From a virus (Duplodnaviria > Caudoviricetes): a DNA stretch of 64,000 bases. The translations under genes and the position numbers were made by a program. Position 1 is the stretch's first letter. Each line of letters begins with the position of its first letter. Shown here one piece after another: positions 1-64,000 of the stretch. Location of the stretch: positions 28,812 through 92,811 of the IMG/VR virus record IMGVR_UViG_2898133256_000001, one strand, 5' to 3'. The notes below the pieces were generated by a model. It had not been told where the DNA came from and searched no databases. It saw nothing but the letters and a program-made list of their open reading frames with translations.

Positions 1-1
1 C

Positions 2-664
2 GCCGAGGTGGACAACTTCATCGAGGCGACGCACTCGGACACCACCGACCAGAAGGCGCTCCAGGTGGCCGGGAAGGCCAAGGCGGTGGGCCGCAAGTAC
101 GCCAACCTGCTCGTCAACGGCACCGGTGCCAATGACGAGTTCGAGGGCCTGCTGGGGCTGGTGAGCGCGGGCCAGACGCTGGTGGCCGGGCCGAACGGCG
201 CCGTCCTCTCGTTCGACTTGCTGGACCAGCTCCGGCAGAAGGTCACCGCGAAGGACGGGAAGCTCGACTTCTACATGATGTCGGGCCGCACCATTCGCTC
301 CTTCAAGAAGCTGCTGCGTGCGCAGGGCGGTGCCGGCATCATCGAGACGGTGGAGCTGGCGGACGGCGTGGAGGAGGTCCTCGTGTACGAGGGCGTCCCC
401 ATCTTCAGGAACGACTGGATTCCCACCAACCAGACGCAGGGCACCAGCACCACCTGCACCTCCATCATCGCCGGGTGCCTGGACGACGGCACCCGCAAGG
501 TGGGCATCGCTGGCCTGCACGCGAAGAAGCAGATGGGCATCCACGTCGCTGACATCGGCGAGGCGGAGCTGAAGGACGAGTCCATCACCCGCGTGAAGTT
601 CTACTGCGGCCTGGCCGTGTTCAGCGACCTGGGGCTGGCGGTGCTCCAGGGCGTGACGGACTGA
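2..664 (+). CDS. Major capsid protein, C-terminal part (5' truncated by window edge)
   Basis: Frame open from base 2; capsid-like motifs (NGTGANDEFEGL, GVPIFRNDWIP, TRVKFYCGLAV); lies upstream of neck genes. Confidence 0.8.
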   Translation, partial: AEVDNFIEATHSDTTDQKALQVAGKAKAVGRKYANLLVNGTGANDEFEGLLGLVSAGQTLVAGPNGAVLSFDLLDQLRQKVTAKDGKLDFYMMSGRTIRSFKKLLRAQGGAGIIETVELADGVEEVLVYEGVPIFRNDWIPTNQTQGTSTTCTSIIAGCLDDGTRKVGIAGLHAKKQMGIHVADIGEAELKDESITRVKFYCGLAVFSDLGLAVLQGVTD

Positions 665-678
665 GCGACGCGCTTCTC

Positions 679-723
679 GGCCGGGCCTGCCCGCGGGGAC
701 TTCCTGCCTGGGTGGGCCCGGCC
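679..723 (+). terminator. GC-rich hairpin after the capsid gene
   Basis: GGCCGGGCCTGCCC...GGGTGGGCCCGGCC inverted repeat; no U-tract. Confidence 0.4.
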
Positions 724-773
724 CTCAACCTCGCGCCCGGCGTGTGCTGGGCGCATTCCCTGTGGAGCAGGAC

Positions 774-1241
774 ATGGCTGGAAACCGACTGACGGTGGAC
801 GTGGCGTTGGTGGGGCCGCGCGAGGGGGATACGTGCAGCCTCGCGGGCTTCGACTTCAAGGACGGAGTGGCCGAGGTGCCGAGACACGCGGCGACGGCCC
901 TTCACATTCTCGGCAAGTACCACAACGCCTTCCAGGTGGACTCGCGCGAGTATGAGGAGGCCCAGGCGAAGTGGGCGAAGGAGAAGGCGAGCGCGGAGTC
1001 CGCCGGCGCTGCGGACCCGAAGCTGGTGTCCGCGCTGGAGGACGCCCAGTCGCACATCGATGCGCAGAACGCGGAGATGGAGCGGCTGCGAGCGCTGCTG
1101 CGTGAAACGCAGGGGCTGGTGCCGAGCGCCGCGAAGGCCCAGGCGACGACGGAGCTGACGAAGGCCCCGGAAGAGCCCGCCCCGGCCGACGCGAAGGGCC
1201 CCAAGGCGCCGAAGGCCCCCAAGGCGCCGAAGGGCGAATAG
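774..1241 (+). CDS. Hypothetical phage head-associated protein with PKA-repeat tail
   Basis: GGAG RBS before ATG 774; coiled coil and PKAPKAPKAPK C-terminus. Confidence 0.65.
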   Translation: MAGNRLTVDVALVGPREGDTCSLAGFDFKDGVAEVPRHAATALHILGKYHNAFQVDSREYEEAQAKWAKEKASAESAGAADPKLVSALEDAQSHIDAQNAEMERLRALLRETQGLVPSAAKAQATTELTKAPEEPAPADAKGPKAPKAPKAPKGE

Positions 1242-1259
1242 GCCGAGGAGCAACCGCCC

Positions 1260-1751
1260 ATGCCCATTGACGCGACGCCGGGCGGCCCTGCCGCCGACTC
1301 GTACTGCACCCTGGTGGAGGCGGACGCCTACCACTCCGCGCGCGCGCACAACGCGGCGTGGGAGTCCGCCACCGTTGAGCAGAAGGAGCGCCACCTGAAG
1401 TGGGCCACGAGCCTCTTGGACACCCACTTCCAGTACCTGGGCGCGCGCGTCAGCGACGCCCAAGCGCTGGCGTGGCCCCGGCGTGGCGTGCGTCTGGACG
1501 GCGTGGACGTGTCGCCCCTCACCGTGCCGCTGCGCTTGCGCGGCGCGGTGGCGGAGTTCGCCTTCCGCCTCATGCCCGAGGACTGGACGGCGGGGCTGGG
1601 GCCCGTGGTGGACCAGGGCGTCCAGGTGGGACCGCTGAAGACGACGGCGGAGACGCACGTGCCCATTCCGGCCCAGGTGGCGCAGATGCTGGCGCCGCTG
1701 GTGCGCCCGCGGCCGGCGGGCATTGGCTCCCTGCAGGTGGTGCGAGGGTGA
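1260..1751 (+). CDS. Head-tail adaptor (DnaT-like phage family)
   Basis: ADSYCTLVEADAYH and QALAWPR motifs; GAGGAG RBS; position. Confidence 0.8.
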   Translation: MPIDATPGGPAADSYCTLVEADAYHSARAHNAAWESATVEQKERHLKWATSLLDTHFQYLGARVSDAQALAWPRRGVRLDGVDVSPLTVPLRLRGAVAEFAFRLMPEDWTAGLGPVVDQGVQVGPLKTTAETHVPIPAQVAQMLAPLVRPRPAGIGSLQVVRG

Positions 1752-2137
1752 GTGCCCAGGCGGACAGGCTGGCGCGCAAGGCTCTCGCGCTGCTGGAGAA
1801 GTACGGGGAGGAGGCCTTCCTCACCCGACGCACGACGGGGGAGTACGACGTCGCCACCTCGGCGCCGGCAGTGACGGTGGCCAGCCATGAAGTGAAGGTG
1901 CTGGTGCTGGCCGACAGCGGGCAGGACAAGGAGGGCGACTCGCTGGCGAAGGGCAGCACGGTGAAGGCCGCTCGCCGCAAACTGCTGGTGGCGGCCGGCG
2001 GCCTGGCCGTAGTGCCGGTGCCAGGTGACGAGGTGGGCCCGCTGGAGGTCCGCACCTGGACAGTCCTCGCGACGGACCCGCCCGTCCAACTCGGCGGGAC
2101 GCCCATCCTCTTCACGCTGCGGGTGGCCTCGACATGA
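1748..2137 (+). CDS. Head closure / head-tail joining protein
   Basis: GTGA overlap with the upstream stop; MSAQADRLARKALALLEKYG; position. Confidence 0.65.
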   Translation: MSAQADRLARKALALLEKYGEEAFLTRRTTGEYDVATSAPAVTVASHEVKVLVLADSGQDKEGDSLAKGSTVKAARRKLLVAAGGLAVVPVPGDEVGPLEVRTWTVLATDPPVQLGGTPILFTLRVAST

Positions 2138-2601
2138 GCACCGTCAAGCGCACGGACGCCAAGGTCCGCAAGGGTGCCAGCTTCTCCCGGCAGGTGGAGG
2201 CCTTCGTCGGCATGGCGAAGGAGCGCGCCAACGTCGTGGTGCGGAAGACAGCCCTCGGCTTGCTCGCCAACGTCGTGGAGGCGTCGCCGGTGGACACCGG
2301 GCGCTTCCGGGGCAACTGGCAGGTGGGCATCGGCGCGCGGCCCTCGGGCACCACGGAGGACTCAGACAAGGACGGCAGCGGCGTCGTCACCGCCGCGGCG
2401 TCCCAGCTCGAGGCCGCGACGCTGGGCAACACGGTGTACGTCACCAACAACCTGCCGTACGCCCGCCGGCTGGAGTTCGGCCACTCGGCCCAGGCTCCAC
2501 GCGGCATGGTGCGCATCACCGTCGCCCGCCTGCGAGAAATCCTCGAGGGGGCGGTGGAGGACGCGAAACAGGGTGGGGGTGGAGGGGGCGGTGGCACGTG
2601 A
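2134..2601 (+). CDS. HK97 gp10-like neck/tail completion protein
   Basis: SPVDTGRFRGNW and NNLPYARRLEFGHSAQAPRGMV motifs. Confidence 0.85.
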   Translation: MSTVKRTDAKVRKGASFSRQVEAFVGMAKERANVVVRKTALGLLANVVEASPVDTGRFRGNWQVGIGARPSGTTEDSDKDGSGVVTAAASQLEAATLGNTVYVTNNLPYARRLEFGHSAQAPRGMVRITVARLREILEGAVEDAKQGGGGGGGGT

Positions 2602-3023
2602 GCACCGTCCTGCTGGACATCACCCAGGCGCTGGAGGCGCGAGTGGTGGAGGTGCTGGAGCCCGTGCTGGGCCCCGGCCACCTGGCCTTCCCCAACGTGC
2701 CCTTCACCCCGGTGGCGGGCACCCCTTGGGCGAAGGTGGACCACCTGCCGGCGCGCACCGCGGCGGGCAGCGCGGGCGTGGACGCGTACACGCGCCGCCC
2801 CGGCGTCCTCCAGGTGTCCCTCTTCTTCCCCCTGGGCGCGGGGACAGCTCCTTCCCTCATTGCCGCCCAGGCGGTGTGTGACGGCTTCAAGCGGGGCACC
2901 ACGCTGGCGCGCGGGGACACCACCGTCCGCGTCCAGTCCGCCTCCGTCGCCCCGGGTTTCCGCGACGAGCCGTGGTGGGCGGTGCCTGTCTCCGTCTGGT
3001 GGTTGGTGCACTCAATCGACTGA
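2598..3023 (+). CDS. Tail terminator (DUF4128-like)
   Basis: GTGA overlap; AFPNVPFTP, GVLQVSLFFPLGAG motifs; directly before the tail tube. Confidence 0.75.
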   Translation: MSTVLLDITQALEARVVEVLEPVLGPGHLAFPNVPFTPVAGTPWAKVDHLPARTAAGSAGVDAYTRRPGVLQVSLFFPLGAGTAPSLIAAQAVCDGFKRGTTLARGDTTVRVQSASVAPGFRDEPWWAVPVSVWWLVHSID

Positions 3024-3051
3024 GCCGCCACGAGCGGCAGGAGGTACTCAC

Positions 3052-4203
3052 ATGGCTTCTTCGGCTTCAGGGCAGCGCACCGCCGTGCGCTTCGTCGCGG
3101 AGGGCGACTACGGCGTCCCCGCCAGCACCACGTACCAGGCGCTCCGCTTCACCGGCACCAGCCTCAACCTCGGCAAGGAGACGTTCCAGTCCAACGAGAT
3201 TCGGGCGGACAGGCAGGTGGCGGACCTCCGCCACGGCATGCGGAGCGTGGCCGGGGACGTCTCCTTCGAACTCTCCCGCCTCACCTTCGACGAGCTGCTC
3301 GCGGGGGCGTTGGGCGGCACCTGGGAGGCGGTGACGACGGGCGCGGTGTCGCTGGAGGCGGACGCGGATGACGAGTCCTTCGTCCGCACCACCGGCAGCT
3401 TCCTCGCCGAAGGCTTCCTCCCGGGCGACGAGGTGTCCGCAACCGGCTTCGCGACGGCGGGCAACAACGGCCGGGCCAAGGTGGTGTCCGTCACCCCGCT
3501 GTCCCTCACCGTGGACAAGGCGCTCGCCGCGGACGCCGCAGCGGCGGCGCGCACCGTGGCCCTGGTGGGGCGGCGGTTGAAGAATGGGACGCTGCTGAAG
3601 ACGTACAGCATCGAGCGCGCCTTCACCGACATCGGCCAGTACCTCCTGTACCGGGGCTGCGCGGTCAACGGGCTGAAGCTCTCCATCCAGCCCGGGGAAA
3701 TCGTCACCGGCAGCGTCACGTGGTTGGGCAAGGACATGGTGCAGGCCACGGCCTCGCATGCCACCACCCTCACCCCGCCCGGCACCGGCAGCCCCTTCGA
3801 CGCCTTCACCGGCGCGTTGCTGGAGGGTGGGGTGGTGGTGGCCAACGTCACCGGCGTGGAGCTGGACATCAGCAACGGCCGCACCACCAAAGGCGTCGTC
3901 GGCCAGGCGTCGCCCACCGAGGTGCATGAGGGCGGCTTCGGGGTGTCCGGCACCCTCAGCGCCTACTTCCAGGACGGCACCCTCCTCAACCGCTTCATCG
4001 ACGAGGAGGAGTCCTCCCTCGAGGTACTGCTGCGGGACGTCAACGGCGTGGACTTCCACCGGCTGTACATCCCCCGCCTCAAGTACACGGGCGGTGACTT
4101 GGACAACCCGAAGGAGGGCCCCGTCGTCGTCTCGCTGCCCTTCACCGCGCTCCTCGACTCCGTGTCCGGCGCCACCCTCGTCTACCAGCGCAGCAACGCG
4201 TAG
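3052..4203 (+). CDS. Major tail tube protein
   Basis: GGAGG RBS; FQSNEIRADRQ, TYSIERAFTDIGQY, VSGTLSAYF motifs. Confidence 0.85.
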   Translation: MASSASGQRTAVRFVAEGDYGVPASTTYQALRFTGTSLNLGKETFQSNEIRADRQVADLRHGMRSVAGDVSFELSRLTFDELLAGALGGTWEAVTTGAVSLEADADDESFVRTTGSFLAEGFLPGDEVSATGFATAGNNGRAKVVSVTPLSLTVDKALAADAAAAARTVALVGRRLKNGTLLKTYSIERAFTDIGQYLLYRGCAVNGLKLSIQPGEIVTGSVTWLGKDMVQATASHATTLTPPGTGSPFDAFTGALLEGGVVVANVTGVELDISNGRTTKGVVGQASPTEVHEGGFGVSGTLSAYFQDGTLLNRFIDEEESSLEVLLRDVNGVDFHRLYIPRLKYTGGDLDNPKEGPVVVSLPFTALLDSVSGATLVYQRSNA

Positions 4204-4266
4204 CCCCTCCCGCTCGTGGCGCTCGCCGCGGGCACACACCCTCGTTGTTCCCGAAGGAGCACCTCC

Positions 4267-4707
4267 ATGAACGGACCCACCGGTTTCGACCTTTCCTCCA
4301 TCCAGCACCGTGACACCTCGGTGGTGGAAATCCGCCACCCCGTCACCGCCAAGCCCGTCGGCGTCCAGGTGGAGGTGGCCAGCGCCGACTCCTCCCTCGT
4401 CCGCGAGGCGGAGCGGGAGCTGCGGGAGCAGTCCCTGGCGCGCTACCAGCTCAACCGCGGTGCCGCGCTGACGGCGAAGGAGATGGAGTCCGACGCGCTG
4501 GAGTTGCTGGTGCGCCGCACCGTCTCCTGGAGCGGCGTGCTGGAGGGTGGCAAGCCTCTGGCCTACACCCCGGACAACGCCCGGCGCCTGTACACCTCCC
4601 TCCCGTGGCTGCGCCGCCAGGTGGACGAGGCGTGCGCGGACCGCGCCCGTTTTTTCGTGGACTCGGTGAGCAGCTCCTCGGCTTCGCTCGCCACGAATTC
4701 GGACTGA
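4267..4707 (+). CDS. Tail assembly chaperone G
   Basis: AAGGAG RBS; IRHPVT...YTPDNARRLY..LPWLRRQVD..RARFF; lies between tube and tape measure. Confidence 0.85.
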   Translation: MNGPTGFDLSSIQHRDTSVVEIRHPVTAKPVGVQVEVASADSSLVREAERELREQSLARYQLNRGAALTAKEMESDALELLVRRTVSWSGVLEGGKPLAYTPDNARRLYTSLPWLRRQVDEACADRARFFVDSVSSSSASLATNSD

Positions 4708-5012
4708 GCCGGGCCCCGGAGGGCAGTGACGTCTCCCTCCGGGCCCACCTGGAGCAGGTGGCGAAGGCGACGGGGCAGGTGCCGGCGGAGCTGGTGAACG
4801 AGTACGAGCTTCCGGCGGCGCTCGCCCACGTCTGGGAGTGGTTCTGCGAGCTGAGTGGCGCGCGTGGGGCGGGCATGTACTCGCTCGCCCCCATCACCTT
4901 CCAGGACATCGCGGCATGGGCCCGGCTCACCGGGCACCGACCCTCACCCGCGGAGGTGGGGCTGCTTCGTCAGCTCGATGACGTCTTCCGCGAGGAGCTG
5001 AACCCGAAGTGA
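4650..5012 (+). CDS. Tail assembly chaperone T (-1 frameshift extension, GT fusion)
   Basis: Slippery T TTT TTC at 4650-4656; -1 frame encodes HVWEWFCEL...PITFQDIAAWARLTG...LLRQLD. Confidence 0.82.
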   Translation, partial: FFRGLGEQLLGFARHEFGLSRAPEGSDVSLRAHLEQVAKATGQVPAELVNEYELPAALAHVWEWFCELSGARGAGMYSLAPITFQDIAAWARLTGHRPSPAEVGLLRQLDDVFREELNPK

Positions 5013-5037
5013 CGAGGTGGCGGTGCTGCTGCAACTC

Positions 5038-5478
5038 CTAGTTCTGAAGTGGTTGCTCGGCCTTCTTCTTCTCCTCCTCGGCTCGCTCCTTGGCTGCGAG
5101 GTCCGCCATGACGGCGTCGATGCCGCGGAGCTCGGACACGGGCTTCGTCATCTCGATGCCCGTGTCTCGGTCCCGGAACCCGACGTGTGTCCATCCCTCT
5201 TTCTCCATTTCCTCCTTGCCACCGTCGTAGTTCGGCATCTCCTTCATCATCGCGGCTCGAATCTCGTTCGGGTTCGTCGAGCCGAATGGCTGGATGCGGA
5301 GGATTGTTGTGTGGTGCTTCCCCGCGGTGGCCCAGCGAAGCTGTGGGGTACCCGCAGTGTCGTTGCTCTGCTGGATCATCTGGATCCGTTTTGCTTCGAG
5401 CCGTTTTGCTTCCTCCGTGCGGAGGTCACAAGCAGCGACGAGAAGAGACACGGCCAGGAGGGCGTAGGGCGCACGCAT
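5038..5478 (-). CDS. Antisense cargo lipoprotein
   Basis: MRAPYALLAVSLLVAAC lipobox; inserted between chaperone and tape measure. Confidence 0.65.
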   Translation of the reverse strand: MRAPYALLAVSLLVAACDLRTEEAKRLEAKRIQMIQQSNDTAGTPQLRWATAGKHHTTILRIQPFGSTNPNEIRAAMMKEMPNYDGGKEEMEKEGWTHVGFRDRDTGIEMTKPVSELRGIDAVMADLAAKERAEEEKKKAEQPLQN

Positions 5479-5569
5479 GGGGCAGGAGGCGAACACAGCC
5501 CGGGCCAGGTGGTCCACTGGTCGCGCGTTCAGTCGGGCGGCTACAGCCCCTCGCTGACGGGAGGCGCCC

Positions 5570-8500
5570 ATGTCTGAGGGGGTCGACCTGGCGGAGTTGT
5601 CGATTCGCATCGACACCTCGGAGTCCGCCGCCGGAGTGCAGGGACTCAACGACCTGACGAAGGCATCCGAGAAGACGGAGACGGCCACCAAAAAGGTGGA
5701 GACGGCCAGTGAGCAGTTCCAGCGCGAGATGGCGCGGATGCACAAGGAAGTGGAGGCCAACGTCAGGGCCTTCGAGGAGATGCGCAACAAGTTGAAAGAT
5801 TTGGAACGAGTGACTGCGCTCGCGAAGACCTTCGACGCCGCGGCGGAGGCCGCGAAGCGGTTTCAGAAGTCGATGGAAGACACGAAGGTGTTGGACGCCT
5901 TCAACGAGAAGCTGAAGCAGTTGGAGGGCTCGGCGGGCCGCCTCACGTCCGCGTTCGGGGACACGGGCACCATCCACCGGTTCATGAACGAGCTGAACAA
6001 GGCCTCGTCTGCCATGTCGAAGATGCAGGACGACATGCGCGCCGCGAAGTCCATCCAGGAGGTGGCGAAGGCAGCGGACCTGGCGAAGTCGCCCGTGGAA
6101 CAGCTTACGAAGGGGCTCGGGGGACTCGCCGGCAACGTCATGGGCATGGTGGCAGTGGGGGCGACGTTCCGCAGCGTCACCACGGAGGCCATGGGGTTCT
6201 CCACGGCCATGGCGCAGGTGAGCACTCTGCTGGAGGACGACCAGCTCGGAATGATGGGGCAGCTCGCGGACAGCGCGAAGCGCCTGGGGGCGGAGTTCGG
6301 TCGAGGGCCCACCGACCAGGCCAAGGCGTTGTACGAAATCATGAGCGCTGGTGCGGCGGACGCGGCGAAGGCCACGGAGATGCTCGCTGTCGCCAACAAG
6401 CTCGCCATCGGCGGCGTGACGGATGTGAGCGTCGCGGCGGACGGACTCACCAGCATCATGGCGAGCTACGGAAATCAGCTCCGTAACGCCACCCAGGCCG
6501 CCGACGCCATGTTCATCTCCGCTGCTGACGGGAAGACGTCCATCGAGACCATCGCCCGGCACATCGGCAAGGTGGCGCCCATCGCGTCGCAGACGGGCGT
6601 GTCCCTTCAGGAGTTGCTCGCGGCGAATGCGGCGCTCACGAAGGCCGGTATCAAGACGGAAACGGCCATGGAGGGCGTCCGGAGCATCCTCGCCCAGGTT
6701 GCCAAGCCCTCCGGCGAGGCGGCCATCCTCGCGAAGGAGCTGGGCATCCAGTTCGACACCGCGGGGCTGAAGTCCAAGGGGCTTTCGGGCTTCCTCCAGG
6801 ACATGAAAGACAAGACGGGTGGTAGCACCGAGTTGCTCGCCGCTCTCGTCGGCGGCGTCGAGGCGCTACTCCCCGCGATGACCCTCTCGGGGACGGCCTC
6901 GGCGGACTTCGCCGCGTCGCTCCGGCACATGGAGACGTCGGCGGGAAAGACGGAGACCGCCTTCCGGAAGATGGCGGAGACGCCGCAGATGAAGGTGGAC
7001 CAACTCCGAGCGCGCTTCGCCGCGCTGCGCATCGAGGTGGGCGAGGACCTGCTCGGAACCATCTCGCCCGCCATGGACGGACTGCTGCGCAACTTCGACG
7101 AGGTGACGACGGCCGCGCGCTATCTCGGCCAAGCGGTGGCGGTGATCGCCGCGGCGCGCGTGGTCTCCTGGGGCCAGGAGTGGACGAAGGCGCTGTATGA
7201 AAAGGCCGCTGCGGCGAAGAAGGCGAGGGAGGCGGTCGTCGAGGCCGCACTGACTGAGTCGCTCTACAAACGCGTCCAGGGGGAGAGCCGGGCCGAGTCG
7301 TTGAAGAACGCGATGGCCCAGCTTGAAAAGCGGCAGGCCACGCTACAGACGGCGGCGGCGCTCGAACTCTCAATGACTGCCTCCCGCAAGGCGGCCATTG
7401 AGTCCAATCTGTTGGCGCAGGCGAAGGTGCGCGAGGCGATTGCCATCGAGGGGGCGACGTTCGCCACCCGGGCGGGGTCTGCCGCGCTGGCAGCCATGGG
7501 CGGCCCCATCGGAGTGGTCGTCATCGCGCTTGGCGCGGCGGTCACCGCTTTCGCCGAGTTCGGGCGGGCCGCGGAGGAGGCCCGGGAAAAGGCAATGCAG
7601 CACGCCCAGGAGTCAGCCGCTGCGGTTGGGCGTGGCGCACAAATCGTAGTGGACCTCATGAAGCAGACAAAGGCTATGGAGGGCCAGACGAAGGCAGTTG
7701 ACGACCAGCGAAAGGCATTGGAACTGCTCGTCATTGCAAAGGAAGAGGTCGGCGCTCTTGGCGGGAAGTACCAAGACCTTCTGACGAGCGAGGTCGACAC
7801 AGTTGGAGAACTTAGATCCGTCGTTCGGGCGGTCGCAGATGAGGACTTGAGGGTCGCCCAGTCAGAGGTTGCGCGACTGTCTGCCGCAGTGAAGGAGAAG
7901 CAGAACCTCATCGTCTCTGTGAATTGGAGGTGGGCTGGTCGAGGGAAGCCGTTCTCCGAGGTTCGGAAAGACTCGCGGTTCGCCGAGCAGATCGAAGAAA
8001 AGCTCGTTCCCTTGGAGAAGGAACTCGCTGTTCACCAGCAGCGCGCCGCTGAAGTCCAGAAGGCCCTCCTTTCGATAGAGGAGGCGGCGAGGGAGGAGGC
8101 CAAGCTGGCCGACAAGGTTGCCGGCGCCCATGGCCGCGTGGGAGCCGCAGCCACGAAGTCGGCTACCGAGATGATTGACGCGGCCAAGGCTAAGGATGCG
8201 GAGGCGAAGAAGGCCACGGCGTGGCTGGAGAAGCTGGAGGAGGACGTCCGGGGTATCGGGAAGACGAAGGCGGGCGCCCTCAACCAGTCGGACGAGTACA
8301 AGGCGCTCACGGAGGAGCAGAAGAAGCTCGCCGACGCGGCCATTGCGAAGCTCCAGGACGCTGAGGCCACGAAGAAGCAGGCCCAGGCGCGGGACGAGCT
8401 GGCGAAGAAGTCCGTGAACTGGCTGCAGCGCATCGAGGAAGAGGCGCGTGCCGTCGGAAAGGCGAAGGCGGAGGCGCTCAATCTCACCGACGAGTACAAG

Positions 8501-9463
8501 GCGCTCTCCGCCGCGCAGAAGAAGCAGGCGGACGTGGCCATCGCGAAGCTGCGCGAGGCGGAGGTCGCGAAGGAACTCGCCAAGGCCGAGGAGAAGCGCG
8601 TCCAGGTGCTCCAGGAGCTGAACCGAGAGCTCGGGGACCCGGCGAGCTCGAAGTACATCGAAGCTCAGCAGGCCCTGCGCGCGGAGGTGGAAGCCCACCG
8701 CCTCCCGTTGGAGCAGTATGCCGAGTTGCTCTCCAAGGCGCGGGCACTGTGGACGCCGGAGGGGCGCGCGGAGGCCCAGCTTGCGAAGGAGCTGGAGCAG
8801 TTGGAGAAGCAGCTCAACCCGCTGGCCGACGCGCAGAAGCGGATGGAGGCCGTGCAGAAGCTCTTCGACAGCCAGCGCATCAGCGCGGCGGCGTACCGGA
8901 AGGAGGTGGCGAAGCTCCAGGAGCAGCTCTCCGCGGGGTTCGCGACGGCCCAGGAGTCCGTCTCCATCGCGGCCCAGCACATGGAGGACGCCTTCGTCAC
9001 CTTCGCCACCACCGGGCAGTTCAGCTTCCGGTCCATGGTCGACGGCATGCTGAAGGACCTGGCGCGCCTGCTGGCCCACAAGGCCTTCGTCGCGCTGGTG
9101 GACACGGCCACCACGGCGCTCGTCGGCGCGACGGCGTCACCGGCCGGCACCTCGGGCGGGGCCGCGCTGGGTGGGGCTGGGAAGCTGAGCCTGGGAAGTG
9201 GGGCACCCCAGGCTCCGAAGCTCTACGTGCCCAGCAAGGCGGACATCCTTCCGCCGGCTGGGGAGGGTGGGGAGCAGGTCACCGTCTCGGTGGTCAACCA
9301 CTTCGGCCAGGACGGCTCGGTGACGTCGGAGGTGCAGTCGTCGGGCGGGAGGGCCGACGCCGAGCGCATGGCCCGCGGACTGAGCGTGGCCATCCGCAAG
9401 GCGCTCCTCGAGGAAATGCAGCCCGGCGGCTCCATCTACAATTTCACGGCGCGGCGGCGGTGA
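5570..9463 (+). CDS. Tail tape measure protein (TP901-like core)
   Basis: 1297 aa, Ala-rich and helical; AKALYEIMSAG, GKTSIETIA, GVSLQELLAA motifs; position. Confidence 0.95.
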   Translation: MSEGVDLAELSIRIDTSESAAGVQGLNDLTKASEKTETATKKVETASEQFQREMARMHKEVEANVRAFEEMRNKLKDLERVTALAKTFDAAAEAAKRFQKSMEDTKVLDAFNEKLKQLEGSAGRLTSAFGDTGTIHRFMNELNKASSAMSKMQDDMRAAKSIQEVAKAADLAKSPVEQLTKGLGGLAGNVMGMVAVGATFRSVTTEAMGFSTAMAQVSTLLEDDQLGMMGQLADSAKRLGAEFGRGPTDQAKALYEIMSAGAADAAKATEMLAVANKLAIGGVTDVSVAADGLTSIMASYGNQLRNATQAADAMFISAADGKTSIETIARHIGKVAPIASQTGVSLQELLAANAALTKAGIKTETAMEGVRSILAQVAKPSGEAAILAKELGIQFDTAGLKSKGLSGFLQDMKDKTGGSTELLAALVGGVEALLPAMTLSGTASADFAASLRHMETSAGKTETAFRKMAETPQMKVDQLRARFAALRIEVGEDLLGTISPAMDGLLRNFDEVTTAARYLGQAVAVIAAARVVSWGQEWTKALYEKAAAAKKAREAVVEAALTESLYKRVQGESRAESLKNAMAQLEKRQATLQTAAALELSMTASRKAAIESNLLAQAKVREAIAIEGATFATRAGSAALAAMGGPIGVVVIALGAAVTAFAEFGRAAEEAREKAMQHAQESAAAVGRGAQIVVDLMKQTKAMEGQTKAVDDQRKALELLVIAKEEVGALGGKYQDLLTSEVDTVGELRSVVRAVADEDLRVAQSEVARLSAAVKEKQNLIVSVNWRWAGRGKPFSEVRKDSRFAEQIEEKLVPLEKELAVHQQRAAEVQKALLSIEEAAREEAKLADKVAGAHGRVGAAATKSATEMIDAAKAKDAEAKKATAWLEKLEEDVRGIGKTKAGALNQSDEYKALTEEQKKLADAAIAKLQDAEATKKQAQARDELAKKSVNWLQRIEEEARAVGKAKAEALNLTDEYKALSAAQKKQADVAIAKLREAEVAKELAKAEEKRVQVLQELNRELGDPASSKYIEAQQALRAEVEAHRLPLEQYAELLSKARALWTPEGRAEAQLAKELEQLEKQLNPLADAQKRMEAVQKLFDSQRISAAAYRKEVAKLQEQLSAGFATAQESVSIAAQHMEDAFVTFATTGQFSFRSMVDGMLKDLARLLAHKAFVALVDTATTALVGATASPAGTSGGAALGGAGKLSLGSGAPQAPKLYVPSKADILPPAGEGGEQVTVSVVNHFGQDGSVTSEVQSSGGRADAERMARGLSVAIRKALLEEMQPGGSIYNFTARRR

Positions 9464-9494
9464 GCAGAGGGGACTCCAGGAGGTGCGACGACGC

Positions 9495-10067
9495 TCACTC
9501 AGAGGCGCGTGATGCGCGCCGCAAAGCTTTCTCGTGCTGCTGCCGGGTGAGGTTGCGCCACATTTCTTGGAGCGATACGGCGGGGTCGACTGGCGCGTAT
9601 CCCGAGGAGAAGACGTGGAACTCCGACTCAAGTTGCGCAGCGAGCGGCTCCTCTAGAATTCGCCACTCCTGTTGGGCTCGGCGTAGCCCGTCGCGCCGCT
9701 CTTCCGCTTGGCGAATAGACATCGCATTCTGAGCAGGCTCTTGTGATTGCGACGACAGCTCGTTTTCGATTTCGGCAAGCTCGTACTTGGCGCTCTCTGG
9801 GGTGATGCGAGTCTCCCAGCGCCCGACGCCGCTCCTCCGGAGATGGTGGAGGCTGTGTGACTCCGTAGGGGGCCAATCGTTGACGTGGTAGCTGTAGAGC
9901 ATCGTCATTTCGACGAAGTCGAACATCCAGGTGTCCACGAAGACGTCGTGGCGCCTCCAGTGTTCGACTCGGCGAAGGGCCAAGGAAGTTTCGGCACGGA
10001 GCCCCTGGTTCATTTTCCAGAACATCCAGCCGATGACTGCTGCGATGACGCCCCACTCGATGCTCAT
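9495..10067 (-). CDS. Hypothetical cargo protein with N-terminal membrane anchor
   Basis: 190 aa ORF, hydrophobic N-terminus, codon usage unlike phage genes. Confidence 0.55.
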   Translation of the reverse strand: MSIEWGVIAAVIGWMFWKMNQGLRAETSLALRRVEHWRRHDVFVDTWMFDFVEMTMLYSYHVNDWPPTESHSLHHLRRSGVGRWETRITPESAKYELAEIENELSSQSQEPAQNAMSIRQAEERRDGLRRAQQEWRILEEPLAAQLESEFHVFSSGYAPVDPAVSLQEMWRNLTRQQHEKALRRASRASE

Positions 10068-10292
10068 CGCTCAACCTCTCTCGTCCGCCCCGGTAGGCGC
10101 GTCGCACGGGGCCATGAGCTTCCGCTACGAGAGAGAGCCGGTCAATCTGTGCGCACAGTGGCTTGACGTCCGGTTCCGTGACCGCGGGATGGTCAGGCGG
10201 TGGCGGTGCCTGCAACTGGAAGCGAAGGCGTTCGGGGCGTGCCGTCCGGGCCTGGGAGGCCCGGCTCCGCTCGCCCGAGGCGGACGCGTGGG

Positions 10293-10961
10293 TCATTCAA
10301 TGACTGGGAGACCCGTCCGAGCAGGGCGAGGCTCGAGGTCGAACTCGACGTTCGCTCGTGCCTTGCGGGTCGGGCACCGTCCATTGGTCTCGCCCACAGT
10401 CTCCAGGACGAGATGGCCCGCGACGCGCGTGGCGTCGTTCACCCACAGATCCATGGTCCCAGTCACCTCAAGGTGCATGTCGCCTGATTGATACGGGCCC
10501 TCGTAACAGAAGGAGCTGGCGAATGCGGACTGGACGGCTGGGCTGTGTCCCTGGCGAGGCGCGAAGGCGGTCTCGTGTGCGGCCCACCCCTCAGGCGCTT
10601 TTGCCAGTCCATCAATCACGAGGGTTGTGGGTCCTGTTCCGAGCAGCGCCGTGTCGACGTCGATGAGGAAGCAGAGCCCGGTATCGTCGTACATGTTCTT
10701 GCGAGAGCCGTCATCGTCGGCTCCGCAGACTTGGATTCTGCTGGCATTGGGTCGGGCGTCGCGTACAGGTGAAACAGCGGAGCCACCCTGGTTGTCGCTG
10801 AAGTGCCGCCACTCGCCGCCGTACTCCCCATCAATCGTGCCCAGCACTCCGAAGGGCGCGTTGTCTGGGCCGCAGCCCGTGAGCGACAGGAGTGCGAGGG
10901 AGTGGAGCAACGCGAGGTAGGAGGAGGGGACGCGGCTCGACGGCACGGAGGTCTGATTCAT
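10293..10961 (-). CDS. Cargo lipoprotein, Cys-containing
   Basis: Internal ATG 10961; LALLSLTGC lipobox. Confidence 0.6.
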   Translation of the reverse strand: MNQTSVPSSRVPSSYLALLHSLALLSLTGCGPDNAPFGVLGTIDGEYGGEWRHFSDNQGGSAVSPVRDARPNASRIQVCGADDDGSRKNMYDDTGLCFLIDVDTALLGTGPTTLVIDGLAKAPEGWAAHETAFAPRQGHSPAVQSAFASSFCYEGPYQSGDMHLEVTGTMDLWVNDATRVAGHLVLETVGETNGRCPTRKARANVEFDLEPRPARTGLPVIE

Positions 10962-11002
10962 GGAGTCCGCGTGGCTGCATACCACGTGCCCGAAGCGCTC
11001 CG

Positions 11003-11480
11003 TCAGGCTTGCCCGGTGGACGCGAGCAGCAGCGGCACCTGCTCGGGCTCCTTCGGCACGGAGAGGTGCCCGTACTTCTTCGCGAACCACGCCACCCCAG
11101 CGGGCGTCACCAGCGTCTGGGGGCGGGTGTGGGGCTCGTCCTGGCCGGGCTTCTGCCGGCGCAGCACACGCACCTGGTACACGAGACGGCCGTCCCGGAT
11201 GAAGGACGCGAAGGGCACCCACGGACTGTCCTTGTCCTTCTTGAAGCACACCGCGTCCCGCTCCAGCCACTGGAAGAAGTCGCGGATGGGCAGGCGCAGG
11301 TGCCTGGCCGTATCCATGAGACTCATCAGCCGCGTGGTAGAGAGGAAGTCGTCGGCCAGCTTCACCGCGGGCGCCTGGGCCTCGAGCTGGCGCTGCTGCT
11401 CGCCGAACTGGGCGGCCGGCGCTCGTTCTCCTCCGCCATGTCCGCAGTGAGTTGGTCGAGGGCGGACTTCGGCTGGGCGG
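11003..11480 (-). pseudogene. Phage antirepressor KilAC domain, C-terminal fragment
   Basis: APAVKLADDF...DFFQWL...QTLVTPAGVAWF; frameshifted and detached from its N-terminus. Confidence 0.75.
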
Positions 11481-11534
11481 AGGCGTCAATAATCTGGCCT
11501 GGGGGCCGAGCAACCATGGGCGCTGAGGCTGTCA

Positions 11535-11770
11535 GTGCCGAGCAAGGCTGACATCCTCCCGCCGGCGGGGAGGGTGGGGGCGACGTCACCGTCTCGGTGG
11601 TCAACCACTTCGGGCAGGACGGCTCGGTGACGTCGGAGGTGCAGTCGTCAGGCGGGAAGGGGGACGCGGAGAATCTCGCGCGCGGGATGGAGGCCATCGT
11701 CACGCGCGTCATCGTCCGGGAGATGCAGCCCGGGGGATATCTCTACAATTTCAGAGGGCGCAGAGGGTAG
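11535..11770 (+). repeat. Diverged orphan copy of the tape measure 3' end (cf. 9227-9463)
   Basis: Encodes VTVSVVNHFGQDGSVTSEVQSSGG...EMQPGG.YNF, matching the TMP C-terminus; 1-nt deletion near its start. Confidence 0.92.
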
Positions 11771-11849
11771 AGCTGTGCCTGGAGTTGCGGGAAGTCGTAA
11801 AGACTAGGAAGGAACTTGTGCAATCAGTTGAATGGGGTGAGGCAAATGC

Positions 11850-12698
11850 CTACAGGGGCTCAAATGTCGCTGCCAGCGAAGTCGAGAAGACGATGTCGGA
11901 CAAGTCCGCTTTGCCAGTCGCCCCGAGCTGGAAATACAGCTCTCGGGGGGTTGTTGCGTTCGGCTGGCTGTTTTGTGAGCCGAGTCTTACTGGGACAGTG
12001 AGAGTGGCCGATAAGCCACTGCTTTTGTTTAGCTCTTGATGAAGTGCGCTGTCTGCGCCCTTAGAGACCCAGTAGTGATTGTACTGCACTCCTAGATAAA
12101 AGGAGGCTAGCCATACTGCAAGAGTGGCCTCGACTGTTCCGATTGCGAAGCTCGATTTTTCCAGCTTGCCTTGGGTAGATGACTGCTCTGGCTGCACAGT
12201 GTCGGCGGCCTGGTAGCCTCCTTGTCCTGCCACTCGAAAGTCGAGTCCAATCGATCCGTCGTTCGGGTCCGAGTTGACGGCCTCTGGGAACCATGAAAAG
12301 CGTAGTCCAGCGTTTGCATTCCCAACTCCTGCGACCGACCGAATGCGCTTGGCTACTGTTTCAGGAGAGCCGGTATTTGGTTTTGGGTTTATGTCCAGGC
12401 GAAGCTGAAGGAGTAGCGATCTTGGCGAATTGGTATCGCCCATAAGATAGCGCTCGGACTGTGCTTGAACCCGGGGAAGTGGGCTTGCTCCGTCTCCGTC
12501 AAAGTTGAATGTAATGTTGGGAGCGAGGACAAGCGGCTTTAGTTTTCGAACCTCGCCGCGCAGTGGTCCATTGGCAGGATTGATCTCCTGAGGCCTTCGA
12601 AGCGAGATTGCCTGCTGCGCGTAGGAGGAAAATCCGATCGAGAGTAAGCCAGTCATTAGGAGTCGGTGAGTCACATTGATTCGAAATGGACTTGGCAT
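11850..12698 (-). CDS. Secreted / possible outer-membrane beta-rich protein
   Basis: Signal-like N-terminus, alternating amphipathic strands, lower GC; begins 5 nt after the caspase stop. Confidence 0.6.
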   Translation of the reverse strand: MPSPFRINVTHRLLMTGLLSIGFSSYAQQAISLRRPQEINPANGPLRGEVRKLKPLVLAPNITFNFDGDGASPLPRVQAQSERYLMGDTNSPRSLLLQLRLDINPKPNTGSPETVAKRIRSVAGVGNANAGLRFSWFPEAVNSDPNDGSIGLDFRVAGQGGYQAADTVQPEQSSTQGKLEKSSFAIGTVEATLAVWLASFYLGVQYNHYWVSKGADSALHQELNKSSGLSATLTVPVRLGSQNSQPNATTPRELYFQLGATGKADLSDIVFSTSLAATFEPL

Positions 12699-12703
12699 GT
12701 TGA

Positions 12704-13561
12704 CTAGGTCCCGGGCGCGCGTTGGGTGTTGGTGCTGAGTGGTTGAGGTTGGGGTCGTGTTTGAGGCTGTGGCTGAGGTTGAGGTTCAGACTTACGGAAG
12801 GAGAATGAGCCTTCCGTGAGTGAGTGTTGCACCCAGGGGCGTTGCGTCTTTTGGCTGGCTGTGAGGACCAATGTCGTGACTCGCCTGAACATCATGTCAA
12901 TGTCGTCGCCGTCGAATTTGTCGAGAGTTGCCAGTATCGCTGAGGCGAAAGGACTATTGGTGTTTGGCAATCCGTCGGAGGCGGCGTTGCCTGGTTGGGT
13001 GGAGAAGACGATGTATGCCCCGTCCACTCCGGCTTCAGGAACAAAGCCGACTCCTTCGCCTTGGCGGCTCGGGTCCGTGCGGCAAGCATCGAATATCATG
13101 ATGTTGAGGCCGGAGTAGTTTCTTTGGCTGAACTGAGACAAGAGTGACTGCAGGCTTGTTCGGCGGGGCCTGTTCGGGGTGTGATCAATGCCAAGTAAAT
13201 AGTTTATGCCGTTTGACTCGGCTCCATGCCCCGCGTAATGGAATAGTGCTGTGTCGTCGTTGGAGAGTATGTCGACGAAGGTTTCGACGGCGACGCCGAT
13301 GTTGCCGCCGCGAAGGTCTTTGCAGATGGTGACTGCAAAGCCTCGGCGCTCAAGTGCTTCGGCCATTGAGTCGACATCGCGAGCAGGGTTGCTCAAGGCG
13401 GGCAGCGCCGCGTAGTTGGTGTTCCCGATCAAAAGCGCCTTCCGGGGCGAGCTAGTTTTAGAAGGCTTACATCCCGATGGGAATATATTCTTGTCTGTCT
13501 GGGCACTCGCTACGGTTGGGTGCATCCAAAAGAGCAATGCTGCAATGAGCGCGATTCGCAT
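12704..13561 (-). CDS. Caspase-family (peptidase C14) protein with signal peptide
   Basis: KALLIGNTNY, LSNPARD, FHYAGHG (His), IFDACR (Cys), QRPW. Confidence 0.9.
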   Translation of the reverse strand: MRIALIAALLFWMHPTVASAQTDKNIFPSGCKPSKTSSPRKALLIGNTNYAALPALSNPARDVDSMAEALERRGFAVTICKDLRGGNIGVAVETFVDILSNDDTALFHYAGHGAESNGINYLLGIDHTPNRPRRTSLQSLLSQFSQRNYSGLNIMIFDACRTDPSRQGEGVGFVPEAGVDGAYIVFSTQPGNAASDGLPNTNSPFASAILATLDKFDGDDIDMMFRRVTTLVLTASQKTQRPWVQHSLTEGSFSFRKSEPQPQPQPQTRPQPQPLSTNTQRAPGT

Positions 13562-13759
13562 GGTCAGGCCCCCCGGCGTCCTTGCGTGTCGTGGTCACTT
13601 ATATCATAGCGTTGAACTGATGGCATCATGGGTAGATTTTGCCCTGGTTCGAGGTGATCCCATTGTGTCCTGATTGTTGATGTGCAAAGCACTGGTTGTA
13701 GGGAGTCTTGGCTGCGTGGGGCATTCCCTCTCTCTCGGGCTCCAAATGTGCAATGTTTG

Positions 13760-14178
13760 GAGGAGGGTGGACTTCGGCTGGGCGAGCAAGGCGGCCACCG
13801 GGTCGGGCGGCTGGGGCTCCGGGACGACGGAGTATTTCCCCGTCTTCCGGATGGAGGGGACGACGTCGTGGGCCAGCCGGCGCTTGAACTTCTCCGCGCG
13901 CTACACTCGTGAGCCGAAGGTGGCCCGGTACATGCCGGACTCGTTCACCACGGCCATTCGCAGGGTGCCGCCAGGGGTACGCACTTCCGCGTATCCCTTC
14001 TCGTCTGCGGCCAGCGAGCGCGTCATGTCGCTGGCAATGCGGTAACGAGCCGAGGGCCACGGCGATGTCGCCCGCGACGAACCACGGCTCGCCGGACTCG
14101 ACGACGACGCGCACCGGGTGCTGCTCGAAGAGGAATGAGAGCGGCTCGACGGGGGAGGGTGGGTTGCAGACGGGCATG
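13760..14178 (-). pseudogene. Bro-N antirepressor, N-terminal fragment
   Basis: VRVVVESGEPWFVAGDIAVALG / VNESGMY / HDVVPSIRKTGKY, spread over frameshifts and a stop. Confidence 0.8.
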
Positions 14179-14288
14179 GCACCTCCAGGAAAGGCATCCC
14201 CTCCCCGGAGCCGTACACACCGGGAAGGGGGCGGCGCCACACGACTGGGGGGAACGTCGTGGGCGTCTTGTGGTGGGGCCTGGGAGGA

Positions 14289-14317
14289 AGCCTCCTGCAC
14301 CGAGAGGACGGCGTCCG
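14289..14317 (-). promoter_or_regulatory. CGGAC-N3-GTCC / GAnnnT promoter-like motif, copy facing the antirepressor
   Basis: Minus strand CGGACG-N17-GAGGCT. Confidence 0.5.
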
Positions 14318-14478
14318 TTGGACCAAGTTGCTCGGTTGGGGGCTATGCCGACACCAGAACGGAGGTCGTGTCGCGCAGCGATGGCGGCCTGAAGACGCAA
14401 GGGATCGCGTCGGTGCCGAAGCGCGGAAACACCTGATGCGCTAGGCTACCTACGTTGAACAACGGGGGATGTGCCGAG

Positions 14479-14931
14479 ATGGCCTTCGTGGGACACCTGT
14501 TCATCCTTGCCGCTCTTGGCGGGGGCCTTCTGCTGTTCTTGGTCCACCCTCGCTCGGTGACGTTCTTCGGCATAACCCTGTTCGTAGGATTCCTCGGGAG
14601 TTCTGCCGGGCTTGCTGGGACCGTGATGGGGCTGCTGATTGGAGCCGTTCTCGGAGGGGCTGCAGCCGGTGCTGTTCATGGGGGCATCAGCATGATGTCC
14701 GGGATTGCACAAGGCCGTGCGCATCCTGAGAGTCTACAGGCCCTACGCCAACGGCACGAGAGACGCCGCGCGCGTCAGCAACAGCCTTCCCGTGTTGCGC
14801 CCGAGCCGGCGCCTCCAGCCCGCCCTGCTGGTCTGGGCCCCAGTCCGGCGCAGCTCCAGGCATACGCAGAAGAGGAACCGGAGAAGACGGTCGTTTGGCG
14901 ACGGCCAAAGCCCCCTCCTCCGAAGAAGTAG
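14479..14931 (+). CDS. Hypothetical membrane protein
   Basis: Gly-rich hydrophobic N-half, Pro/Arg-rich C-half. Confidence 0.55.
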   Translation: MAFVGHLFILAALGGGLLLFLVHPRSVTFFGITLFVGFLGSSAGLAGTVMGLLIGAVLGGAAAGAVHGGISMMSGIAQGRAHPESLQALRQRHERRRARQQQPSRVAPEPAPPARPAGLGPSPAQLQAYAEEEPEKTVVWRRPKPPPPKK

Positions 14932-15000
14932 GAGGCCAAGACGCTGCGCTCAGAATGCTCCTTTCGGAGGTCGGCACACCTCCTGCTTTTCCCCTGGGCC

Positions 15001-15222
15001 ATGGACGACAGGGCTCGGCGGGAGGCGCTCGTTCAGCGTCTCGGGGAAGTGGAGAGGGAGCTGCAGCGGGCGGTGGCGGAGCGGGACGGGAGTCCGGCTG
15101 CGAGGATGCGGTACGCGCGGGCCCGTGCGGCGCACGAGTGGACGACACGGGAAGCCGTTGCCGTCCTCCGCGCTACCGTGCTGACGGACTCGCCCCATGG
15201 CGCTGAAGGCGGGGTGGGGTAG
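15001..15222 (+). CDS. Small helical protein, paralogue of 31897-32145
   Basis: Shared QRL.E.E...DGSP.A...AR...EA.AVL pattern. Confidence 0.6.
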   Translation: MDDRARREALVQRLGEVERELQRAVAERDGSPAARMRYARARAAHEWTTREAVAVLRATVLTDSPHGAEGGVG

Positions 15223-15231
15223 AAGGCCGCC

Positions 15232-15558
15232 GTGCCACACGATAGAAGCAAGACGCGCCCTGAGCGGCGGAAGGCCCCTGCTGGCTCTACTGTCCGGATT
15301 GACGGCCTCCACGTCTCCCGCGCCGCGTGGGCGCGCGTGGAGGCTCTCGTCGAGCAGATGAACCGGGCCGGTATTCCCCGGGCTCACCGCTCCGGTGCGC
15401 TGGACCTGCTCCTCGTCCACCCGGAGCTGGCCGCCCAGGTCCTCGCGGGTGGATGCACCGTCCACTGGTGCGCCACCTGCGCTGCGTGGCTGCCCGGAGT
15501 CCCGAACGAGGAGCATGCGGGGCATCAGGTTCAGGGCTTCGATGTGCCGTTCAACTAG
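15232..15558 (+). CDS. Hypothetical protein (possible DNA-binding plus Zn site)
   Basis: 108 aa ORF with CxxC...H..H C-terminus. Confidence 0.5.
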   Translation: MPHDRSKTRPERRKAPAGSTVRIDGLHVSRAAWARVEALVEQMNRAGIPRAHRSGALDLLLVHPELAAQVLAGGCTVHWCATCAAWLPGVPNEEHAGHQVQGFDVPFN

Positions 15559-15764
15559 TCATGGGAAATGCCCTCCCATGGCCCAGGTGAACTGGCATCC
15601 GCGACGATTCGTCTGAAGCGGGGCTTGCTCAGGTCGAACTCGATCCAGTCGAACGTTATTGGATTGCTCCAGCGCTCGACTCCACGGAGAAAGCCATCGC
15701 CTGTGTCGGCGGTTGCTGTTTCAAGAAGGATATAGTGATTTGTAATTCCTGTTTTATTGGTCAT
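15555..15764 (-). CDS. Small low-GC hypothetical protein
   Basis: GGAGG RBS; 69 aa. Confidence 0.35.
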   Translation of the reverse strand: MTNKTGITNHYILLETATADTGDGFLRGVERWSNPITFDWIEFDLSKPRFRRIVADASSPGPWEGISHD

Positions 15765-15892
15765 GCACGAGCCCCTCCACTGGGGCTCACCTAGATCTTG
15801 TTAGGAGTCGTTCCGAGGGACCTAAGCGCCTCTGTCTCTTGTTTTTGGCTTGGTCAGATGGGCTGCAACGAGGCCTCGCTTCGAAGTGCTGC

Positions 15893-15921
15893 CGGACCCC
15901 GTCCACCATGCCGGCGACGCT
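15893..15921 (+). promoter_or_regulatory. Promoter-like motif before gpM-like gene
   Basis: CGGACC-N17-GACGCT, 7 nt before ATG 15929. Confidence 0.55.
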
Positions 15922-15928
15922 GTTGGGC

Positions 15929-16516
15929 ATGGAGCGCTTCCCCCACGTGCCGGACTACGGCGCCCAGCAGCAGACTCAGCCGCGTGTCCTGAAGGCTCAG
16001 TTCGGTGACGGCTATGCCCAGCGCTCGGAGGACGGCATGCGTACTGTCCTCCCGCGCTGGGCTCTCCAGTTCAACGCCCGCCGGAAGGTGGATGCCGACG
16101 CCATCGAGGCCTTTCTCCAGGCCCGGAGGGGCGTGGAGCCCTTCGAGTTCGTCGTGCCGTCCAGCGCCTGGGACGTCACCGGCTTCCCGGTGGGCACCGG
16201 GGACGGGGTGCGCACGCAGTACCTCCTCGAGCGGCCCGTGTCTCCGGAGGTGCCCGACGAGCGGGTGCCGGCGACTGGCTGGACGGCACCTCCGCAGGTG
16301 TACCGGAACGGGGTGCTCCTATCCGCGGGCGTGGACTACGTGCTCTCCAGCTCCGGACTTGTCACCTTCGCCGCTGCCCCAGTGCTTGGTGCGGCGCTCA
16401 CCTTCACGGCCAAGGGCGAGCGTGTAGCGCGCGTCGTCTGCGAGAGCTGGTCGTCCACGGCGAAGGGCTTCAACTCGCACGACGTCAGCGCCGAGTTCCA
16501 GGAGGCGGTGGGGTAA
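15929..16516 (+). CDS. Minor tail protein, lambda gpM-like, with inserted DUF2460-like beta domain
   Basis: PRVLKAQFGDGYAQR, IEAFLQARRGVEPF, SAEFQE; insert GTGDGVRTQY...VYRNGV...GLVTFAAAP. Confidence 0.85.
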   Translation: MERFPHVPDYGAQQQTQPRVLKAQFGDGYAQRSEDGMRTVLPRWALQFNARRKVDADAIEAFLQARRGVEPFEFVVPSSAWDVTGFPVGTGDGVRTQYLLERPVSPEVPDERVPATGWTAPPQVYRNGVLLSAGVDYVLSSSGLVTFAAAPVLGAALTFTAKGERVARVVCESWSSTAKGFNSHDVSAEFQEAVG

Positions 16517-16635
16517 GGCGTGTTCTTACCTGGGATCGCTAGCCGCCTCACTATTTCAATGGGTAATGTAAATATATAGCATTTGCCCTCGCCGGGGCGC
16601 GTAGCCACTAAGGGCATCACGGCCACGCGCGTAGC

Positions 16636-17691
16636 TCAGAGTCCAGATTTGAGTGCTTTGGTGGGGGTTGGGCCAAAGGGTTCAAAGTTCATTGTCGACA
16701 TCAGTGTTGCTGCTTTGAGGCGTTTGGCGAACAGGAAGGGCATGAAGGCATCGCTGAAATTTGAGCGACGGGTGACAGGAAACAAGATGCGCCAGTGGGC
16801 GGAACGGCCGTATTCGGTAGGCTCATCGCGCTCGATGAAATCCATTTCGGAAAGGAGTCGCAAGTCTCCTTCTGTGTCTGCCAGTTGGACCTTGCGGTTT
16901 ACGAGGTCGTAGTTCACGCGAGCCGAACGGCCAGGCTCGAGTGTGGCTGATGTCTGGTCTATAAGCCAGCCATAGAGTTCTCTGGTTAGACGAGGCAGGA
17001 AACTTAGCTTTGTAATGAATTCGTCCAGTCTGTCGCGGGCGTCATCCACGCTTGTGAAGAGACTTTCGGTCGTTTCATCACTGAAGAAGATGGTTGCATC
17101 CGATCGGATTACTGTTGGCATGGGTTCGACGAAATCAGCGATTGTGGTCGCGTATCCGCCTCCTGGCAGTCGTGGTTCGAGTTCAATGCGAATTCGAGCC
17201 TGCTCGTTTGCTACCTTTCTATGAACGGACTGAAGCGTTGTAATGTCTAGGCCCAGGATCTCGCGGCCCAGGTCGGTCATGTCGACCACATTTTTGCTTG
17301 TGAAGTTCAGAGCTGAGGCGGCGTCCGGGTCAAGATCGTACTTTGCTTTCTTTTCCCCAATGATGAGCACGAAAACCGTCTTGAACTTGGTGCGCTGCTC
17401 GTCTGTTATCTTCTTTAGTGTGGAGTTGATCTTTGTGGCGTCCGAGCGTGAGGTGATTTGAAATGCTATCTTTTCTGTTTCGTCGCCAAGATCGAGCCCT
17501 GGCTCGTTGCTCCGATCTGCATTTAGGTTCGTGAGATTGATCCCACGAACAAGGTTCAGGACATCTCGGAAGAAGTTCTCAAGTACTCCGTTTAAGTCAG
17601 TTTGACCCAGCGCACACCGCGCTCTGACTTGGCTGGCAATGGCGTCTAGGTCGTCGATGACTTGGCCCACAAAGAAACCCCTGCTTGACAT
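16636..17691 (-). CDS. SMEK-domain protein (candidate anti-phage defence)
   Basis: TDLNGVLENFFRDVLN...NLTNLN...PGLDLGD...AFQITS..KI..TL; lower GC. Confidence 0.8.
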   Translation of the reverse strand: MSSRGFFVGQVIDDLDAIASQVRARCALGQTDLNGVLENFFRDVLNLVRGINLTNLNADRSNEPGLDLGDETEKIAFQITSRSDATKINSTLKKITDEQRTKFKTVFVLIIGEKKAKYDLDPDAASALNFTSKNVVDMTDLGREILGLDITTLQSVHRKVANEQARIRIELEPRLPGGGYATTIADFVEPMPTVIRSDATIFFSDETTESLFTSVDDARDRLDEFITKLSFLPRLTRELYGWLIDQTSATLEPGRSARVNYDLVNRKVQLADTEGDLRLLSEMDFIERDEPTEYGRSAHWRILFPVTRRSNFSDAFMPFLFAKRLKAATLMSTMNFEPFGPTPTKALKSGL

Positions 17692-17939
17692 TGGTCCTCC
17701 AGGCCTGCATGGAATCGCCTACTCTATGATCGTTGCGATGGGACAGTATATGTTCTCTTGGTCTCGGGATGACAAGGTGTCCACCGCTCTTGCGCTACCG
17801 TCATCCGAATGGGTTGGTCCATGTTGATCGAGGTGATCATTCATTGGGCGCCGTTCGCTGGAGATAGCGACGGTTATTCCTAAGTCGAGGCCGCGCGAAT
17901 CTTTCGGGTGATGCGAGTTGGTAGCGAACCGCGCTCCAA

Positions 17940-17968
17940 CGGACGGCGTCCACCGCCCGGGCGAAGAG
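17940..17968 (+). promoter_or_regulatory. Promoter-like motif before gpL-like gene
   Basis: CGGACG-N17-GAAGAG with internal GTCC. Confidence 0.45.
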
Positions 17969-17974
17969 GGAAGG

Positions 17975-18058
17975 ATGGACCACCACGCTCTTGTCGCCGC
18001 GCTTTTCGCTGCTTCTGCCTTCGGCGCCGCTACCGCGCGGGCAAGGGGCGCCTTGTGA
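17975..18058 (+). CDS. 27-aa leader ORF coupled to the gpL-like gene
   Basis: MDHHALVAALFAASAFGAATARARGAL; its TGA overlaps the gpL GTG (GTGA). Confidence 0.4.
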   Translation: MDHHALVAALFAASAFGAATARARGAL

Positions 18059-18750
18059 GCATCGCCGAGGACATCCAGAAGTTGGAGCCAGGCGCCCTGG
18101 TGGAGCTCTTCGTCCTTGACGCGTCGTCCATCCCCGGAGGCGGCATCAGCCACTTCCACGCGGGCACTAACGGTCTGGGCGGGCCCGTGGTGTGGCAGGG
18201 CGCCTCGTACCAGCCCTGGCCCGTGCAGGCCCGCGGCTTCGAGAAGTCGGGCACCGGGCGCTTTCCCCGGCCCACGCTCACCATGGCCAACCTCCAGGGC
18301 ACGCTGGGGGCCCTCGCTCGGGACTGCAACGACCTGCTCGGTGCTCGCGTCATCCGCAAGCGCACCTTCGTCCGCTACCTGGACGCGGTGAACTTCCCCG
18401 GTGGCGTCAACCCCACCGCGAGCCCGTCCGAGGGCTTCCCGGACGACGAGTTCGTCGTGGATGCGAAGACGACGGAGAACAAGCACCTCATCGAGTTCAC
18501 CCTCGCGGCGCGGTGTGACCTGGAGGGTGTCCGCATCCCCCTCCGCGTCATCACCCAGATGTGCGGGTGGCAGTACCGAGGGGAGGGGTGTGGCTATGCT
18601 GGGCCTCCAGTGGCTCGGGCCGATGACTCGCCGACGTCCAGCCACATCGAGGACAGGTGCGGGAAGCGCCTCTCAAGCTGCAAGGCGCGCTTCGGGGCTA
18701 CGGCCGTTCTTCCGTACGGGGGCTTTCCGGGCGTGGGATTGCTCCGGTGA
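18055..18750 (+). CDS. Minor tail protein L (lambda gpL-like)
   Basis: QKLEPGALVELF, PRPTLTMAN, RKRTFVRYLDAVNF, C.W.YRG.GCGY, D.CGKRLSSC..RF, GGFPG. Confidence 0.93.
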   Translation: MSIAEDIQKLEPGALVELFVLDASSIPGGGISHFHAGTNGLGGPVVWQGASYQPWPVQARGFEKSGTGRFPRPTLTMANLQGTLGALARDCNDLLGARVIRKRTFVRYLDAVNFPGGVNPTASPSEGFPDDEFVVDAKTTENKHLIEFTLAARCDLEGVRIPLRVITQMCGWQYRGEGCGYAGPPVARADDSPTSSHIEDRCGKRLSSCKARFGATAVLPYGGFPGVGLLR

Positions 18751-18844
18751 CGACTGCCCATGTCGTTCCAAACTAACGCCGAGCAGATGTACGCTTGGTT
18801 GTTTCGCAATGCGTCGGATCGAAAGCGGCCGCTGTACGCGGACT

Positions 18845-19426
18845 TCAATGTTGACACGGGCCGCCATGCTGAGCGAGCGACTCAGGAGTGGGCGGAGGAC
18901 GGGACTCTATAGGTGTGGAGGGAAGAAGGTTCGCTGGTGTCTTTGGAGATGCTTCTACTGGTGTGTTTAGAGGTGGAATTGGTGGCTTGCCTACACGCCC
19001 GAGCACAACGATTCCAAGCAAGAGGTAGGCAGCGAACAAGAAGTAGATCTTCCCGTGGTAGGGAATTTTGATCAGCAGGCGTGCATTTCCAATTGGGATG
19101 ACCTGCAAGTCCTTCTTTTCTGCTTGGTTTAGGTGATAGCCATAAATCTTGGCAGCAACTACGTACTGAAGAAAATCCAGCGCCAGGGCGACGACGACGA
19201 GAAAACAAGAAAAGAGCAACCCGCCCCGTAGTCCTCCGAGGCTCTGGTCTGCCACGACCCAAATGATTGCGACCGCTCCAAGAGCTAGCGTCCGAACGTT
19301 CTCGCTAGCCCGACCTGTATATGCGTCGTACTCCTTGGCAAGTAGGTCGACATCCATTTCTTCGCTAGCGTGTGGGGTTGCGCTAGTGCTGGGAGTAGAT
19401 GGTTGCCCAGATGAGGGCGTGCTCAT
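18845..19426 (-). CDS. Hypothetical multi-pass membrane protein
   Basis: About 3 hydrophobic segments; TGATG-coupled to the upstream Lys-rich ORF. Confidence 0.7.
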   Translation of the reverse strand: MSTPSSGQPSTPSTSATPHASEEMDVDLLAKEYDAYTGRASENVRTLALGAVAIIWVVADQSLGGLRGGLLFSCFLVVVALALDFLQYVVAAKIYGYHLNQAEKKDLQVIPIGNARLLIKIPYHGKIYFLFAAYLLLGIVVLGRVGKPPIPPLNTPVEASPKTPANLLPSTPIESRPPPTPESLAQHGGPCQH

Positions 19427-19599
19427 CAGGTGCTCCTTCGCGGCAGTTTCTTCTTGGGCCCACCAGTTCGAACCTTGACTTTTTCGGCCGACTTACCGGT
19501 GGTTCTCTTGCCGAGAGCTCTTTTCTTCAGCGCAGGTTTCTTCGAGGTTCCTCTTTTTTTGACTGTCTTCGTAGGTGCTGACTTCTTCTTGGTCGCCAC
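19426..19599 (-). CDS. 57-aa Lys/Arg-rich (histone-tail-like) peptide, absent from the ORF track
   Basis: AAGGAG RBS then GTG; MATKKKSAPTKTVKKRGTSKKPALKKRALGKRTTGKSAEKVKVRTGGPKKKLPRRST; stop overlaps the next ATG. Confidence 0.65.
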   Translation of the reverse strand: MATKKKSAPTKTVKKRGTSKKPALKKRALGKRTTGKSAEKVKVRTGGPKKKLPRRST

Positions 19600-19694
19600 G
19601 CAATTTCTCCTTTGGGTGCTGTTTGGCTGGAAGGATGCAGCGTTGCTTTATTGCAGGGAAGTCATGCGGGGCTGGCCTGTTGATGCCGCGCCGA

Positions 19695-22070
19695 CTATGC
19701 GCTTGTTATGATACGAACAGGCAGGTGGGTCGCAATTGGGGATAGAATCCGGAACTGCTGTCGGACTAGGTCGTAAAGTGGAACGTTCGCGTCCGCGCGT
19801 ATGGTTGCCACCATGGTCATATTTAGGGGAGGTACTTTCCTGGTGAGTCCTCCGTCGTCACGGCTTGTATGTATGAGGTCTAGCCGCGGCAGGTAGAGGT
19901 CAGAGGCGCTGAAGCGAACGCGACCCCGGAGGATTGTTTCCCATTTGCCTGCTGCTCGGCGGGAGCTCTCATGGCCAGATTTCAGCCGATTTGAATGGGC
20001 TTTCGGAGCGTAGCTGATTGTCCATCCATCGAGGACTAGTTGTTCGGTGTCGATCTTGTCGAGCCTCACGTCCATGGATTCGTCTTTTCGTGTTGCAGAG
20101 CGAATCAGGTCGTGAGGTCGAAAGATTTCTTCGATACTGCTCAGTGTGTAGTCCGTCGCATCCGACGGGTCGATTTTGGATGTGAATGCTATCGTCCAAT
20201 CGATTTCGATGGTTGTGAACTCGTCAATGCCGGTGCGTGGTACGGGCAGCCGCATTGCAACGACTTCGTCCCGTGCGAGCGTGTCTTGGTAGATGACGCT
20301 CACCTCATGTGGTGCGCATGCGAAGATTTCGTTGTATGAGCTAGGTATGCGGCCGAAGCCTAGTTCGATGGAATTGTGCCCGCGCTGTGCGCGCTCGGAA
20401 AAGTGGGCACTGAAGGAACGAATGGCTGAAGGGGTTGTTCGTTTCTTCCCTAGAATTGTGCCAAGTTGAACCGCTCCGCGCATCGCTAGTGGCGACGCAA
20501 GGCTTGTCCCTGCGGATTCGACGTAGCGGCCGCGCTGATCAAGTCCACCAAAAGGCAGTTCGTCACATCCGCCAAAGGCAACGCAAATAGGTTGAACACG
20601 CTGGCCAGCACGCCCTGGACCAATGGCGCTGTAGCTGGCTCGAACGGCTTTTTTGCCTGCGTGCGTGCTTGTCGCACCAATGGCCAGTCCGTTTACCATG
20701 TCGCCAGGGACTTGGACTCTATTGAAGCCGAGCTTGCCGTCTTCGTTGCCATTGTTTCCCGCAGCAAGGAAAAACGTAACGCCCAATTCTTCGGCTAGAG
20801 TGTCGAGCTGCGAAGTCCAGTAATGAGGGTCGCCGTCGTCAACAACTTCATCGGGACCGAGACTTAGGTTTACAAACTTGTATTTGCGCTCGCGGACTGT
20901 GTTCTTGATGGAGTCGAGGCATTGATACAGGCCGTGGTCGAATTTGGTCGACGGGGCAAGGGGAAGGACGCGAAAATGATCAACATAGGCTACAGGCGTT
21001 TGGAGGACTGTGTCGGTAGGCGCAATGTGGCCAAAGAGGAAAGCACTTGTTACCATCGAGCCATGTCTCATATCCTCACTTGTCGGAGCGGCCGTAGTTA
21101 GGTCTTCGGCCGTCACGAATGGTTGGAGGTAAGGACTCAGCTGATTAATGCCTCCGTCGAAGATCGCCACTCGCTCATTTGTAAGAGGCCGTGCATCTGC
21201 GGCTGGAGGAGTTGGTCTCTTAGAGGAGCTTGCAGTTCGTCGGAACGTCGGCCGATACGGTCGAATCGACGGCATCGGTCGAATGGCTCGCACGAGGTTG
21301 AATCGCGCGGCCTCATGTATTGCTTCCGCGTGAAGTGCGATGGGGACAAATATGACGCCGCCTAGTTCTCTACGGAATTCGATGTCAACATCTCCATCGA
21401 GGTCCCGTATGTGCTTGACCCAGCGTAGGAATGCCTCTGGTTCCAGGTCTGACCGCTCATTCTTGTTGCGCCCGATCGGATTGAGGACGGTCTCCCACGT
21501 GATGACTTCGCCATCTCCAAGAGCCACCTTAGGGGCTTTGACGATGTCGTCTGGAGTGGCCAAGCGGATTTCCGAGAGTTCGCGTAGCTTGCTCCATTCG
21601 GGGTCCTTCTCTCCAACGGGCCTGCGCATTGCTGCGTTCGCGAAGCTGAGGACGTGAGCGGGGTCGCCTGCAATTAGGATTGTCTTGGTTGGAGCGTCGT
21701 CTTTTTGTTTCTTCTTTGTTTTGAGGACGCCCGTTGCTTGGCGAGTTCCGACCGGATAGAGGCTATGTGCCTCAAGCAATGCAGTTGGAAAATATGAGGG
21801 CGCCAAGTAGTTTGGAAGCAGGGTTGCTTCGAAGACAATATGGCGCGCTCTTAATGCTTGTGGCATTTTCGTTACTGCTTTTGCTAGTGACCCTGCCTGT
21901 GGTGCCAGCAGTGCATGAGCTTCGGCTAAAGTGTGTGGATGGAACTTGGGGCGACCGCCCTGCGCGATCGTGACAACCTCCCTTAGATGTTCCCCTCCAC
22001 CCAATAGTGGGCGCCGAACTTCTGGGCCGCCGCGACCACCACTTCCCTTTCCATCATTGCTTTTTTCCAT
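19695..22070 (-). CDS. S8 family serine protease (IetS/Y4bN-like)
   Basis: Catalytic D (AIFDGG), H (RHGSMV), oxyanion N (AAGNNG), S (GTSLASP). Confidence 0.9.
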   Translation of the reverse strand: MEKSNDGKGSGGRGGPEVRRPLLGGGEHLREVVTIAQGGRPKFHPHTLAEAHALLAPQAGSLAKAVTKMPQALRARHIVFEATLLPNYLAPSYFPTALLEAHSLYPVGTRQATGVLKTKKKQKDDAPTKTILIAGDPAHVLSFANAAMRRPVGEKDPEWSKLRELSEIRLATPDDIVKAPKVALGDGEVITWETVLNPIGRNKNERSDLEPEAFLRWVKHIRDLDGDVDIEFRRELGGVIFVPIALHAEAIHEAARFNLVRAIRPMPSIRPYRPTFRRTASSSKRPTPPAADARPLTNERVAIFDGGINQLSPYLQPFVTAEDLTTAAPTSEDMRHGSMVTSAFLFGHIAPTDTVLQTPVAYVDHFRVLPLAPSTKFDHGLYQCLDSIKNTVRERKYKFVNLSLGPDEVVDDGDPHYWTSQLDTLAEELGVTFFLAAGNNGNEDGKLGFNRVQVPGDMVNGLAIGATSTHAGKKAVRASYSAIGPGRAGQRVQPICVAFGGCDELPFGGLDQRGRYVESAGTSLASPLAMRGAVQLGTILGKKRTTPSAIRSFSAHFSERAQRGHNSIELGFGRIPSSYNEIFACAPHEVSVIYQDTLARDEVVAMRLPVPRTGIDEFTTIEIDWTIAFTSKIDPSDATDYTLSSIEEIFRPHDLIRSATRKDESMDVRLDKIDTEQLVLDGWTISYAPKAHSNRLKSGHESSRRAAGKWETILRGRVRFSASDLYLPRLDLIHTSRDDGGLTRKVPPLNMTMVATIRADANVPLYDLVRQQFRILSPIATHLPVRIITSA

Positions 22071-23259
22071 TCGACTGTGCCCCCGCTTTTCTCTTTGGCC
22101 TGAGGTCTTGCCCGCTGGTTGAGTTGGTGGTTGCCCAGTGCCGTATGTATTTTCCTACAGTGACGTGGGATACGTCTAGATGCTGCGCGATCTCGCGCTG
22201 CGTCATGCCGAGCATGGCGTTGGCCAAGCCAGCATAGGAAATGCGTTGTGCCTCCGACCCGCGCTTCAAATAGTTCAGCGCGCGTGCTGTGAGAATCGGT
22301 GTCAGGTGTGGGTCATTTCCGACTACGAAATCTCGAATGGCTTCAGAGGTTAGTCTTCCTATGTCGGAGCCTGACATTCCGGTGGTCGCAATTGCAAGTG
22401 TGGTGACGTCTCCGTCAGCTAGCGACTGGTTGTGAGTTGCTAGCGTCCGTATGAGAATTGCGTGGCGAAGAGCGAGGTCTGGGAGGGGCAAGCTGAGAGT
22501 CCGTTCGAAACGTCGCCACACTGCTCGGTCGAGAAGTTCAGGATGGTTTGTCGCGGCAACGAGTAGCCCCGTTGGAGGCCACCGGTCGATTTCCTGCAGC
22601 AGGACGTTGACGATCCTCTTTAGCTCGCCAACATCGCTGTCATCGTCTCGGCGCTTGGCGAGGGCGTCGAACTCGTCGAGAAAGAGGACTGACCTGTTTC
22701 GCTGGCCGAAGTTCAGGGCTTGCCGCAAGTTCTGCCCAGTTTTCCCTAACAGGGAAGAGACTAGGGCCGCCAAGTCTACGGTGAAAAGTGGCCATCCGAT
22801 CTGGGCAGCAAGGTATCTCGCCGTCATCGTCTTTCCGACCCCGGGGGCGCCCGTGAGTAGAAGTGTTCGAGTTGGCTCTAGCCCGGCGGCTTGGAGGACT
22901 TGTGGGCGCTTTCTCTCGGCTACCACCTGCTGGACCACTCGCTCGACGTCGTTCGGAAGGAACGGTGACGGAGCCTCATCTGCTTCGTCGACATGGACTA
23001 GGGGGAAGAAGGAGGAGTCATCGACGGGGGGCGATTCCCGACTGATGTGATGTGTGCGGCCATCATTTGAGCGTCGAAGACTCCTGGACGGCTCCGACTC
23101 GCTCAGCAGAGGGACTAGAAGTTCACGGAGCCTGACCTCATCTGGGGACTGTTTGTCGGAAGCCTTGGTGAGCCGGGAGGCGAGGCGGCGGATGGATGCT
23201 TGGTCGCCTAGGAGTCCGAGCCGAACGAGGTCGGCGATCATCTGAATGAAGTCCGTCAT
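22054..23259 (-). CDS. AAA+ ATPase (IetA-like) with C-terminal HTH
   Basis: GAPGVGKT, LFLDEFD, AATNHPELLDRAVWRRF; TQREIAQHLDVSHVTV HTH; overlaps the S8 gene. Confidence 0.9.
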   Translation of the reverse strand: MTDFIQMIADLVRLGLLGDQASIRRLASRLTKASDKQSPDEVRLRELLVPLLSESEPSRSLRRSNDGRTHHISRESPPVDDSSFFPLVHVDEADEAPSPFLPNDVERVVQQVVAERKRPQVLQAAGLEPTRTLLLTGAPGVGKTMTARYLAAQIGWPLFTVDLAALVSSLLGKTGQNLRQALNFGQRNRSVLFLDEFDALAKRRDDDSDVGELKRIVNVLLQEIDRWPPTGLLVAATNHPELLDRAVWRRFERTLSLPLPDLALRHAILIRTLATHNQSLADGDVTTLAIATTGMSGSDIGRLTSEAIRDFVVGNDPHLTPILTARALNYLKRGSEAQRISYAGLANAMLGMTQREIAQHLDVSHVTVGKYIRHWATTNSTSGQDLRPKRKAGAQSNGKKQ

Positions 23260-23353
23260 TGGTAACCCTTGGTAAGTCCTATTACCAATGTTCACATCGT
23301 GAGCATGAAGACGCAATGACGGCGGTGGTAACCGTCGGTCTTCCTACTTACCA
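23259..23353. promoter_or_regulatory. TGGTAA/TTACCA operator-like boxes upstream of the ATPase
   Basis: TTGGTAA-N6-TTACCAA at 23269-23288, plus boxes at 23259, 23326 and 23348. Confidence 0.55.
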
Positions 23354-23400
23354 GGGATGATGGTTCTCCTGCCGCTCTAAGCGGGCACTCTAGTGGCGCG

Positions 23401-23429
23401 CGGACACGGTCTACCGGGTGCTCGACTAT
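23401..23429 (+). promoter_or_regulatory. Promoter-like motif before gpK-like gene
   Basis: CGGACA-N17-GACTAT. Confidence 0.55.
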
Positions 23430-23467
23430 TGGAGTGGCTAGGTGCGCATCGATTCCGGAGCGTGTGA

Positions 23468-24199
23468 ATGTCCCCCGTAGTCACGCCCGAGTTCTCCTCG
23501 GCCGCTGTCGCCTCCGCTGTTGCGCATGCCCGCGCGGATTTTCCTCGCGAGTCCTGCGGGTTGGTGGTGCGCGTCGCGGGAGAGCTGGTCTATCGGCCCT
23601 GCCGGAACCTCGCTGCGGGCCAAGCCCACTTCCACCTTGCGCCAGAGGACTTCGCGAGCGCCGAATCAGCAGGCGAGGTGGTGGCGGTGGTGCACTCCCA
23701 CCCTAACGCCTCCCCGGAGCCGAGCGAGGCGGACCGCGTGATGTGCGAGCGCTGGGGCCTACCCTGGCTCATCATCAACGTGCCGGTGGGGCACTGGCAG
23801 GTGCTGTACCCCTCGGGCTACCGCGCGCCGTTGCTGGGCCGGGAGTTCTCCCACGGCGTCCTGGACTGCTTCTCCCTCATCCGCGACTACTACCGCGAGA
23901 CGCTGGGCCTGGAGCTGCCCGACTTTGAGCGCCCCGACGACTGGTGGGCTAAGGGCGGGAACCTCTACCTGGAGGGCTACGAGAAGGCGGGCTTCGTCGA
24001 CGTGACGGGCTCGCCGCTGCGCGAGCACGACGTCCTCCTCATGCAGCTCCGGGCGAAGGTGCCCAACCACGCGGGCGTCTACTTGGGCGCGGACGTCGTC
24101 CTCCACCACCTCCAGGCTTCGCTCTCCAAGAGGGAGACGTACAGCGGCTTCTGGGCACGGGTGACTCGGAAGGTTGTGCGGCATCGCACCCTATGCTGA
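23468..24199 (+). CDS. Tail tip assembly protein K (JAB/MPN + NlpC/P60)
   Basis: PRESCG, VHSHP...PSEAD (JAB); GVLDCFSLIRDYY, NHAGVY (C40). Confidence 0.95.
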   Translation: MSPVVTPEFSSAAVASAVAHARADFPRESCGLVVRVAGELVYRPCRNLAAGQAHFHLAPEDFASAESAGEVVAVVHSHPNASPEPSEADRVMCERWGLPWLIINVPVGHWQVLYPSGYRAPLLGREFSHGVLDCFSLIRDYYRETLGLELPDFERPDDWWAKGGNLYLEGYEKAGFVDVTGSPLREHDVLLMQLRAKVPNHAGVYLGADVVLHHLQASLSKRETYSGFWARVTRKVVRHRTLC

Positions 24200-25269
24200 C
24201 GACGGTGGTGCTCGGCGGGCCCCTGGGAGCTCGCTTCGGGCGGGAGTGGAAGCTGGAGCTGGGAGTGCCCTCGCCCGCGGAGGCGGTGCGGGCCCTCTGC
24301 GCGGTGTGCGCGGGCTTCAGCCGCTACCTCGCGGAGAACAGCGCGCCCGGCTACCACGTCCTCGTCGGCGAGCGCGATGTCGGCGCCAAGGAGCTGGGCG
24401 TCGTCACGGGCGAGAAGCGCATCACCATTCTCCCGGCCCTGGCGGGCGCGAAGCAGGCGGGTGTCCTCCAGGTGGTGCTGGGCGCGGTGCTCATCGCCGG
24501 CGGCGCGGTTCTCTCCGTCTACGACTACGGCGCGGTGGGCGGACAGCTCATCGCCCTGGGCAGCAGCCTCGTGGTGGGCGGCGCCGCGCAGCTCCTCTTC
24601 AAGCCGCCCTCGGCCACGGGCCCGCTGGAGAAGCCCGACACCCAGCCCAACTACGTCTTCAACGGGCCGGTGAACACGCTGGCCCAGGGCCACCCGGTGG
24701 CCCTCTGCTACGGCGAAATGGTGGTGGGGAGTTGCGTGGTGTCCGCTGGCATCTCCACCGAGTGGAGCGCGGGCGGCGGCTTCGGCGGCTCCGGGAGTGG
24801 CCAGCACGGCCCGGGTGGGCAGGGGCCCGTGGGCGGAGGGTGCCCGGCGCCGTGGGTGCCCATTCTCCTCTCGGACGGCCGCGAGGTGCACGCGGGTGAC
24901 GTGCGCGTGGGCGCGTGGGTGCGCACCCAGGACGAGGTGACGCTGGAGTGGGGCGACTACCCCGTCTCCCACGTCTCCACCCTGGAGGCGGAGTGCTGGC
25001 GCCTGGTGCTGGAGGACGGCCGGGAGCTGGTGGGCACCTACAACCACCGGGTGCGCACGGAGGCCGACTGGGTGGAGCTGCGCCACCTGGACGCGGGCAT
25101 GCGCCTCGTCGGCGAGCGACCCGGCGTGGTGGCCCGCGCGGAGGCGGCCGGGCGCGGCCCCGTGGTGCGCATCACCGTGGCGGGCGCGCACACGTACCAG
25201 ACGGTGGGCTTCCTCTCGCACAACACCAAGAACGAGGACCCGGAGCGGCCCCATGACGAAGCACCTTGA
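24193..25269 (+). CDS. Tail assembly protein I (lambda gpI-like) fused to a C-terminal Hint domain
   Basis: LGGPLGARFGR, SPAEAVRALC, NYVFNGPVNTLAQGHPVALCYGE; then GGG|CPAPW...GTYNH...LSHN|T. Confidence 0.9.
   Translation: MLTTVVLGGPLGARFGREWKLELGVPSPAEAVRALCAVCAGFSRYLAENSAPGYHVLVGERDVGAKELGVVTGEKRITILPALAGAKQAGVLQVVLGAVLIAGGAVLSVYDYGAVGGQLIALGSSLVVGGAAQLLFKPPSATGPLEKPDTQPNYVFNGPVNTLAQGHPVALCYGEMVVGSCVVSAGISTEWSAGGGFGGSGSGQHGPGGQGPVGGGCPAPWVPILLSDGREVHAGDVRVGAWVRTQDEVTLEWGDYPVSHVSTLEAECWRLVLEDGRELVGTYNHRVRTEADWVELRHLDAGMRLVGERPGVVARAEAAGRGPVVRITVAGAHTYQTVGFLSHNTKNEDPERPHDEAP
24841..25224 (+). other. Hint (intein-like) domain, 128 aa
   Basis: Cys1, block B TxxH, terminal His-Asn, +1 Thr; no endonuclease. 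Confidence 0.85.
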
Positions 25270-27772
25270 GCGGGGGGCGCTGCGAGGCGCGGGCGGGGGA
25301 AGCGGAGGGAAGGGCGGAGGCGACGCCCAGCGCTCGCCTGTGGAGTCCCCGGACACGCTGAAGTCCGCCGCGCACGCGCGCGTGCTGGACGTGTTGTGCG
25401 AGGGGGAAATCGAAGGACTCGTCGGTGGGCTGAAGGGCGTCTTCCTGGACGGCGTCCCGGTTCACACCATCAACGACGCGCCCAACTTCCGCGACGTCAC
25501 CGTGTACGACGTCCCGGGCACCCAGGGGCAGGAGTACATCCCTGGCTTCACCGCGGCGGAGGCGGAGTTCAACGTCAACGCGGAGGTGAAGAAGAACCTG
25601 CCGGCCGTCCGCACCATCTTCGATGCGGAGGTGGACGCGGTGCGCGTCACGCTGCAGGTGCCGCAGTTGACGTTCCAGCACCCCGAGACGGGGGACTTGC
25701 AGCCGTCCACCCTCAACGTCGCCATCGACGTGCAGAGCAACGGCGGTGGTTGGGTGGAGCAGGACCTGCAGGGCGCGGGCGTCATCCGAGGGAAGTGCAC
25801 CAGCCCCTACGAGAGGACGTACCGCGTGGAGCTCACCGGCAGCCCGCCGTGGGACATCCGCGTGCGGCGCCTCACGCCGGACTCCGACACCGTCGCCCTC
25901 CAGAACCGTACGTTCTGGAAGTCCTACGCGACGTTGATTGACGAGAAGCTGAGCTTCCCGAACACCGCCATCGTGGCCCTCGAGGTGTCGGCCCGGCAGT
26001 TCGGCAGCGTGCCCACGCGCAGCTACCGGATTCGCGGGCTGAAGGTGAAGGTGCCCAGCAACTACAACCCAGCGACGCGCGAGTACTCGGGTACGTGGGA
26101 CGGCACCTTCCAGGTGGCGTGGACGGACAACCCGGCGTGGTGCCTGTACGACTTGTTGACGACGAAGCGGTACGGCCTGGGGCGCTATCTGGACGAGGCC
26201 CAGGTGGACAAGTGGGGCCTGTACACGGTGGCCCGCTACTGCGACGAGCTGGTGCCGGACGGCAAGGGCGGCATGGAGCCGCGCTTCACCTGCAACCTCT
26301 ACCTCCAGACGCAGGCGGAGGCGTACCAGGTGGTGGGCAACCTCGCCTCCATCTTCAGAGGACTCGTCTACTGGGCCAGCGGCGCGGTGTACGTGGCCCA
26401 GGACGCGCCCCGGGACGCGGAGTACCTCTTCACGCCCTCCAACGTGGTGGACGGCCTCTTCACCTACTCGGGCACCTCGCGGCGCGCGCGGCACACCGTG
26501 GCGTTGGTGACGTGGAATGACCCCGGCAACCAGTACAAGGCTGCGGTGGAGCACGTGCCGGACGAGGAGGGGATGCTCGACTACGGCTACAACCCCACGG
26601 ACGTGGTGGCGCTGGGGTGCACCTCGCGCAGCCAGGCGCAGCGGGTGGGCCGGTGGCTGCTGCACACCGAGCGGCTGGAGACGGAGACGGTGGTGTTCCG
26701 CACGGGCATGGAAGGCGCCCTGCGCAACCCCGGCGCCGTCGTGAAGGTGGTGGACCCGACGCGCGCGGGACGGCGCTGGGGCGGGCGGGTGGTGGAGGCC
26801 ACCGCGTCGCACGTGGAGCTGGACGCGGACGTCACCCTCGAGGCTGGGAACACGTACACCCTCTCCGTGGTGCTGCCCGACGGCACGGTGGAGGAGCGGC
26901 CGGTGGCGACCCTGCCGGCGGCGCCCTACCGCGCCCTCACGCTGGCCGCGCCGTTCTCCGCCGCGCCCGTGGCCCAAGCCGTCTGGGTGCTGGCGGCGAA
27001 TGACTTGGTGCCCACCCTCTGGCGCGTGCTGGCCGTCGCCGAGGTGGAGCCGCACGTCTTCGAGGTGACGGCGCTGGCGCACCACCCGGGCAAGTACGCC
27101 GCAGTGGAGCAGGGGGTGAAGCTCCAGCCGCTGCCCACCTCCGTGCTGCCCTCGTCATCCCCACCCGAGGGGCTGGTGGTGGGGGAGGGGCTCTACAAGA
27201 CGACAAACGGCGGGGTGCGGGTGCAGCTCAACGCGCGGTGGACGCAGCGGCCCGGCGCCGTCGCGTACGTCGTGCGCTGGCGCCTGTCCGAGGGCAACTG
27301 GAGTGCCGAGGACCGCCTCCAGACGCACTTCTGGGAGCTGGCGGACGTGGCGCCGGGGCCGTACCGGGTGCAGGTGGCGGCCGAGCTGGGAGGCTTCACC
27401 ACCGCGTTCAGCGAGGCGGCGTACACCGTACTGGGCAAGGCGGCGCCCCCGTCGGACGTGGCGGGCTTCCAGTGCACGCTCAACGGCAACACCGTCACGC
27501 TTCGGTGGGCGGAAATCCCGGACCTCGACAGGGACATGTACGAGCTGCGGTATGGGGGCTCGAGCTGGGAGACGGCCTCCCTCATCGCCAAGGTGCGCGC
27601 CACCTCCTTCGAGTGGGCCCTGCCGGCGCTCGGCGTCAACCAGGTGGTGCGCCTCAAGGCCATCGACACCACCGGGAACTACTCCACCAACGCAGTCAGC
27701 CTCACGGTGGTGGCGGCGCCCACGGTGCCGTCCTCCATCACCATGACGGTGTCCTCGACGCCGCCGGCCTAG
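25253..27772 (+). CDS. Central tail tip / host specificity protein J-like
   Basis: CEGEIEGL, VPSNYNP.TREYSGTWDGTF..AWTDNPAW, EPRFTCN, GCTSRSQAQRVGRW; FN3-like C-terminus. Confidence 0.95.
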   Translation: MTKHLERGALRGAGGGSGGKGGGDAQRSPVESPDTLKSAAHARVLDVLCEGEIEGLVGGLKGVFLDGVPVHTINDAPNFRDVTVYDVPGTQGQEYIPGFTAAEAEFNVNAEVKKNLPAVRTIFDAEVDAVRVTLQVPQLTFQHPETGDLQPSTLNVAIDVQSNGGGWVEQDLQGAGVIRGKCTSPYERTYRVELTGSPPWDIRVRRLTPDSDTVALQNRTFWKSYATLIDEKLSFPNTAIVALEVSARQFGSVPTRSYRIRGLKVKVPSNYNPATREYSGTWDGTFQVAWTDNPAWCLYDLLTTKRYGLGRYLDEAQVDKWGLYTVARYCDELVPDGKGGMEPRFTCNLYLQTQAEAYQVVGNLASIFRGLVYWASGAVYVAQDAPRDAEYLFTPSNVVDGLFTYSGTSRRARHTVALVTWNDPGNQYKAAVEHVPDEEGMLDYGYNPTDVVALGCTSRSQAQRVGRWLLHTERLETETVVFRTGMEGALRNPGAVVKVVDPTRAGRRWGGRVVEATASHVELDADVTLEAGNTYTLSVVLPDGTVEERPVATLPAAPYRALTLAAPFSAAPVAQAVWVLAANDLVPTLWRVLAVAEVEPHVFEVTALAHHPGKYAAVEQGVKLQPLPTSVLPSSSPPEGLVVGEGLYKTTNGGVRVQLNARWTQRPGAVAYVVRWRLSEGNWSAEDRLQTHFWELADVAPGPYRVQVAAELGGFTTAFSEAAYTVLGKAAPPSDVAGFQCTLNGNTVTLRWAEIPDLDRDMYELRYGGSSWETASLIAKVRATSFEWALPALGVNQVVRLKAIDTTGNYSTNAVSLTVVAAPTVPSSITMTVSSTPPA

Positions 27773-27783
27773 CGGGACTCACC

Positions 27784-29886
27784 ATGCGCTCACGCGAGCA
27801 GGAAATGCAGGGCGGCATTGTCGAGGACGGAGAGCCGGGCCAGCCGCGCCCGCGCGTCATCAAACCGAAGTACCTCGACATCCGCTGGACGCATGAGGAG
27901 ACGCTTCCCGCCCACCTCCTGGAAGGCTTCCAGGTGGCAGTCTTCACGGGGAACGACCCGAACAACGCTGACGCCTACCTCGTTGAGCCCAAGCGCGTAG
28001 GGCCTGCGGAGCGCCGCGTGGTGGTGACGCTGCGGGTGACGTCCACCACGAGCGCGAAGTGCGCGGTGCAGGCTCTCTACGCCAACGGCAACCAGGGAAG
28101 CTGGAGGGTGCTGGGCGGCACCGTGGTGGCGGACCCGGATACCCTCACGGTGGCGACGCAGACGCTGTCCAACGTGCCCGACGGCAGCGTCGACACCGGC
28201 CTCCTGAGCCCGGGGGCGGTGACGTCCAGCAAGGTGGCGCCGGCCGCCATCGCCACGCAGCACCTGCTGCTGCCGCCCTCGGACAACCTGGTGCCCAACG
28301 GCTACGGCGAGGCGGGCACCGCTGCGCTGGGGAACTCTCCGGAGGGGGACTTCCTCGTGGAGGAGCCGGCCAACGCGAAGGAGGGCCGGTGGTGCCGCAG
28401 GGTGCCTCTCAACGCGGCCGGGTACCGCACCGCTGTCTGGACGAAGCGGATTTCCTGCGCGGCGGGCGACGAGTTCTCCGCGGAGGCGTGGTTGAAGTCG
28501 TCCGCGCCGCTGTCGGGCAACCAGGGGGGAGGGCTGTACTTCTTCTGGTTGGACGCCTCGGGCAACTACGCGGGTGCCAACACCCTCACGGTGGTGTCGG
28601 GACTCACCACCGCGTACCAGCGGTACAAGGTGAAGGGGGCGTGCCCGGCCGGGTGCACTGGCCTCCTGCTCGTCTGGGAGCTCAACGCGGCCGCCGCGGA
28701 TATCGGCAAGGCGGTGTACCTGGACGCCATCAGCTTGCGGAAGTCGGTGACGTTCGACTTGCTGAGCGCCAACACGTTGCAGACGTCCAACTACGCGGAG
28801 GACGGCAGCGGAGTGCCCGTCGCGGGCGCGAAGCTGGACAACGTGGGCGTGGCGCTGAAGGTGGCCAGCCAGAATCTCCAGGTGGGCCGCTACCCGCTCG
28901 AGGCGCTCTTCTACAAGGGGCTGGTGACGTTGGACGGGCCGGGGCCCGGCAACCGCTGCTTCTATCGTGGCAACAACCAGGGCGCGGTGCGCGGCGGCGC
29001 GCCCAACATCGACCGCGTGCGGGTGGAGTGCGCGGACAACATCACCACCGCGTCCCTCTCCTGGGCGACGTGGCAGATCTTCCTCCAGCCCCAGGCGCTG
29101 GACGACAACTTCGACGCCATGAGGTACGCGCGCGTGGAGCTGTGGGTGCGGCCGACTGCTGGAAGTGCATTCCGTCACCAGGTGCTGCACGTCGCGCTGA
29201 CGGACAGGGTGTACCGGGACGCCACCGAGTCCTCGGCGAACAATGAGGGCCGCGCGAGCTGGAGCTACATGTTCTCGGGCTCGGCATCCGCACTCAGCAC
29301 CTCGGCGACGTCCGTCTGGTACCTGCTGGTGTCCGTCGTCAACGCGTACGGGGCGAGCGCCTCGAAGTGGTTCGTGCCGGCCGCCGGCCGCAACGCGGCC
29401 TTCGCCTCCCAGTACAACTCGCCGGTGGGTGGCGGCGTCGACGGCGGCGGCGGTGGCGGTGGCAGCGACGGGGGCGGGTACTGCCCCGCGCCGTGGGAGC
29501 CCATCCTCATGGAGGACGGGAGCGAGCTGCCGGCGGAGCTGGTGCGGCCCGGCATGCGCGTCCTCACCCAGCACGAGACGTCCCTGAAGCTGGACGCCTA
29601 CCAGGTGGCCGCCGTGCAGCGCGCCCGCGCGCATTGGCACCGGCTGACGCTGGAGGACGGGCGCTCTGTCGTGGCCTCCAGCCTCCACCCCCTCTTCGTC
29701 GACGGCGCCGGCTGGACGGCGCTCTCGGCGCTGCGCGCGGGGGACACGCTGCTCGGCTCCCGGCCTGGCCGAGTGGTGGGCGTCGAAGCGGTGGGAGAGG
29801 GCGACGTCGTGCGCCTCACCGTCCACGGGGCCCGCACCTACAACGTGCAGGGCCTGCTGTCACACAACGCGAAGCCCCGCGAGTAG
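27784..29886 (+). CDS. Tail fibre / receptor-binding protein with carbohydrate-binding-like domain and C-terminal Hint domain
   Basis: Follows J; GAVTSSKVAPAAI, NLVPNGYGEAG...VYLDAISLR; GGGY|CPAPW...SSLH...LSHN|AKPRE. Confidence 0.8.
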   Translation: MRSREQEMQGGIVEDGEPGQPRPRVIKPKYLDIRWTHEETLPAHLLEGFQVAVFTGNDPNNADAYLVEPKRVGPAERRVVVTLRVTSTTSAKCAVQALYANGNQGSWRVLGGTVVADPDTLTVATQTLSNVPDGSVDTGLLSPGAVTSSKVAPAAIATQHLLLPPSDNLVPNGYGEAGTAALGNSPEGDFLVEEPANAKEGRWCRRVPLNAAGYRTAVWTKRISCAAGDEFSAEAWLKSSAPLSGNQGGGLYFFWLDASGNYAGANTLTVVSGLTTAYQRYKVKGACPAGCTGLLLVWELNAAAADIGKAVYLDAISLRKSVTFDLLSANTLQTSNYAEDGSGVPVAGAKLDNVGVALKVASQNLQVGRYPLEALFYKGLVTLDGPGPGNRCFYRGNNQGAVRGGAPNIDRVRVECADNITTASLSWATWQIFLQPQALDDNFDAMRYARVELWVRPTAGSAFRHQVLHVALTDRVYRDATESSANNEGRASWSYMFSGSASALSTSATSVWYLLVSVVNAYGASASKWFVPAAGRNAAFASQYNSPVGGGVDGGGGGGGSDGGGYCPAPWEPILMEDGSELPAELVRPGMRVLTQHETSLKLDAYQVAAVQRARAHWHRLTLEDGRSVVASSLHPLFVDGAGWTALSALRAGDTLLGSRPGRVVGVEAVGEGDVVRLTVHGARTYNVQGLLSHNAKPRE
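29482..29868 (+). other. Hint (intein-like) domain, 129 aa
   Basis: Cys1, block B SxxH, terminal His-Asn, +1 Ala; no endonuclease. Confidence 0.85.
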
Positions 29887-29916
29887 CCGGCCAGGCGCGC
29901 CGGACAGGAGCAGCTC

Positions 29917-30450
29917 ATGTCCCTGACGTCCTCAGAGGTGTACCAGCGCAATGCCGTCGAGTCCCGCAAGCGCGACGTGTCGTGCGCGCTGGCCCGCGTG
30001 CGCGGAGAGCTCGACGCCGCGGGCGCCTCCGCCCGGCACTTCGCCACCGTCGGCCAGGGGCTCCAGGTGCGCCGCGCGGAGCTGGAGGGCGAGATGCAGG
30101 CACTGGCGGCCAGCGGCGTCGCCGGGCTCACCGACGATTGGGGCAAGTACAGCGCGCTCGAGCTGGCGGCCCAGGAGGAGCGCTACCCCGCCAAGGCCCT
30201 CGCCTACGACTGGCTGGTGGCGCACCCGACGGCCACCTTCCTGGAGACGGCGGGCGAACTGGAGCGCCTCATGCTGGAGGCGCGCACCGCGGCGGGCCGG
30301 CCCTGGCTGCTGTGGCGCGCGGACGGGCTGCTGCGCGAGTGGCAGGCCAACGCGGTTGCCCGGGGGCACGTCGCCGGCAACACGTGGGAAGCGTTTCGGG
30401 ACTACCTCCTCGTCATCGGGAAGGATGCTGCCCTCGGGGGCATGTTGTGA
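29917..30450 (+). CDS. Hypothetical phage tail-region protein
   Basis: AGGAG RBS; phage-like codon usage. Confidence 0.7.
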   Translation: MSLTSSEVYQRNAVESRKRDVSCALARVRGELDAAGASARHFATVGQGLQVRRAELEGEMQALAASGVAGLTDDWGKYSALELAAQEERYPAKALAYDWLVAHPTATFLETAGELERLMLEARTAAGRPWLLWRADGLLREWQANAVARGHVAGNTWEAFRDYLLVIGKDAALGGML

Positions 30451-30567
30451 GAGGCGCTGCCGGGTTGGAGCGCTGAGTCCCGGACAGCCCTACCTGAGGG
30501 GGCTTGTCTGGATTCGGCGTTCTTTCAGGGCGTTCTAATTTATCCTGGCTGAGGGTGTGATGGGGCA

Positions 30568-31302
30568 ATGCCTCTCGGCACGTGGGAACGGACGCTTCCG
30601 GTCAGAACCTCGAAGGGGTGGCCCGAGCCCGCGAAGTGGCAGCCGTGCGCGTTCTGCGGAAAGCCAGCGCATGCTCTGGCGGAGGCGCCCGGGTCGAACG
30701 ACGGCAACTCCGGGACGCTGAGTAGGAACATCCTCAATGGAGCGGAGCCTGAATCGCACCCGTGGTTCACGGGCTCCTACTCGATTGCGGCGCACCACCT
30801 CATCTGCTCGGAGTCGATGAGCGGTGATGAGGACTGGGCCTGCATCTGCTGGTACTTCGGGTACGACATCAATGGACCGAAGAACGGCGTGTTCCTGCCG
30901 TCGGTGCCCTCGGTGGCGTGCGAGCTCCACGTCCCAGTTCACCGCGGCCCGCACTTCGGTGGCTGGGCCTACGACATGGACCTCTCGTATCCCGAGGCGG
31001 TGATGGAACTACTGGAGGGCTATGCCGAGTCGGCGCGTCGCGGGCGCTACTGTGGCAATCCTTCCGGGCTGGGCAGCGACCTTGATGGGCTCAGCGGCAC
31101 CATCCTGCGCAAGGTGGCGACCGGACGGTGGACCATCACCACCGACGGCCTCGACTACCAGGCTGGGGGGAACGGCTGCTCTGGGGTGACGAGCCTCCAG
31201 GGGAAGCCGCCGCTGCCCTGTCCACGTGGGCGGCGCCACGGCTCGCGACACGGGACGACAAGGAAGCCTCTCGCTCGCCGTACGCTTCAGGTGGGGGCCT
31301 AG
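30568..31302 (+). CDS. AHH-family HNH nuclease toxin
   Basis: IAAHHLI, GYDING.KNGVFLP, HRGPH. Confidence 0.85.
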   Translation: MPLGTWERTLPVRTSKGWPEPAKWQPCAFCGKPAHALAEAPGSNDGNSGTLSRNILNGAEPESHPWFTGSYSIAAHHLICSESMSGDEDWACICWYFGYDINGPKNGVFLPSVPSVACELHVPVHRGPHFGGWAYDMDLSYPEAVMELLEGYAESARRGRYCGNPSGLGSDLDGLSGTILRKVATGRWTITTDGLDYQAGGNGCSGVTSLQGKPPLPCPRGRRHGSRHGTTRKPLARRTLQVGA

Positions 31303-31304
31303 TC

Positions 31305-31883
31305 GTGCAGCGCGAGTACTTCGTTCTGAAGCGAGCGCGCTCCCAAGAGCACCCGCTGCTTGCGTGGGCGCAGTCTGCGGCAGCGTTCCGCAAGGGCGGC
31401 AAGGTCGCAGAAGACGTGCCTGTGCAGCTCCGCCTTGGTGAGCCCGAGCCGTCCAGACCAATCATGGTCGACCACCACAGTCTGCCGGCCCCCGTCGTTT
31501 CGCCGCGACTGAAGACGGTCCTGGAGTCTGCGAAGCTCGAGGGAGTCCAGTTCGTGCCGGCGGACGTTCACGTGCGCGACTCGGTGCTCCGTTATTGGCT
31601 GGTCCACATGTGGCGGCGAATCGCCTGTATGGACCCGGAGCGCTCGGTCTACGAGCGGTCGCCGAGCGGCGCCACGCTGATGGGATTGGACCGCCTGGTG
31701 CTCGACGAGTCTGTTCTCGGCGACATCCCGGTGGAAGAGCGACTGGCCTTCCGTCTCGACGAAGCGGTTGTCCACCTCTTCCATCGTTCGGTGGTGGAGC
31801 AAGTGCTTTCGATGTCGCCTCCACCGGAGGGGCTGCGGTTCATCCCGGTGGAAGAGTGGAACGACTCCTCGGCATTCCGGTGA
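31305..31883 (+). CDS. Cognate immunity protein (Imm11/DUF1629-like)
   Basis: PVVSPRLK..LE...VQFVP...YWLVH...CMD.ERS...LVLDE...FRL; starts 2 nt after the AHH stop. Confidence 0.8.
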   Translation: MQREYFVLKRARSQEHPLLAWAQSAAAFRKGGKVAEDVPVQLRLGEPEPSRPIMVDHHSLPAPVVSPRLKTVLESAKLEGVQFVPADVHVRDSVLRYWLVHMWRRIACMDPERSVYERSPSGATLMGLDRLVLDESVLGDIPVEERLAFRLDEAVVHLFHRSVVEQVLSMSPPPEGLRFIPVEEWNDSSAFR

Positions 31884-31896
31884 TGCTCCGGCCCCA

Positions 31897-32145
31897 TCAC
31901 GCCGCCACGGCCTCTACCTCATCTCTGGGGCGGGCCCCCGGATGCAGTTGCTCGACCAACTCCAGCGCCGCCCGCGCGCCCAGGACGGCGATGGCCTCCA
32001 TCTCCGCCGCGCGGTAACCGTCCCGGGCCCAGGCCAAGAGCGTCTCCGCCTCCGGACTGCCGTCCAGCCCTGAGACGGCATCCAGGTAGCCCGCCTCTGC
32101 CTCAACCAGACGCTGCGTGAGCGTCCCCCTCTGCTGCGTGTCCAT
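31897..32145 (-). CDS. Small helical protein, paralogue of 15001-15222
   Basis: MDTQQRGTLTQRLVEAE...DGSPEA...EAIAVLGA. Confidence 0.55.
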   Translation of the reverse strand: MDTQQRGTLTQRLVEAEAGYLDAVSGLDGSPEAETLLAWARDGYRAAEMEAIAVLGARAALELVEQLHPGARPRDEVEAVAA

Positions 32146-32180
32146 GCGGGGGCTCGGACAGCATGCGCCGTGCCGGGCGA

Positions 32181-32209
32181 CGGACGCTGTCCGCACGGGC
32201 ACGGACCAT
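32181..32209 (+). promoter_or_regulatory. Promoter-like motif before the lysis cluster
   Basis: CGGACG-N17-GACCAT, 8 nt before ATG 32218. Confidence 0.55.
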
Positions 32210-32217
32210 GCCGTCGC

Positions 32218-32808
32218 ATGTCCCCCACGCCCCACCGCTCCCCCCTCCGCGAGGACGTCGTCAGGCTCGACGAGAAGCTGGAGGCCGTCGCCCTCCGCAC
32301 CACGGAGAAGCTGGAGTCCGTTGGCCTGCGCTCCGACGAGGCGAAGCGCGCTGCTGAGCGGTACGCCGTCGACACGCACCGCCTCATCGAGGGCGTACGC
32401 GACGAGCTGCGTGCGCTCGCCGAGCGAGTGGCGACTGCCGAGCAGGTCCGACGCCTTGAGGAGCATGTGCGCCGGGTGGACGAGCGCGTGGACAGCGTCG
32501 ACAGGCGCGTCACCGAGCAGAAGTCCGTCGTCGAGATGGTGCCCAAGCTCGTCGAGCGCATGGACGAGTTGGAAGAGCGGCTCGGCGCCCAGGACTCGCT
32601 GGTGAAGTCCATCCCCGACCTGTCCGCGCGCATGACAGGTGGCGAGCACCGCGCCTCGCGCATAGCGGGCGCCCTCTGGGTGGTGGGCGCTCTCGTCGCG
32701 GTGCTGGGGCTGGCGGGGCTGCGCGAGTTGGGGCGCTGGTTCGTCCAGGTCGCTCCGCCTGTCGTCCACGTCGAGGAGCCCGCCATCCCGCCCCGGCGCC
32801 GTCAGTGA
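32218..32808 (+). CDS. Coiled-coil protein with C-terminal TM (lysis-associated, XhlA-like topology)
   Basis: Heptad-rich body, one TM near the C-terminus; precedes the endolysin. Confidence 0.6.
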   Translation: MSPTPHRSPLREDVVRLDEKLEAVALRTTEKLESVGLRSDEAKRAAERYAVDTHRLIEGVRDELRALAERVATAEQVRRLEEHVRRVDERVDSVDRRVTEQKSVVEMVPKLVERMDELEERLGAQDSLVKSIPDLSARMTGGEHRASRIAGALWVVGALVAVLGLAGLRELGRWFVQVAPPVVHVEEPAIPPRRRQ

Positions 32809-32836
32809 GTTTCCCCGGTCCACTTTCGGAGTCCCC

Positions 32837-33289
32837 ATGTCCGCCCAGCGCAATGCCTTCCTCGTCGCCGTCCTCTCGCAGATGCATGCGCCCTACCGGT
32901 GGAACGGCAAGGGCGAGCGCGACAGCACCACCGGCCAGCGCGTCTTCGACTGTTCGGGGTTGGTCACCTGGGCATTCCGCGAAGCGGGCGGCCCAGACTG
33001 GCGCGCCCACGCCAACACCGACGTCCTGTGGGCGCGGTGTGCGGTCGTGCCGGAGGCGGAGCTGCTCCCCGGCGACCTGGTGCTGTACCACCGCAAGGGC
33101 GACCCCACCGACGCGGAGCACGTCATGGTTCACGTGGGCGGAGGCGTGGTGGTGGGCGCCTCCGGAGGCGGGAGCACGACGCTCACCCTGGCCGACGCCG
33201 CCAAGGCCAGGGCGTACGTGAAGACGTTCTCCAGTCTCGACTACCGCGCTCGTCGCATGGGTATCCGACGCCTGCCGTTCCGGCCGTGA
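32837..33289 (+). CDS. NlpC/P60 (C40) peptidase, probable endolysin
   Basis: PYRWNG...FDCSGLV, LLPGDLVLY, EHVMV. Confidence 0.85.
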   Translation: MSAQRNAFLVAVLSQMHAPYRWNGKGERDSTTGQRVFDCSGLVTWAFREAGGPDWRAHANTDVLWARCAVVPEAELLPGDLVLYHRKGDPTDAEHVMVHVGGGVVVGASGGGSTTLTLADAAKARAYVKTFSSLDYRARRMGIRRLPFRP

Positions 33290-33359
33290 GCGTCATGGCC
33301 TGGCGCGTGGCGCTCACTTTCACCCCCGCAGTCCCCTCGCAGTCGCATGGAGTTCCCTC

Positions 33360-33980
33360 ATGAAGAAGCTGTTCATCTTCGCCGCCCTCGCGGCCGTCCT
33401 CACCTCGCCCACGGCGCTGGCGGAGGCGGCCACCAGCCCGCCCGAGCCCTCGCTGTCGTCTGTTGTCTCATCCATCCTCGTCAGCGTGGTGCCGGTGCTG
33501 GCGACCGCGCTGGCCGCTCTCATTGTCTCGGGGCTCACCGGGCTCACGAGGAAGTTCCAAGCCCAGGCCGGGGAGTCGAAGCTCGCGCTCGTCGCGGCCC
33601 GCGTCAGCATGCTGGCCGAGGGCATCGTCCGGGACATCGAAGTCACCATGAAGCCGAAGCTCGAGGCTGCGGCGGCGGACGGTGAGCTGACCCCGGCCGA
33701 GTTCCAGCAGCTCAAGGATGAAGCGCTGCAACGGCTGTTGAAGTCCCTGGGCGACCGTGGCCTCGCGGAGCTGCAGCAGGTCCTCCAGCTCTCGGCGGGC
33801 AGCGTGGGCTTGTTCCTGAGTGGCCTCATCGAGGCGGCCCTCGACAAGATGAAGGCCGGCCGTGGTGGTTCCACCGTGGACGACGTGATGACGGCCGCGC
33901 TGTCGCTCGGTGCCATCGGCAGCTCGGCTGCGCTCGCCCCGGCGGTGGCGGCGGTCCCTCAGACGCCCCGCGGCTCGTAG
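33360..33980 (+). CDS. Holin-like membrane protein
   Basis: GGAG RBS; signal plus TM, then helical domain (DGELTPAE...K..AL...IEAAL); follows the endolysin. Confidence 0.6.
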   Translation: MKKLFIFAALAAVLTSPTALAEAATSPPEPSLSSVVSSILVSVVPVLATALAALIVSGLTGLTRKFQAQAGESKLALVAARVSMLAEGIVRDIEVTMKPKLEAAAADGELTPAEFQQLKDEALQRLLKSLGDRGLAELQQVLQLSAGSVGLFLSGLIEAALDKMKAGRGGSTVDDVMTAALSLGAIGSSAALAPAVAAVPQTPRGS

Positions 33981-34192
33981 TCGCCGCGGGGCTCTCCCGT
34001 GTTCTCGCTGACGTGCCGGTGAGGACGGGTTACCTGGAGGCGCAGGCCGGTGCTTCCTCCCTCACCGGCGCGTACGCGCGGCTGGAAGCGGGCGCGAGGT
34101 TGAGTCCGGACCTGGGCCTCTTCGCGTTCGGGGAAGCGAACCAGCGCGAGCAGATGGCTGGCGCTGGCGTCCGGTGGACGTTCGGCTGGTAG
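33956..34192 (+). CDS. Beta-strand-rich ORF in the -1 frame of the holin-like gene (frameshift extension or 59-aa gene from GTG 34013)
   Basis: GYLEAQAGAS...AYARLEAGARL...LFAFGEA...AGAGVRWTFGW; no RBS evident. Confidence 0.5.
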   Translation, partial: PSDAPRLVVAAGLSRVLADVPVRTGYLEAQAGASSLTGAYARLEAGARLSPDLGLFAFGEANQREQMAGAGVRWTFGW

Positions 34193-34197
34193 GGCAC

Positions 34198-34229
34198 ACG
34201 GCCCGCTCCTGAGCACCGGGGCGGGCCGT
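34198..34229. terminator. Hairpin at the convergence of late and antisense genes
   Basis: ACGGCCCGCTCC...GGGGCGGGCCGT. Confidence 0.5.
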
Positions 34230-34235
34230 CGCATG

Positions 34236-34685
34236 TCACGGTGAGGATGGCGGCGCGCAGAACAGAGGCTCGGAAGGTGGAGGCTGCGCTGGCGCAGGAG
34301 TTTCGGTCGAAGCACCCGCACCGCACTTCGGCACGAATAGCGGGAACAGCGTGGCTGCTAGGCTGACCACACTCAAAAGCAGTCCAACGATGGTTCCGAC
34401 ATGGGTCCAGATCTGGCCTCGCTTGTCCCGGCGGGAGGCTAGCTCCTGGTCGATTTGCTTAGCGACCTCGCCAATCGCATCGACCACGCGGCGCCTCGTT
34501 TCCACGAGAACCTTGTCATACTCCCAGGGTCTGTATCCCTGGGCCGCGGTGCGGTCACGAGCAACTGATGCCGCCAGTGCGCTCAGATCTGCGTCGGTGA
34601 TTGACGAAAGGTTTGCGCCCGGCGACGTCCCAAGGTACCGGCGCTTGATGTCCTCGTACCCAAGTTCGCTGTTCCTGTCGCTCAT
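34236..34685 (-). CDS. Hypothetical protein with C-terminal TM
   Basis: ATG 34685; HVGTIVGLLLSVVSLAATLFPLF. Confidence 0.55.
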   Translation of the reverse strand: MSDRNSELGYEDIKRRYLGTSPGANLSSITDADLSALAASVARDRTAAQGYRPWEYDKVLVETRRRVVDAIGEVAKQIDQELASRRDKRGQIWTHVGTIVGLLLSVVSLAATLFPLFVPKCGAGASTETPAPAQPPPSEPLFCAPPSSP

Positions 34686-34893
34686 CAACAGGCGACCGTA
34701 ACACTGACCACACCGATGTCTAGGCACGTCCTCCGCTGGCGGGCAGTGGGTTTTCAGCCGATGCGCTGAACGCCACGGAGCGCATGCCATCAGCCCCTGA
34801 GCACCAGTGCGGCCGTTAGAATTTCGGCCTGATTTGTGTACCGCGTTTCGATTTGTGTACCGGCCCGGAGTCTTTGTACACGATGCCGCCCCC

Positions 34894-35778
34894 CTACGCG
34901 GGCCGCACCCAGCGCCAGGCACCGTGCTGGGCGATGTACACCCACTTCACGAGCATTGCCTCCGGGCCGTAGCGCTGGCGGCGCAGGTGGCCACGCACGG
35001 ACGTCTCCGACGGGATGAGCCCGGTGGCATGGGCAGACGCCGGCACAACTCCGGCCGCCTCCCCGAGCGCGCCGTCCAGGTAGACGTTGGAGACGGCGAG
35101 CCCCTTGGGATTGTCGCGCTGGCGCCCCGCCTCCACACGTAGCGGCGAGGCCTCCGCCTCGACGAGCAGCGCGTAAACGATTGCGAAACGAGCGGCTGCA
35201 CGTGCCCAGTCTTGCCACTCCGCGACGTCTGCGGGCTCGACGAGGGGTGAGTAGTCCTGCCGGGTGCCCTCGGCGAGTTCGCCACCCGTCCAGGAGGGGC
35301 GCCACGTAGCGACGCGGGCGCCGCCGTCCAGCGTGAGCCCCACGAGGTACGTCGTCCCCTCCAGCGTGTATCCACCCAGGGCGAGCGTCTCGCCGAACAG
35401 CGCTTCGCCAAGCTCGGGCCGACGCACCTCCAGGATCCACGGGGCGCGCAGCAACTGCGGACGCTCCTCGGGCAGGGAGTGCAGGTCCGTCACTGACGCA
35501 TGCCGTGCTGCCGCCGGCCTCACCAGGTGAGTCCGGACCGGCGCGGGCGCGGCGATGCCCAGGGCAGCCATGTTGCCCACAACGAGGAGGTCCTCGAAGG
35601 TCTCACGCCCCCACGCGGTCACGGCAGTGCGCTCCGCCGCCTCACGCAGCGGCACGGTGGAGGCGAGGCCGAGACGCGCATGTGCGGCTCGGGCCTTCTG
35701 GACCATTTCGGAGAGGGGGACGTAGTAGTCCAGCACGGGCCTCATTGATTGCTCCAGCCCGTGCAGGACGGGCAGCAC
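34894..35778 (-). CDS. Hypothetical phage protein
   Basis: GAGG RBS; C-terminal VRGHLRRQRYGP...WVYI motif seen in phage proteins. Confidence 0.6.
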   Translation of the reverse strand: MLPVLHGLEQSMRPVLDYYVPLSEMVQKARAAHARLGLASTVPLREAAERTAVTAWGRETFEDLLVVGNMAALGIAAPAPVRTHLVRPAAARHASVTDLHSLPEERPQLLRAPWILEVRRPELGEALFGETLALGGYTLEGTTYLVGLTLDGGARVATWRPSWTGGELAEGTRQDYSPLVEPADVAEWQDWARAAARFAIVYALLVEAEASPLRVEAGRQRDNPKGLAVSNVYLDGALGEAAGVVPASAHATGLIPSETSVRGHLRRQRYGPEAMLVKWVYIAQHGAWRWVRPA

Positions 35779-35838
35779 GTGGACTGCCTCATGACATTAC
35801 GTCGGCGAGGATGCTCCCTCGCGAAAGTTTAGCGATTC

Positions 35839-36426
35839 CTAGAAGCCCAGCACGCGCCGGACGGACGCCTTGGGGATGCGCAGGCGCGTTCTCCGGCCGT
35901 CCGCCTCGTCCTTCTCGCGCAGCACCTCGAAGCCGTCTTCCTCGCGCTGGACGAGCCACGCCTGGGCGCCGCGCGGCTGCATGTTGAGGAGGGCGCTCAG
36001 CACGGCGGGCGTGCACCCGTCCTTGCGCGCCAGCCAGGCGATGGCACGGAGGTCCCGCCGGAGGCTCGACTCTCGCACCGTGTCGACGCCCTGGAGCCCC
36101 GAGCGGACGGTGTCGACGACGTAGCCGCCCTGTTTCGCCGACTCAACGAGCGCGAGCTGCGCCTCGGTGAGGACGGCGTAGAGGTCGATGGTGTGCTCGT
36201 CGTCGCCCGACACGTACTCACCGCCCTCCAGGTACTCGCCGACGATGAGGCTCGCGGCGCCAGTGGGCGGGATTTCGGTGCCGTCGTCGGAGATGAGGAG
36301 CGGCTTCCCGCGGGCGACGGTGAGCCACCCCTCCCGCCCGATGGAGTCCCACGTCTCCAGGAGACTCCTGCCCGAGGTGTCCTCGGCATCCCACGACGCT
36401 CGGACCCTTGTCTCTGAGGTCGTCAT
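35839..36426 (-). CDS. Hypothetical protein with C-terminal winged-HTH-like domain
   Basis: DGCTPAVLSALL...REKDEADGRRTRL, MarR-like wing. Confidence 0.6.
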   Translation of the reverse strand: MTTSETRVRASWDAEDTSGRSLLETWDSIGREGWLTVARGKPLLISDDGTEIPPTGAASLIVGEYLEGGEYVSGDDEHTIDLYAVLTEAQLALVESAKQGGYVVDTVRSGLQGVDTVRESSLRRDLRAIAWLARKDGCTPAVLSALLNMQPRGAQAWLVQREEDGFEVLREKDEADGRRTRLRIPKASVRRVLGF

Positions 36427-36432
36427 GTCGGT

Positions 36433-36882
36433 TTACTCGCGCCAGCCGTCGACGGACAGCCCAGCGGCTTTGCGAGCATGCGCGATTTCGGACTCGATGC
36501 GGCGGGCGCCGGCGAAGTCGCGTCGCTCACGCGCTGCGGTGAAGTCCTCCATGAGCCCGCCCAGTTTGGCGTCGAGCTTTTGGTCCGCGATGAGAGCCGC
36601 GTTGACCTCCTCGTGGTGGCGCCGGACAGCGGCTTTGATGGCGGCGGCCTCGACATCAGTGAGGCCGATAATGCGCGCGGGCGGATAGCCAGCGGCGTGC
36701 GTGAGTCCGTCCCGGTGAGACGCAGCGGGGAGGGGCCAGCCCACGGTGTTGCCGGCCGCGTGCCGCTTGCCGTCCAGGTAGGCCACCGGGATGACGGTGC
36801 CCGCATCCACCTCGACCGCAACGCGGAACGGCGTCCCATCCTTCGCCGTCCGCTCCAGCACCGTCTCAAGCACTCGGTCCAC
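36433..36882 (-). CDS. Hypothetical protein
   Basis: 149 aa ORF in operon with the downstream genes. Confidence 0.55.
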   Translation of the reverse strand: MDRVLETVLERTAKDGTPFRVAVEVDAGTVIPVAYLDGKRHAAGNTVGWPLPAASHRDGLTHAAGYPPARIIGLTDVEAAAIKAAVRRHHEEVNAALIADQKLDAKLGGLMEDFTAARERRDFAGARRIESEIAHARKAAGLSVDGWRE

Positions 36883-36929
36883 AGCTTCCCCCGGTCGCGT
36901 CGCGCGGCAGAAGTGCCGCGTCGATGGGG

Positions 36930-36961
36930 TTAGATATACGCATGTGACGTGCGCATATCAA
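36930..36961 (-). promoter_or_regulatory. Sigma70-like promoter overlapped by an imperfect palindrome
   Basis: Minus strand TTGATA-N17-TATATCT; GATATACGCA-N7-TGCGCATATC at 36933-36959. Confidence 0.5.
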
Positions 36962-37042
36962 GTCCATCAAATAGGTCTGTTGGTGAGGGGTGAGCGTTAC
37001 CCAGGTCCCGAACACCTGCACTCCCCCCTGGGTGGTATGGCG

Positions 37043-37348
37043 TCACCAGTCGTTGATGAGTGTCCGGGACAGAGGCACGACTTCAACCTCCGGCATCTCG
37101 TCGAAGAGCACGGTGGGCAGGACGCCGATGGCGTCGGACTCATCCAGGTCCAGCCGTGTGAGCTGCCATCCTGTCGGATACAGCCCGAGCACCCAGCATG
37201 GCCCGTCGTCCGCCGGCTCCGCCGCCATCCACTCGCGTAGCGCGCCGGGGCCCAGGTCCTCGCCGAGCTGCTCATCCCACGTCGTCCCCGGGCGCGGTGG
37301 CAGGGACAGGTACTCCGCCAACTCTTGCGTCAACGTCTCCATGTGCAA
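37043..37348 (-). CDS. Acidic hypothetical protein
   Basis: GGAGG RBS; about 100 aa. Confidence 0.55.
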   Translation of the reverse strand: MHMETLTQELAEYLSLPPRPGTTWDEQLGEDLGPGALREWMAAEPADDGPCWVLGLYPTGWQLTRLDLDESDAIGVLPTVLFDEMPEVEVVPLSRTLINDW

Positions 37349-37498
37349 CCTCCTCTGCTGCCCATGGAGACGGGGGCCGCGCCGATTGTTACTTCGTGCA
37401 TCGCGGGTGCGCGGATTCGCTGCGGCGGACGCGGGGATGGGGCACCCGCTTTGTCCTGGGCGGTACAGAGGCTCCCCACCACCGGTCGCGCGGCATGG

Positions 37499-37786
37499 CT
37501 ATGTGGGTGGTACCCGCTCCTGCGCTGCCGGCATGTAGTACTTCCCCTCGTGGTGGAAGACGCCCTGTGCGTCGTCCTTGGGCTGCTGCAACTGCACCCA
37601 GCACCCCCCGCGCAGCTCCACCTGGGGCAACTCCGTGGTGCCGCGACAGGGCGGGTGGGCCTGTCCAGCGAGAGGGCCGTCCGGCATCGGCCGCGCCTTC
37701 GGAGCTTCCGCAGCGGCTCGGCACCCGGAGTCCGAGCACGACATGACGGCGATTGCTGCGGCGACGGATAACGCGAGGCGGGGCAT
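37499..37786 (-). CDS. Small lipoprotein with myxobacterial kinase C-terminal Cys motif
   Basis: AIAVMSC lipobox-like; PLAGQAHPPC...VELRGGCWV...YYMP. Confidence 0.65.
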   Translation of the reverse strand: MPRLALSVAAAIAVMSCSDSGCRAAAEAPKARPMPDGPLAGQAHPPCRGTTELPQVELRGGCWVQLQQPKDDAQGVFHHEGKYYMPAAQERVPPT

Positions 37787-37826
37787 GGTGGCGTTCCAAG
37801 GCTAGGAGGTTGCTCGTCGATTCTGC

Positions 37827-38108
37827 TCACCACCTGCATCGCCCCGGCAATACCCCTCGCGGGGGATGGGGTGAGACCTCCAGCCCGAGCTTGCGGTTGC
37901 AACGCTCACGCGCCGTCGGGCTCGCGGCCAGGGATACGGGGGCCAGCCGTCCACTGGCCGTCAGGCGGTAGAGGCGGGGCTGCAGGTCGCGCACGTCCAT
38001 GGCGTGGGCGAGGCATGCGAGGACGTCGGGGAGAGGGTGGCGACCGATGTCACCGACGTCGGGCTGGAGAGGCGCACCGCATTCTGGGCAGCGGGGTTGT
38101 GTGGGCAT
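37827..38108 (-). CDS. Small Zn-finger protein (tandem paralogue 2)
   Basis: RCPECGAPLQP...PDVLACL...RLYR...GRLAP. Confidence 0.55.
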   Translation of the reverse strand: MPTQPRCPECGAPLQPDVGDIGRHPLPDVLACLAHAMDVRDLQPRLYRLTASGRLAPVSLAASPTARERCNRKLGLEVSPHPPRGVLPGRCRW

Positions 38109-38136
38109 GCCATGAAGACTCCCTGCACGCCATTTG

Positions 38137-38373
38137 TTACCTCACGCCCTCGCGCCAGCGCTCCTCTGGCGGCCACCGCGTCCGCGCGGCCGGGGATGCC
38201 GGTACGAGTCGCCCTCCGCGCCCGGGCCGGTAGAGACGCTCCCCGCCGTCGGTCGGTCGATGGCTGCGTTTGTTCAGGCAGGTGAGCAGGTCGGGACCCT
38301 GGAGTGCGGCCAACTCGAAGGGCTGCAGGACCGCTCCACACCCAGGGCACCGGTACGTCGTCTTGGAGTGCAT
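38137..38373 (-). CDS. Small Zn-finger protein (tandem paralogue 1)
   Basis: RCPGCGAVLQP...PDLLTCL...RLYR...GRLVP. Confidence 0.55.
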   Translation of the reverse strand: MHSKTTYRCPGCGAVLQPFELAALQGPDLLTCLNKRSHRPTDGGERLYRPGRGGRLVPASPAARTRWPPEERWREGVR

Positions 38374-38412
38374 GCCCTGAGGGATGCCAACGCCGGGCGA
38401 ATCCCTCGCGGC

Positions 38413-38700
38413 CTATTCGCTCGCGGGTGTAAAGCGGGGCGGGGTGGCCTCGTCTTCATTGGCACGGATGAGGTAGCCCGTCAGCAGCAGCGAGGATATC
38501 TCCTCGAGGAGTGCCTTGCGGACGTCCGTCGGAAGCGTCGGTGCCAGCTCCGCGACGAGGCTGCGTGTGTAGCCCTCCAGCACCCTGGGCAGGGCAACGC
38601 CCGCCAGGCGCTCCACGATGGCGTCGGCGTCCTCTTCGGACATGGACTGAAACTGGGCCAGGAACTCGTCGGCGTGGTGCACGCGCTCGGCGTCGGTCAT
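38413..38700 (-). CDS. Hypothetical protein
   Basis: 95 aa; TAGCAT -10 box 7 nt before ATG (possibly leaderless). Confidence 0.55.
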   Translation of the reverse strand: MTDAERVHHADEFLAQFQSMSEEDADAIVERLAGVALPRVLEGYTRSLVAELAPTLPTDVRKALLEEISSLLLTGYLIRANEDEATPPRFTPASE

Positions 38701-38789
38701 GGGCGGGATGCTACACGGGGAGTCCCGTCACGGCAGCACTCCCGCCTTGCGCGGTGCCTCGTAGTCGGGCTCGTAGCGAAGGTCTCGCC

Positions 38790-39476
38790 TCAGGTGGTGG
38801 CGGCTCCCAAGGACATCATCGTTTCGCCGTCGCCAAAGCGGAAGGACTCCCAGCCCTCACGCTCGATGCGTAGCGAATTGTCCAGCGCAGAAAGGTGCTC
38901 GTCGAAGTCACGCAGCGCGGACGTCTTCGACTCCACGCCAGGAAATGCCCCCGTCACGCTAGAATATGTGACGACGGTCTCGCCAGCGGCTGCGGAAGCG
39001 CGAAGCATCGCTGCAAGCTCTGCCCAGCCCATGTTGGCACGGAGGACGCCTGATTCGCGGCCCCCGTCAATAATGCCCGCTACCCACGCGCACTCGGGTG
39101 CCGGGATGTTCGCATGGATTTCGCACTGGCCATGCAGCCGTGCCATGAGCCGCACCACGTCACTGCCAAGCACCAACGCGGTATTGAGGATGACCGTGGA
39201 GATGTCGAGCGGGGCCCCTGTGACGGGGTGTTGAAACTTCGTGAACAAGCCGCTGGCCAGCGCCACCCGCGCGCGCTCCTCGTAGGACATCCCTATTGGG
39301 TGGGTGCGAAGAGGATGCCCGACCGGGAAAAGCCTTCGCGTCCAATTTGGCGTGTCTAACTGGTCCCTCGTCTGGCCCGCGAGCGCGATGTCGGAAACGA
39401 CGGACGCCATGTGGTGGCGCTCGCGGCCCAGTACATCCGACTCGGCTGACTTCGTGACGAAGGCGATTGTGCTCAT
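38790..39476 (-). CDS. Hypothetical protein
   Basis: GGAG RBS; 228 aa globular-looking ORF. Confidence 0.65.
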   Translation of the reverse strand: MSTIAFVTKSAESDVLGRERHHMASVVSDIALAGQTRDQLDTPNWTRRLFPVGHPLRTHPIGMSYEERARVALASGLFTKFQHPVTGAPLDISTVILNTALVLGSDVVRLMARLHGQCEIHANIPAPECAWVAGIIDGGRESGVLRANMGWAELAAMLRASAAAGETVVTYSSVTGAFPGVESKTSALRDFDEHLSALDNSLRIEREGWESFRFGDGETMMSLGAATT

Positions 39477-39570
39477 GGCTCTCCAGTCTATGACGGACTT
39501 CAGGTGCCGCCATGGGTTTGGTGTCTCGTTGTTGGTGTTGAGGGATTGGCTACACGAGGTGCGCTACGTC

Positions 39571-40008
39571 TCAGCTTTCGTGGAGGCTCGGGAATAGCGG
39601 TCCGGCACTCACCTCAGGTGTCGCAGCGACGGTGCGAAGCGCGAGCGTCAGCAGGCCGAGCACTTCCAGCCTGGAGAGTCCACCCACGTCGCTCCACGCG
39701 GTGAGTCCGAGTCCGCCGGCCCGGGGCACCGCCATGTTCCGCCGTGCCGTGTCGCAGGCGTCCTTCCACGAGCGGAACTCCAGGAGCTGGCTCGGGGGCG
39801 GGCTCGCAGAGAATGGCTTCAGCAACTGCTCGCGGGAGGCGTCATAGCGGACGCCGTCCAGGAGCTTGTCGAGCTGCACGAGTGCCTTCTCGGACATGCG
39901 CTCCTTCCTCGCGACGAACCGACGTGCCGTCTGGAGATCCGGGTCCCCGGAAGCGACTCGGATACGGAGCTGCTCGAGCGCCTTGGTGAGGGTGTGCCGC
40001 AGCATCAT
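39571..40008 (-). CDS. Hypothetical protein
   Basis: ATGA overlap with the upstream HTH gene. Confidence 0.55.
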   Translation of the reverse strand: MMLRHTLTKALEQLRIRVASGDPDLQTARRFVARKERMSEKALVQLDKLLDGVRYDASREQLLKPFSASPPPSQLLEFRSWKDACDTARRNMAVPRAGGLGLTAWSDVGGLSRLEVLGLLTLALRTVAATPEVSAGPLFPSLHES

Positions 40009-40358
40009 CGGCGCGCCCTCCACCCTGGGGTGCCCAGGCTCCCGTACCCGTGCCGCTCGCACGCCCACGTGAAGAGCTGCTGGAGCGCGGCGTAGAGGTC
40101 GGCAGGCGAGGGGAACCGTCGCTTGCCCCGCTCCAGCTCGCCGAGCACCGTCTCCTCGACACCCCAGCCGGTGGCTACGTCGCGCAGGGACAGCCCCACC
40201 TCGACGCGGAACGCACGGAACACCTTGCCGTGCGTCTCGCGCTCGATGCGTGCCTGTGTGGCGCGGAGCTCGTCGATGGGCCCTGTGCCCGCCGGTGGCA
40301 TGGGCGGGCACGTCTCCAGGAGCAGCCGGTACCGCCAGCCTCCAAGCGTCTGGCTCAT
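40005..40358 (-). CDS. XRE-family HTH protein
   Basis: FRAFRVEVGLSLRDVA..WGV....LGELERG. Confidence 0.75.
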   Translation of the reverse strand: MSQTLGGWRYRLLLETCPPMPPAGTGPIDELRATQARIERETHGKVFRAFRVEVGLSLRDVATGWGVEETVLGELERGKRRFPSPADLYAALQQLFTWACERHGYGSLGTPGWRARR

Positions 40359-41431
40359 GGGTGGGTCGCCTCCGCGTGGACATAAGCAGGCGTGCCCGGG
40401 GACGCGTACCAGCAGCCCCCCTGCCCATCCCCGCGCAGGATGACGGGCACCTGGTGGACGAGCAGAGTGGCGGCGCCGGCCGGGCACGTCACCCGGTAGA
40501 GCAGCGTCCGACCCGCCTCGTCCTGACCGGCCGCGCCAAGCAACGCCGTCATGTCGTGCCACGCGCCGTCCCCGAGTAGTGCGCGGATACGGGCAGCGCC
40601 CTCCTCGAGGCTACTGGGCCCGTCCGGCGGAGGCAGTGCTGGCGGGGGGGGCGCGGGTGTTGGGGCTGGGTTCTCCCTCGCGATGGCGTGCACCAGCCGG
40701 GGTGGTGGCTCGCCGAACAGGCCGAGCTGCTCGACGGCGCCCATGGGGGCCACGGGGCTGTTGTCGGCGGGGAGTTCCTGGCGAGGCGGTGGCGCTGCCG
40801 GGGTGGTGGGGAGAGGCACCGGGGCTGCCGGCGGTACCACCGGCTCTGGTGAGATGGCGGGCAGGGCGGCCGGCACGGCGTACGCCTCTGGGTGCCAGAC
40901 GCCGTCCCGGGCCAGCCGTACCCGCTCGCGCAGCTCCGGTAGCAACTCGCGGTCAACGCGTGAGAGGCGCGGCGCGGGCGCGGCCACTAGCGGCTCGAAC
41001 ACCATCACCTCTTCGAGCCACCACGCGACGGTGCCGCGGCAGGGTGCGCCCCGGTGCCACCACCACGGGTCGGACGCGCAGCGAGAATCGTTGCCGACGG
41101 TGGAGACCTCCGCCAGACGCGCCATGGCCACGTACGCGCCAGCGGGCAGGACGTCGCCGGCGGGTGCCTCCAGGTCATGGGCCTTGCGCAGCCACGCCAC
41201 GGCCCCGGCGTCGTAGTCGCGGGTGGCGTAGATGGCGAGCCAGCTCCCCAGCACCTCCGGAGGAGGGTGCAGGGGATGACGGCGCTCGGGCACGCCCTGG
41301 CGCGCAGGCTCCACGTCGTGGACGAAGACGCTCCACATCCCGTGGTGCGTGAGTGCCCACGTCCAGGGGCGTGCGAGGGGGAGGTGGAACACCTCGGTGC
41401 CGGCGTGCGTGTAGCGGTAGGGTCCGGCCAT
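40355..41431 (-). CDS. ASCH/PUA-like domain protein with Pro-rich linker
   Basis: LARPWTWAL...WLAIYA...LPAGAYVAMARL...AWWLEEV..FEP. Confidence 0.6.
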   Translation of the reverse strand: MAGPYRYTHAGTEVFHLPLARPWTWALTHHGMWSVFVHDVEPARQGVPERRHPLHPPPEVLGSWLAIYATRDYDAGAVAWLRKAHDLEAPAGDVLPAGAYVAMARLAEVSTVGNDSRCASDPWWWHRGAPCRGTVAWWLEEVMVFEPLVAAPAPRLSRVDRELLPELRERVRLARDGVWHPEAYAVPAALPAISPEPVVPPAAPVPLPTTPAAPPPRQELPADNSPVAPMGAVEQLGLFGEPPPRLVHAIARENPAPTPAPPPPALPPPDGPSSLEEGAARIRALLGDGAWHDMTALLGAAGQDEAGRTLLYRVTCPAGAATLLVHQVPVILRGDGQGGCWYASPGTPAYVHAEATHP

Positions 41432-41573
41432 TGGGATGACATTCACGGTCGGAAGTCCTCCGGACGGACCGGGCAGGGTGCTTCGACGGAGGGCTTGGGC
41501 GCGAGCCAGCGTTGGACCGCCACTGCCAGGACGCAGGCAGCGGCACCCGCCAGGGCTGCCAGGAGAAGGCGCC

Positions 41574-41786
41574 TCATCGGATGGCCCCGGGTGGACGCTC
41601 GCCTTCACGCAGCCGGAGGGCCCAGCCGTCGCCATACCGCTCGCACTCGCGCGTGCCCCCCGACATGAAGAGCTTGGGGGCTTCCTTCCTGGCCCTCCAC
41701 AGGGCGTTGCTGGGCTTGGCGCTCATGCTGCCGAGGACGTCGCCCGTGGAGGACAGGACGGTGACCTCGATGGGCTTGGCGATCAT
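41574..41786 (-). CDS. Small hypothetical protein
   Basis: ATGA overlap with the upstream gene. Confidence 0.45.
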   Translation of the reverse strand: MIAKPIEVTVLSSTGDVLGSMSAKPSNALWRARKEAPKLFMSGGTRECERYGDGWALRLREGERPPGAIR

Positions 41787-42259
41787 CGCGACGCTCCCGC
41801 CGGCCCAGGAGGAAGCAGGGGAGGCATGGCCCCCGTTCGATACGCCTCGGCCACCGCGGGCAACGCGAGCTGCCCCACCGTCTGCCCGGTGGGCGTGACG
41901 ATATGGGCCAGGAAGGCCTCCTCGAAGGTCTCCACCTGGCTTTCCACGGACACGAACTTGGCCTTGATGGTGAGGAGCAAGCACCGCCACTTCTCTCGGC
42001 AGGCCTGCTCCCACGCTCGGGTGACCTCGTCGTTCTTCCGAGTCTTCCATGGGCGGCGCGGGTCCTTGAGGAAGGACTCCCGGGCGGGCAGGGGCATGCG
42101 GAAGCACACCCTCCGGCCCTTCACCTCGAAGACGACAACGGCGAGGCCTGGCTCTTCACCCACGATTCTCCGCAGGGCGCCATGGGCTCCGAGCAGCGTA
42201 TCGATTTCCATCTTCGACCTGGTGACGGGAACCTTCGTGCCGGCGGCGTGACTACCCAC
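41783..42259 (-). CDS. Conserved phage hypothetical protein
   Basis: TKVPVTRSKMEI..LL...WRCLLLTIKAK...TFEEAFLAHIV...GQTVG. Confidence 0.7.
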   Translation of the reverse strand: MGSHAAGTKVPVTRSKMEIDTLLGAHGALRRIVGEEPGLAVVVFEVKGRRVCFRMPLPARESFLKDPRRPWKTRKNDEVTRAWEQACREKWRCLLLTIKAKFVSVESQVETFEEAFLAHIVTPTGQTVGQLALPAVAEAYRTGAMPPLLPPGPAGASR

Positions 42260-43778
42260 GGGGCTCTCCCCCCAGCGCCTGGCTCAACTCGGCGATGGCG
42301 TCGCCCACCCGGTCGGTGTGTCCGTCGCGCAGGTGCCCGAGGGCCCGGCGCACCGCGTCCACCAGGCTGGGGTAGGCGCGCAGCTCCGACTCGGGCGTGG
42401 CCGGCGCTGCTCCGTCGTCCGGCACGATGGCGTTGAGGATGGCCGTCTGGCGCGGGCTGAGATCAAACCCGAGGTCGCCGAACGCGTGCAGGACACGCTC
42501 ACGCATCCGCGTGGCAGCCCGGTGCCGCTCAGCCACGCGGCAGTGGTAGGCGCGCGGGTCGTCGACGTCGAGCACTCGGTTCCCGCACCCGCAGCCGCAC
42601 CACAGCTCCGCGCGCTTCAGCGTCGCTCTGGCCTGCGTCAGCTGAGCCTGAATGCTGTAGGCCGCGCCGCGCCACATCTCCGTGTTGCTCATGTCGCTGG
42701 GATGGAGGGTGCTCTGCGCTGGCAGGTCGCCCTCGGCAGCGGCCTTGAGGACGGCGGTCTCCCCCACCGCCTCCACCAGCGCGGGCGGGGTGGGGGCGGG
42801 CGCCCGCGACTCGCACCGCGAGCAGCGCTTCTCGCTGGCAAGTGGCGGCTGCCAAACCTCATTATCCCACACAAGCAGTCCGCACAGCGCCTGACGTCCC
42901 ACGATGGCATGGACCTTCCCCGTGCGGGTGTTCGTCAGCCACTCCACCCCCTGCGCCGGGGCGGGCGCGGGCTGGGACTTGAGAGCGCGTATGGCCGAGA
43001 CGACGTTGGCGAACACGTCGCGGACGCGGTCGCTCTCGTCGCCGTGGTCGAACTCGCTCTGCGCCATCTTCGCGGCCTCCTCCAGCGCAGTGGTGCGCGC
43101 GGTCGCGAGCAGCCCCTCCAACTCCTTCACGCGCGCCTCGGCGGTGTCGCGAGCCCGGACAAGGGACTCCATCGCGTCCCGAAGTCCGTCGTCAACGGAG
43201 ACGCCGGCCGTCGTCATGTCGCACTCAATCGAGAGGCGCTCCTCATCCTGCGCTCGCACCTCGCGCTCCAGCGTGGCGACGCGCTCGGCGAGCCGGTCCC
43301 TCTCTTCCGCCGCGAGCCGCATGGCGCCGCGCGCGTCGTCGCGCTCATGCTCGGCAGTGTTGAGCCGCGCCGCGAAGTGGTTGCGCTCGGCGGCGCGGGC
43401 CTCATTGAACTTCGCGGATTCCTCCGCGCGCAGTGCTCGCTCCGCTTGCTGGGCACGAGCGGAGTCCATCTCGTCCACCTCCTGCCGGGCGGCGTCGCGC
43501 TCAGACTCGACATCTACGATGCGCTGCTCGGCGACCTCCGCCTCCGTGATGATGCCGCTCAGTCGCGTCGCGGCCTCCTCGGCCTTCGGCTCGTAGTCGA
43601 GCCCACGGGCCAGGGTGTGGAGCATCTCCTCGCGCCACGCCTCCAGCCCCGGCACCTTGGCGGCCTCGGCCGTCAGCGCCTCGATGTGGCCAGCCACGAG
43701 CGTCTCGGCATCCGCGCTCAGCGGCTCCATTGCCTCGTTCAGCTCATCTTGCGTCAGCAACCGCGCTTCACACGTCAT
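42252..43778 (-). CDS. Coiled-coil phage early protein with Cys/His clusters
   Basis: 508 aa; coupled overlaps at both ends. Confidence 0.7.
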   Translation of the reverse strand: MTCEARLLTQDELNEAMEPLSADAETLVAGHIEALTAEAAKVPGLEAWREEMLHTLARGLDYEPKAEEAATRLSGIITEAEVAEQRIVDVESERDAARQEVDEMDSARAQQAERALRAEESAKFNEARAAERNHFAARLNTAEHERDDARGAMRLAAEERDRLAERVATLEREVRAQDEERLSIECDMTTAGVSVDDGLRDAMESLVRARDTAEARVKELEGLLATARTTALEEAAKMAQSEFDHGDESDRVRDVFANVVSAIRALKSQPAPAPAQGVEWLTNTRTGKVHAIVGRQALCGLLVWDNEVWQPPLASEKRCSRCESRAPAPTPPALVEAVGETAVLKAAAEGDLPAQSTLHPSDMSNTEMWRGAAYSIQAQLTQARATLKRAELWCGCGCGNRVLDVDDPRAYHCRVAERHRAATRMRERVLHAFGDLGFDLSPRQTAILNAIVPDDGAAPATPESELRAYPSLVDAVRRALGHLRDGHTDRVGDAIAELSQALGGEPRG

Positions 43779-44179
43779 GACGTCACCTTGGGTGTTCCGG
43801 AAGGAGAAGGACTGGCCAGCAACTCAAGCCGGGCCTGGAGGGCTGCGAGGTCGGCGGCAGCCACGCCGGGGGCGTGCGGGTCGAACGCGCGCGCGCCATC
43901 GACAAGAATCGACTCGTCCAGCTCATGCAGGATGAAACTGCGCAGCACTTCACGCAGGGCGCACAGCAGCGTCTGGCGGTCCATGCCCTGGTACGCCAGG
44001 CGCTTCGTGAAGCGGGCGCGCCGCACATCTCCGGACTCCCGCTCGGCGAAGGCGGCGCTGACGCGGACGTAGGCGAATGCGCCGTCGTCGTGCTGCACCT
44101 CCACCTGGAAGTCCAAGGCGGATAACGGCGGGCCAAACTTGAATGACTCCACGGCCCTGCGCATCTCGTGCTGCGTCAC
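43775..44179 (-). CDS. Hypothetical phage protein
   Basis: GAGG RBS; HELDE....G...FDPH motif. Confidence 0.65.
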   Translation of the reverse strand: MTQHEMRRAVESFKFGPPLSALDFQVEVQHDDGAFAYVRVSAAFAERESGDVRRARFTKRLAYQGMDRQTLLCALREVLRSFILHELDESILVDGARAFDPHAPGVAAADLAALQARLELLASPSPSGTPKVTS

Positions 44180-44252
44180 GTTGCACCTCGGAGATACAGC
44201 GAGAGAGGCGCGGGCGGCCCGTGCTGCACCGCCCGCGAGGAGTCAGGGGACG

Positions 44253-44522
44253 TCAGTCCTTTTTGTCCGCCTTGGCCCGGGCCTCCGCGGCTTCCCTCGC
44301 GGCGCCAGCGCAGGCGCCAACGGCGGAACCACCGGCTTTGCACGGGGCCTCACAGAGGGAGGTGCACACGGACTCCTCGCCGTGTTCCGCGAGCGCATCC
44401 AGGCAGTCGATGCAGGCCCCGTAGCTGCGGCCGTACTCCGTCCGGAGCGCGCTGCACTTAGCCTGCGCGGGCGTCTTGCATCCGGCCACGCCGAGCAGGA
44501 CCACCAAAGCCAGGCGCCTCAC
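44253..44522 (-). CDS. Small Cys-rich lipoprotein
   Basis: MRRLALVVLLGVAGC lipobox; GTGA overlap. Confidence 0.6.
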   Translation of the reverse strand: MRRLALVVLLGVAGCKTPAQAKCSALRTEYGRSYGACIDCLDALAEHGEESVCTSLCEAPCKAGGSAVGACAGAAREAAEARAKADKKD

Positions 44523-45172
44523 AGCGAGCACTCCACGCCCTGGCACTCGCGGCGAAGGAACAGGTAGGGGTTCAGGATGGGGACGGAACCGGACCCGGCC
44601 TGGATCGCCGTCCCGGCGCGTGCCGGGAGCGACATCACCAACTCCTCAATAGAGCCCGCGAGGCGGGTCAGCGAGCCGAGGAGGTCCGCGTCCTGCACCA
44701 GCTCTGCACGGGAGGGCTTGGACTTCGCCAGCTCCTCCATGTACCGGCGCCCGAGGTTGGGCTGCTTGTCTCCGTATCCGTCCGTCGGGTCCTCGCACTC
44801 CTTTTTGGCGCGCTCGGCGGTACGTGACACTGCGGTCGCCGGCCACGTCGGAGGCGTGCGTCCCTGCTCTTTCGCCCGAGCGCCAAGCGACTTCTCAGTG
44901 TCCCGCGCGAACTCCGCCACCTTCGTCCACAGGATGCACAACGCCCCCTGTCGGTCCAACGGCTTGCCCACCTTCTTCTGCACCTCCTCGTTGGCCCCGA
45001 GGAGTTCGGTGTAGCGCGCTGCGCCCTCGCGCCACTCCACCCAGAAAATCTTGGAGTCGCTCGGCACTCCGGCGCCATTTGGCGTGGTCGGCAACATGGT
45101 GGAGTAGTTGAGGTCCGCCGCGCTGGAGGGCAGCGCGAGCACCAGGAGGACGAGCATGAAGAGGCGGCTCAC
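44519..45172 (-). CDS. Secreted hypothetical protein
   Basis: MSRLFMLVLLVLALPSSA signal peptide; GTGA overlap. Confidence 0.65.
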   Translation of the reverse strand: MSRLFMLVLLVLALPSSAADLNYSTMLPTTPNGAGVPSDSKIFWVEWREGAARYTELLGANEEVQKKVGKPLDRQGALCILWTKVAEFARDTEKSLGARAKEQGRTPPTWPATAVSRTAERAKKECEDPTDGYGDKQPNLGRRYMEELAKSKPSRAELVQDADLLGSLTRLAGSIEELVMSLPARAGTAIQAGSGSVPILNPYLFLRRECQGVECSL

Positions 45173-46962
45173 TGGGCACCTCCAGTCGCGCCGAAGCAGG
45201 AGCGATCCAGCCACTCGCGGGCGCCGCTCACCACCGTGAGACACGAGGTGATGCCGGGCAGGACGTCGGGCGTCGCTGCGAACGGGTCAGAGCTGGGCAG
45301 GAAGAACGTGGCGTCCTTCCCGGGAGCCAACGTGCCCTGGCGTGGCAGGAGTCGCGAGCGCGCGGCCTCTCTCGTGTACGCGCCCAGCGCCTGCCCCACG
45401 GCGATGGCCTCGTGGGGAAAGTACGGGTGGACGGCCGTCAGCATGATGTCCAGCCAGGGGTTGGGCGACACCGCGACGGATGTGTCCGTCGGGTCGCTGC
45501 CGAAGGCGTCCGTCCCCAGGGCGAGCCGCACGCCAGCGTCCAGCAGCGAGCGCATGGGCTCGGCGTGGGCGTAGAGCGCCGGCTCGTTGGCGGCGACCAT
45601 CATCGGCGGGAGCAACGCCAGGTGCGTCCCGTTCTGGACCCACCGGATGCCCAGCGCCGCCGCGCGCGCCACCTGGCCGGGGTTGGCCATGTCCCCGTGC
45701 TCGATGGTGACACGCTCGCTCCAGTCGACGTCCGGACGCTCCTCCAGCAGCCGCAGCGTCTGCTCAACACCAGCGTCGCCGATGGCATGGACCGCGAGGA
45801 GCCCGTTGCGCGTCAGCGTGTCGTCGAGCGCCCAGCGGAACTGGGCGTCCGTCAGGTTGCGGATGCCCAGCCCGGTGTTGGTGGGGAAGCCGTCCGGCAT
45901 GGCCGACGGGTTGAGGTAGGGGAGAGACACGAGCGCCGAGCTGGCCACGTGCGTCCCGTCGGCGAACACCTTGCGGCGGACCACGCCGTCCGGCCCCGGC
46001 GCGCAGAGCTTGCCGGCGCTCGTGATGATGCACACCGGCACCATGGCGGCAGGCCTGCTCATCCGCTCGTGGATGTACTCGCCACGGATGTCCCTGTAGA
46101 CGAACACGAAATCGGCGGTGGTGGTGATGCCCTTCGAGAGTCCGCCCACGTCATAGGCGTCGTGCTGCTGGATGTACTCGTCGTTGCTGATGCGGGAGGA
46201 CAAGGACTCCACTGCGGCGAGCACGGCGAACTCCTGGAGGATGCCGTTGTGGCGTCCCAGCGAGTCCCGGCCCGTCCAGCCTCCGTACGGGTCCGGCTGG
46301 AAGTCTCGGAGCCCGGACTCGAGGAGCGCCGTCGAGTTGACGGCCTGCGCGTGGCCGCTCCACTCCAACCCGTAGACGGGGTTGCTCGTGGTGAGCCCGT
46401 CCAGGTAGGCCCTGGCGGTGAGCCCCGCGGCGCGGAGCTGGGAGTAGAGCCCCGCGCCGTAGAAGAAGACGATGGGCTCACCCGGGGGCGCCGTCGCGGC
46501 GCGCGTCCCGACGAGCACGGTGATGTCCGCCAGCGTCGGCCCCGGACCAGGTGCCCACGTCGACGGGTGCGCGCCCACCGTCCAATCCTTCTTCGCGAGC
46601 ATGGCGACGTGGCTGTGCGCGTCCACCAACCCAGGCAGCACCACGCGGCCCCAGAGCCTGACGTTGTGGCGCAGCGGCCCGGCAGCCGCCTCCACCTGGG
46701 CGATGGTCCCGACGGTGACGACCTTGCCGTCTCGGACCAGCATGGCGCCGTGGAACACGGGCGCGTCCGTCTCGCCCGTCCAGATGCGGCCGTCGTAATA
46801 CACGACGTCGCGGTTGTGGCAGTACCCGGGCGCATCAGCTCCAGTGCAGAGGGGGATGCTCGGGCCGAGCTGGCTGCTCTCGGACTCCAGCGCCTCGGGC
46901 GCGTCCTGCACAGGGCCGCAGGCAACAGCGGCAGCAAACAACAGACACAGCAGTCTCATCAT
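45169..46962 (-). CDS. Amidohydrolase-3 (YtcJ/NfdA-like) lipoprotein
   Basis: FAAAVAC lipobox; PGLVDAHSH, KVFADG, VHAIGD, IEHG, LGTD, GTLAPGK.A. Confidence 0.88.
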   Translation of the reverse strand: MMRLLCLLFAAAVACGPVQDAPEALESESSQLGPSIPLCTGADAPGYCHNRDVVYYDGRIWTGETDAPVFHGAMLVRDGKVVTVGTIAQVEAAAGPLRHNVRLWGRVVLPGLVDAHSHVAMLAKKDWTVGAHPSTWAPGPGPTLADITVLVGTRAATAPPGEPIVFFYGAGLYSQLRAAGLTARAYLDGLTTSNPVYGLEWSGHAQAVNSTALLESGLRDFQPDPYGGWTGRDSLGRHNGILQEFAVLAAVESLSSRISNDEYIQQHDAYDVGGLSKGITTTADFVFVYRDIRGEYIHERMSRPAAMVPVCIITSAGKLCAPGPDGVVRRKVFADGTHVASSALVSLPYLNPSAMPDGFPTNTGLGIRNLTDAQFRWALDDTLTRNGLLAVHAIGDAGVEQTLRLLEERPDVDWSERVTIEHGDMANPGQVARAAALGIRWVQNGTHLALLPPMMVAANEPALYAHAEPMRSLLDAGVRLALGTDAFGSDPTDTSVAVSPNPWLDIMLTAVHPYFPHEAIAVGQALGAYTREAARSRLLPRQGTLAPGKDATFFLPSSDPFAATPDVLPGITSCLTVVSGAREWLDRSCFGATGGAQ

Positions 46963-47059
46963 TTCGGGGGGACCTCTGGGCGTAGGGGTAGTGGGCCCGC
47001 TGTCCGAGACATTCGGACCGGGCCGGTGTGCGTGCGTGTTGTGGGGGGAATCGGTGGTG

Positions 47060-47326
47060 CTACGGCTGGGCCCTGCACTCCGTGAGCGCCTTCACCGCAG
47101 CGCTCTGCTCAGCGAAGGCCGCCATGACTGCGGCATGGGCGCGCTCGGCGTCCGCGCTCGCGGGGTCCGCCGCGTGCGCCTTGGTGCTCTGCTCAGTGGC
47201 CTTGCGGACCTTCGCCTTCGCCTCCTGCTCGCGGGTGGTCTCCGCGGCGCAGGACGTTTCGGCGCCGATGGCGCTGTCCGAGCACGCGGCCAACAGGGAC
47301 AGCGACAACAACAGACACAACTTCAT
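47060..47326 (-). CDS. Small lipoprotein
   Basis: MKLCLLLSLSLLAAC lipobox; GAGG RBS. Confidence 0.65.
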   Translation of the reverse strand: MKLCLLLSLSLLAACSDSAIGAETSCAAETTREQEAKAKVRKATEQSTKAHAADPASADAERAHAAVMAAFAEQSAAVKALTECRAQP

Positions 47327-47436
47327 GGGGACACCTCGGGCATGACGGGGGTGTGCTCGCCACCTGGGGAATTCCAGGTCAAGCTGGTGCTCGTGCTGGT
47401 TGGAGAGGGGTTGCTACGGCTGCGACAGCGTGTGCT

Positions 47437-47970
47437 TCAGGGGTCGGTGCGCCCGCCGGCGCCAGGCACCCGCGGCGTGGCCATCTTGCAGCTCAGGCGC
47501 TGGTAGGCCATGGCCACGTAGTTGGCGGCGTCGGCAAGCGCGGCGCCGACGACGGCCTCGTCAGCGCCGTGCGAAACGAAGTCAAAGGCCTTGTCGAGCT
47601 TCCGCCCGGCCTGGTGAATCAGCTCGACACCGCCGGCCTGCATCCAGGTCTCCCCGGGACCGCGTTCGGCCACCTTGGCATCGAGCCGCGCCTGCATGTG
47701 GTCGACGAACGGTTGCAGGTGCTGCCACTTCATCGGGTCTCGCGCGTCCCCGCTCACCGGCCCGAGGCGCACGCGCTCCAGTGAGTAGCCGCCGCTGATG
47801 CCCTCCACCATGATGACGGCGCTGTGCCCACCGAGTACCCACGGCTCACTGCGCGTCTTCGTTCTCACCTCTTCGCCGTTGTCGCGCGTGACGACCACCT
47901 GCGTGCCAATGGGGTGCTTCCACGCGGCGACTTCTTCCTCGGCCTTCTTCTTCTGCGCCTCCAACGACAT
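47437..47970 (-). CDS. Hypothetical phage protein
   Basis: AGGAGG RBS; HPIGTQV...TRSEPWVLGGHSAVIMVEG. Confidence 0.65.
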   Translation of the reverse strand: MSLEAQKKKAEEEVAAWKHPIGTQVVVTRDNGEEVRTKTRSEPWVLGGHSAVIMVEGISGGYSLERVRLGPVSGDARDPMKWQHLQPFVDHMQARLDAKVAERGPGETWMQAGGVELIHQAGRKLDKAFDFVSHGADEAVVGAALADAANYVAMAYQRLSCKMATPRVPGAGGRTDP

Positions 47971-48140
47971 GATTCCTCCTTGGTGATGCTGCTGGTGCTG
48001 CGGAAAGGCGCGCCGCTCGGGAGCACGGGGGGAAGACTCCCGAGCGGCACGTGGCGCGGTGTCGAGCGCCGTGAAAGGCCCCGTCGACTGCACGGGGTGC
48101 GCGGGGAGGCTGGGCCGAGCCTCAGCGCCGCGCGTGCTGC

Positions 48141-48743
48141 TCAGAACGGGATGTTGTCGTCGTCACCCGGGGGCGGGACGTCGTCCTGGTACGCGCCGCC
48201 CCGGCTGCCGGATGGCGCGGACCGGTTGCCGCCGCGCTGCTGGGACGGAGGGGGAGCCCCCCGGTGCGGCTGCGTGCCGCGCTGTTGCTGCGGGGCCGGC
48301 GTGCTGCGCGGGCCAGTACCCTGTTCCAGCGCGAGGATGCGCCTCCGCATCTGCTGGGCGAAGGTGCGCGCCTGGGTCGGCTCCATCTGCTGCTTGAGTG
48401 CGACGCCGCTGCCCATCGAGTTGACCCACTTGACCTTCGGCCGCGTCTCATTCCGGTAGGTCTCGTTCTCGATGACGAGGATGACTTCGTAGGTGTCGAC
48501 GCCCGTCAGGTCCGACACGTCATCGCCCTGCCACCCGCACGCGCGGAGTCCCTTGATTGTGTGTTCGAGGGACGCATCGCCGAAGAACCCGAACCAGGTG
48601 ATGGACTGCCCCACGTAGTGCTCGCTGCCGTCGTTTCCGAGCAGTTGGAACTCAACCGCCACCTGCTCAGCTCCGGTGCCTGCCACACCCAGCGCGCCCT
48701 GCACACCGCGAGCGCGGTACTTCCCATTGGCCAATTCCAGCAT
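48141..48743 (-). CDS. Phage single-stranded DNA-binding protein (DUF669-like)
   Basis: GKYRAR...ETYRNETRPKV; acidic DDDNIPF tail; next to Sak4-like ATPase. Confidence 0.8.
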   Translation of the reverse strand: MLELANGKYRARGVQGALGVAGTGAEQVAVEFQLLGNDGSEHYVGQSITWFGFFGDASLEHTIKGLRACGWQGDDVSDLTGVDTYEVILVIENETYRNETRPKVKWVNSMGSGVALKQQMEPTQARTFAQQMRRRILALEQGTGPRSTPAPQQQRGTQPHRGAPPPSQQRGGNRSAPSGSRGGAYQDDVPPPGDDDNIPF

Positions 48744-48744
48744 G

Positions 48745-49731
48745 TCAGTTCTCCACCTCGCCCAGGCGGGCGTTGCACCAGTCGTTGAGCTTCGCCAACT
48801 TCACCGCGTCACCCCCCGCCCGCTCGATGGCGGACAGGGCGTTGCGCTTGTGCTCCTCGGGGAGCCGCTCCGCCTTCTCGCGGATGGCCGCCTCCAGCGC
48901 CTTCGGGTCCGCAGGCCGCTGTGCCTCCAGCGCCGCCGCGAAGTCCTCCCACGAGAGGGGCATGGATTCCGGGAGATTCCCCCGGTTCTTCGCGTCGTAG
49001 GCCGCCGTGCGCGTCGTGTAGACGAGGCGGGCACCCGTCGAGACACCGCGCACTCGCTTCGTCTTCGAGTCCTTCGCGGCGAAGGTTTCGTAGTTGGAGA
49101 AGAGGACGTGTTCGCTCCACTCCTTGATGAGCCCCGCCGCCTTGGCGTGGAGCTTCATCTCGTAGCGGTCGAAGTCCTCCCCCTCGGGATTTTTGAAGGG
49201 GCGAATCTGTGAGTGCGCGAGCAGGATGATGTTCATCCCCTTCGCGCGGCGGAGCCTGTCGAGGGCCGCCAGGAAGACGCGCCACTCGTCGAGTGCCGCC
49301 GTGTAGCCCTTCCCGTACCCATACGCTTCGATGTCAGTGACGCCGTCCCGCTGGCAGATGTGGGCCCAGAGCAGCGGCTCCGCCCAGTCGAGCGTGTCCA
49401 CGACGAGGGTGCGGTACTCGTGGCTGTCTGTCGTCAGCACGCGCACCGCGTCCAGAATCTCCTGCCACGTCTTCGGAGACGGGAAGCGCGCCACGTCAAT
49501 GTGATTCGTCCCGTCCTCCGCTTCCAGGAAGATGGGGGCCGGGGCGTTTGCTCCGAAGGTGGACTTGCCGATGCCTTCCACGCCGTACAGGACGATGCGG
49601 CTCGGGGTCTCCCTCTTGCCGCGCACCACCGCGCCCAACGTCATGCGCGACGGCTCCACCGGAGCCGGCGGACGGTGCGGAGGGCCACTGCCGCGGGGTG
49701 GGGGACTGCTACCTCTAGGTGCATTCATCAT
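48745..49731 (-). CDS. Sak4-like / AAA_24 phage recombination ATPase
   Basis: LYGVEGIGKST, TLVVDTLDW, GYGKGY, AYDAKNR. Confidence 0.88.
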   Translation of the reverse strand: MMNAPRGSSPPPRGSGPPHRPPAPVEPSRMTLGAVVRGKRETPSRIVLYGVEGIGKSTFGANAPAPIFLEAEDGTNHIDVARFPSPKTWQEILDAVRVLTTDSHEYRTLVVDTLDWAEPLLWAHICQRDGVTDIEAYGYGKGYTAALDEWRVFLAALDRLRRAKGMNIILLAHSQIRPFKNPEGEDFDRYEMKLHAKAAGLIKEWSEHVLFSNYETFAAKDSKTKRVRGVSTGARLVYTTRTAAYDAKNRGNLPESMPLSWEDFAAALEAQRPADPKALEAAIREKAERLPEEHKRNALSAIERAGGDAVKLAKLNDWCNARLGEVEN

Positions 49732-49763
49732 CGGTCTCCTCTTTCGACCGTGGGTGGGACAGC

Positions 49764-50729
49764 TCAGGGGTGCTGCAGCTCCGGATGGACGACGTCGGAG
49801 CGGGTGAAGCGGGTGGCGTCGTCGAGGCTGGCCTCGCCAGAGCAGACGCCGAAGAAGGCGCACGTCCGGCCGTAGCGGAGGCACGCGTCGGGGTTGCGCG
49901 GCGCCCGGCCCGTCAACTCCGCCTCGCGGAGCTGCTGGCCCAGCTGCCACACGTCGCTGAGGGCCTCGTCTACCTCGCCCTCAAGGCGCACCACCTCTCC
50001 GCGCTGGTAGTAGCGGTGCGGCTCGCTGGCGATGGCCTCCACCAGCCGGGCTCGGTACTCCTCGGACGTCTCGTCCGCCTCGCGCTGGCCGGCGTAGAGC
50101 GCCCCGTCCTTGCGGTACTTCCGCGCGTCGGGCGGCGTGGCCTTCGCGGGCCGAAGTCCGGGCTTGGACAGGACGTCGTAGAGGCAGCCGTCCACCTCGT
50201 AGCCCAGAGCATTCGCGCCCTCGAAGTAGACGGACACCTGGCCGTCCATGCGCAGCCGCTTCCAGTAGTCGCTGCCCGGCCCGACGTCCTCGCTGCTCGT
50301 CTTGTGCTCCACCAACAGGGTGCGTCCGTCGCGCATGTCGCGCACGACGGCGTCCAGCTTCCCCGCGAGCCGCCACGTCCGGGATGTCTGTCCGGTGGTG
50401 GGGTTGCGGAGCGGCGCCTCGAAGGCTGCCTCCACCGCCAGCACCTCGTACTGCTCGGACTGCCACCTGTAGTGGTAGCCGCGGAGCATCTCCGCGGCGC
50501 GCACCTGCTCGAAGCCGTCCGCGTCGCTCTGCATGGCTTCAAGCGCCGCCGTCAGCCTGTCCTCGCCCGTGGCGCGCCACCATGCCTCCAGGCCGAAGTG
50601 CACCATGGTGCCGAAGCGCAGCACCCCGGCGTCCTCGAGCGGCCGATACCCCTCGCCGTAGCGCAGGCGGTGCAGCCGCTGGCACGCCCGCGCGTCCTTG
50701 AGACGGCTGGCGGTAAGGAGATTGGACAT
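49764..50729 (-). CDS. PD-(D/E)XK exonuclease (Cas4/RecE-like)
   Basis: AC....RY, FGTMVH, GKLDAVV..LVEHKT, QVSVY, C..YGRTCAF..VC. Confidence 0.88.
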   Translation of the reverse strand: MSNLLTASRLKDARACQRLHRLRYGEGYRPLEDAGVLRFGTMVHFGLEAWWRATGEDRLTAALEAMQSDADGFEQVRAAEMLRGYHYRWQSEQYEVLAVEAAFEAPLRNPTTGQTSRTWRLAGKLDAVVRDMRDGRTLLVEHKTSSEDVGPGSDYWKRLRMDGQVSVYFEGANALGYEVDGCLYDVLSKPGLRPAKATPPDARKYRKDGALYAGQREADETSEEYRARLVEAIASEPHRYYQRGEVVRLEGEVDEALSDVWQLGQQLREAELTGRAPRNPDACLRYGRTCAFFGVCSGEASLDDATRFTRSDVVHPELQHP

Positions 50730-50824
50730 CCGGGCACAGGAACTCATGGTGGACCTCTGAGGTACTGAATCGAAGGACACGACCTCTGACGTAGATGACT
50801 ATGAACTAGACGTCTGACATTGAG

Positions 50825-51172
50825 TTACGCGTGCGGGCCCGTCACCGCTTGCACCTGCTGCTCTCGCGCGTACCGCTCCTCGCGCTCAATCTCCGCCGCG
50901 AGGAACACTTGCTCGACGGCGAGCTGCGCGCGCTTGAGCCGCAGGCTCGTCAACGTGCCGTGGCACTCGCGCCACGTGGCCCGCGTCTCGTCACTGCCGT
51001 CCGGCGCGAGCAGCGCCACCGCGCGCTCGGCCTGCACCAGCGCTGCGTCTACCACCGCCTCCGCCTTGGCCAGCCGCTCCACCTCGTTGGCCAGGTGCTC
51101 CGTGTCCGTCTCCTCGCGGGCGTACCGCGCCAACGAGAGGAGGGAGGTGGTGACGTCGCCCAGGCAGGTCAC
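50825..51172 (-). CDS. Hypothetical protein
   Basis: Coupled early-operon ORF. Confidence 0.55.
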   Translation of the reverse strand: MTCLGDVTTSLLSLARYAREETDTEHLANEVERLAKAEAVVDAALVQAERAVALLAPDGSDETRATWRECHGTLTSLRLKRAQLAVEQVFLAAEIEREERYAREQQVQAVTGPHA

Positions 51173-51459
51173 GAAATCACCCCTGCCTTGCGGAGCGCGG
51201 CCGCGATGTCGCCAGCCACATCGGAGCCAGGGCGAACAGGCGTGCCGTTTTCAAGGAACGCGCGCACCGCCAGCAGCGCCCGCGCCATGTCCGGGGCGGC
51301 GGCGATGAGAGTCGCCGCGGAATCCGCCTCGGCTGGCGTCTGGTCGTCCGTGTAGAGCTGGGCGACTAGAGCACCGTCCGCGCGACGAATCGTCCAGTTG
51401 GACGCCTTCGGCATCACGCCCTGCGACCACGGCTGTTCGTGCGCCTTCGGCCTGCTCAT
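51169..51459 (-). CDS. Hypothetical phage protein
   Basis: H...PW...ATLIAAAPDM..AL motif common in phage early proteins. Confidence 0.65.
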   Translation of the reverse strand: MSRPKAHEQPWSQGVMPKASNWTIRRADGALVAQLYTDDQTPAEADSAATLIAAAPDMARALLAVRAFLENGTPVRPGSDVAGDIAAALRKAGVIS

Positions 51460-51770
51460 GATTTCACCGTGTCCAGCAACGCGCGGATGCCCTCGGCCCG
51501 CTTCGCAAGCGCCCTCTGGATGCCAGAGGGGACGCTGGGGATGGCGGCCCAGAGCTTGAGGTCCTGCGCGGCGTCGGAGAGCGCCTCCTCCAGCGTGCGC
51601 AGCCGCTCCAGCAGCGCGGTGCCGGGGTGGGGCTGGGCGAGCAGCTGGTCCAGGGACTCCGCAACGTCCTTGTGGTGGTAGCGGTTGGCCCAGCGCAGCA
51701 CCTGCCGCAGCTCGGCCAGCAACGCCGCGTTGTCGGCCTCGGCGGCCTTGAGGTTTCGCGCGGTGGCCAT
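51456..51770 (-). CDS. Hypothetical protein
   Basis: Coupled early-operon ORF. Confidence 0.6.
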   Translation of the reverse strand: MATARNLKAAEADNAALLAELRQVLRWANRYHHKDVAESLDQLLAQPHPGTALLERLRTLEEALSDAAQDLKLWAAIPSVPSGIQRALAKRAEGIRALLDTVKS

Positions 51771-52172
51771 CTACGCGGCTTCCTGCGCCAGTGACTCCTG
51801 CTCCATCGCCTCGGCCAGGTCGCCGTTGGGCTCGTCGTCACGGGCCGGGCGCAGGCGCTCCATGTTGGACAAGGAGCGCTCCCACTTCGCCTTCGCGACC
51901 CGAGAGCCACACGCGCTCGCCTCCGTGCCGACCCAGTGCCACTGGGCGATGTTGCCCACGGTGATGAGCCACAGGTAGCGGGCCGTGTCCTCCGCCTTGG
52001 CCAGGAACTGGGTCTCGCGCTCCCGCGCCTCACGGGCAGCCTTCGACGTGCGACCCCGCGAGTCCCGTCCCTCGGCGACAGCGGCTTCCTTCGCACGCGC
52101 CTCACTGGCCGCCTGTCCGGCCCACATCCGGTACATGTTCGCGCCGTAGAGCTCCGCTTCCTCGTACGTCAT
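51771..52172 (-). CDS. Hypothetical protein
   Basis: GAGG RBS, ATGA overlap. Confidence 0.55.
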   Translation of the reverse strand: MTYEEAELYGANMYRMWAGQAASEARAKEAAVAEGRDSRGRTSKAAREARERETQFLAKAEDTARYLWLITVGNIAQWHWVGTEASACGSRVAKAKWERSLSNMERLRPARDDEPNGDLAEAMEQESLAQEAA

Positions 52173-52687
52173 GACGACACCTCTTCGGACTGCGTGGTGG
52201 TGGACTTCGAGACACAGCTGCGACGGCTGCCGTCGCACTGCGAGAGACGGCGACCGCAGGCGCAAAACGGCTCCAGCCAGGTGACATCTCCCTCCACCAG
52301 CGATGCCCGGTCCGTCAGCGCGGAGGCGCAGCACCAGCCCCCGTAGGCCGCGACGGGAGTGCACCCGCAGCCGAGTGGGCAGATAGCGACGGCGGACGGC
52401 TGGACCTGCTTGGTGGCGCGGAGCCACGCCCACACCTCGTCGGCCGCGCCGGTGAAGGCGACCTCGCCCGACTTGGCGACGACGTCGTGCTTCCCGTGCT
52501 CGGCAGGGCAGTGCTGGTAGCCCAGCACCTCGAGCAGCTCCGTCAGCGAGCACTCGCCCTCGGCGCGGGCCAGGGCGCGGCGGAGAGCCGGCGCGTCCGC
52601 CGCGCGGTGCGGACGGGACTCGACAGACGCCACGAGGGCACGGCAGGCGATGAGGGACTCTCTCCGCGTGAGGACCAGGTGGCTCAT
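52169..52687 (-). CDS. Cys-rich hypothetical protein
   Basis: ATGA overlap; CPLGCGC, CACG..CDG. Confidence 0.55.
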   Translation of the reverse strand: MSHLVLTRRESLIACRALVASVESRPHRAADAPALRRALARAEGECSLTELLEVLGYQHCPAEHGKHDVVAKSGEVAFTGAADEVWAWLRATKQVQPSAVAICPLGCGCTPVAAYGGWCCASALTDRASLVEGDVTWLEPFCACGRRLSQCDGSRRSCVSKSTTTQSEEVSS

Positions 52688-53016
52688 GGCGCAACCACGC
52701 GGGCGCATCCGATGCGATGGAGCACCTCCGCATCCAGTTCGTGCCACTCCAACGGATACGCGGGCAGACGGAGGCGCAACTCTCCCCCGACCCTCGCGTA
52801 GCCGCGCACCTCGCCACCGGCCGGCCTGGAGATGACGTGCACCCACGTCACCATGCCGTCAGCGTCGGCGGCGTTGCCACCGCAGACGCCGGAGTCGCGA
52901 TGCCCGCTCGACCTCACCGGCGTATCCACCAGGAGATAGAGGCGCCCGTCATCGAACGCCCTGGGGACCTCGCTCGCCTCGTCGCTCAACTCGAGGACCA
53001 TCTGGGTCTGAGTCAT
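52684..53016 (-). CDS. Hypothetical protein
   Basis: ATGA overlap. Confidence 0.55.
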   Translation of the reverse strand: MTQTQMVLELSDEASEVPRAFDDGRLYLLVDTPVRSSGHRDSGVCGGNAADADGMVTWVHVISRPAGGEVRGYARVGGELRLRLPAYPLEWHELDAEVLHRIGCARVVAP

Positions 53017-53525
53017 CGCGCCACCCCGCGGCCGAGCGGGCGGTGGGCGCGGTACCAGCGGCGCCACGCGGGGTAGGCCGAACGCCAGCCGAAGGCAACG
53101 AGGCCCACGGCGCCGAAGGCCAGCGACAGGCCGGCGAGCCCGAGCCAGGGAAGCAGCGTCCGGAGCTGCGCCGCCCTGGGCGAGCACTCGACACGCACGG
53201 GCTCGCGGCCCTCGGCGGCGGCCTTCTCGGCCTCGCGGGTAGAAATGGAGTCCAGCTCCGCGCCCACCAGGAGCGTGCCGATGGACACCGAGAGCCCGCC
53301 CACCTGCACGAGCGTCTCCACCAGCGGCGCAGCGCCCAGCGTGGGCCCGTGCTGCGCCGCGACGGCGCCGAGCAGCAGCGCGGCGTAGACGGCTCTCTCC
53401 ACCATCCAGGTGCGCACGCCCGCCTGGGAGGCGCGCGCCTCCAGGGCGAGCAGCGCGCGCCGGAGCCAGGGCCCCGGGTCCTGCCGCTCGTCGACAACAA
53501 GGTGCAGCTCCGCCAACAGGCTCAT
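53013..53525 (-). CDS. Hypothetical membrane protein
   Basis: GGAGG RBS; several hydrophobic segments. Confidence 0.6.
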   Translation of the reverse strand: MSLLAELHLVVDERQDPGPWLRRALLALEARASQAGVRTWMVERAVYAALLLGAVAAQHGPTLGAAPLVETLVQVGGLSVSIGTLLVGAELDSISTREAEKAAAEGREPVRVECSPRAAQLRTLLPWLGLAGLSLAFGAVGLVAFGWRSAYPAWRRWYRAHRPLGRGVAR

Positions 53526-53833
53526 GTTGAGCCTCCGTCAAAGGTGAGAGGGTTTGGCCGGGATGCGCTCCCGGTGGTGGGGCTACTTCGGCGGAGCGGC
53601 GCGGAACCGCTCGCACTGACACCCCGTCACGGCGCACTGCCGCAGCGAGGTTGCTCGGTGGTCTCCCAGCTCATGGGAGCAGCGGCACGGCGTCTCTGAC
53701 AACATGTCTTCGGGGCGGGGTGTCTTGCGGTCGCGCGGCATGCCGGCTCCTGAGAGAGGGGTTGGCCGGGATGGCTCCCGGCAGGCGTCTGCGCAGCGAC
53801 GGCGGTCAGTGGGCCAATTCGCTACTGCCGCTG

Positions 53834-54235
53834 CTAGCTCGCGTCGTGACCGCCGTCGGGCGGCGGGGTGGACTCCGCGTCGGCGTCATCCACCGTCCAC
53901 ATCGGAAGCGAGGCGCGGGGAACGAAGACCCATGCGCTCACGTAGGCCCCGTCATCCCCGACGGACACCGTGGGCTCCTTGTCGAAGTCGACGTCGTCGC
54001 TTCCGTACAAGTCCCTCGCGGCGTCCCGCGCTGCCTCGACGATTTCTTCGTCGTTGCCCGATTCCTCTTCGCCCTGGCGCAACGCGGCCAGCTGCGCTTG
54101 CTCGTAGAGGCCAGCCGGCCATGTAGCTGGAGTGCCGTGGTGCTCCAAGGACGCCAGCAGTGCCTCAAGCGCCGCCTTCGGCTCCGGGGGCGACTGCTTC
54201 GCCACATTGTTCGTCTCCACTGCGTCATTCGACAT
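53834..54235 (-). CDS. Acidic hypothetical protein, first gene of the leftward operon
   Basis: GGGG RBS; DDVDFD..PTVS..DDGAYVSAWVFV. Confidence 0.6.
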   Translation of the reverse strand: MSNDAVETNNVAKQSPPEPKAALEALLASLEHHGTPATWPAGLYEQAQLAALRQGEEESGNDEEIVEAARDAARDLYGSDDVDFDKEPTVSVGDDGAYVSAWVFVPRASLPMWTVDDADAESTPPPDGGHDAS

Positions 54236-54356
54236 TGCTTCCCCCGTGTTTGTCCTGCGTCCTGCCCTGCTCGACGTCCTCGGCACTCGTGTGCCTCGCT
54301 CCCGCCCGTCCGCCGTCCCTTCAGGGGCCCATGCCGCCGTCGCCCTACAAAGCGGA

Positions 54357-54417
54357 CAGTATCGACATGGTAATACTGAGTCAAGCTTAAGTATTTCTTT
54401 AAGCGACGTGGTAATAC
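54357..54417. promoter_or_regulatory. Divergent promoter/operator region (genetic switch)
   Basis: AT-rich; direct repeats CGAC(A/G)TGGTAATAC at 54363 and 54404; CAGTAT-N10-ATACTG. Confidence 0.65.
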
Positions 54418-54426
54418 CTTGTCGAA

Positions 54427-54828
54427 GTGCGTGTGGGTCTTGGCACACCGCCTGCGGGCGAGATAGGAGGCACCTTGAGGAAGAGAACTGGGACTGGGAG
54501 GGCCACTGTGATTCCGGGGAAGCGGTCGCCGAAGCCATCCGGCGCGAAGAAGCGAGTCGTGACGTTCAAGCCGGACGAGGACGTCGCCGAGTACATCGAC
54601 GCGATGGTCGCCTCTGAGGACAGTCAGACCGAGGTCATCCAGACATCCATCCGCATCGTCCGGGACTTGGCGGCGGGGCTTGGAGTTGAGAGATGGGCCG
54701 AGTTGGTGAAGCGCGCCACCGTCGGAGCTGTGACGGAAGGCGTCATCGCTGCGGAGCTCTTGGCGCTAGCCCTCGACGCCGACCGGCTGACGGGGCACGA
54801 GCCGCCGAAGAAAGGTTCGAAGAAATGA
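54427..54828 (+). CDS. Probable repressor, ribbon-helix-helix type (start uncertain)
   Basis: KRVVTFKPDEDVAEYIDAM...SQTEVIQTSIR; divergent from the early operon. Confidence 0.6.
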   Translation: MRVGLGTPPAGEIGGTLRKRTGTGRATVIPGKRSPKPSGAKKRVVTFKPDEDVAEYIDAMVASEDSQTEVIQTSIRIVRDLAAGLGVERWAELVKRATVGAVTEGVIAAELLALALDADRLTGHEPPKKGSKK

Positions 54829-55595
54829 CGGCGCGCCCCTACCACTTCGGCCCAAGGCTGCGCGGCGCCGCCGCCAAGGCGCTGGGGCTATTGCACCTGA
54901 CCTGGGACAAGTGCCACGGCTGGCCAGCGTTGCTGCTGCGCGGCCCGAAGGACAGGCCCCTGCCTGGTGCGGTGCAAGTCTTGGTGACGGGCTACCCGGA
55001 CTACGTGGTTGCCGAGCACAGGGCGGGCCGTGCCGATCTCGTCCCTGGGTTTCTCGACATGGCCGCCTCTGCCTATGAGGCAGCGCTCGATGAGGAGCAG
55101 GGCCGTGCCCACCTCGAGTCCGGCAAGCAGGACACCAGGCCCGTCATGAGTATGACGATGGTCCCGTGGCGCTCGCCTGCGGAGCGCGCGCGCCCATGGC
55201 TGCCGCGCGCTTTCGCTGCGGCAACCCTGCTGGCGCTAGTGTGGCCAGCGGCAGTGCAGCACGCCCCCAATACTCGGGCCGCCATTTTCATCCCTGCGAC
55301 AGCGACTGACCCCGTGTGGGCGTCGACGCTTGATGTCTGGAGCGAGAAGCCGATTGGCGAAATACCACGGCGTTTGGTCCTGCCCGACAAACCACTTAAG
55401 GGGCAGGACACCCCGCCGTGCTGGGATGAGGATGCCGTGCGCATCAACAACGGGTGCTGGGTCCCCCTGCGCAAGACCCCGCCGTGCTCCCGCATGTCGG
55501 CCGAGTACAAGGGCGGTTGCTACAAGGCATCGCCAGAGGAAGAGGGCGGCCCCCAGCCGGACCCGGCAGGGAACTCCATCCGGAGGACGCGATGA
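54825..55595 (+). CDS. Single-TM protein with myxobacterial kinase-type extracellular Cys domain
   Basis: ATGA overlap with the repressor; TM AFAAATLLALVW; PDKPLKGQ..PPC...INNGCWV...PPC...EYKGGCY. Confidence 0.7.
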   Translation: MTARPYHFGPRLRGAAAKALGLLHLTWDKCHGWPALLLRGPKDRPLPGAVQVLVTGYPDYVVAEHRAGRADLVPGFLDMAASAYEAALDEEQGRAHLESGKQDTRPVMSMTMVPWRSPAERARPWLPRAFAAATLLALVWPAAVQHAPNTRAAIFIPATATDPVWASTLDVWSEKPIGEIPRRLVLPDKPLKGQDTPPCWDEDAVRINNGCWVPLRKTPPCSRMSAEYKGGCYKASPEEEGGPQPDPAGNSIRRTR

Positions 55596-55774
55596 CGCCG
55601 GCCACTGCAGCTCGGCGCCGCCCACGTCACCCGCGCACCATCACCCTCGTTGCCGTCCGGCGCGACACGAAGCTGTGCTGTCGCCGCGCGCGGCCAGTGG
55701 CCTGTGACTGCAGTTGCGCCACGGAGTGCCCGCTGCACGGCGAGAGTCACTCCGCGCACGCTGATGAGGTATAG
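55592..55774 (+). CDS. Small Cys/His-rich protein
   Basis: ATGA overlap; CC...CDC.C..ECPLHG. Confidence 0.5.
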   Translation: MTPATAARRRPRHPRTITLVAVRRDTKLCCRRARPVACDCSCATECPLHGESHSAHADEV

Positions 55775-56346
55775 CGAAGCACCTCGGACTTGACAGAGCC
55801 CGCGCCCCGGGCTCATCTTGTCCGTGCAGCACCCTCGCTGGGTTTTACGGATAGCCGGCGAGCCACACGACAACTTTAGAGTGGAAGTCCGGCCGCTTCG
55901 GCATGCCGGTAACCGCTCCGGTGCGCAGACGGTGCTCTATCCGTCATCGTCTGCCTCCGTCTTTTTCGGGTGCGTCGTGTCCATCGACCTCAGACAGCTC
56001 CGTGCCGTGACACTGGATGTTTCAGCGTCTCATTTCGAGCCGGGAGTCTCGTGTTTCGGACGGACGCGCGACCTAATCTCAGCCAGCCCGAAAGCTCGGA
56101 GGGACGCCGAAAACTCGGGTTCCCCGCGTACGGCAAAGGCGGTCAAGTTATTTCGACCGTCACATTTGCTTGCGGGTCTGGCGATTGGTATTAGGACTGA
56201 GTGGTTGCCGCAAGGCCCGTCTGTGTTTCACGTGACGGCCGGGAGTGAGCAACGAGCGACCACAGTCCAAGACGGGCGGCCCCCTGTCTTTGCATCGGCA
56301 CGAATACTGCTAAAGTGTTCAGGCGCTCATGGTCTGGTGGGGGAGT

Positions 56347-56643
56347 ATGAGTAACGAGAATCAGGATGCGGGGCCGGCAAACGAGACGGGGCCGAAGGAC
56401 GAGCGAAAACGCGCCAAGAGGACGCCTGTCCCTCGAAGTGAACTGCCTGCAGACGTGTGGCTGGTGGAGCACGTTGCGAAGTTCGCGGGGAAGTCGGATG
56501 GGTGGGTGTATTCCCTTGTGGCGGCCGGCGAGATTCCCTTCACCAAGAGGGGTGGTGCTCTCTACTTTGACCCGGAGACCATTGCCCGCTGGCTCGTGGG
56601 TAAACCTGTTGCCGTCACCCCGCCCAAGGGACGAGGCCACTGA
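56347..56643 (+). CDS. xis: Excisionase-like HTH protein
   Basis: VEHVAKF.GKS..WVYSLV..GEIP...G..YFD..TI.RW; TGATG-coupled to int. Confidence 0.75.
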   Translation: MSNENQDAGPANETGPKDERKRAKRTPVPRSELPADVWLVEHVAKFAGKSDGWVYSLVAAGEIPFTKRGGALYFDPETIARWLVGKPVAVTPPKGRGH

Positions 56644-57860
56644 TGGCCTACGTCCGCAAGAAGGCCGGGCGCAAAGGATTCACCGCGACGATTAAGTCGG
56701 CGAGCGGTGAGTTCCGGGAGGTCGCCGTCCCTGGGCGGACCAAGACGGAAGCGCGAAAGAATGCGCGCGACCTCGAGACCAAGGCATGGCGCGTCCGGCA
56801 CAACCTCGAGGTCGAACCGGGACTGCTGCTGCTGGTGACGGCCAGCGCTGACTACCTCAAGGCCATCAGGCATCACGAAGGCTGGAAGTCCACCGAGTCC
56901 CGCTGGCGGCTCCACATCCTGCCCGGGTTGGGTCGCAAGGCTGTCGCGCAGATTCTGCCCACGGACATTGAGGCGTTCCTTGCGACGAAGCAGGACGAGG
57001 GCTACTCCCAGCAGTCGCGCCGCCATCTACGAATGACGCTGTCCGCATTCTACCGGTGGGCCATCAAGGCGGAGCTTGCGATTCGGAACCCCGTCTCCGA
57101 GACGGAGACCATTGCTGTCCCGGTGGCTACGCCAGCAGCGCTCAAGTTCGAGCAGGTCGAGGTGTTGCGCGACGCCGCTGGCGTCCAGTGGCTTGCCGAC
57201 CTTATCTGGGTCGCCGCCCACCTCGGACTTCGATACGCCGAGCTGCGCCAGGTCGAATGGACGCACATCGATTGGCGCAATCGGCGCATCGCCACCAAGC
57301 GCGCCAAGCGCATCGCCGGTCGCGAGCGCCGGACTCCGCCCAGGCCGGCGTCCATCCCGGAGTCGTTGATTCCCTACCTCCGGGAGATGCACAAGCGGCG
57401 GCGCGGCAACTTTCTCTTCTGCTACGAGGACGGCGGCCAGCTGCCGACGAGCAGTCCGGATGCTCGATTCAAGAGTGCCCTCAAGGCCGCAGGCATCGTC
57501 TCTGGCTACCGGCGCATCTGCAGGCGGCAGACGTGCCGGTACGAGGAGAAGTCCAAGGTGGGGCGCAGCGTCGAGTGCCCCAAGTGCGGCTTCCTCCTGT
57601 GGGTGAGCCCCATTCATGGCGGCTACAGCTTCAAAAGCCTCAGGAGTACCCTGATTACGCACATCATCGACACGACGGGGAACCCGCGGGCGGCGCAGCT
57701 CCAGGCTGACCAGGCCGATATTCGAACGACGCTCAACCACTACCATGCGGCCGACCTTGACGTTCAAGGTGCGGCCATCGACAAGGCGTTCGCCGGTAGC
57801 GGCACTAATACCCCGCCGCGTGCCATGGCGGCTGCCGGGCGCCCGCGTTCGCCCGAATAG
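56643..57860 (+). CDS. int: Tyrosine integrase with Zn-ribbon insert
   Basis: LGLRYAEL, CRRQTC...CPKCG insert, SFKSLRST, TTLNHY; adjacent to the att site. Confidence 0.9.
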   Translation: MAYVRKKAGRKGFTATIKSASGEFREVAVPGRTKTEARKNARDLETKAWRVRHNLEVEPGLLLLVTASADYLKAIRHHEGWKSTESRWRLHILPGLGRKAVAQILPTDIEAFLATKQDEGYSQQSRRHLRMTLSAFYRWAIKAELAIRNPVSETETIAVPVATPAALKFEQVEVLRDAAGVQWLADLIWVAAHLGLRYAELRQVEWTHIDWRNRRIATKRAKRIAGRERRTPPRPASIPESLIPYLREMHKRRRGNFLFCYEDGGQLPTSSPDARFKSALKAAGIVSGYRRICRRQTCRYEEKSKVGRSVECPKCGFLLWVSPIHGGYSFKSLRSTLITHIIDTTGNPRAAQLQADQADIRTTLNHYHAADLDVQGAAIDKAFAGSGTNTPPRAMAAAGRPRSPE

Positions 57861-57999
57861 TGCCCGAAGAATTTTGATGAAAGCTCACGAACGAACGTGA
57901 GTGAACGGGAAGAAGTGGCACCCGGACGAAAGACAAACAGCAGAAAACAGGAAGGAAAGCGAATGTTCAGCGCCGCGACGGAAACTTCGACACCGAAGA

Positions 58000-58050
58000 C
58001 GTTGGCCTCCGGAGCCAAAGGCCACAGGTTCGAATCCTGTATCGCGCGCA
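58000..58050 (+). other. att site: 3' half of tRNA-Arg(CCG)
   Basis: Anticodon arm TTGGC-CTCCGGA-GCCAA and T-arm ACAGG-TTCGAAT-CCTGT; no 5' acceptor strand or D-arm upstream. Confidence 0.85.
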
Positions 58051-58175
58051 GAGGAACGTGCCCGGGATACTTGGGGTTTTTCCCCGAGCATCCCGGGCGC
58101 TGACTCCCGCTCCGGCACCTCCACCCAGCGATTTCCCACCTGGCCGCGAAGCCGGAAGAGCGTCCTCGTGTCGGA

Positions 58176-58425
58176 GGACGTCAGCGGGCTGCCGTGCGAG
58201 GAGTTGGGCCTGCTCCTTGGCGAACTCCTTGTGGAGTTGGGGGACAGGCCCGGCGTGGTGGCGGCCTCCACCATCGGCCTCTCGGTGCAGCGGAGGGAAG
58301 GTGGGTCCTTCGGGCTTCTCCGCCCACGTTGGAGCCCTCGTCGCCCCCCGCATGTGTCGCCAGTGGACGTTCCGTCTGGTCGACTGCGGGAACCGGGACC
58401 TGCGCCGGAGCGCGAGGCCGCGACA
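58176..58425 (+). pseudogene. Decayed fragment of DnaC/IstB-like gene (homologous to 62930-63184)
   Basis: Clear nucleotide similarity (GACGTCAGCGG, GTGCAGCGGAGGGA, GACTGCGG.AACCGGGACCTGCGCCGG) with frameshifts. Confidence 0.8.
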
Positions 58426-58476
58426 CCGTCTCCGTGTGCTGGTGGCCGTGGTGCTGAGGTGAGGTTGTTTCGTGCC

Positions 58477-58827
58477 TCAGGCTGCGCGCCTGGCTTCGCG
58501 GTGCGTCCGCTGCAGCTCTCCCGTCATGGTGAAGATGGCGGAGAGCCCGCATGCCGGACACGTCACCTGGATTGTTGGCGGAGGTGGTGGTGGCGGCTTG
58601 TACCCAGGAGCCGGGTTCACGAGAGGCCGCAACTCTGGCGGACGAGAGTCAGGCTCAATGTCACCATAACTTGCCTGGCATTCGGGGCAGTGGAGACGCC
58701 GAAGCAGTGGACGGATGACGGTCCGGTTGTATCGCCACACGACGAGCATCAAGACCATCACCACGAGCGCGACGCACGCGACCACGCCGGCGCAGAACAC
58801 CAGAAAATCGGCAGGCTCCAAGGGCAC
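58477..58827 (-). CDS. Membrane-anchored Zn-ribbon protein
   Basis: N-terminal TM; CPEC...CPAC. Confidence 0.5.
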   Translation of the reverse strand: MPLEPADFLVFCAGVVACVALVVMVLMLVVWRYNRTVIRPLLRRLHCPECQASYGDIEPDSRPPELRPLVNPAPGYKPPPPPPPTIQVTCPACGLSAIFTMTGELQRTHREARRAA

Positions 58828-58883
58828 CCCCTGACGCTACGAGTGTACCAGGGCACGTGTGCAGGGTGGCTCCGGGGGCAGGG

Positions 58884-59260
58884 ATGACGCGCTCGCGCAT
58901 CGAGTTCGTGCTGCCCGTGGGCACGAAGAACACGAGCAAGGTCCGTGACCGCCACCAGGTGCGAGCGAAGCGGGAGAAGGGGCCGCGCCAGGCCACGGAG
59001 CTGCTTTGGCCAGGGTGGACGGGCCCGGTGCTGCTGGTCGTGCGGCTGACACGTGTGTCGCCGCGGCTCCTGGCGGGCGGGGACTCCCTGCCCATCGTGC
59101 TGAAGAGCGTCCGCGACGAGGTGGCCCGGCAGCTCCGTGTCGACGACTCGTCACCTTTGGTTCGGTGGGTCTACGCACAATCGCGGGGAGAGTCCTCCGT
59201 GTTGGTGGAGCTGTCCTGGGGTGAGGATGCGCTCGCGGCGGCGGTCCGTGCACGGGACCG
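58884..59260 (+). pseudogene. RusA-like resolvase remnant
   Basis: VVRLTRVSPR...DSL...LKSVRDEVARQLRVDD..VRWVYAQ; run-on C-terminus. Confidence 0.55.
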
Positions 59261-59626
59261 CTCACCCCACCCGCCAGCCGCGTTTCTTCCAACTGTCCCT
59301 GGGGTGTGCGGACCGCCTTCCCGACTGCTCCGACTCGCGGTCCGCCTGGCCGCCCCCGTTACGAACAGCTTGGGTGACCCGCCTGCGATCCATTACCCCG
59401 GTCCGTCACACCAGCCTGATGGCGTCCTCTACAACGGCATCAAGCGGCAGCGGTGAGGGGGCATCGCTTGTGACGCAGGACTTCGCTTTCCTGCGAGGCG
59501 AGGGCCACTTAGTGCTTCGTGCGAGCGGTGGCGGGGGGGTATCAGCTTCCGGCACGCCGGACGGCGCGGCCGCCCGGGGCTGGGTGGATGGGCGGAAGAA
59601 GCCCAGGTTCCTACGAGGAGGAGTTG

Positions 59627-59977
59627 ATGAAGTGGTTGATTCTATTCTGTAACTTCATCGTCGCGTTCGGAACCGTAGGGGTCGTCACGCTTGTCCTCCG
59701 GCTGGTTGTGAAGCGCCATTTCTTCGCGGCCACCCTCGCGTGGGGAATCTCCTGCGCTCTGGTCGCCGCTGGATTGGGTGACAGCGCGGATCAGGGGCCG
59801 GCTTGGCCTGACGGCCTGACACCGACCGTCGTCGTCCTCCATGCCCTGGCGTCCCTCACGGTGGCCTCCATCCCTATTATCCGGCAGTGGTACATCGAGA
59901 GACAGCGGAAGGCTGGATTGTACTGGACGGCGGATGATGAGGAGCCGAAGCCCCCCGGACGCCGAAACCTGCTCTGA
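59627..59977 (+). CDS. Hypothetical membrane protein (3 TM)
   Basis: GAGGAGG RBS; hydrophobic segments. Confidence 0.6.
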   Translation: MKWLILFCNFIVAFGTVGVVTLVLRLVVKRHFFAATLAWGISCALVAAGLGDSADQGPAWPDGLTPTVVVLHALASLTVASIPIIRQWYIERQRKAGLYWTADDEEPKPPGRRNLL

Positions 59978-59988
59978 GGGGCATCCCT

Positions 59989-60792
59989 TTAAACCTCTTG
60001 CTTGACGCAATAGACGGTGCCGGCAGCAAGGATGCGTGATGTCGCGACCTGCCGGCGCACCTCGCTGCCCGGGGCGTAGCCGTTCTTCTTCCGTGGCTTC
60101 GGCCCGCGAGGGTGTTTGAGGAGCATCGCCGGGTCGACGTGTGTTGCCATTTTCACGAGCGTCCGGGCCAACTGCTTCGACGTCTGTCTTTCGTGCGGCA
60201 CCCATACCTCTTCCGGAACGGCGACCTTCATTCCGCCGTAGTCCTCGCGCAATTCGGCCGCGATGTAGAAAGAGGAGATGGGCTTCTGCTCGCATACCGG
60301 ATGGGCGGTCTGCACCGCCTGCAAGTGGGCCAACACGTCGTAGGCCGCCAGTGCGACGCAGAAGCCAAGCAGGGCGCCTCGAGGCGAGCCAAGGCTTCGC
60401 ACCTCACTTTCAAGGCCTGACTCCAGGCGGCCAAAGAGGCATTCAATCCGCCAGCGTGTGCGGTACAGCCGTGCGAGCGTTGTCGCCCGCTTGCGCTCCG
60501 CCGGGACATTCGTCAGCAACCGGATGACGGTGTCGCCGTCGTCGGTGGGCGTATCGAGTTCAATCTCGATGCGCCGCAGTCGCATCGCGCCGCCTGCTCC
60601 GTCGGGAATGGACACCGGTTGCTCGAAGACCGTCCCGTCTCGACGTGCCCCACCTCGCGTCGCGGGCGTTCCTCGGTCGGCGAGGGATTGCGAGCATGCT
60701 CCCGCACGAGCAGGAAGGCGCCGCACGACTTCCTGCTCGACCATCGACTCCTCCGCTGTCGCGCGGAGGGCTACTACCGCCATCTCTCCCAT
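59989..60792 (-). pseudogene. IS4-family transposase, C-terminal fragment
   Basis: LLTNVP...LYRTRWRIECLF (YxxRWxIE signature); N-terminus missing. Confidence 0.8.
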
Positions 60793-61078
60793 TGCTGACT
60801 GCCTCCCTCGGTTGTCGGCCCGGGGAGGGGGTCGGTTTTAGTGTCGCGAGGGGGGCAATTTTGCTGTCGCTCTACACCCCAGGCCAACAGTGGCCAGGGA
60901 GCGACCGTCCGCACAGGGCCCAGGGCGTGCCGACGGGGCTGTCCCTTCGCACGCCTGCTCACCTTCCTCCCTCACGGGGAGCCGATGCCGAAGATGTTTA
61001 AAGGGATGGGGCCAAGGACCTGGATGAGACGCGCGGCGCCGTGGAAACCCGGGTGAGGCAGTCGCATGTCGACATGGG

Positions 61079-61488
61079 CTAATACGACCTGGTCACTTCA
61101 AGAATGCGTGAGGGTGGGCGAAGTGTTCCGACTGCATGGCGCCGAGGCAGTTGAAGCGACTGGAGGGAGAGCTGGCGAGCTTCCTTGAGTCGAGTTTCTC
61201 GGGCCTGGGCCGGGTAGAACGGCGACGGGCGATGGACTGGTACGTGAAGGGCCTTCTGCTTGAGGGCGAGCGCAAGAGCATCGACCCGGTGGCAGGTCGG
61301 CTGATGGAGGAGGCTGGCGAGCAGGAGGCCATGCGCCAGCGTCTCCAACAATGCGTCAGCGGCAGCGCCTGGGCGGACGAGGAAGTCAGGCGCCGACTGG
61401 CACTGAAGCTGGAGGCGGACCTGCCTGGAATTGAAGCCCTGGTGCCTCCGCCTGAGCAGCCCTCGCAGATGTGACCAAGTCGTATTAG
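61079..61488 (+). mobile_element. Internally deleted IS701-like element with intact terminal inverted repeats
   Basis: 18-bp TIRs CTAATACGAC(C/T)TGGTCAC; ORF 61136-61474 YVKGLLLEGERKSI.P.A...QRLQQ. Confidence 0.85.
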
Positions 61489-61546
61489 AAGCAGAAGGGA
61501 GGTCGGCCAATCCTATTGCAGATGCATTCACCAGGGGGTCGTGTCC

Positions 61547-62068
61547 CTATAAGTGTGTAGATGGCGAGGAGGGACGGGCGGGAAAGAGGCCCGCGGAGAT
61601 GAACGCCGGACCCGCGCACCCACTTTGCTCAAAGTAGATCGATACCTGATAGGCGTAGACCGTTGCCTTGTCGGCGTCGATGAGCCAGAGCCGCCCGTTC
61701 GAGTCCGGCCAATAGCCAGTCCCGCTGTTCGCAACCTCCTTCCCATCGGCATCGACATAGATGAATCCTGTTCCCGGGGCCGCCCCTGGCCCTGCTGGCC
61801 CCTCGGGCCCGGTGAGTCCTACCGGGCCCTGGGAACCTGCCGGACCTTGTGCTCCTGCGAGTCCCTGCGACCCCGCCGGACCTTGTGGACCCGTGAGTCC
61901 TACCAGCCCCTGCGGACCTGCTGGACCTTGCAGGCCCGTGAGTCCAGCCGGGCCAGGTGGGCCCTGCGGACCCTGTTTCCCTTCGGCACCGTCTTTCCCA
62001 TTTGAGCCATCCGACGACTTCGAGCAAGCCACTGCGGTCACAATCGTAAGGATGAGAGCCATTCGCAT
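61547..62068 (-). CDS. Collagen-like (Gly-X-Y) lipoprotein
   Basis: VTAVAC lipobox; run of GPQ/GPA/GLT triplets. Confidence 0.75.
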
Positions 62069-62168
62069 GCTCCATCTATATCAAGGAGGCTCGTCAGGTA
62101 GAGATGGGTTCCTGCCATGGGTGCCGCCGGTCAGTCCATCTCGGGGCTCATCACATTCACTGCCGCCT

Positions 62169-62227
62169 GAAGGGTTTCCACTCCCACGACGTCAGCGCCG
62201 AGTTCCAGGAGGTGATGGGGTAGGGCG
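62169..62227 (+). repeat. Remnant of the gpM-like gene 3' end (cf. 16462-16520)
   Basis: Shared CACGACGTCAGCGCCGAGTTCCAGGAGG...GGGGTA.GGCG. Confidence 0.8.
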
Positions 62228-62362
62228 CAGCCTGCCGCGGGAGCCCGCGGCCTGCCTCGCCTACTCCGTGGATGGCGCATGTGAGAGGCTGCACCGAGTC
62301 CTGTGGGCTCCGGGCCATCGCCTCAGGGCCGATGACGCTCAGGAAGGAGTGTTGGGCAGTCC

Positions 62363-63184
62363 ATGAGTCGAGACGACGAGAAGGCGCCGCCAGCCGATCC
62401 CCAGCGGCAAGGGCCCCAGCGACTGGCGGACCTGATGCGGAAGGGAATGTCCCAGGCGCGTGAGCGGCCTTCGGCGGGGCTGGCCCAGCTCGAGGCCGAC
62501 TGGAAGCAGCGAGAGGTGGAGTCACAGCAGGCGAAAGCGACGGAGCGGGCCCGGCACGAGGCCGCCCATGCCGAAGCGTGGCCGCTGCACCTGAAGCGGT
62601 GCCACGCCCCTCCTGAAGCGGTGGAAGCCCTCGCCGGGGACAAGGTGCTGGAGACGGCTGCGCTGCGCGCCGCGAAGCACGTCTTGCATGAGGGGCTGCG
62701 CACGCTGTTGCTGTCCGGCGGCACCGGAGTGGGGAAGACGGTGGGGGCGTGCCACCTCTTCCGCCTCGCGGTGCGCTCCGAGACGCACGGCGGCCAGCGT
62801 CTGCCCGAGTGGGACGCGTCCGCCGGGGTCTACGTGAGCTGGTCGCAGTTGAAGCGCGCCAGCGACCACGAGGCGGAGGACATGCTTCTTCTCCAGCGAG
62901 CTGTCCAGGTGCGCGTCCTGGTCGTGGACGACGTCAGCGGGCCACCGGGCGAGGAGGTGGGTCCTCGCCAGCGGGAACTCCTCGAGGAACTGGTGGACAG
63001 GCGGGACAGGCCGGGCCTGGTGACGGCGTACACCACTCGCCTGTCAGTGCAGCGGAGGGACGGTGGGTCCTCGGATTTCGCCACCCGCGTTGGCGCCCGC
63101 GTCGTCTCTCGAATGAGCCGCCAGGGCACGTTCCACCTGGCCGACTGCGGAAACCGGGACCTGCGCCGGGGAGCGACGCCGTGA
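62363..63184 (+). CDS. DnaC/IstB-like ATP-binding protein (phage helicase loader)
   Basis: LSGGTGVGKT, VLVVDDV, ELVDRR, YTT, GARVVSRM. Confidence 0.8.
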   Translation: MSRDDEKAPPADPQRQGPQRLADLMRKGMSQARERPSAGLAQLEADWKQREVESQQAKATERARHEAAHAEAWPLHLKRCHAPPEAVEALAGDKVLETAALRAAKHVLHEGLRTLLLSGGTGVGKTVGACHLFRLAVRSETHGGQRLPEWDASAGVYVSWSQLKRASDHEAEDMLLLQRAVQVRVLVVDDVSGPPGEEVGPRQRELLEELVDRRDRPGLVTAYTTRLSVQRRDGGSSDFATRVGARVVSRMSRQGTFHLADCGNRDLRRGATP

Positions 63185-63379
63185 CGCAGGTACTGGCGAG
63201 CGGGAGGTGCTCTGGAGGCACCTGCGCAGCCGGAGGGGAACTCAGTGCCGTCGAGGCCTGGAACGTCCGGCACCGCTCGGCCTATGAGGAGGCCTGACGT
63301 TCAGCGTCGATCCGCGGAACGAGTTCCTCTGGCTGCGATTCGGTGAACGGTATCGGCTACGTCGTAAGGGAGATCATCA

Positions 63380-64000
63380 GTGACGACCATGCACATCAAG
63401 ACGCTGCGGGTGCACGAAGCCATTCGGGCTCGTCCGGGAATGTATCTGGGAGGGGAAGACCGGCGCGCACAGGCCGCTATATTGCTCAAACTGACGGTCG
63501 AATCCGTGGCCTCGACGAGTGATGGACCCGAGAGGATTCCGGTAGAGCTTCGGATATGGCCTGGGCCTGTATTCGAGTTGTCCTGCCCATGGGCGGACGC
63601 TCCGTTCCAATTGGTCAGCGAGCGCGGGGCTTCACTCAGCGTCATCGACCGGCACATGATGACCCTCTACGCTGGTGGCCCTCCCTTGTGGGGCTTGATT
63701 GATGGGCACGGCATCATCCTCAATGCACTGTCGTCGCGAGTTCTCCTGCAGACCTCAAACGGCGAGACGCGGCGAGAGGCAATGTACTCACGAGGGGGCA
63801 TCATCACTCCAATGATGGACTTGCTGAACTCCTCATTGAACGGCACGCGCGTCGTCTTTGAACTCGACCCGCTATTCTTCGATGCCGATGCGCGGGCCCA
63901 TGCTCATTCGGATGCTGTGATTGAGGACCTGCGTACCCGATTCCCGTGGCTGACGGTTTCGCAACGTGCGGCCGATGTCACTGCTGGGGACCCGTGGTGA
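63380..64000 (+). CDS. Protein resembling the GyrB/ParE N-terminal region (degenerate GHKL)
   Basis: EAIRARPGMYLG, TLYAGG, LNALSSR, GTRVVFELD; only 206 aa. Confidence 0.6.
   Translation: MTTMHIKTLRVHEAIRARPGMYLGGEDRRAQAAILLKLTVESVASTSDGPERIPVELRIWPGPVFELSCPWADAPFQLVSERGASLSVIDRHMMTLYAGGPPLWGLIDGHGIILNALSSRVLLQTSNGETRREAMYSRGGIITPMMDLLNSSLNGTRVVFELDPLFFDADARAHAHSDAVIEDLRTRFPWLTVSQRAADVTAGDPW

Follow-up and report, generated by a model that had tools for sequence, protein, structure and literature searches.

Hint domains at the C-termini of two phage tail-tip proteins: candidate self-removing modules

Known Hint modules and the tail-tip locus

The closest described systems are, as we take them, the type-A BIL domains (Amitai et al., 2003; Dassa et al., 2004), represented by the C. 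thermocellum BIL (PDB 2LWY) and corresponding roughly to Pfam PT-HINT, and BIL2 from the polyubiquitin-like locus BUBL1 of Tetrahymena thermophila (PDB 6Y75/6TMM; Chiarini et al., 2021). BIL domains have no +1 nucleophile and yield chiefly N- and C-cleavage products (PMC7664689; PMC7765530).

The window, a 64,000-nucleotide stretch of viral DNA from a Myxococcus prophage, carries two Hint domains in a run of tail genes on the plus strand. A gpK-like tail assembly protein with JAB/MPN peptidase and NlpC/P60 domains (23468–24199, +; Pfam Prok-JAB 1.2e-18, NLPC_P60 9.6e-13) is encoded directly upstream of, and overlaps, a gpI-like gene (24193–25269; 358 aa), which is followed by the gene for a gpJ-like central tail fibre/hub protein of 839 aa (25253–27772, +; FNIII-A_GpJ 1.7e-39, Phage-tail_3 1.9e-24). 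The gpJ-like protein of this locus has no Hint. By sequence match and gene position, the 24193–25269 product is assigned to the lambda gpI family: residues 2–190 match PHROG 32, 'tail assembly protein', at 5.8e-53, and the gene order is gpK-gpI-gpJ. Its body (residues 1–190; 24193–24762, +), the N-extein of Hint 1, is ∼48% identical to 200-aa gpI homologues with PF06805; a Pfam search of the window protein itself gave no match at E≤0.01. Lambda-type proteins differ in being ∼200–223 aa long and lacking a Hint, as the first-pass annotation had said of lambda gpI, and in the alignment ordinary homologues of ∼200 aa stop where the window protein's linker starts. This Gly-rich linker (residues ∼191–216; 24763–24840, +), with GGG just ahead of Cys1, leads into Hint domain 1 (24841–25224, +; 128 aa, family HMM E 1.9e-54), which extends from Cys217 to Asn344, starts CPAPW, has T-Y-N-H as its block-B T-x-x-H and ends LSHN, thus with a terminal Ser-His-Asn. 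A 14-aa C-tail beginning T-K, delimited by the sequence and the orthologue alignment, and the stop codon complete the gene (25225–25269, +).

The fibre gene follows gpJ (27784–29886; 700 aa). ATG 27784 is the real start, the length equals that of database homologue P0115, and the end at 29886 agrees with that annotated earlier. The N-terminal 132 residues (27784–28179, +) form a conserved anchor, 69% identical to the same region of the fibre of locus L003; homology ends there, and the anchor is common to fibres whose distal parts are unrelated. The distal part (28180–29415, +), presumably receptor-binding, gave no Pfam or PHROG match and contains a confidently predicted β-sandwich (residues ∼190–320) in the whole-protein model. 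Comparison with the L003 fibre indicates that the distal part and the Hint are swapped together as one cassette. A poly-Gly linker (29416–29481, +; pLDDT <50 in the same model) ending G-G-G-Y just ahead of Cys1 connects to Hint domain 2 (29482–29868, +; 129 aa), again starting CPAPW, which runs from Cys567 to Asn695, with S-S-L-H as its block-B S-x-x-H and LSHN, including the terminal Ser-His-Asn, at its end. Five residues, A-K-P-R-E, with Ala at +1 and a conserved Lys at +2, and the stop codon follow (29869–29886, +). The architecture originally noted, from Gly-rich linkers to tails of 14 and 5 aa, can be read directly in the sequence.

A 177-aa ORF (29917–30450, +) accompanies the Hint-type fibre cassette; it lies directly 3′ of the fibre gene in L001 and L002, is missing in L003 and L006, and had no match in Pfam and PHROG searches. 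Its product may help the fibre as an accessory or assembly factor and, as the ORF co-varies with the cassette, could be the real fibre chaperone.

Fold and conservation of the Hint domains

Both domains are genuine members of the Hint (Hedgehog/intein) superfamily, having the Hint fold, Cys1 and the block-B His. Structure prediction, which had been suggested as a check, returned a Hint fold: the AlphaFold (AF2) model of Hint 2 has a pLDDT of 96.1 and a pTM of 0.88, and Foldseek matched it with probability 1.00 for all top matches to BILs, inteins and Hedgehog at TM 0.80–0.89. BIL2 (6y75) was the best match, at TM 0.89; the best matches also included the Ssp/Npu DnaB mini-inteins, Hedgehog (1at0, TM 0.85) and the C. 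thermocellum BIL (2lwy, TM 0.84). The fold of Hint 1 follows from its 49% identity to Hint 2 (BLASTP 2e-35), a figure that also bears out the earlier description of the two as alike but diverged. Profile searches, proposed at the same stage, succeeded in one form and fell short in another. A 24-sequence profile (A4) found 8w20 (3.3e-12), the gp41-1 intein (1e-10) and 2lwy (3.4e-9) among PDB sequences, whereas the window Hints score 13.4 and 23.6 bits against PT-HINT, under its gathering cutoff of 27.7, and are sub-threshold in NCBIfam too.

The catalytic residues are intact and both domains are apparently active. Cys1 is kept in 162 of the 163 family domains, as are the block-B His and the terminal His-Asn (162/163 each); a Ser or Thr stands three residues ahead of the block-B His in 148/163. 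With dN/dS of 0.28–0.71, compared with 0.20–0.43 for the gpI body, the Hints are evidently under purifying selection, and the initial view of selected domains rather than a parasitic intein holds up. The −1 residue varies across the family (G, T, S, Y, A). Cys, Ser or Thr occurs at +1 in only 10 of 177 copies, and the +1 Thr of the gpI-like protein is not kept in its orthologues, which have T, L, V, W or A there while keeping Lys at +2. At 128/129 aa the domains leave no space for a homing endonuclease, in line with the annotated absence of one. Lacking both a conserved +1 nucleophile and an endonuclease, they are best classed as type-A BIL-like Hints rather than splicing inteins. Outside the catalytic core, a Lys stands at +1 or +2 after the terminal Asn in 172/177 copies (104/105 of those with short tails) against a Lys background of 3.2%.

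Distribution of the module and independence of the two Hints

Cluster representatives were counted at two cutoffs: at E≤1e-10 the module is present in no fewer than 519 protein clusters, and at E≤1e-3 in 2464 cluster representatives. Among the best 150 family members the Hint lies mostly at the extreme C-terminus, with tails of ≤15 aa in 105 of 182 copies. PT-HINT matches 31 and Intein_splicing 15 of 63 members, whose partner domains include Phage-tail_3, FNIII-A_GpJ, Rcc01698_C and PB4_spike; among the PHROG matches of carriers are tape measure, gpI, several tail proteins and, for 5 members, central tail fibre J. By these assignments, phage tail proteins (gpJ, gpI, fibres and tape measure) account for many of the carriers. 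A literature search found no paper describing the module on phage tail proteins, in keeping with the earlier statement that no description was known, but the fibre homologues already bear the NCBI name "Hint domain-containing". The Gly-linker-Hint-Lys end-module on many phage tail proteins is a large and seemingly undescribed family. No carrier was detected among cultured phages at tblastn sensitivity.

The first-pass annotation had proposed a paired virion-maturation system in which the two Hints cooperate, activating Gly-rich C-termini for tail-tip cross-linking or for attaching in trans either a small molecule or a group on the host surface. Thioester chemistry does allow transfer to external nucleophiles, as in Hedgehog, and the pair recurs in a myxophage lineage (L001, L002, L013–L019, G189 twice, G163, G180) and in one distant 62%-GC phage (L006/L007). 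BIL2 is also reported to conjugate to other substrates (PMC8616854). Loci with a single type of Hint argue against cooperation, however, and the co-occurrence survey suggested earlier showed that the pair is not obligate and that gpJ, tape measure and further tail proteins are capped by the module as well. L003, L005, L020 and L021 have a Hint on gpI only, with L003, L020 and L021, close relatives, placing it beside a Hint-less fibre; six further loci (L024, L025, G096, G195, G106, G081) have it on the fibre or J only. The gpI-type and fibre-type Hints fall into separate tree clades whose common ancestor covers 99 of the 163 family members, and pairs within a genome are no more similar than pairs between genomes, as expected for old paralogs that do not co-vary. 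Across Hint-bearing loci, gene-neighbourhood comparison found no partner gene conserved in all. Moreover, the variable −1 residue leaves no ubiquitin-like GG signature, and no adduct-recognition region follows the Hint. From the trees and loci, the two Hints are judged to be old paralogs and independent family members rather than a two-component system, and the paired scheme is now improbable.

The same survey bears on a second alternative, that the Hint is mostly a selfish or neutral passenger: a BIL-type module that moves among hypervariable tail genes and has no function in assembly; in one variant it would only supply 3′ homology for swaps of receptor-binding cassettes, its self-removal sparing the host protein. 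The distribution is indeed patchy, with most gpI homologues lacking a Hint and the module present in only 14 of 201 Myxococcaceae species genomes; gpI Hints from separate phage lineages do not group as a single clade, and the fibre Hint moves with the exchangeable distal cassette. BILs have been described from hypervariable regions of non-conserved proteins (PMC7765530). A passenger would nevertheless be hard to reconcile with a position that is always C-terminal after a Gly linker and never within a conserved site, with dN/dS below 1, or with the lack of an endonuclease and of any other function for mobility. The Hint phylogeny tracks the host protein within the myxophage lineage, and a stop codon could easily remove a C-terminal appendage that is yet kept in at least 519 clusters. 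We regard this alternative as unlikely.

Proposed self-removal in cis and comparison with known systems

Self-excision in cis is the explanation we favour and consider probable: each Hint would be a self-contained, catalytically competent type-A BIL-like module that excises itself during tail maturation and has a transient role in assembly. We infer that such processing occurs, and with it its timing and purpose. The layout is a Gly-rich linker, then Cys1 ... [S/T]xxH ... Ser-His-Asn, then x-Lys and a short tail. An N-S acyl shift at Cys1 would convert the tail protein's final peptide bond (Gly-Cys in gpI, Tyr-Cys in the fibre) into a thioester, and its resolution together with cyclisation of the terminal Asn would remove a ∼14-kDa Hint from the mature tail-tip protein. 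Because canonical splicing is impossible where there is no +1 Cys, Ser or Thr, the outcome would be cleavage or a non-canonical ligation to the short tail. The module is likely to serve as a transient, self-removing C-terminus during folding or assembly of the trimeric tail-tip proteins. Lambda gpI forms a trimeric plug, and at this end of gpI a bulky domain tethered by a flexible linker of 25 aa would plausibly either have to be removed or be tolerated outside the hub.

To 'cut off and discard' is an incomplete account, since the His-Asn and the flanking Lys are conserved like Cys1 even where the tail is only 4–5 aa, yet N-terminal cleavage needs neither. A possible though tentative answer is that the Lys of the C-tail, at +2 or +1, stands in for the absent +1 nucleophile in an isopeptide 'splicing': its ε-amine would attack the Cys1 thioester and Asn cyclisation would then release the Hint. 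Both junctions lie side by side in the Hint fold, which would favour such a reaction, as do the prevalence of the Lys and the retention of His-Asn on the shortest tails. BIL2, the nearest solved structure, is reported to link K(ε-NH2) and a C-terminus as an isopeptide through a nucleophilic Lys of its C-extein (PMC8616854), but it is only ∼14% identical to the fibre Hint. In the model the tail lacks structure (pLDDT 49), and the Lys may instead aid Asn cyclisation or serve another purpose. This route would refine, not exclude, self-excision in cis. If it operates, mature gpI or fibre would end in a branched, isopeptide-linked peptide of 5–14 aa. Any ligation would most simply use an acceptor in cis rather than cross-link the tail tip.

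The conserved Asn and Lys also weigh against a Hint that persists in the virion and acts there as a release latch or a latent thioester 'warhead', since they indicate intramolecular self-resolution. Fired by host contact, such a device would form a covalent bond between the fibre tip and a surface nucleophile or release gpI during ejection. N-cleavage by a Hint can proceed slowly when no nucleophile attacks, and the fibre Hint is placed at the distal tip, the point of contact with the receptor. On opening, lambda gpI is proposed to drop toward the outer membrane (PMC11101478). A single mechanism of this kind is hard to apply to fibres and tape measure as well as to gpI and gpJ, and we hold it to be very unlikely.

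Among known systems, self-excision in cis has its closest functional analogy, 'fold, then cut off', in Peptidase S74, the C-terminal self-removing module of tailspikes, tail fibres and endosialidases. By analogy, the function likely resembles that of S74 as an intramolecular chaperone of other fibres, whereas fold and chemistry are unrelated: S74 works through a Ser-Lys dyad, set within a helical domain that is trimeric, and a Pfam search of both window proteins gave no S74 signal. Hedgehog/Hog proteins likewise use a C-terminal Hint to make a thioester of the last bond of the N-terminal domain, but here no sterol or adduct recognition region is present, with only 5 or 14 residues past the Asn, and the terminal Asn is conserved whereas Hedgehog leaves it unused. 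Canonical mini-inteins (Ssp/Npu DnaB, gp41-1) share the fold and the residues of blocks A, B and G. They differ in having a +1 Cys/Ser/Thr, in being inserted at a conserved position within an essential enzyme and in having a C-extein to ligate; a canonical splicing intein was rejected here on the +1 Ala of the fibre, the variable +1 of gpI orthologues and the C-exteins of 5 and 14 aa.

BIL2 is alike in structure and in having a Lys in the C-flank. It differs in sequence and in its two flanking ubiquitin-like domains; in the window no such domain directly precedes either Hint, the N-extein (gpI C-terminal region or fibre) ending instead in a Gly-rich linker, and the C-extein is 5–14 aa. Type-A BIL domains share the most with the present module: the Hint fold, Cys1, block-B His and conserved terminal His-Asn, no +1 nucleophile or endonuclease, and residence in variable regions of non-conserved proteins. 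The module differs from them in its extreme C-terminal position with a tail of 4–16 aa rather than ahead of a toxin or other cargo, in the Gly-rich linker before and the near-invariant Lys after the Hint, and in being carried by phage tail-tip proteins; the window's own domains also score below the PT-HINT cutoff.

Two tail proteins that end in a Hint fold

The window, with a G+C content of 70%, comes from an 11.4-Mb Myxococcus-type genome and contains a prophage tail module resembling that of lambda. The tail genes run from the tape measure (5570–9463) through gpM-like (about 15.9–16.5 kb), gpL-like (18055–18747), gpK-like (JAB and NlpC/P60 domains; 23468–24199) and gpI-like (24193–25269) proteins to a gpJ-like protein (25253–27772), which is followed at the side-fibre position by a 700-aa fibre (27784–29886). 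The module is split at three points (9500–23350) by lower-GC (55–61%), mostly minus-strand cargo. A Peptidase_C14 caspase-family protein (12704–13561) lies between the tape measure and gpM, a SMEK-domain protein (16636–17691) between gpM and gpL, and a Peptidase_S8 protein (19695–22070) with an overlapping AAA ATPase containing an HTH (22054–23316) between gpL and gpK. This cargo looks like inserted defence or addiction islands; in the related locus L001, gpM adjoins gpL with no interruption. Downstream of the fibre region, a further NlpC/P60 protein, besides the gpK-like one, is probably the endolysin (32837–33289, 4.9e-13).

Residues 2–190 of the gpI-like protein match PHROG 32 'tail assembly protein' (5.8e-53). 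Ordinary gpI proteins of 200 aa share about 48% identity with it and stop exactly where its Gly-rich linker starts. The linker ends in GGG and is followed by a 128-aa domain (Cys217–Asn344; 24841–25224) and 14 further residues; the domain opens with CPAPW, has T-Y-N-H as block B and ends in LSHN. The fibre is built likewise: a poly-Gly linker ending in GGGY precedes a 129-aa domain (Cys567–Asn695; 29482–29868) with S-S-L-H as block B and LSHN at the end, and the protein finishes with AKPRE. All the features by which the first-pass annotation had recognized Hint domains are thus present in both proteins. The two domains are 49% identical.

Whole-protein Pfam and PHROG scans found no Hint in either protein. 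The isolated domains scored 13.4 and 23.6 bits against PT-HINT, below the 27.7 cutoff, and also matched Intein_splicing and intein-containing NCBIfam models below threshold; a phmmer search of the PDB with the single gpI Hint returned nothing significant. A 24-sequence profile retrieved solved inteins and the C. thermocellum BIL domain from the PDB (1e-10 to 3e-9). The AlphaFold model of the fibre Hint has a pLDDT of 96.1 and a pTM of 0.88, and its Foldseek matches are exclusively Hint-fold proteins (TM 0.80–0.89), in the order BIL2 of the Tetrahymena BUBL1 locus, DnaB mini-inteins, gp41-1, Hedgehog and BIL 2LWY. The profile matches, the model and its structural neighbours therefore settle the Hint fold. 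The model of the whole fibre is mostly of low confidence (mean pLDDT 50.7), with only a β-sandwich at residues 190–320 and the Hint resolved.

Carriers of the module and inheritance of the pair

Searching 1.84 billion cluster representatives with a profile built from both domains gave 2464 matches at E<=1e-3, of which 519 reached E<=1e-10 and 51 reached E<=1e-30. Among the best 150 matches and the homologues of the two window proteins, the Hint usually lies at the extreme C-terminus of carriers ranging from 200 to more than 3000 aa. The tail after the Hint is at most 15 aa in 105 of 182 cases and longer than 40 aa in 65; Pfam found no match in such longer extensions in some relatives. A Hint at L023:9001–9393, on a 52%-GC IMG/VR contig, has a 65-aa tail resembling those of P0256 and P0260.

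Genomic context was surveyed for about 40 loci and 63+10 proteins out of at least 519 clusters. PT-HINT matched 31 and Intein_splicing 15 of the 63 scanned family members, whose partner domains include Phage-tail_3, FNIII-A_GpJ, Rcc01698_C, PB4_spike, CBM_4_9, fn3 and PKD. By PHROG, many of these carriers are central tail fibre J, tail or host-specificity proteins, tail fibres, tape measures and gpI. Four or more additional clusters at 50% identity (P0142, P0163, P0259 and P0215) contain fusions of gpI to a Hint, as does the more distant P0035; on the contigs of L005 and L006/L007 such fusions lie within complete L-K-I-J tail modules. A 1764-aa open frame with gpJ similarity on a 46%-GC IMG/VR viral contig ends in a Hint (L024:9001–9423) and represents a J-Hint fusion. 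IMG/VR contigs and prophages contain the module. Apart from one weak match to a terminase intein, tblastn with both Hints detected nothing in 50,697 deposited phage genomes, and no cultured phage can therefore act as a reference. Of 201 Myxococcaceae species genomes, just 14 have the module (E<=1e-20). Fibre homologues are already named 'Hint domain-containing protein' by NCBI. Some relatives contain tandem arrays of 2–5 Hints (P0246, P0133, P0141, P0151, P0191), a layout that resembles polyprotein release or BUBL-like arrangements. In P0246, five Hints lie back-to-back behind a signal-like N-terminus with Gly spacers of 1–6 residues; in other arrays the Hints are separated by short, extremely basic Arg/Lys-rich peptides.

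The proposal that the two Hints form a paired maturation system was not borne out. A tree of 163–167 Hint domains places the gpI Hints of myxobacteria and their fibre Hints in two separate, supported clades, whose common ancestor spans 99 of 163 leaves. Pairs within a genome are 48–49% similar and pairs between genomes 47–48%. The separate clades and the lack of excess identity within genomes rule out recent intragenomic duplication or gene conversion; the two copies are independent old paralogs. Both are inherited together in much of this phage lineage (the window, L001, L002, L013–L019, G189 twice, G163 and G180) and occur in one distant 62%-GC phage (L006/L007). Other loci have one Hint only: L005 has the gpI Hint alone, and L003 (Myxococcus sp. 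Y35), L020 and L021 combine a gpI Hint with a Hint-less fibre that shares only the first 132 residues. Further elements carry their sole Hint on a protein of about 1080 aa, the 1764-aa gpJ-like frame or another fibre.

The fibre Hint, the distal and presumably receptor-binding part of the fibre, and a small downstream ORF (29917–30450) are exchanged as one cassette. In the window, L001 and L002, this 177-aa ORF comes after the Hint-type fibre; L003 and L006, whose fibres are of another type, lack it. It has no Pfam or PHROG match and may encode a fibre accessory or assembly protein. At 30568–31883, between the cassette and the lysis genes, an HNH/EndoVII nuclease of the AHH family (Pfam AHH, 1e-9) is overlapped by the ORF downstream of it. 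A link of this nuclease to the Hints, by polymorphic-toxin-like release, was rejected because the same AHH/immunity pair accompanies the Hint-less fibre of L003 and the Hint tails contain no toxin. That the Hint serves as a virion-borne warhead is among the less likely readings.

Residue conservation and the kind of Hint

Of 163 aligned domains, 162 have Cys1, 162 the block-B His and 162 the terminal His-Asn; in 148, Ser/Thr lies three residues before the block-B His. The distant paired fibre Hint at L006:16791–17198 ends in Gln-Ser-Asn rather than Ser-His-Asn, its penultimate His being replaced and Asn-Ile-Lys kept. Position −2 is Gly in 108 of 166 domains and −1 varies (G, T, S, Y, A), which rules out a ubiquitin-like GG junction, as does the N-terminal position of the Ubl-like part of gpI, distant from the junction. 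The splicing nucleophile is missing: just 10 of 177 domains have Cys, Ser or Thr at +1. The sequence rules out canonical intein splicing as well as a Hedgehog-type adduct region. Lys occupies +1 or +2 in 172 of 177 domains, against 3.2% Lys overall; gpI orthologues have T, L, V, W or A at +1 and always Lys next. By count, this flanking Lys matches the catalytic residues in invariance.

Type-A BIL domains are defined by a conserved His-Asn, the absence of both a +1 nucleophile and an endonuclease, and residence in variable proteins (PMC7765530; PMC7664689), and by sequence the window Hints display these features. The Gly linker and flanking Lys are additions specific to this family. Between orthologues, dN/dS is 0.36–0.53 for the gpI Hint, 0.28–0.71 for the fibre Hint and 0.20–0.43 for the gpI body; both Hints are under constraint, somewhat weaker than that on the gpI body. 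A selfish passenger is one of the less likely explanations.

Proposed role and relation to known systems

By established Hint chemistry, Cys1 would turn the linker–Cys bond into a thioester, and the terminal Asn would cyclise before the Hint departs. The layout is cis-acting, and trans cross-linking by the Hints is a less likely use of this chemistry. In lambda gpI, residues 135–223 form the trimeric plug; given this placement, a 14-kDa domain on a flexible linker of about 25 residues would hang at the hub surface, and the gpI Hint may need to be removed. With moderate confidence, we propose that the Hint is a self-removing C-terminal module acting during folding or assembly of trimeric tip proteins. 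This reading leaves unexplained that, even where the tail has only 4–5 residues, conservation of His-Asn and of the flanking Lys equals that of Cys1. In BIL2, the best structural neighbour, a C-extein Lys was reported to resolve the thioester into a Lys(ε)-to-C-terminus isopeptide (PMC8616854). This makes a branched 'splice' directed by Lys a serious refinement of the self-removal reading, though one we hold only tentatively. Slightly more doubtful is the wider view that the Gly-linker/Hint/Asn-x-Lys cap is a widespread, undescribed maturation chemistry of gpI, gpJ, fibres and tape measures. On this view the Cys1 thioester would be resolved by the flanking Lys in place of a +1 Cys/Ser/Thr, and the excised Hint would leave behind a C-terminus branched through an isopeptide or, in certain contexts, joined covalently to another protein or the host surface.

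The chemistry and the domain family (BIL/PT-HINT) are already known. The window adds that the module also caps gpI, the plug protein running through the gpJ hub, on whose end it places a putatively removable domain; it further adds the independence of two copies within one tail and the measured invariance of the flanking Lys. Literature searches combining Hint, BIL or intein-like with tail fibre or phage tail returned only terminase/polymerase inteins and polymorphic-toxin papers, and the literature searched contained no description of such a module capping the ends of phage tail-tip proteins, of gpI fused to it or of the Gly...Asn-x-Lys signature. If processing occurs as predicted, a large class of tail-tip proteins (at least 519 clusters, E<=1e-10) would be matured by thioester chemistry, of which the searchable phage-assembly literature makes no mention. 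Annotated receptor-binding proteins would then be off by about 14 kDa in mass, with wrong predicted C-termini, and engineers of fibres and tailocins would have a built-in tag that removes or ligates itself. Intein biology would gain, in the invariant flanking Lys, a case outside ciliates in which nucleophile-free ligation or ligation directed by Lys can be tested directly. The self-removing Hint is proposed as a non-homologous analogue of the S74 intramolecular chaperones, and a Lys-resolved cap would be the bacterial-virus counterpart of ATP-independent BIL2 conjugation in ciliates.

Follow-up and report, generated by a model that had tools for sequence, protein, structure and literature searches.

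The tail-tip genes of the window (the whole 64,000-nt stretch of phage DNA analysed here) encode a gpK-like assembly protein, a gpI-like protein, a gpJ-like hub protein and a separate tail fibre, with a small ORF beyond (Table 1). The genes that bear Hint domains have a Myxococcus prophage as their source, and a defence island sits between L and K.

Table 1 Features of the tail-tip locus, in window coordinates
Feature	Position	Strand	Basis
gpK-like tail assembly protein, 243 aa; JAB/JAMM + NlpC/P60	23468..24199	+	phrog_30, 1.3e-113
gpI-like ORF, 358 aa	24193..25269	+	
gpI residues 1-85, ubiquitin-like (beta-grasp) domain	24193..24447	+	AlphaFold pLDDT 88-97, strand/helix alternation
gpI residues 86-192, two hydrophobic helices (89-135) and plug/beta-strand region	24448..24768	+	Alignment to lambda gpI and other solved gpI chains
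gpI glycine-rich linker, residues 193-216 (24 aa), ending Gly214-Gly215-Gly216	24769..24840	+	Sequence; pLDDT <50
gpI Hint domain, residues 217-344, 128 aa, without endonuclease insert	24841..25224	+	Model, Foldseek, profiles, dN/dS
gpI C-terminal tail, Thr345-Pro358 (14 aa, Lys346 at +2), and stop codon	25225..25269	+	Sequence
gpJ-like tip attachment/hub protein, 839 aa, without Hint	25253..27772	+	Pfam FNIII-A_GpJ 1.7e-39, Phage-tail_3 1.9e-24; phrog_31 2.5e-284
Body of the tail fibre, residues 1-566 (taking ATG 27784 as the start)	27784..29481	+	AlphaFold model, Foldseek, homologues
Second, paralogous Hint, Cys567-Asn695 (nt 29482-29868), then tail AKPRE and stop	29482..29886	+	Identity, model, Foldseek
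ORF, 177 aa, without known family	29917..30450	+	phmmer relatives in other loci

Both domains of gpK exceed Pfam thresholds. The JAB/JAMM domain (Prok-JAB, residues 13–104, E = 1.2e-18) retains the full motif, Glu28 within ESCG followed by H76-S-H78-x7-S88-x2-D91, in agreement with the earlier note, which had described this motif as intact. The NlpC/P60 domain (residues 124–238, E = 9.6e-13) carries Cys134, His201 and His213/214.

The gpI-like protein is a whole-length homologue of the lambda tail tip assembly protein I and occupies the corresponding place between K and J. Its residues 2–196 span lambda gpI in full (PDB 8iyk chain I, residues 20–216 of 223; E = 2e-21), and it matches phrog_32 (E = 5.8e-53) and PDB 25vf (E = 3.8e-32); a Pfam search of the window protein against PF06805 gave no match, although gpI homologues carry this family. 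Assignment of the N-terminus to the beta-grasp fold is taken from Iyer et al. 2006 (PMC1779556) rather than from a fold search. The following helices are confident in the AlphaFold model, and the plug region is of low confidence when modelled as a monomer. In lambda this region threads through gpJ; gpI serves there as a structural plug within the tail tip, whereas the virion lacks gpK (PMC10721106, PMC11101478); the 2006 view of gpI as absent from the tail is superseded by these structures.

Beyond the region shared with lambda, gpI runs through a linker that is more than half glycine into the Hint and a short tail, whose end overlaps the gpJ start at 25253 (gpI stop codon, 25267–25269). Hint-less gpI proteins mostly stop at or before the point where this linker begins, suggesting that the Hint was appended to gpI rather than inserted into it. 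In a minority of them (P0165, P0168, P0176 and P0178) a glycine linker leads into a short C-terminal peptide, whose sequence does not match the tail of the window gpI.

Pfam yielded no match for the gpI Hint even at E up to 10, and its identity was therefore established through homologue profiles and structure. For the fibre ORF, Pfam gave a single weak Intein_splicing match (E = 0.18), and an NCBIfam search returned only weak, sub-threshold matches to intein-containing families. A profile of the family recovered PDB Hint domains at E = 8e-13 to 6e-11, the best sequence match being 8w20 (8e-13), a 1368-aa protein whose annotation includes an intein C-terminal splicing domain, and reached the Clostridium thermocellum bacterial intein-like (BIL) domain 2lwy at E = 5.9e-11. 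The AlphaFold model is highly confident over residues 217–346 (pLDDT 96–98), and Foldseek aligned it with probability 1.0 and target TM 0.74–0.87 to BIL2, DnaB and gp41-1 mini-inteins and the C. thermocellum BIL. The assignment of the gpI C-terminal domain as a Hint is thus far beyond chance.

All catalytic positions of the gpI Hint are in place: Cys217 (codon TGC at 24841), block B T282-Y-N-H285, and His343-Asn344 (AAC at 25222). The Gly-Gly-Gly preceding Cys217 and the Thr following His-Asn, both pointed out in the earlier note, are likewise present. A 50-sequence alignment shows no variation at Cys1, the block-B His or the terminal Asn and almost none at the His before that Asn, and the same catalytic residues are kept across 146 family domains. 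Hint dN/dS values of 0.12–0.58, similar to those of the gpI body, place the domain under purifying selection, while the tail past Lys346 is poorly conserved, with dN/dS near 1 over few codons. Two metagenomic gpI-Hint relatives, P0162 and P0163, have a truncated or frameshifted Hint, reflecting either dispensability of the domain or assembly error.

The fibre ends in a Hint of its own, 47% identical to that of gpI and the sole other copy in the 11.4-Mb genome. It begins at Cys567 and has S-S-L-H at block B and H694-N695, followed by Ala at +1; its model is confident (pLDDT 85–93) and its Foldseek matches are again mini-inteins and BIL2. Comparing the two Hint genes and the downstream region for DNA repeats gave no sign of a recent duplication. 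The AlphaFold model of the fibre body comprises, in order, an N-terminal beta-sandwich, a CBM4-like jelly roll (Foldseek match CBM4-2), a distal beta-sandwich and a glycine-rich linker ending GGGY. Foldseek also matched the central fibre of mycobacteriophage Douge, although the two superpose very poorly (rmsd 63.5 Å, TM about 0.17–0.19). Homologues of the fibre occur in many tail loci, and NCBI labels its relatives 'Hint domain-containing protein'. The 177-aa ORF is kept directly downstream of Hint-terminated fibre or gpJ genes, distant loci included, with phmmer matches in L007–L010 and L015–L017 (E 1e-55 to 1e-109) and weaker ones in L025, L028, L029, L046, L055 and L056 (E 1e-6 to 1e-9); searches of Pfam, PHROG, NCBIfam and the ESM Atlas gave no lead.

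These two Hints belong to a family of about 590 clusters at 50% identity, most copies of which form the very C-terminal end of gpJ-like or fibre proteins. The segment after the Asn is at most 20 aa long in 89 of the 146 domains, most commonly 4–5 aa. Among short-tail carriers, Phage-tail_3 is found in 17/42 and Rcc01698_C in 5/42, marking the Hint carriers as tail-tip proteins. Tails longer than 60 aa occur in 46 of the 146 domains, where the Hint is internal and a further domain follows; with about one-third of the family arranged in this way, release of a C-terminal cargo may be the ancestral role. This family, so far unstudied, occurs widely on phage tail proteins. Searching 50,697 phage records (INPHARED) with the Hint by tblastn matched no tail protein, so none of the cultured phages there carries the domain, and returned only weak matches, all to true inteins within recombinase genes of T4-like phages, annotated as RecA-like. 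Literature combining Hint, intein-like or BIL with tail fibre or host specificity protein yielded solely true inteins of terminases or unrelated work, and the literature searched held no description of a clade dedicated to phage tail-tip C-termini.

Hint-bearing and Hint-less partners occur in every combination. The gpI Hint and fibre Hint are found together in the window, L004/5, L007–10, L015–17 and L065/66; gpI alone carries the domain in L011, L013 and L064; and a Hint-less gpI accompanies a Hint on the fibre or gpJ in L018, L025, L026, L028, L036, L045 and L048. The Hint is therefore independent of gpI, and this pattern argues for autonomous action in cis. In the tree, the gpI Hints and fibre Hints of Myxococcus prophages form separate clades, which distant gpI Hints do not join cleanly, suggesting transfers between tail proteins.

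The proximity of an intact Hint and an intact JAMM protease had led to the proposal that the Hint replaces E1/E2 by making a Gly-Gly thioester, with JAB trimming or reversing the product. The chemical half of this idea stands: since a catalytically complete Hint follows gpI, a Gly216-Cys217 thioester would be the expected first step, inferred from the conserved residues, and the BIL2 domain of Tetrahymena BUBL is a precedent for ATP-independent conjugation (PMC8616854). The ubiquitin-like half does not. The beta-grasp domain ends 131 residues before Cys217, with the pair of hydrophobic helices, the plug/beta-strand region and the linker (86–216) lying between, and the family also caps the window fibre, gpJ-like proteins and others that have no such domain. 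Gly-Gly, whose lack of conservation before Cys1 the earlier note had listed among the grounds for refuting its proposal, occupies −2/−1 in only 34 of the 146 domains, which counts against that proposal; at −1 the family has G, T, S, Y, A or F, and the gpI-Hint orthologues have G, T or F. Read in its sequence context, the GGG before Cys217 is linker composition and no discrete Gly-Gly motif.

The protease fares no better as a partner, because gpK with JAB accompanies gpI with or without a Hint; in L018, L026 and L028 a gpK with a JAMM-type motif sits beside a Hint-less gpI. The gpK proteins that escape a strict JAMM regular expression proved on inspection to have Ser-to-Thr variants of the motif, with larger deviations confined to L025/L048. 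In the reading that we favour, the JAB-bearing protein is an ordinary lambda-type gpK without functional tie to the Hint. Conjugation in trans, whereby the Hint thioester would hand the C-terminus of gpI or the fibre on to a lysine in another tail protein or in a host molecule, could still find acceptor lysines close by, as lambda gpI places its C-terminal strands against gpJ domains (PMC10721106). Given the distance to the ubiquitin-like domain, the scarcity of Gly-Gly, the position of gpK outside the virion in lambda (PMC10721106, PMC11101478) and the cis autonomy implied by the partner combinations, we consider it improbable. A tie between gpI's predicted ubiquitin-like domain, the gpK JAB domain and the Hint, appealing as it was, is thus unsupported and can be dropped.

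Ordinary splicing onto the 14-aa tail through Thr at +1, also raised in the earlier note, finds no echo in the family. Thr at this position is limited to the window gpI and one 95%-identical relative (L008); Ser or Thr appears in 7/146 domains and Cys in none. In 135/144 domains counted, +1 is instead occupied by K, A, V, I, L or M; gpI-Hint orthologues have L, V, A or W there. What the family does share is a Lys at +1 or +2, present in 140/146 domains, and this near-invariant residue is a hallmark of the family. Together with the BUBL precedent, it leaves room for isopeptide chemistry: Lys could serve as acyl acceptor in an ATP-independent reaction, either splicing the tail in cis or stapling the protein in trans to neighbouring tip proteins. 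We regard such a role as doubtful; if true, it would represent a new splicing class and a new covalent bond type in phage tail assembly.

In its cis form, which we judge slightly less probable again, Lys346 would attack the Gly216-Cys217 thioester, Asn344 cyclisation would free the Hint, and the tail would end up isopeptide-joined to gpI or, likewise, to the fibre, making the module an intein-like element that removes itself through Lys instead of Cys, Ser or Thr. Retention of Lys alongside invariant Cys1 and Asn and a near-invariant His would be expected if each of the three reactive positions were required. Splicing by Tetrahymena BIL2 reportedly forms an isopeptide between a Lys epsilon-amine and a C-terminus (PMC8616854), and the linker plus short peptide of some Hint-less gpI proteins means that the Hint may separate two pre-existing segments. 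However, the tail past the Lys is unconstrained and shrinks to 2–4 residues, leaving a product without obvious use; the BIL2 C-extein starts Met-Gln rather than x-Lys, so the Lys position has no direct precedent, and the Lys could be structural or catalytic instead.

We lean towards another reading, in which the gpI and fibre Hints are C-terminal autoprocessing modules from a large, uncharacterised clade, similar to A-type BIL and PT-HINT domains, at phage tail-tip C-termini. From the conserved residues we infer that the Hint would most likely be cut off from both proteins. After translation, in the cytoplasm, Cys217 would attack the Gly216 carbonyl in an N-to-S acyl shift assisted by Thr282 and His285; the resulting thioester would be resolved mainly by hydrolysis, giving a mature gpI of residues 1–216 that keeps its flexible glycine tail, and Asn344 cyclisation, assisted by His343, would clip the short tail. 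The fibre would be processed likewise at Tyr566-Cys567. The module would work in cis, independently in each protein, and move with the exchangeable distal end of tail proteins. By analogy with the self-cleaving intramolecular chaperone of tail spikes, which has the corresponding position, it probably serves as a C-terminal propeptide to be removed, such as an aid to folding or assembly, or a cap against premature interactions. Simple N-terminal cleavage would leave unexplained why His-Asn and Lys (140/146) are kept beside tails of 2–14 residues, a pattern that resembles a splicing or transfer signature.

A Hint that stays in the virion, where it would be a structural or adhesive terminal domain or else a latent group that reacts on host contact, would also be consistent with purifying selection on the domain, and extrapolation from lambda would place it on the tip surface, where the gpI C-terminus meets gpJ FNIII-A. 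We find this quite unlikely, as the invariant catalytic residues point to chemistry over binding, no regulatory feature was seen, and active Hint domains normally self-process soon after folding.

The downstream genes invite one further reading. An AHH nuclease and an Imm11 immunity gene stand as separate genes two ORFs downstream, and pairing of AHH toxins with HINT and Imm11 is on record (PMC3482391). The Hint might accordingly be a relic or recombination handle of a polymorphic-toxin-style cassette, once placed before releasable cargo and now mainly marking the point of fibre-end exchange. In keeping with this, 25 of the 30 long-tail relatives match PT-HINT and bear a further C-terminal domain, and the fibre of L064 shares its first ~125 aa with the window fibre and then diverges into a different distal part without a Hint, as in a cassette swap. 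Against it, the region upstream of the AHH gene contains neither a Hint remnant nor shared DNA, AHH/Imm11 also occur in loci with a Hint-less fibre (L011, L013 and L064), and short-tail forms are the majority and under purifying selection; this is the least probable of the readings weighed here. Displaced cargo of the fibre Hint was likewise rejected as an identity for the AHH/Imm11 pair, which is present even where the fibre lacks a Hint.

Hint domains are known as inteins, Hedgehog autoprocessing domains, BILs of variable bacterial surface proteins and pre-toxin cleavage modules. If the tail Hints self-cleave, they would provide, by unrelated chemistry, a second route to the kind of removable C-terminal propeptide seen in tail spikes, with bearing on the annotation of fibre genes, the delimitation of receptor-binding ends and fibre engineering. 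The conserved His-Asn-x-Lys ending beside a tiny C-extein is in addition a puzzle for intein chemistry.

Among known systems, A-type BIL domains, reportedly the subject of work by Amitai et al. in 2003 and Dassa et al. in 2004, share with the tail Hints Cys1, a block-B TxxH, a C-terminal His-Asn, a length of about 130 aa and the lack of an endonuclease. They combine the C-terminal His-Asn with location in variable regions and autocleavage without a +1 nucleophile (PMC7765530), and the tail Hints also lack this nucleophile, departing from the conserved +1 Cys/Ser/Thr of canonical inteins, and reside in variable regions of non-essential, surface-related proteins: one lies past the ordinary end of gpI, the other is part of an exchangeable distal fibre cassette. 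The gpI Hint aligns to the C. thermocellum BIL (PDB 2LWY) with a Foldseek target TM of 0.85. Unlike A-type BILs, the tail Hints, whose activity is predicted, sit behind a glycine linker at the very end of tail-tip proteins and leave a C-extein of just 2–14 residues with a near-invariant Lys at +1/+2.

PT-HINT (PF07591), whose role is autoproteolytic release (PMC3482391), is the closest Pfam family, matched by 25/30 extended but 4/42 terminal relatives. Neither Hint protein of the window matches it; no toxin domain follows their Hints, which end in tails of 14 and 5 residues, and the carriers are virion tail proteins rather than secreted toxins.

The top Foldseek match of the gpI Hint is Tetrahymena BUBL BIL2 (PDB 6Y75/6TMM; E = 4.6e-12, target TM 0.81), which is reported to transfer its thioester to lysine without ATP (PMC8616854), and the tail Hint is similarly predicted to form a thioester at the end of the upstream domain. 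In BUBL, however, the ubiquitin-like domain abuts the BIL, whereas it is 131 residues off in gpI, and the tail family mostly caps proteins without such a domain. Structural similarity to BIL2, at 17% identity, is no greater than to ordinary mini-inteins.

Peptidase S74 intramolecular chaperones of tail spikes and fibres also occupy the extreme C-terminus of a distal tail protein, from which removal after folding or assembly is presumed. Fold and chemistry are unrelated, S74 being a Ser-Lys dyad protease and the Hint relying on a thioester and on cyclisation of Asn. Self-cleaving S74 domains have a proven chaperone role, which extends to the tail Hints by analogy only.

With the lambda tail-tip module the locus shares the gene order L-K-I-J, a gpK of JAB plus NlpC/P60 and a gpJ with FNIII-A and Phage-tail_3. 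Lambda gpI ends 7 residues past the window linker start, and the window gpI adds linker, Hint and tail, about 165 aa in all; unlike in lambda, the fibre part of J is a separate gene, which ends in the second Hint.

The gpI protein encoded in the window carries an extra C-terminal domain, and this domain is a Hint. Residues 2–196 align to the whole of lambda gpI (8iyk chain I, residues 20–216 of 223, E=2e-21) and to two further solved gpI proteins of ~200 aa each; they are followed by a 24-residue glycine-rich linker, a 128-residue domain running from Cys217 to His343-Asn344, then Thr345-Lys346 and 12 residues. The Gly residues before Cys217, the His-Asn, the +1 Thr and the 14-residue tail had all been read correctly in the earlier note. 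A Pfam search of the protein gave no match. An exhaustive HMMER search with residues 217–358, counted as representative clusters, recovered 590 with E ≤1e-3, of which 304 reach E ≤1e-10. In the AlphaFold model (56 homologues), pLDDT is 96–98 over residues 217–346, and the Foldseek neighbours (probability 1.0, target TM-scores up to 0.87) are the Hint-fold Tetrahymena BIL2, the DnaB and gp41-1 mini-inteins, the Clostridium thermocellum bacterial intein-like (BIL) domain and the Hedgehog autoprocessing domain. A 50-sequence family profile matches the C. thermocellum BIL at 6e-11 and, at 8e-13, 8w20, whose 1368 residues are annotated as including an intein C-terminal splicing domain. Across the 50-sequence alignment there is no variation at Cys1, the block-B His or the terminal Asn and almost none at the penultimate His; the gpI Hint has no endonuclease insert. 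Its dN/dS (0.12–0.58) is similar to that of the gpI body, and the tail past Lys346 is poorly conserved (dN/dS around 1, over few codons). Two metagenomic relatives of the fusion (P0162, P0163) have a truncated or frameshifted Hint, reflecting either module decay or assembly error.

The fibre gene downstream of gpJ terminates in a paralogous Hint (GGGY|C...SHN|AKPRE), 47% identical to that of gpI; these are the only Hint copies in the 11.4-Mb genome. The fibre is modelled, from its N terminus, as a beta-sandwich followed by a CBM4-like jelly roll and a second, distal beta-sandwich, after which a glycine linker leads to the Hint. As modelled, this is the architecture of a receptor-binding fibre capped distally by the Hint. 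The post-gpJ fibre of Myxococcus sp. Y35 (L064:13576-15480) matches the window fibre over no more than its first ~125 residues; beyond them its distal part is different and lacks both glycine linker and Hint. The receptor-binding end has clearly been swapped as a cassette, and the Hint therefore belongs to an exchangeable distal cassette. A 177-aa ORF that matches no known family directly follows Hint-ended fibre or gpJ genes, distantly related loci included; it is a conserved part of the cassette and could be a fibre chaperone or partner. The AHH/Imm11 pair beyond it is kept at the tail-module end in Myxococcus relatives, including those with a Hint-less fibre. NCBI labels the fibre relatives 'Hint domain-containing protein' and the gpI fusion as hypothetical or tail assembly protein. 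Both tip proteins end in a Hint with a complete active site that is kept by selection, and the two act independently of each other.

The earlier note had coupled the Hint to a ubiquitin-like fold in gpI and to the JAB protease gpK. The gpK motif is indeed intact (E28, H76-S-H78, S88, D91), and gpI has a confident N-terminal alpha/beta domain at residues 1–83 of the model (domain taken as residues 1–85), predicted to be ubiquitin-like by Iyer et al. 2006 (PMC1779556). Beyond it, the model shows two long hydrophobic helices (89–135), a region poorly predicted in isolation and a disordered linker. The lambda equivalents are putative membrane helices, a lumenal plug of the tube, and strands threading between gpJ hub domains, where they augment HDII, the HDII insertion and FNIII-A (PMC10721106, PMC11101478). 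With helices, plug region and linker intervening, a thioester would form at the linker end, 131 residues from the ubiquitin-like fold. Across 68 fetched loci, all Hint combinations occur: on both gpI and fibre (the window, L004/5, L007-10, L015-17, L065/66), on gpI alone (L011, L013, L064), or on the fibre or gpJ itself beside a Hint-less gpI (L018, L025, L026, L028, L036, L045, L048). A JAMM-type gpK is present in all lambda-like loci compared, Hint-less gpI loci included, with Ser-to-Thr variants in some and a larger deviation only in L025/L048. Gly-Gly at -2/-1, whose lack of conservation the earlier note had named beforehand as counting against its model, occurs in only 34 of 146 domains from the best 150 representatives. 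The gpI-Hint orthologues have G, T or F at -1; +1 is T only in the window gpI and a 95%-identical viral contig, and L, V, A or W elsewhere. The lambda virion contains gpI without gpK (PMC10721106, PMC11101478), which also outdates the 2006 premise that the mature tail is without gpI. On position, locus combinations, gpK spread, Gly-Gly and Thr distribution, the tail and the lambda data combined, the Hint is tied neither to the ubiquitin-like domain nor to JAB.

All of the nearest gpI relatives (≥54% identity) carry the linker-Hint extension. Ordinary gpI proteins (197–240 aa, at most 48% identical) mostly end where the linker starts. Some Hint-less gpI proteins (P0165, P0168, P0176, P0178) continue through a glycine-rich linker into a short Trp/His-rich peptide, and one (P0180) into a different ~100-aa domain; the gpI C-terminus therefore tolerates additions and has received them repeatedly. 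In a tree of 50 Hint domains, Myxococcus gpI and fibre Hints form separate clades and are therefore old paralogues, not a recent duplication; no DNA repeats were found between the two copies. The distant gpI Hints of L003, L004 and L006 fall outside the Myxococcus gpI clade, that of L004 joining the fibre Hints on a long branch, which suggests that the Hint moved between tail proteins.

The tail module is of lambda type (capsid fragment, tail terminator, tube, tape measure and gpL present) and lies in a prophage of a Myxococcus-like genome (GC ~0.70 in the window). An IetAS-type defence pair of lower GC (0.55–0.61) than its surroundings interrupts it between gpL and gpK; because this gap ranges from ~1 to 5 kb among related prophages, it looks like a cargo hotspot. 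A second island, between the tape measure gene and gpL, also holds several family-less ORFs; no gpM-like gene was identified within it.

Features of the tail module and its surroundings (window coordinates)
Feature	Position	Strand	Remarks
Tape measure	5570-9463		
Second island	9628-17691	mostly -	
Caspase-like protein	12704-13561		Peptidase_C14; second island
SMEK-domain protein	16636-17691		resembles Argonaute-associated effectors; second island
gpL	17908-18750		
IetAS-type pair	19695-23316	-	
IetS	19695-22070	-	S8 protease; PADLOC IetS 9.7e-38
IetA	22054-23316	-	AAA ATPase with C-terminal HTH; IetA 3e-84
gpK	23468-24199		Prok-JAB + NlpC/P60 domains
gpI	24193-25269		358 aa
gpJ	25253-27772		
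Fibre	27784-29886		separate from gpJ
177-aa ORF	29917-30450		
AHH-family HNH nuclease toxin	30568-31302		Pfam 1e-09
Imm11 immunity gene	31128-31883		listed coordinates, start uncertain; overlaps AHH gene
Integrase	56643-57860		

Family figures were taken from domains of the best 150 representatives (totals of 144 and 146 in two counts). The protein C-terminus lies ≤20 residues away in 89 domains, most often 4–5, and >60 residues follow the Hint in 46. Counts at -1 include 43 G, 32 T, 23 S, 14 Y and 10 A, and those at +1 include 38 K, 28 A, 27 V, 21 I, 12 L, 9 M, 4 S and 3 T; Cys at +1 occurs in no domain, and Lys stands at +1 or +2 in 140. Terminal-type carriers have a gpJ-type Phage-tail_3 domain (17/42), a GTA-type Rcc01698_C (5/42) or, in others, fibre, FN3 or carbohydrate-binding domains; PT-HINT, the pre-toxin Hint of polymorphic toxins, matches 25/30 carriers with an extension after the Hint. 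Many internal-Hint relatives (alignment A3: P0021, P0025, P0027, P0030, others) share a ~100-aa C-terminal domain (motifs such as DGEFV, LGNGS) with no Pfam match and, as its sole PHROG match, a family of unknown function. On a viral contig (L054:9395-13327), Hints of the Sphingomonas-type subclade close two adjacent ORFs, so that Hint-capped neighbours also come in pairs beyond lambda-like modules.

On balance, the Hint is probably a self-removing C-terminal propeptide module. The first step would be an N-to-S acyl shift, at Gly216-Cys217 in gpI and at Tyr566-Cys567 in the fibre; water would resolve most of the resulting thioester, and Asn cyclisation would clip the tail, so that the module would remove itself after serving as a temporary C-terminal propeptide. 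N-terminal cleavage alone needs neither His-Asn nor a conserved Lys after Asn, and both are kept beside tails down to two residues. Given this conservation, and given that Tetrahymena BIL2, the BUBL domain, reportedly makes an isopeptide through a Lys side chain and conjugates a ubiquitin-like domain without ATP (PMC8616854), two rivals are retained: Lys-directed splicing in cis, which we consider unlikely, and transfer in trans, the general form of the earlier model, which appears quite improbable.

Domains of this kind have been described before; what is new, within the literature searched, is their dedication to phage tail-tip proteins, the fusion to gpI and the His-Asn-x-Lys ending. No paper in that literature connects tail fibres, gpJ or gpI with a Hint, a BIL or an intein-like domain, and none of the cultured phages in INPHARED has this Hint. 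BIL2 is the top structural match of the gpI Hint, though no better than ordinary mini-inteins. For the propeptide reading, A-type BIL domains offer a likeness in their C-terminal His-Asn, lack of a +1 nucleophile, variable-region location and reported autocleavage (PMC7765530), as do pre-toxin Hints in their known role in autoproteolytic release (PMC3482391).
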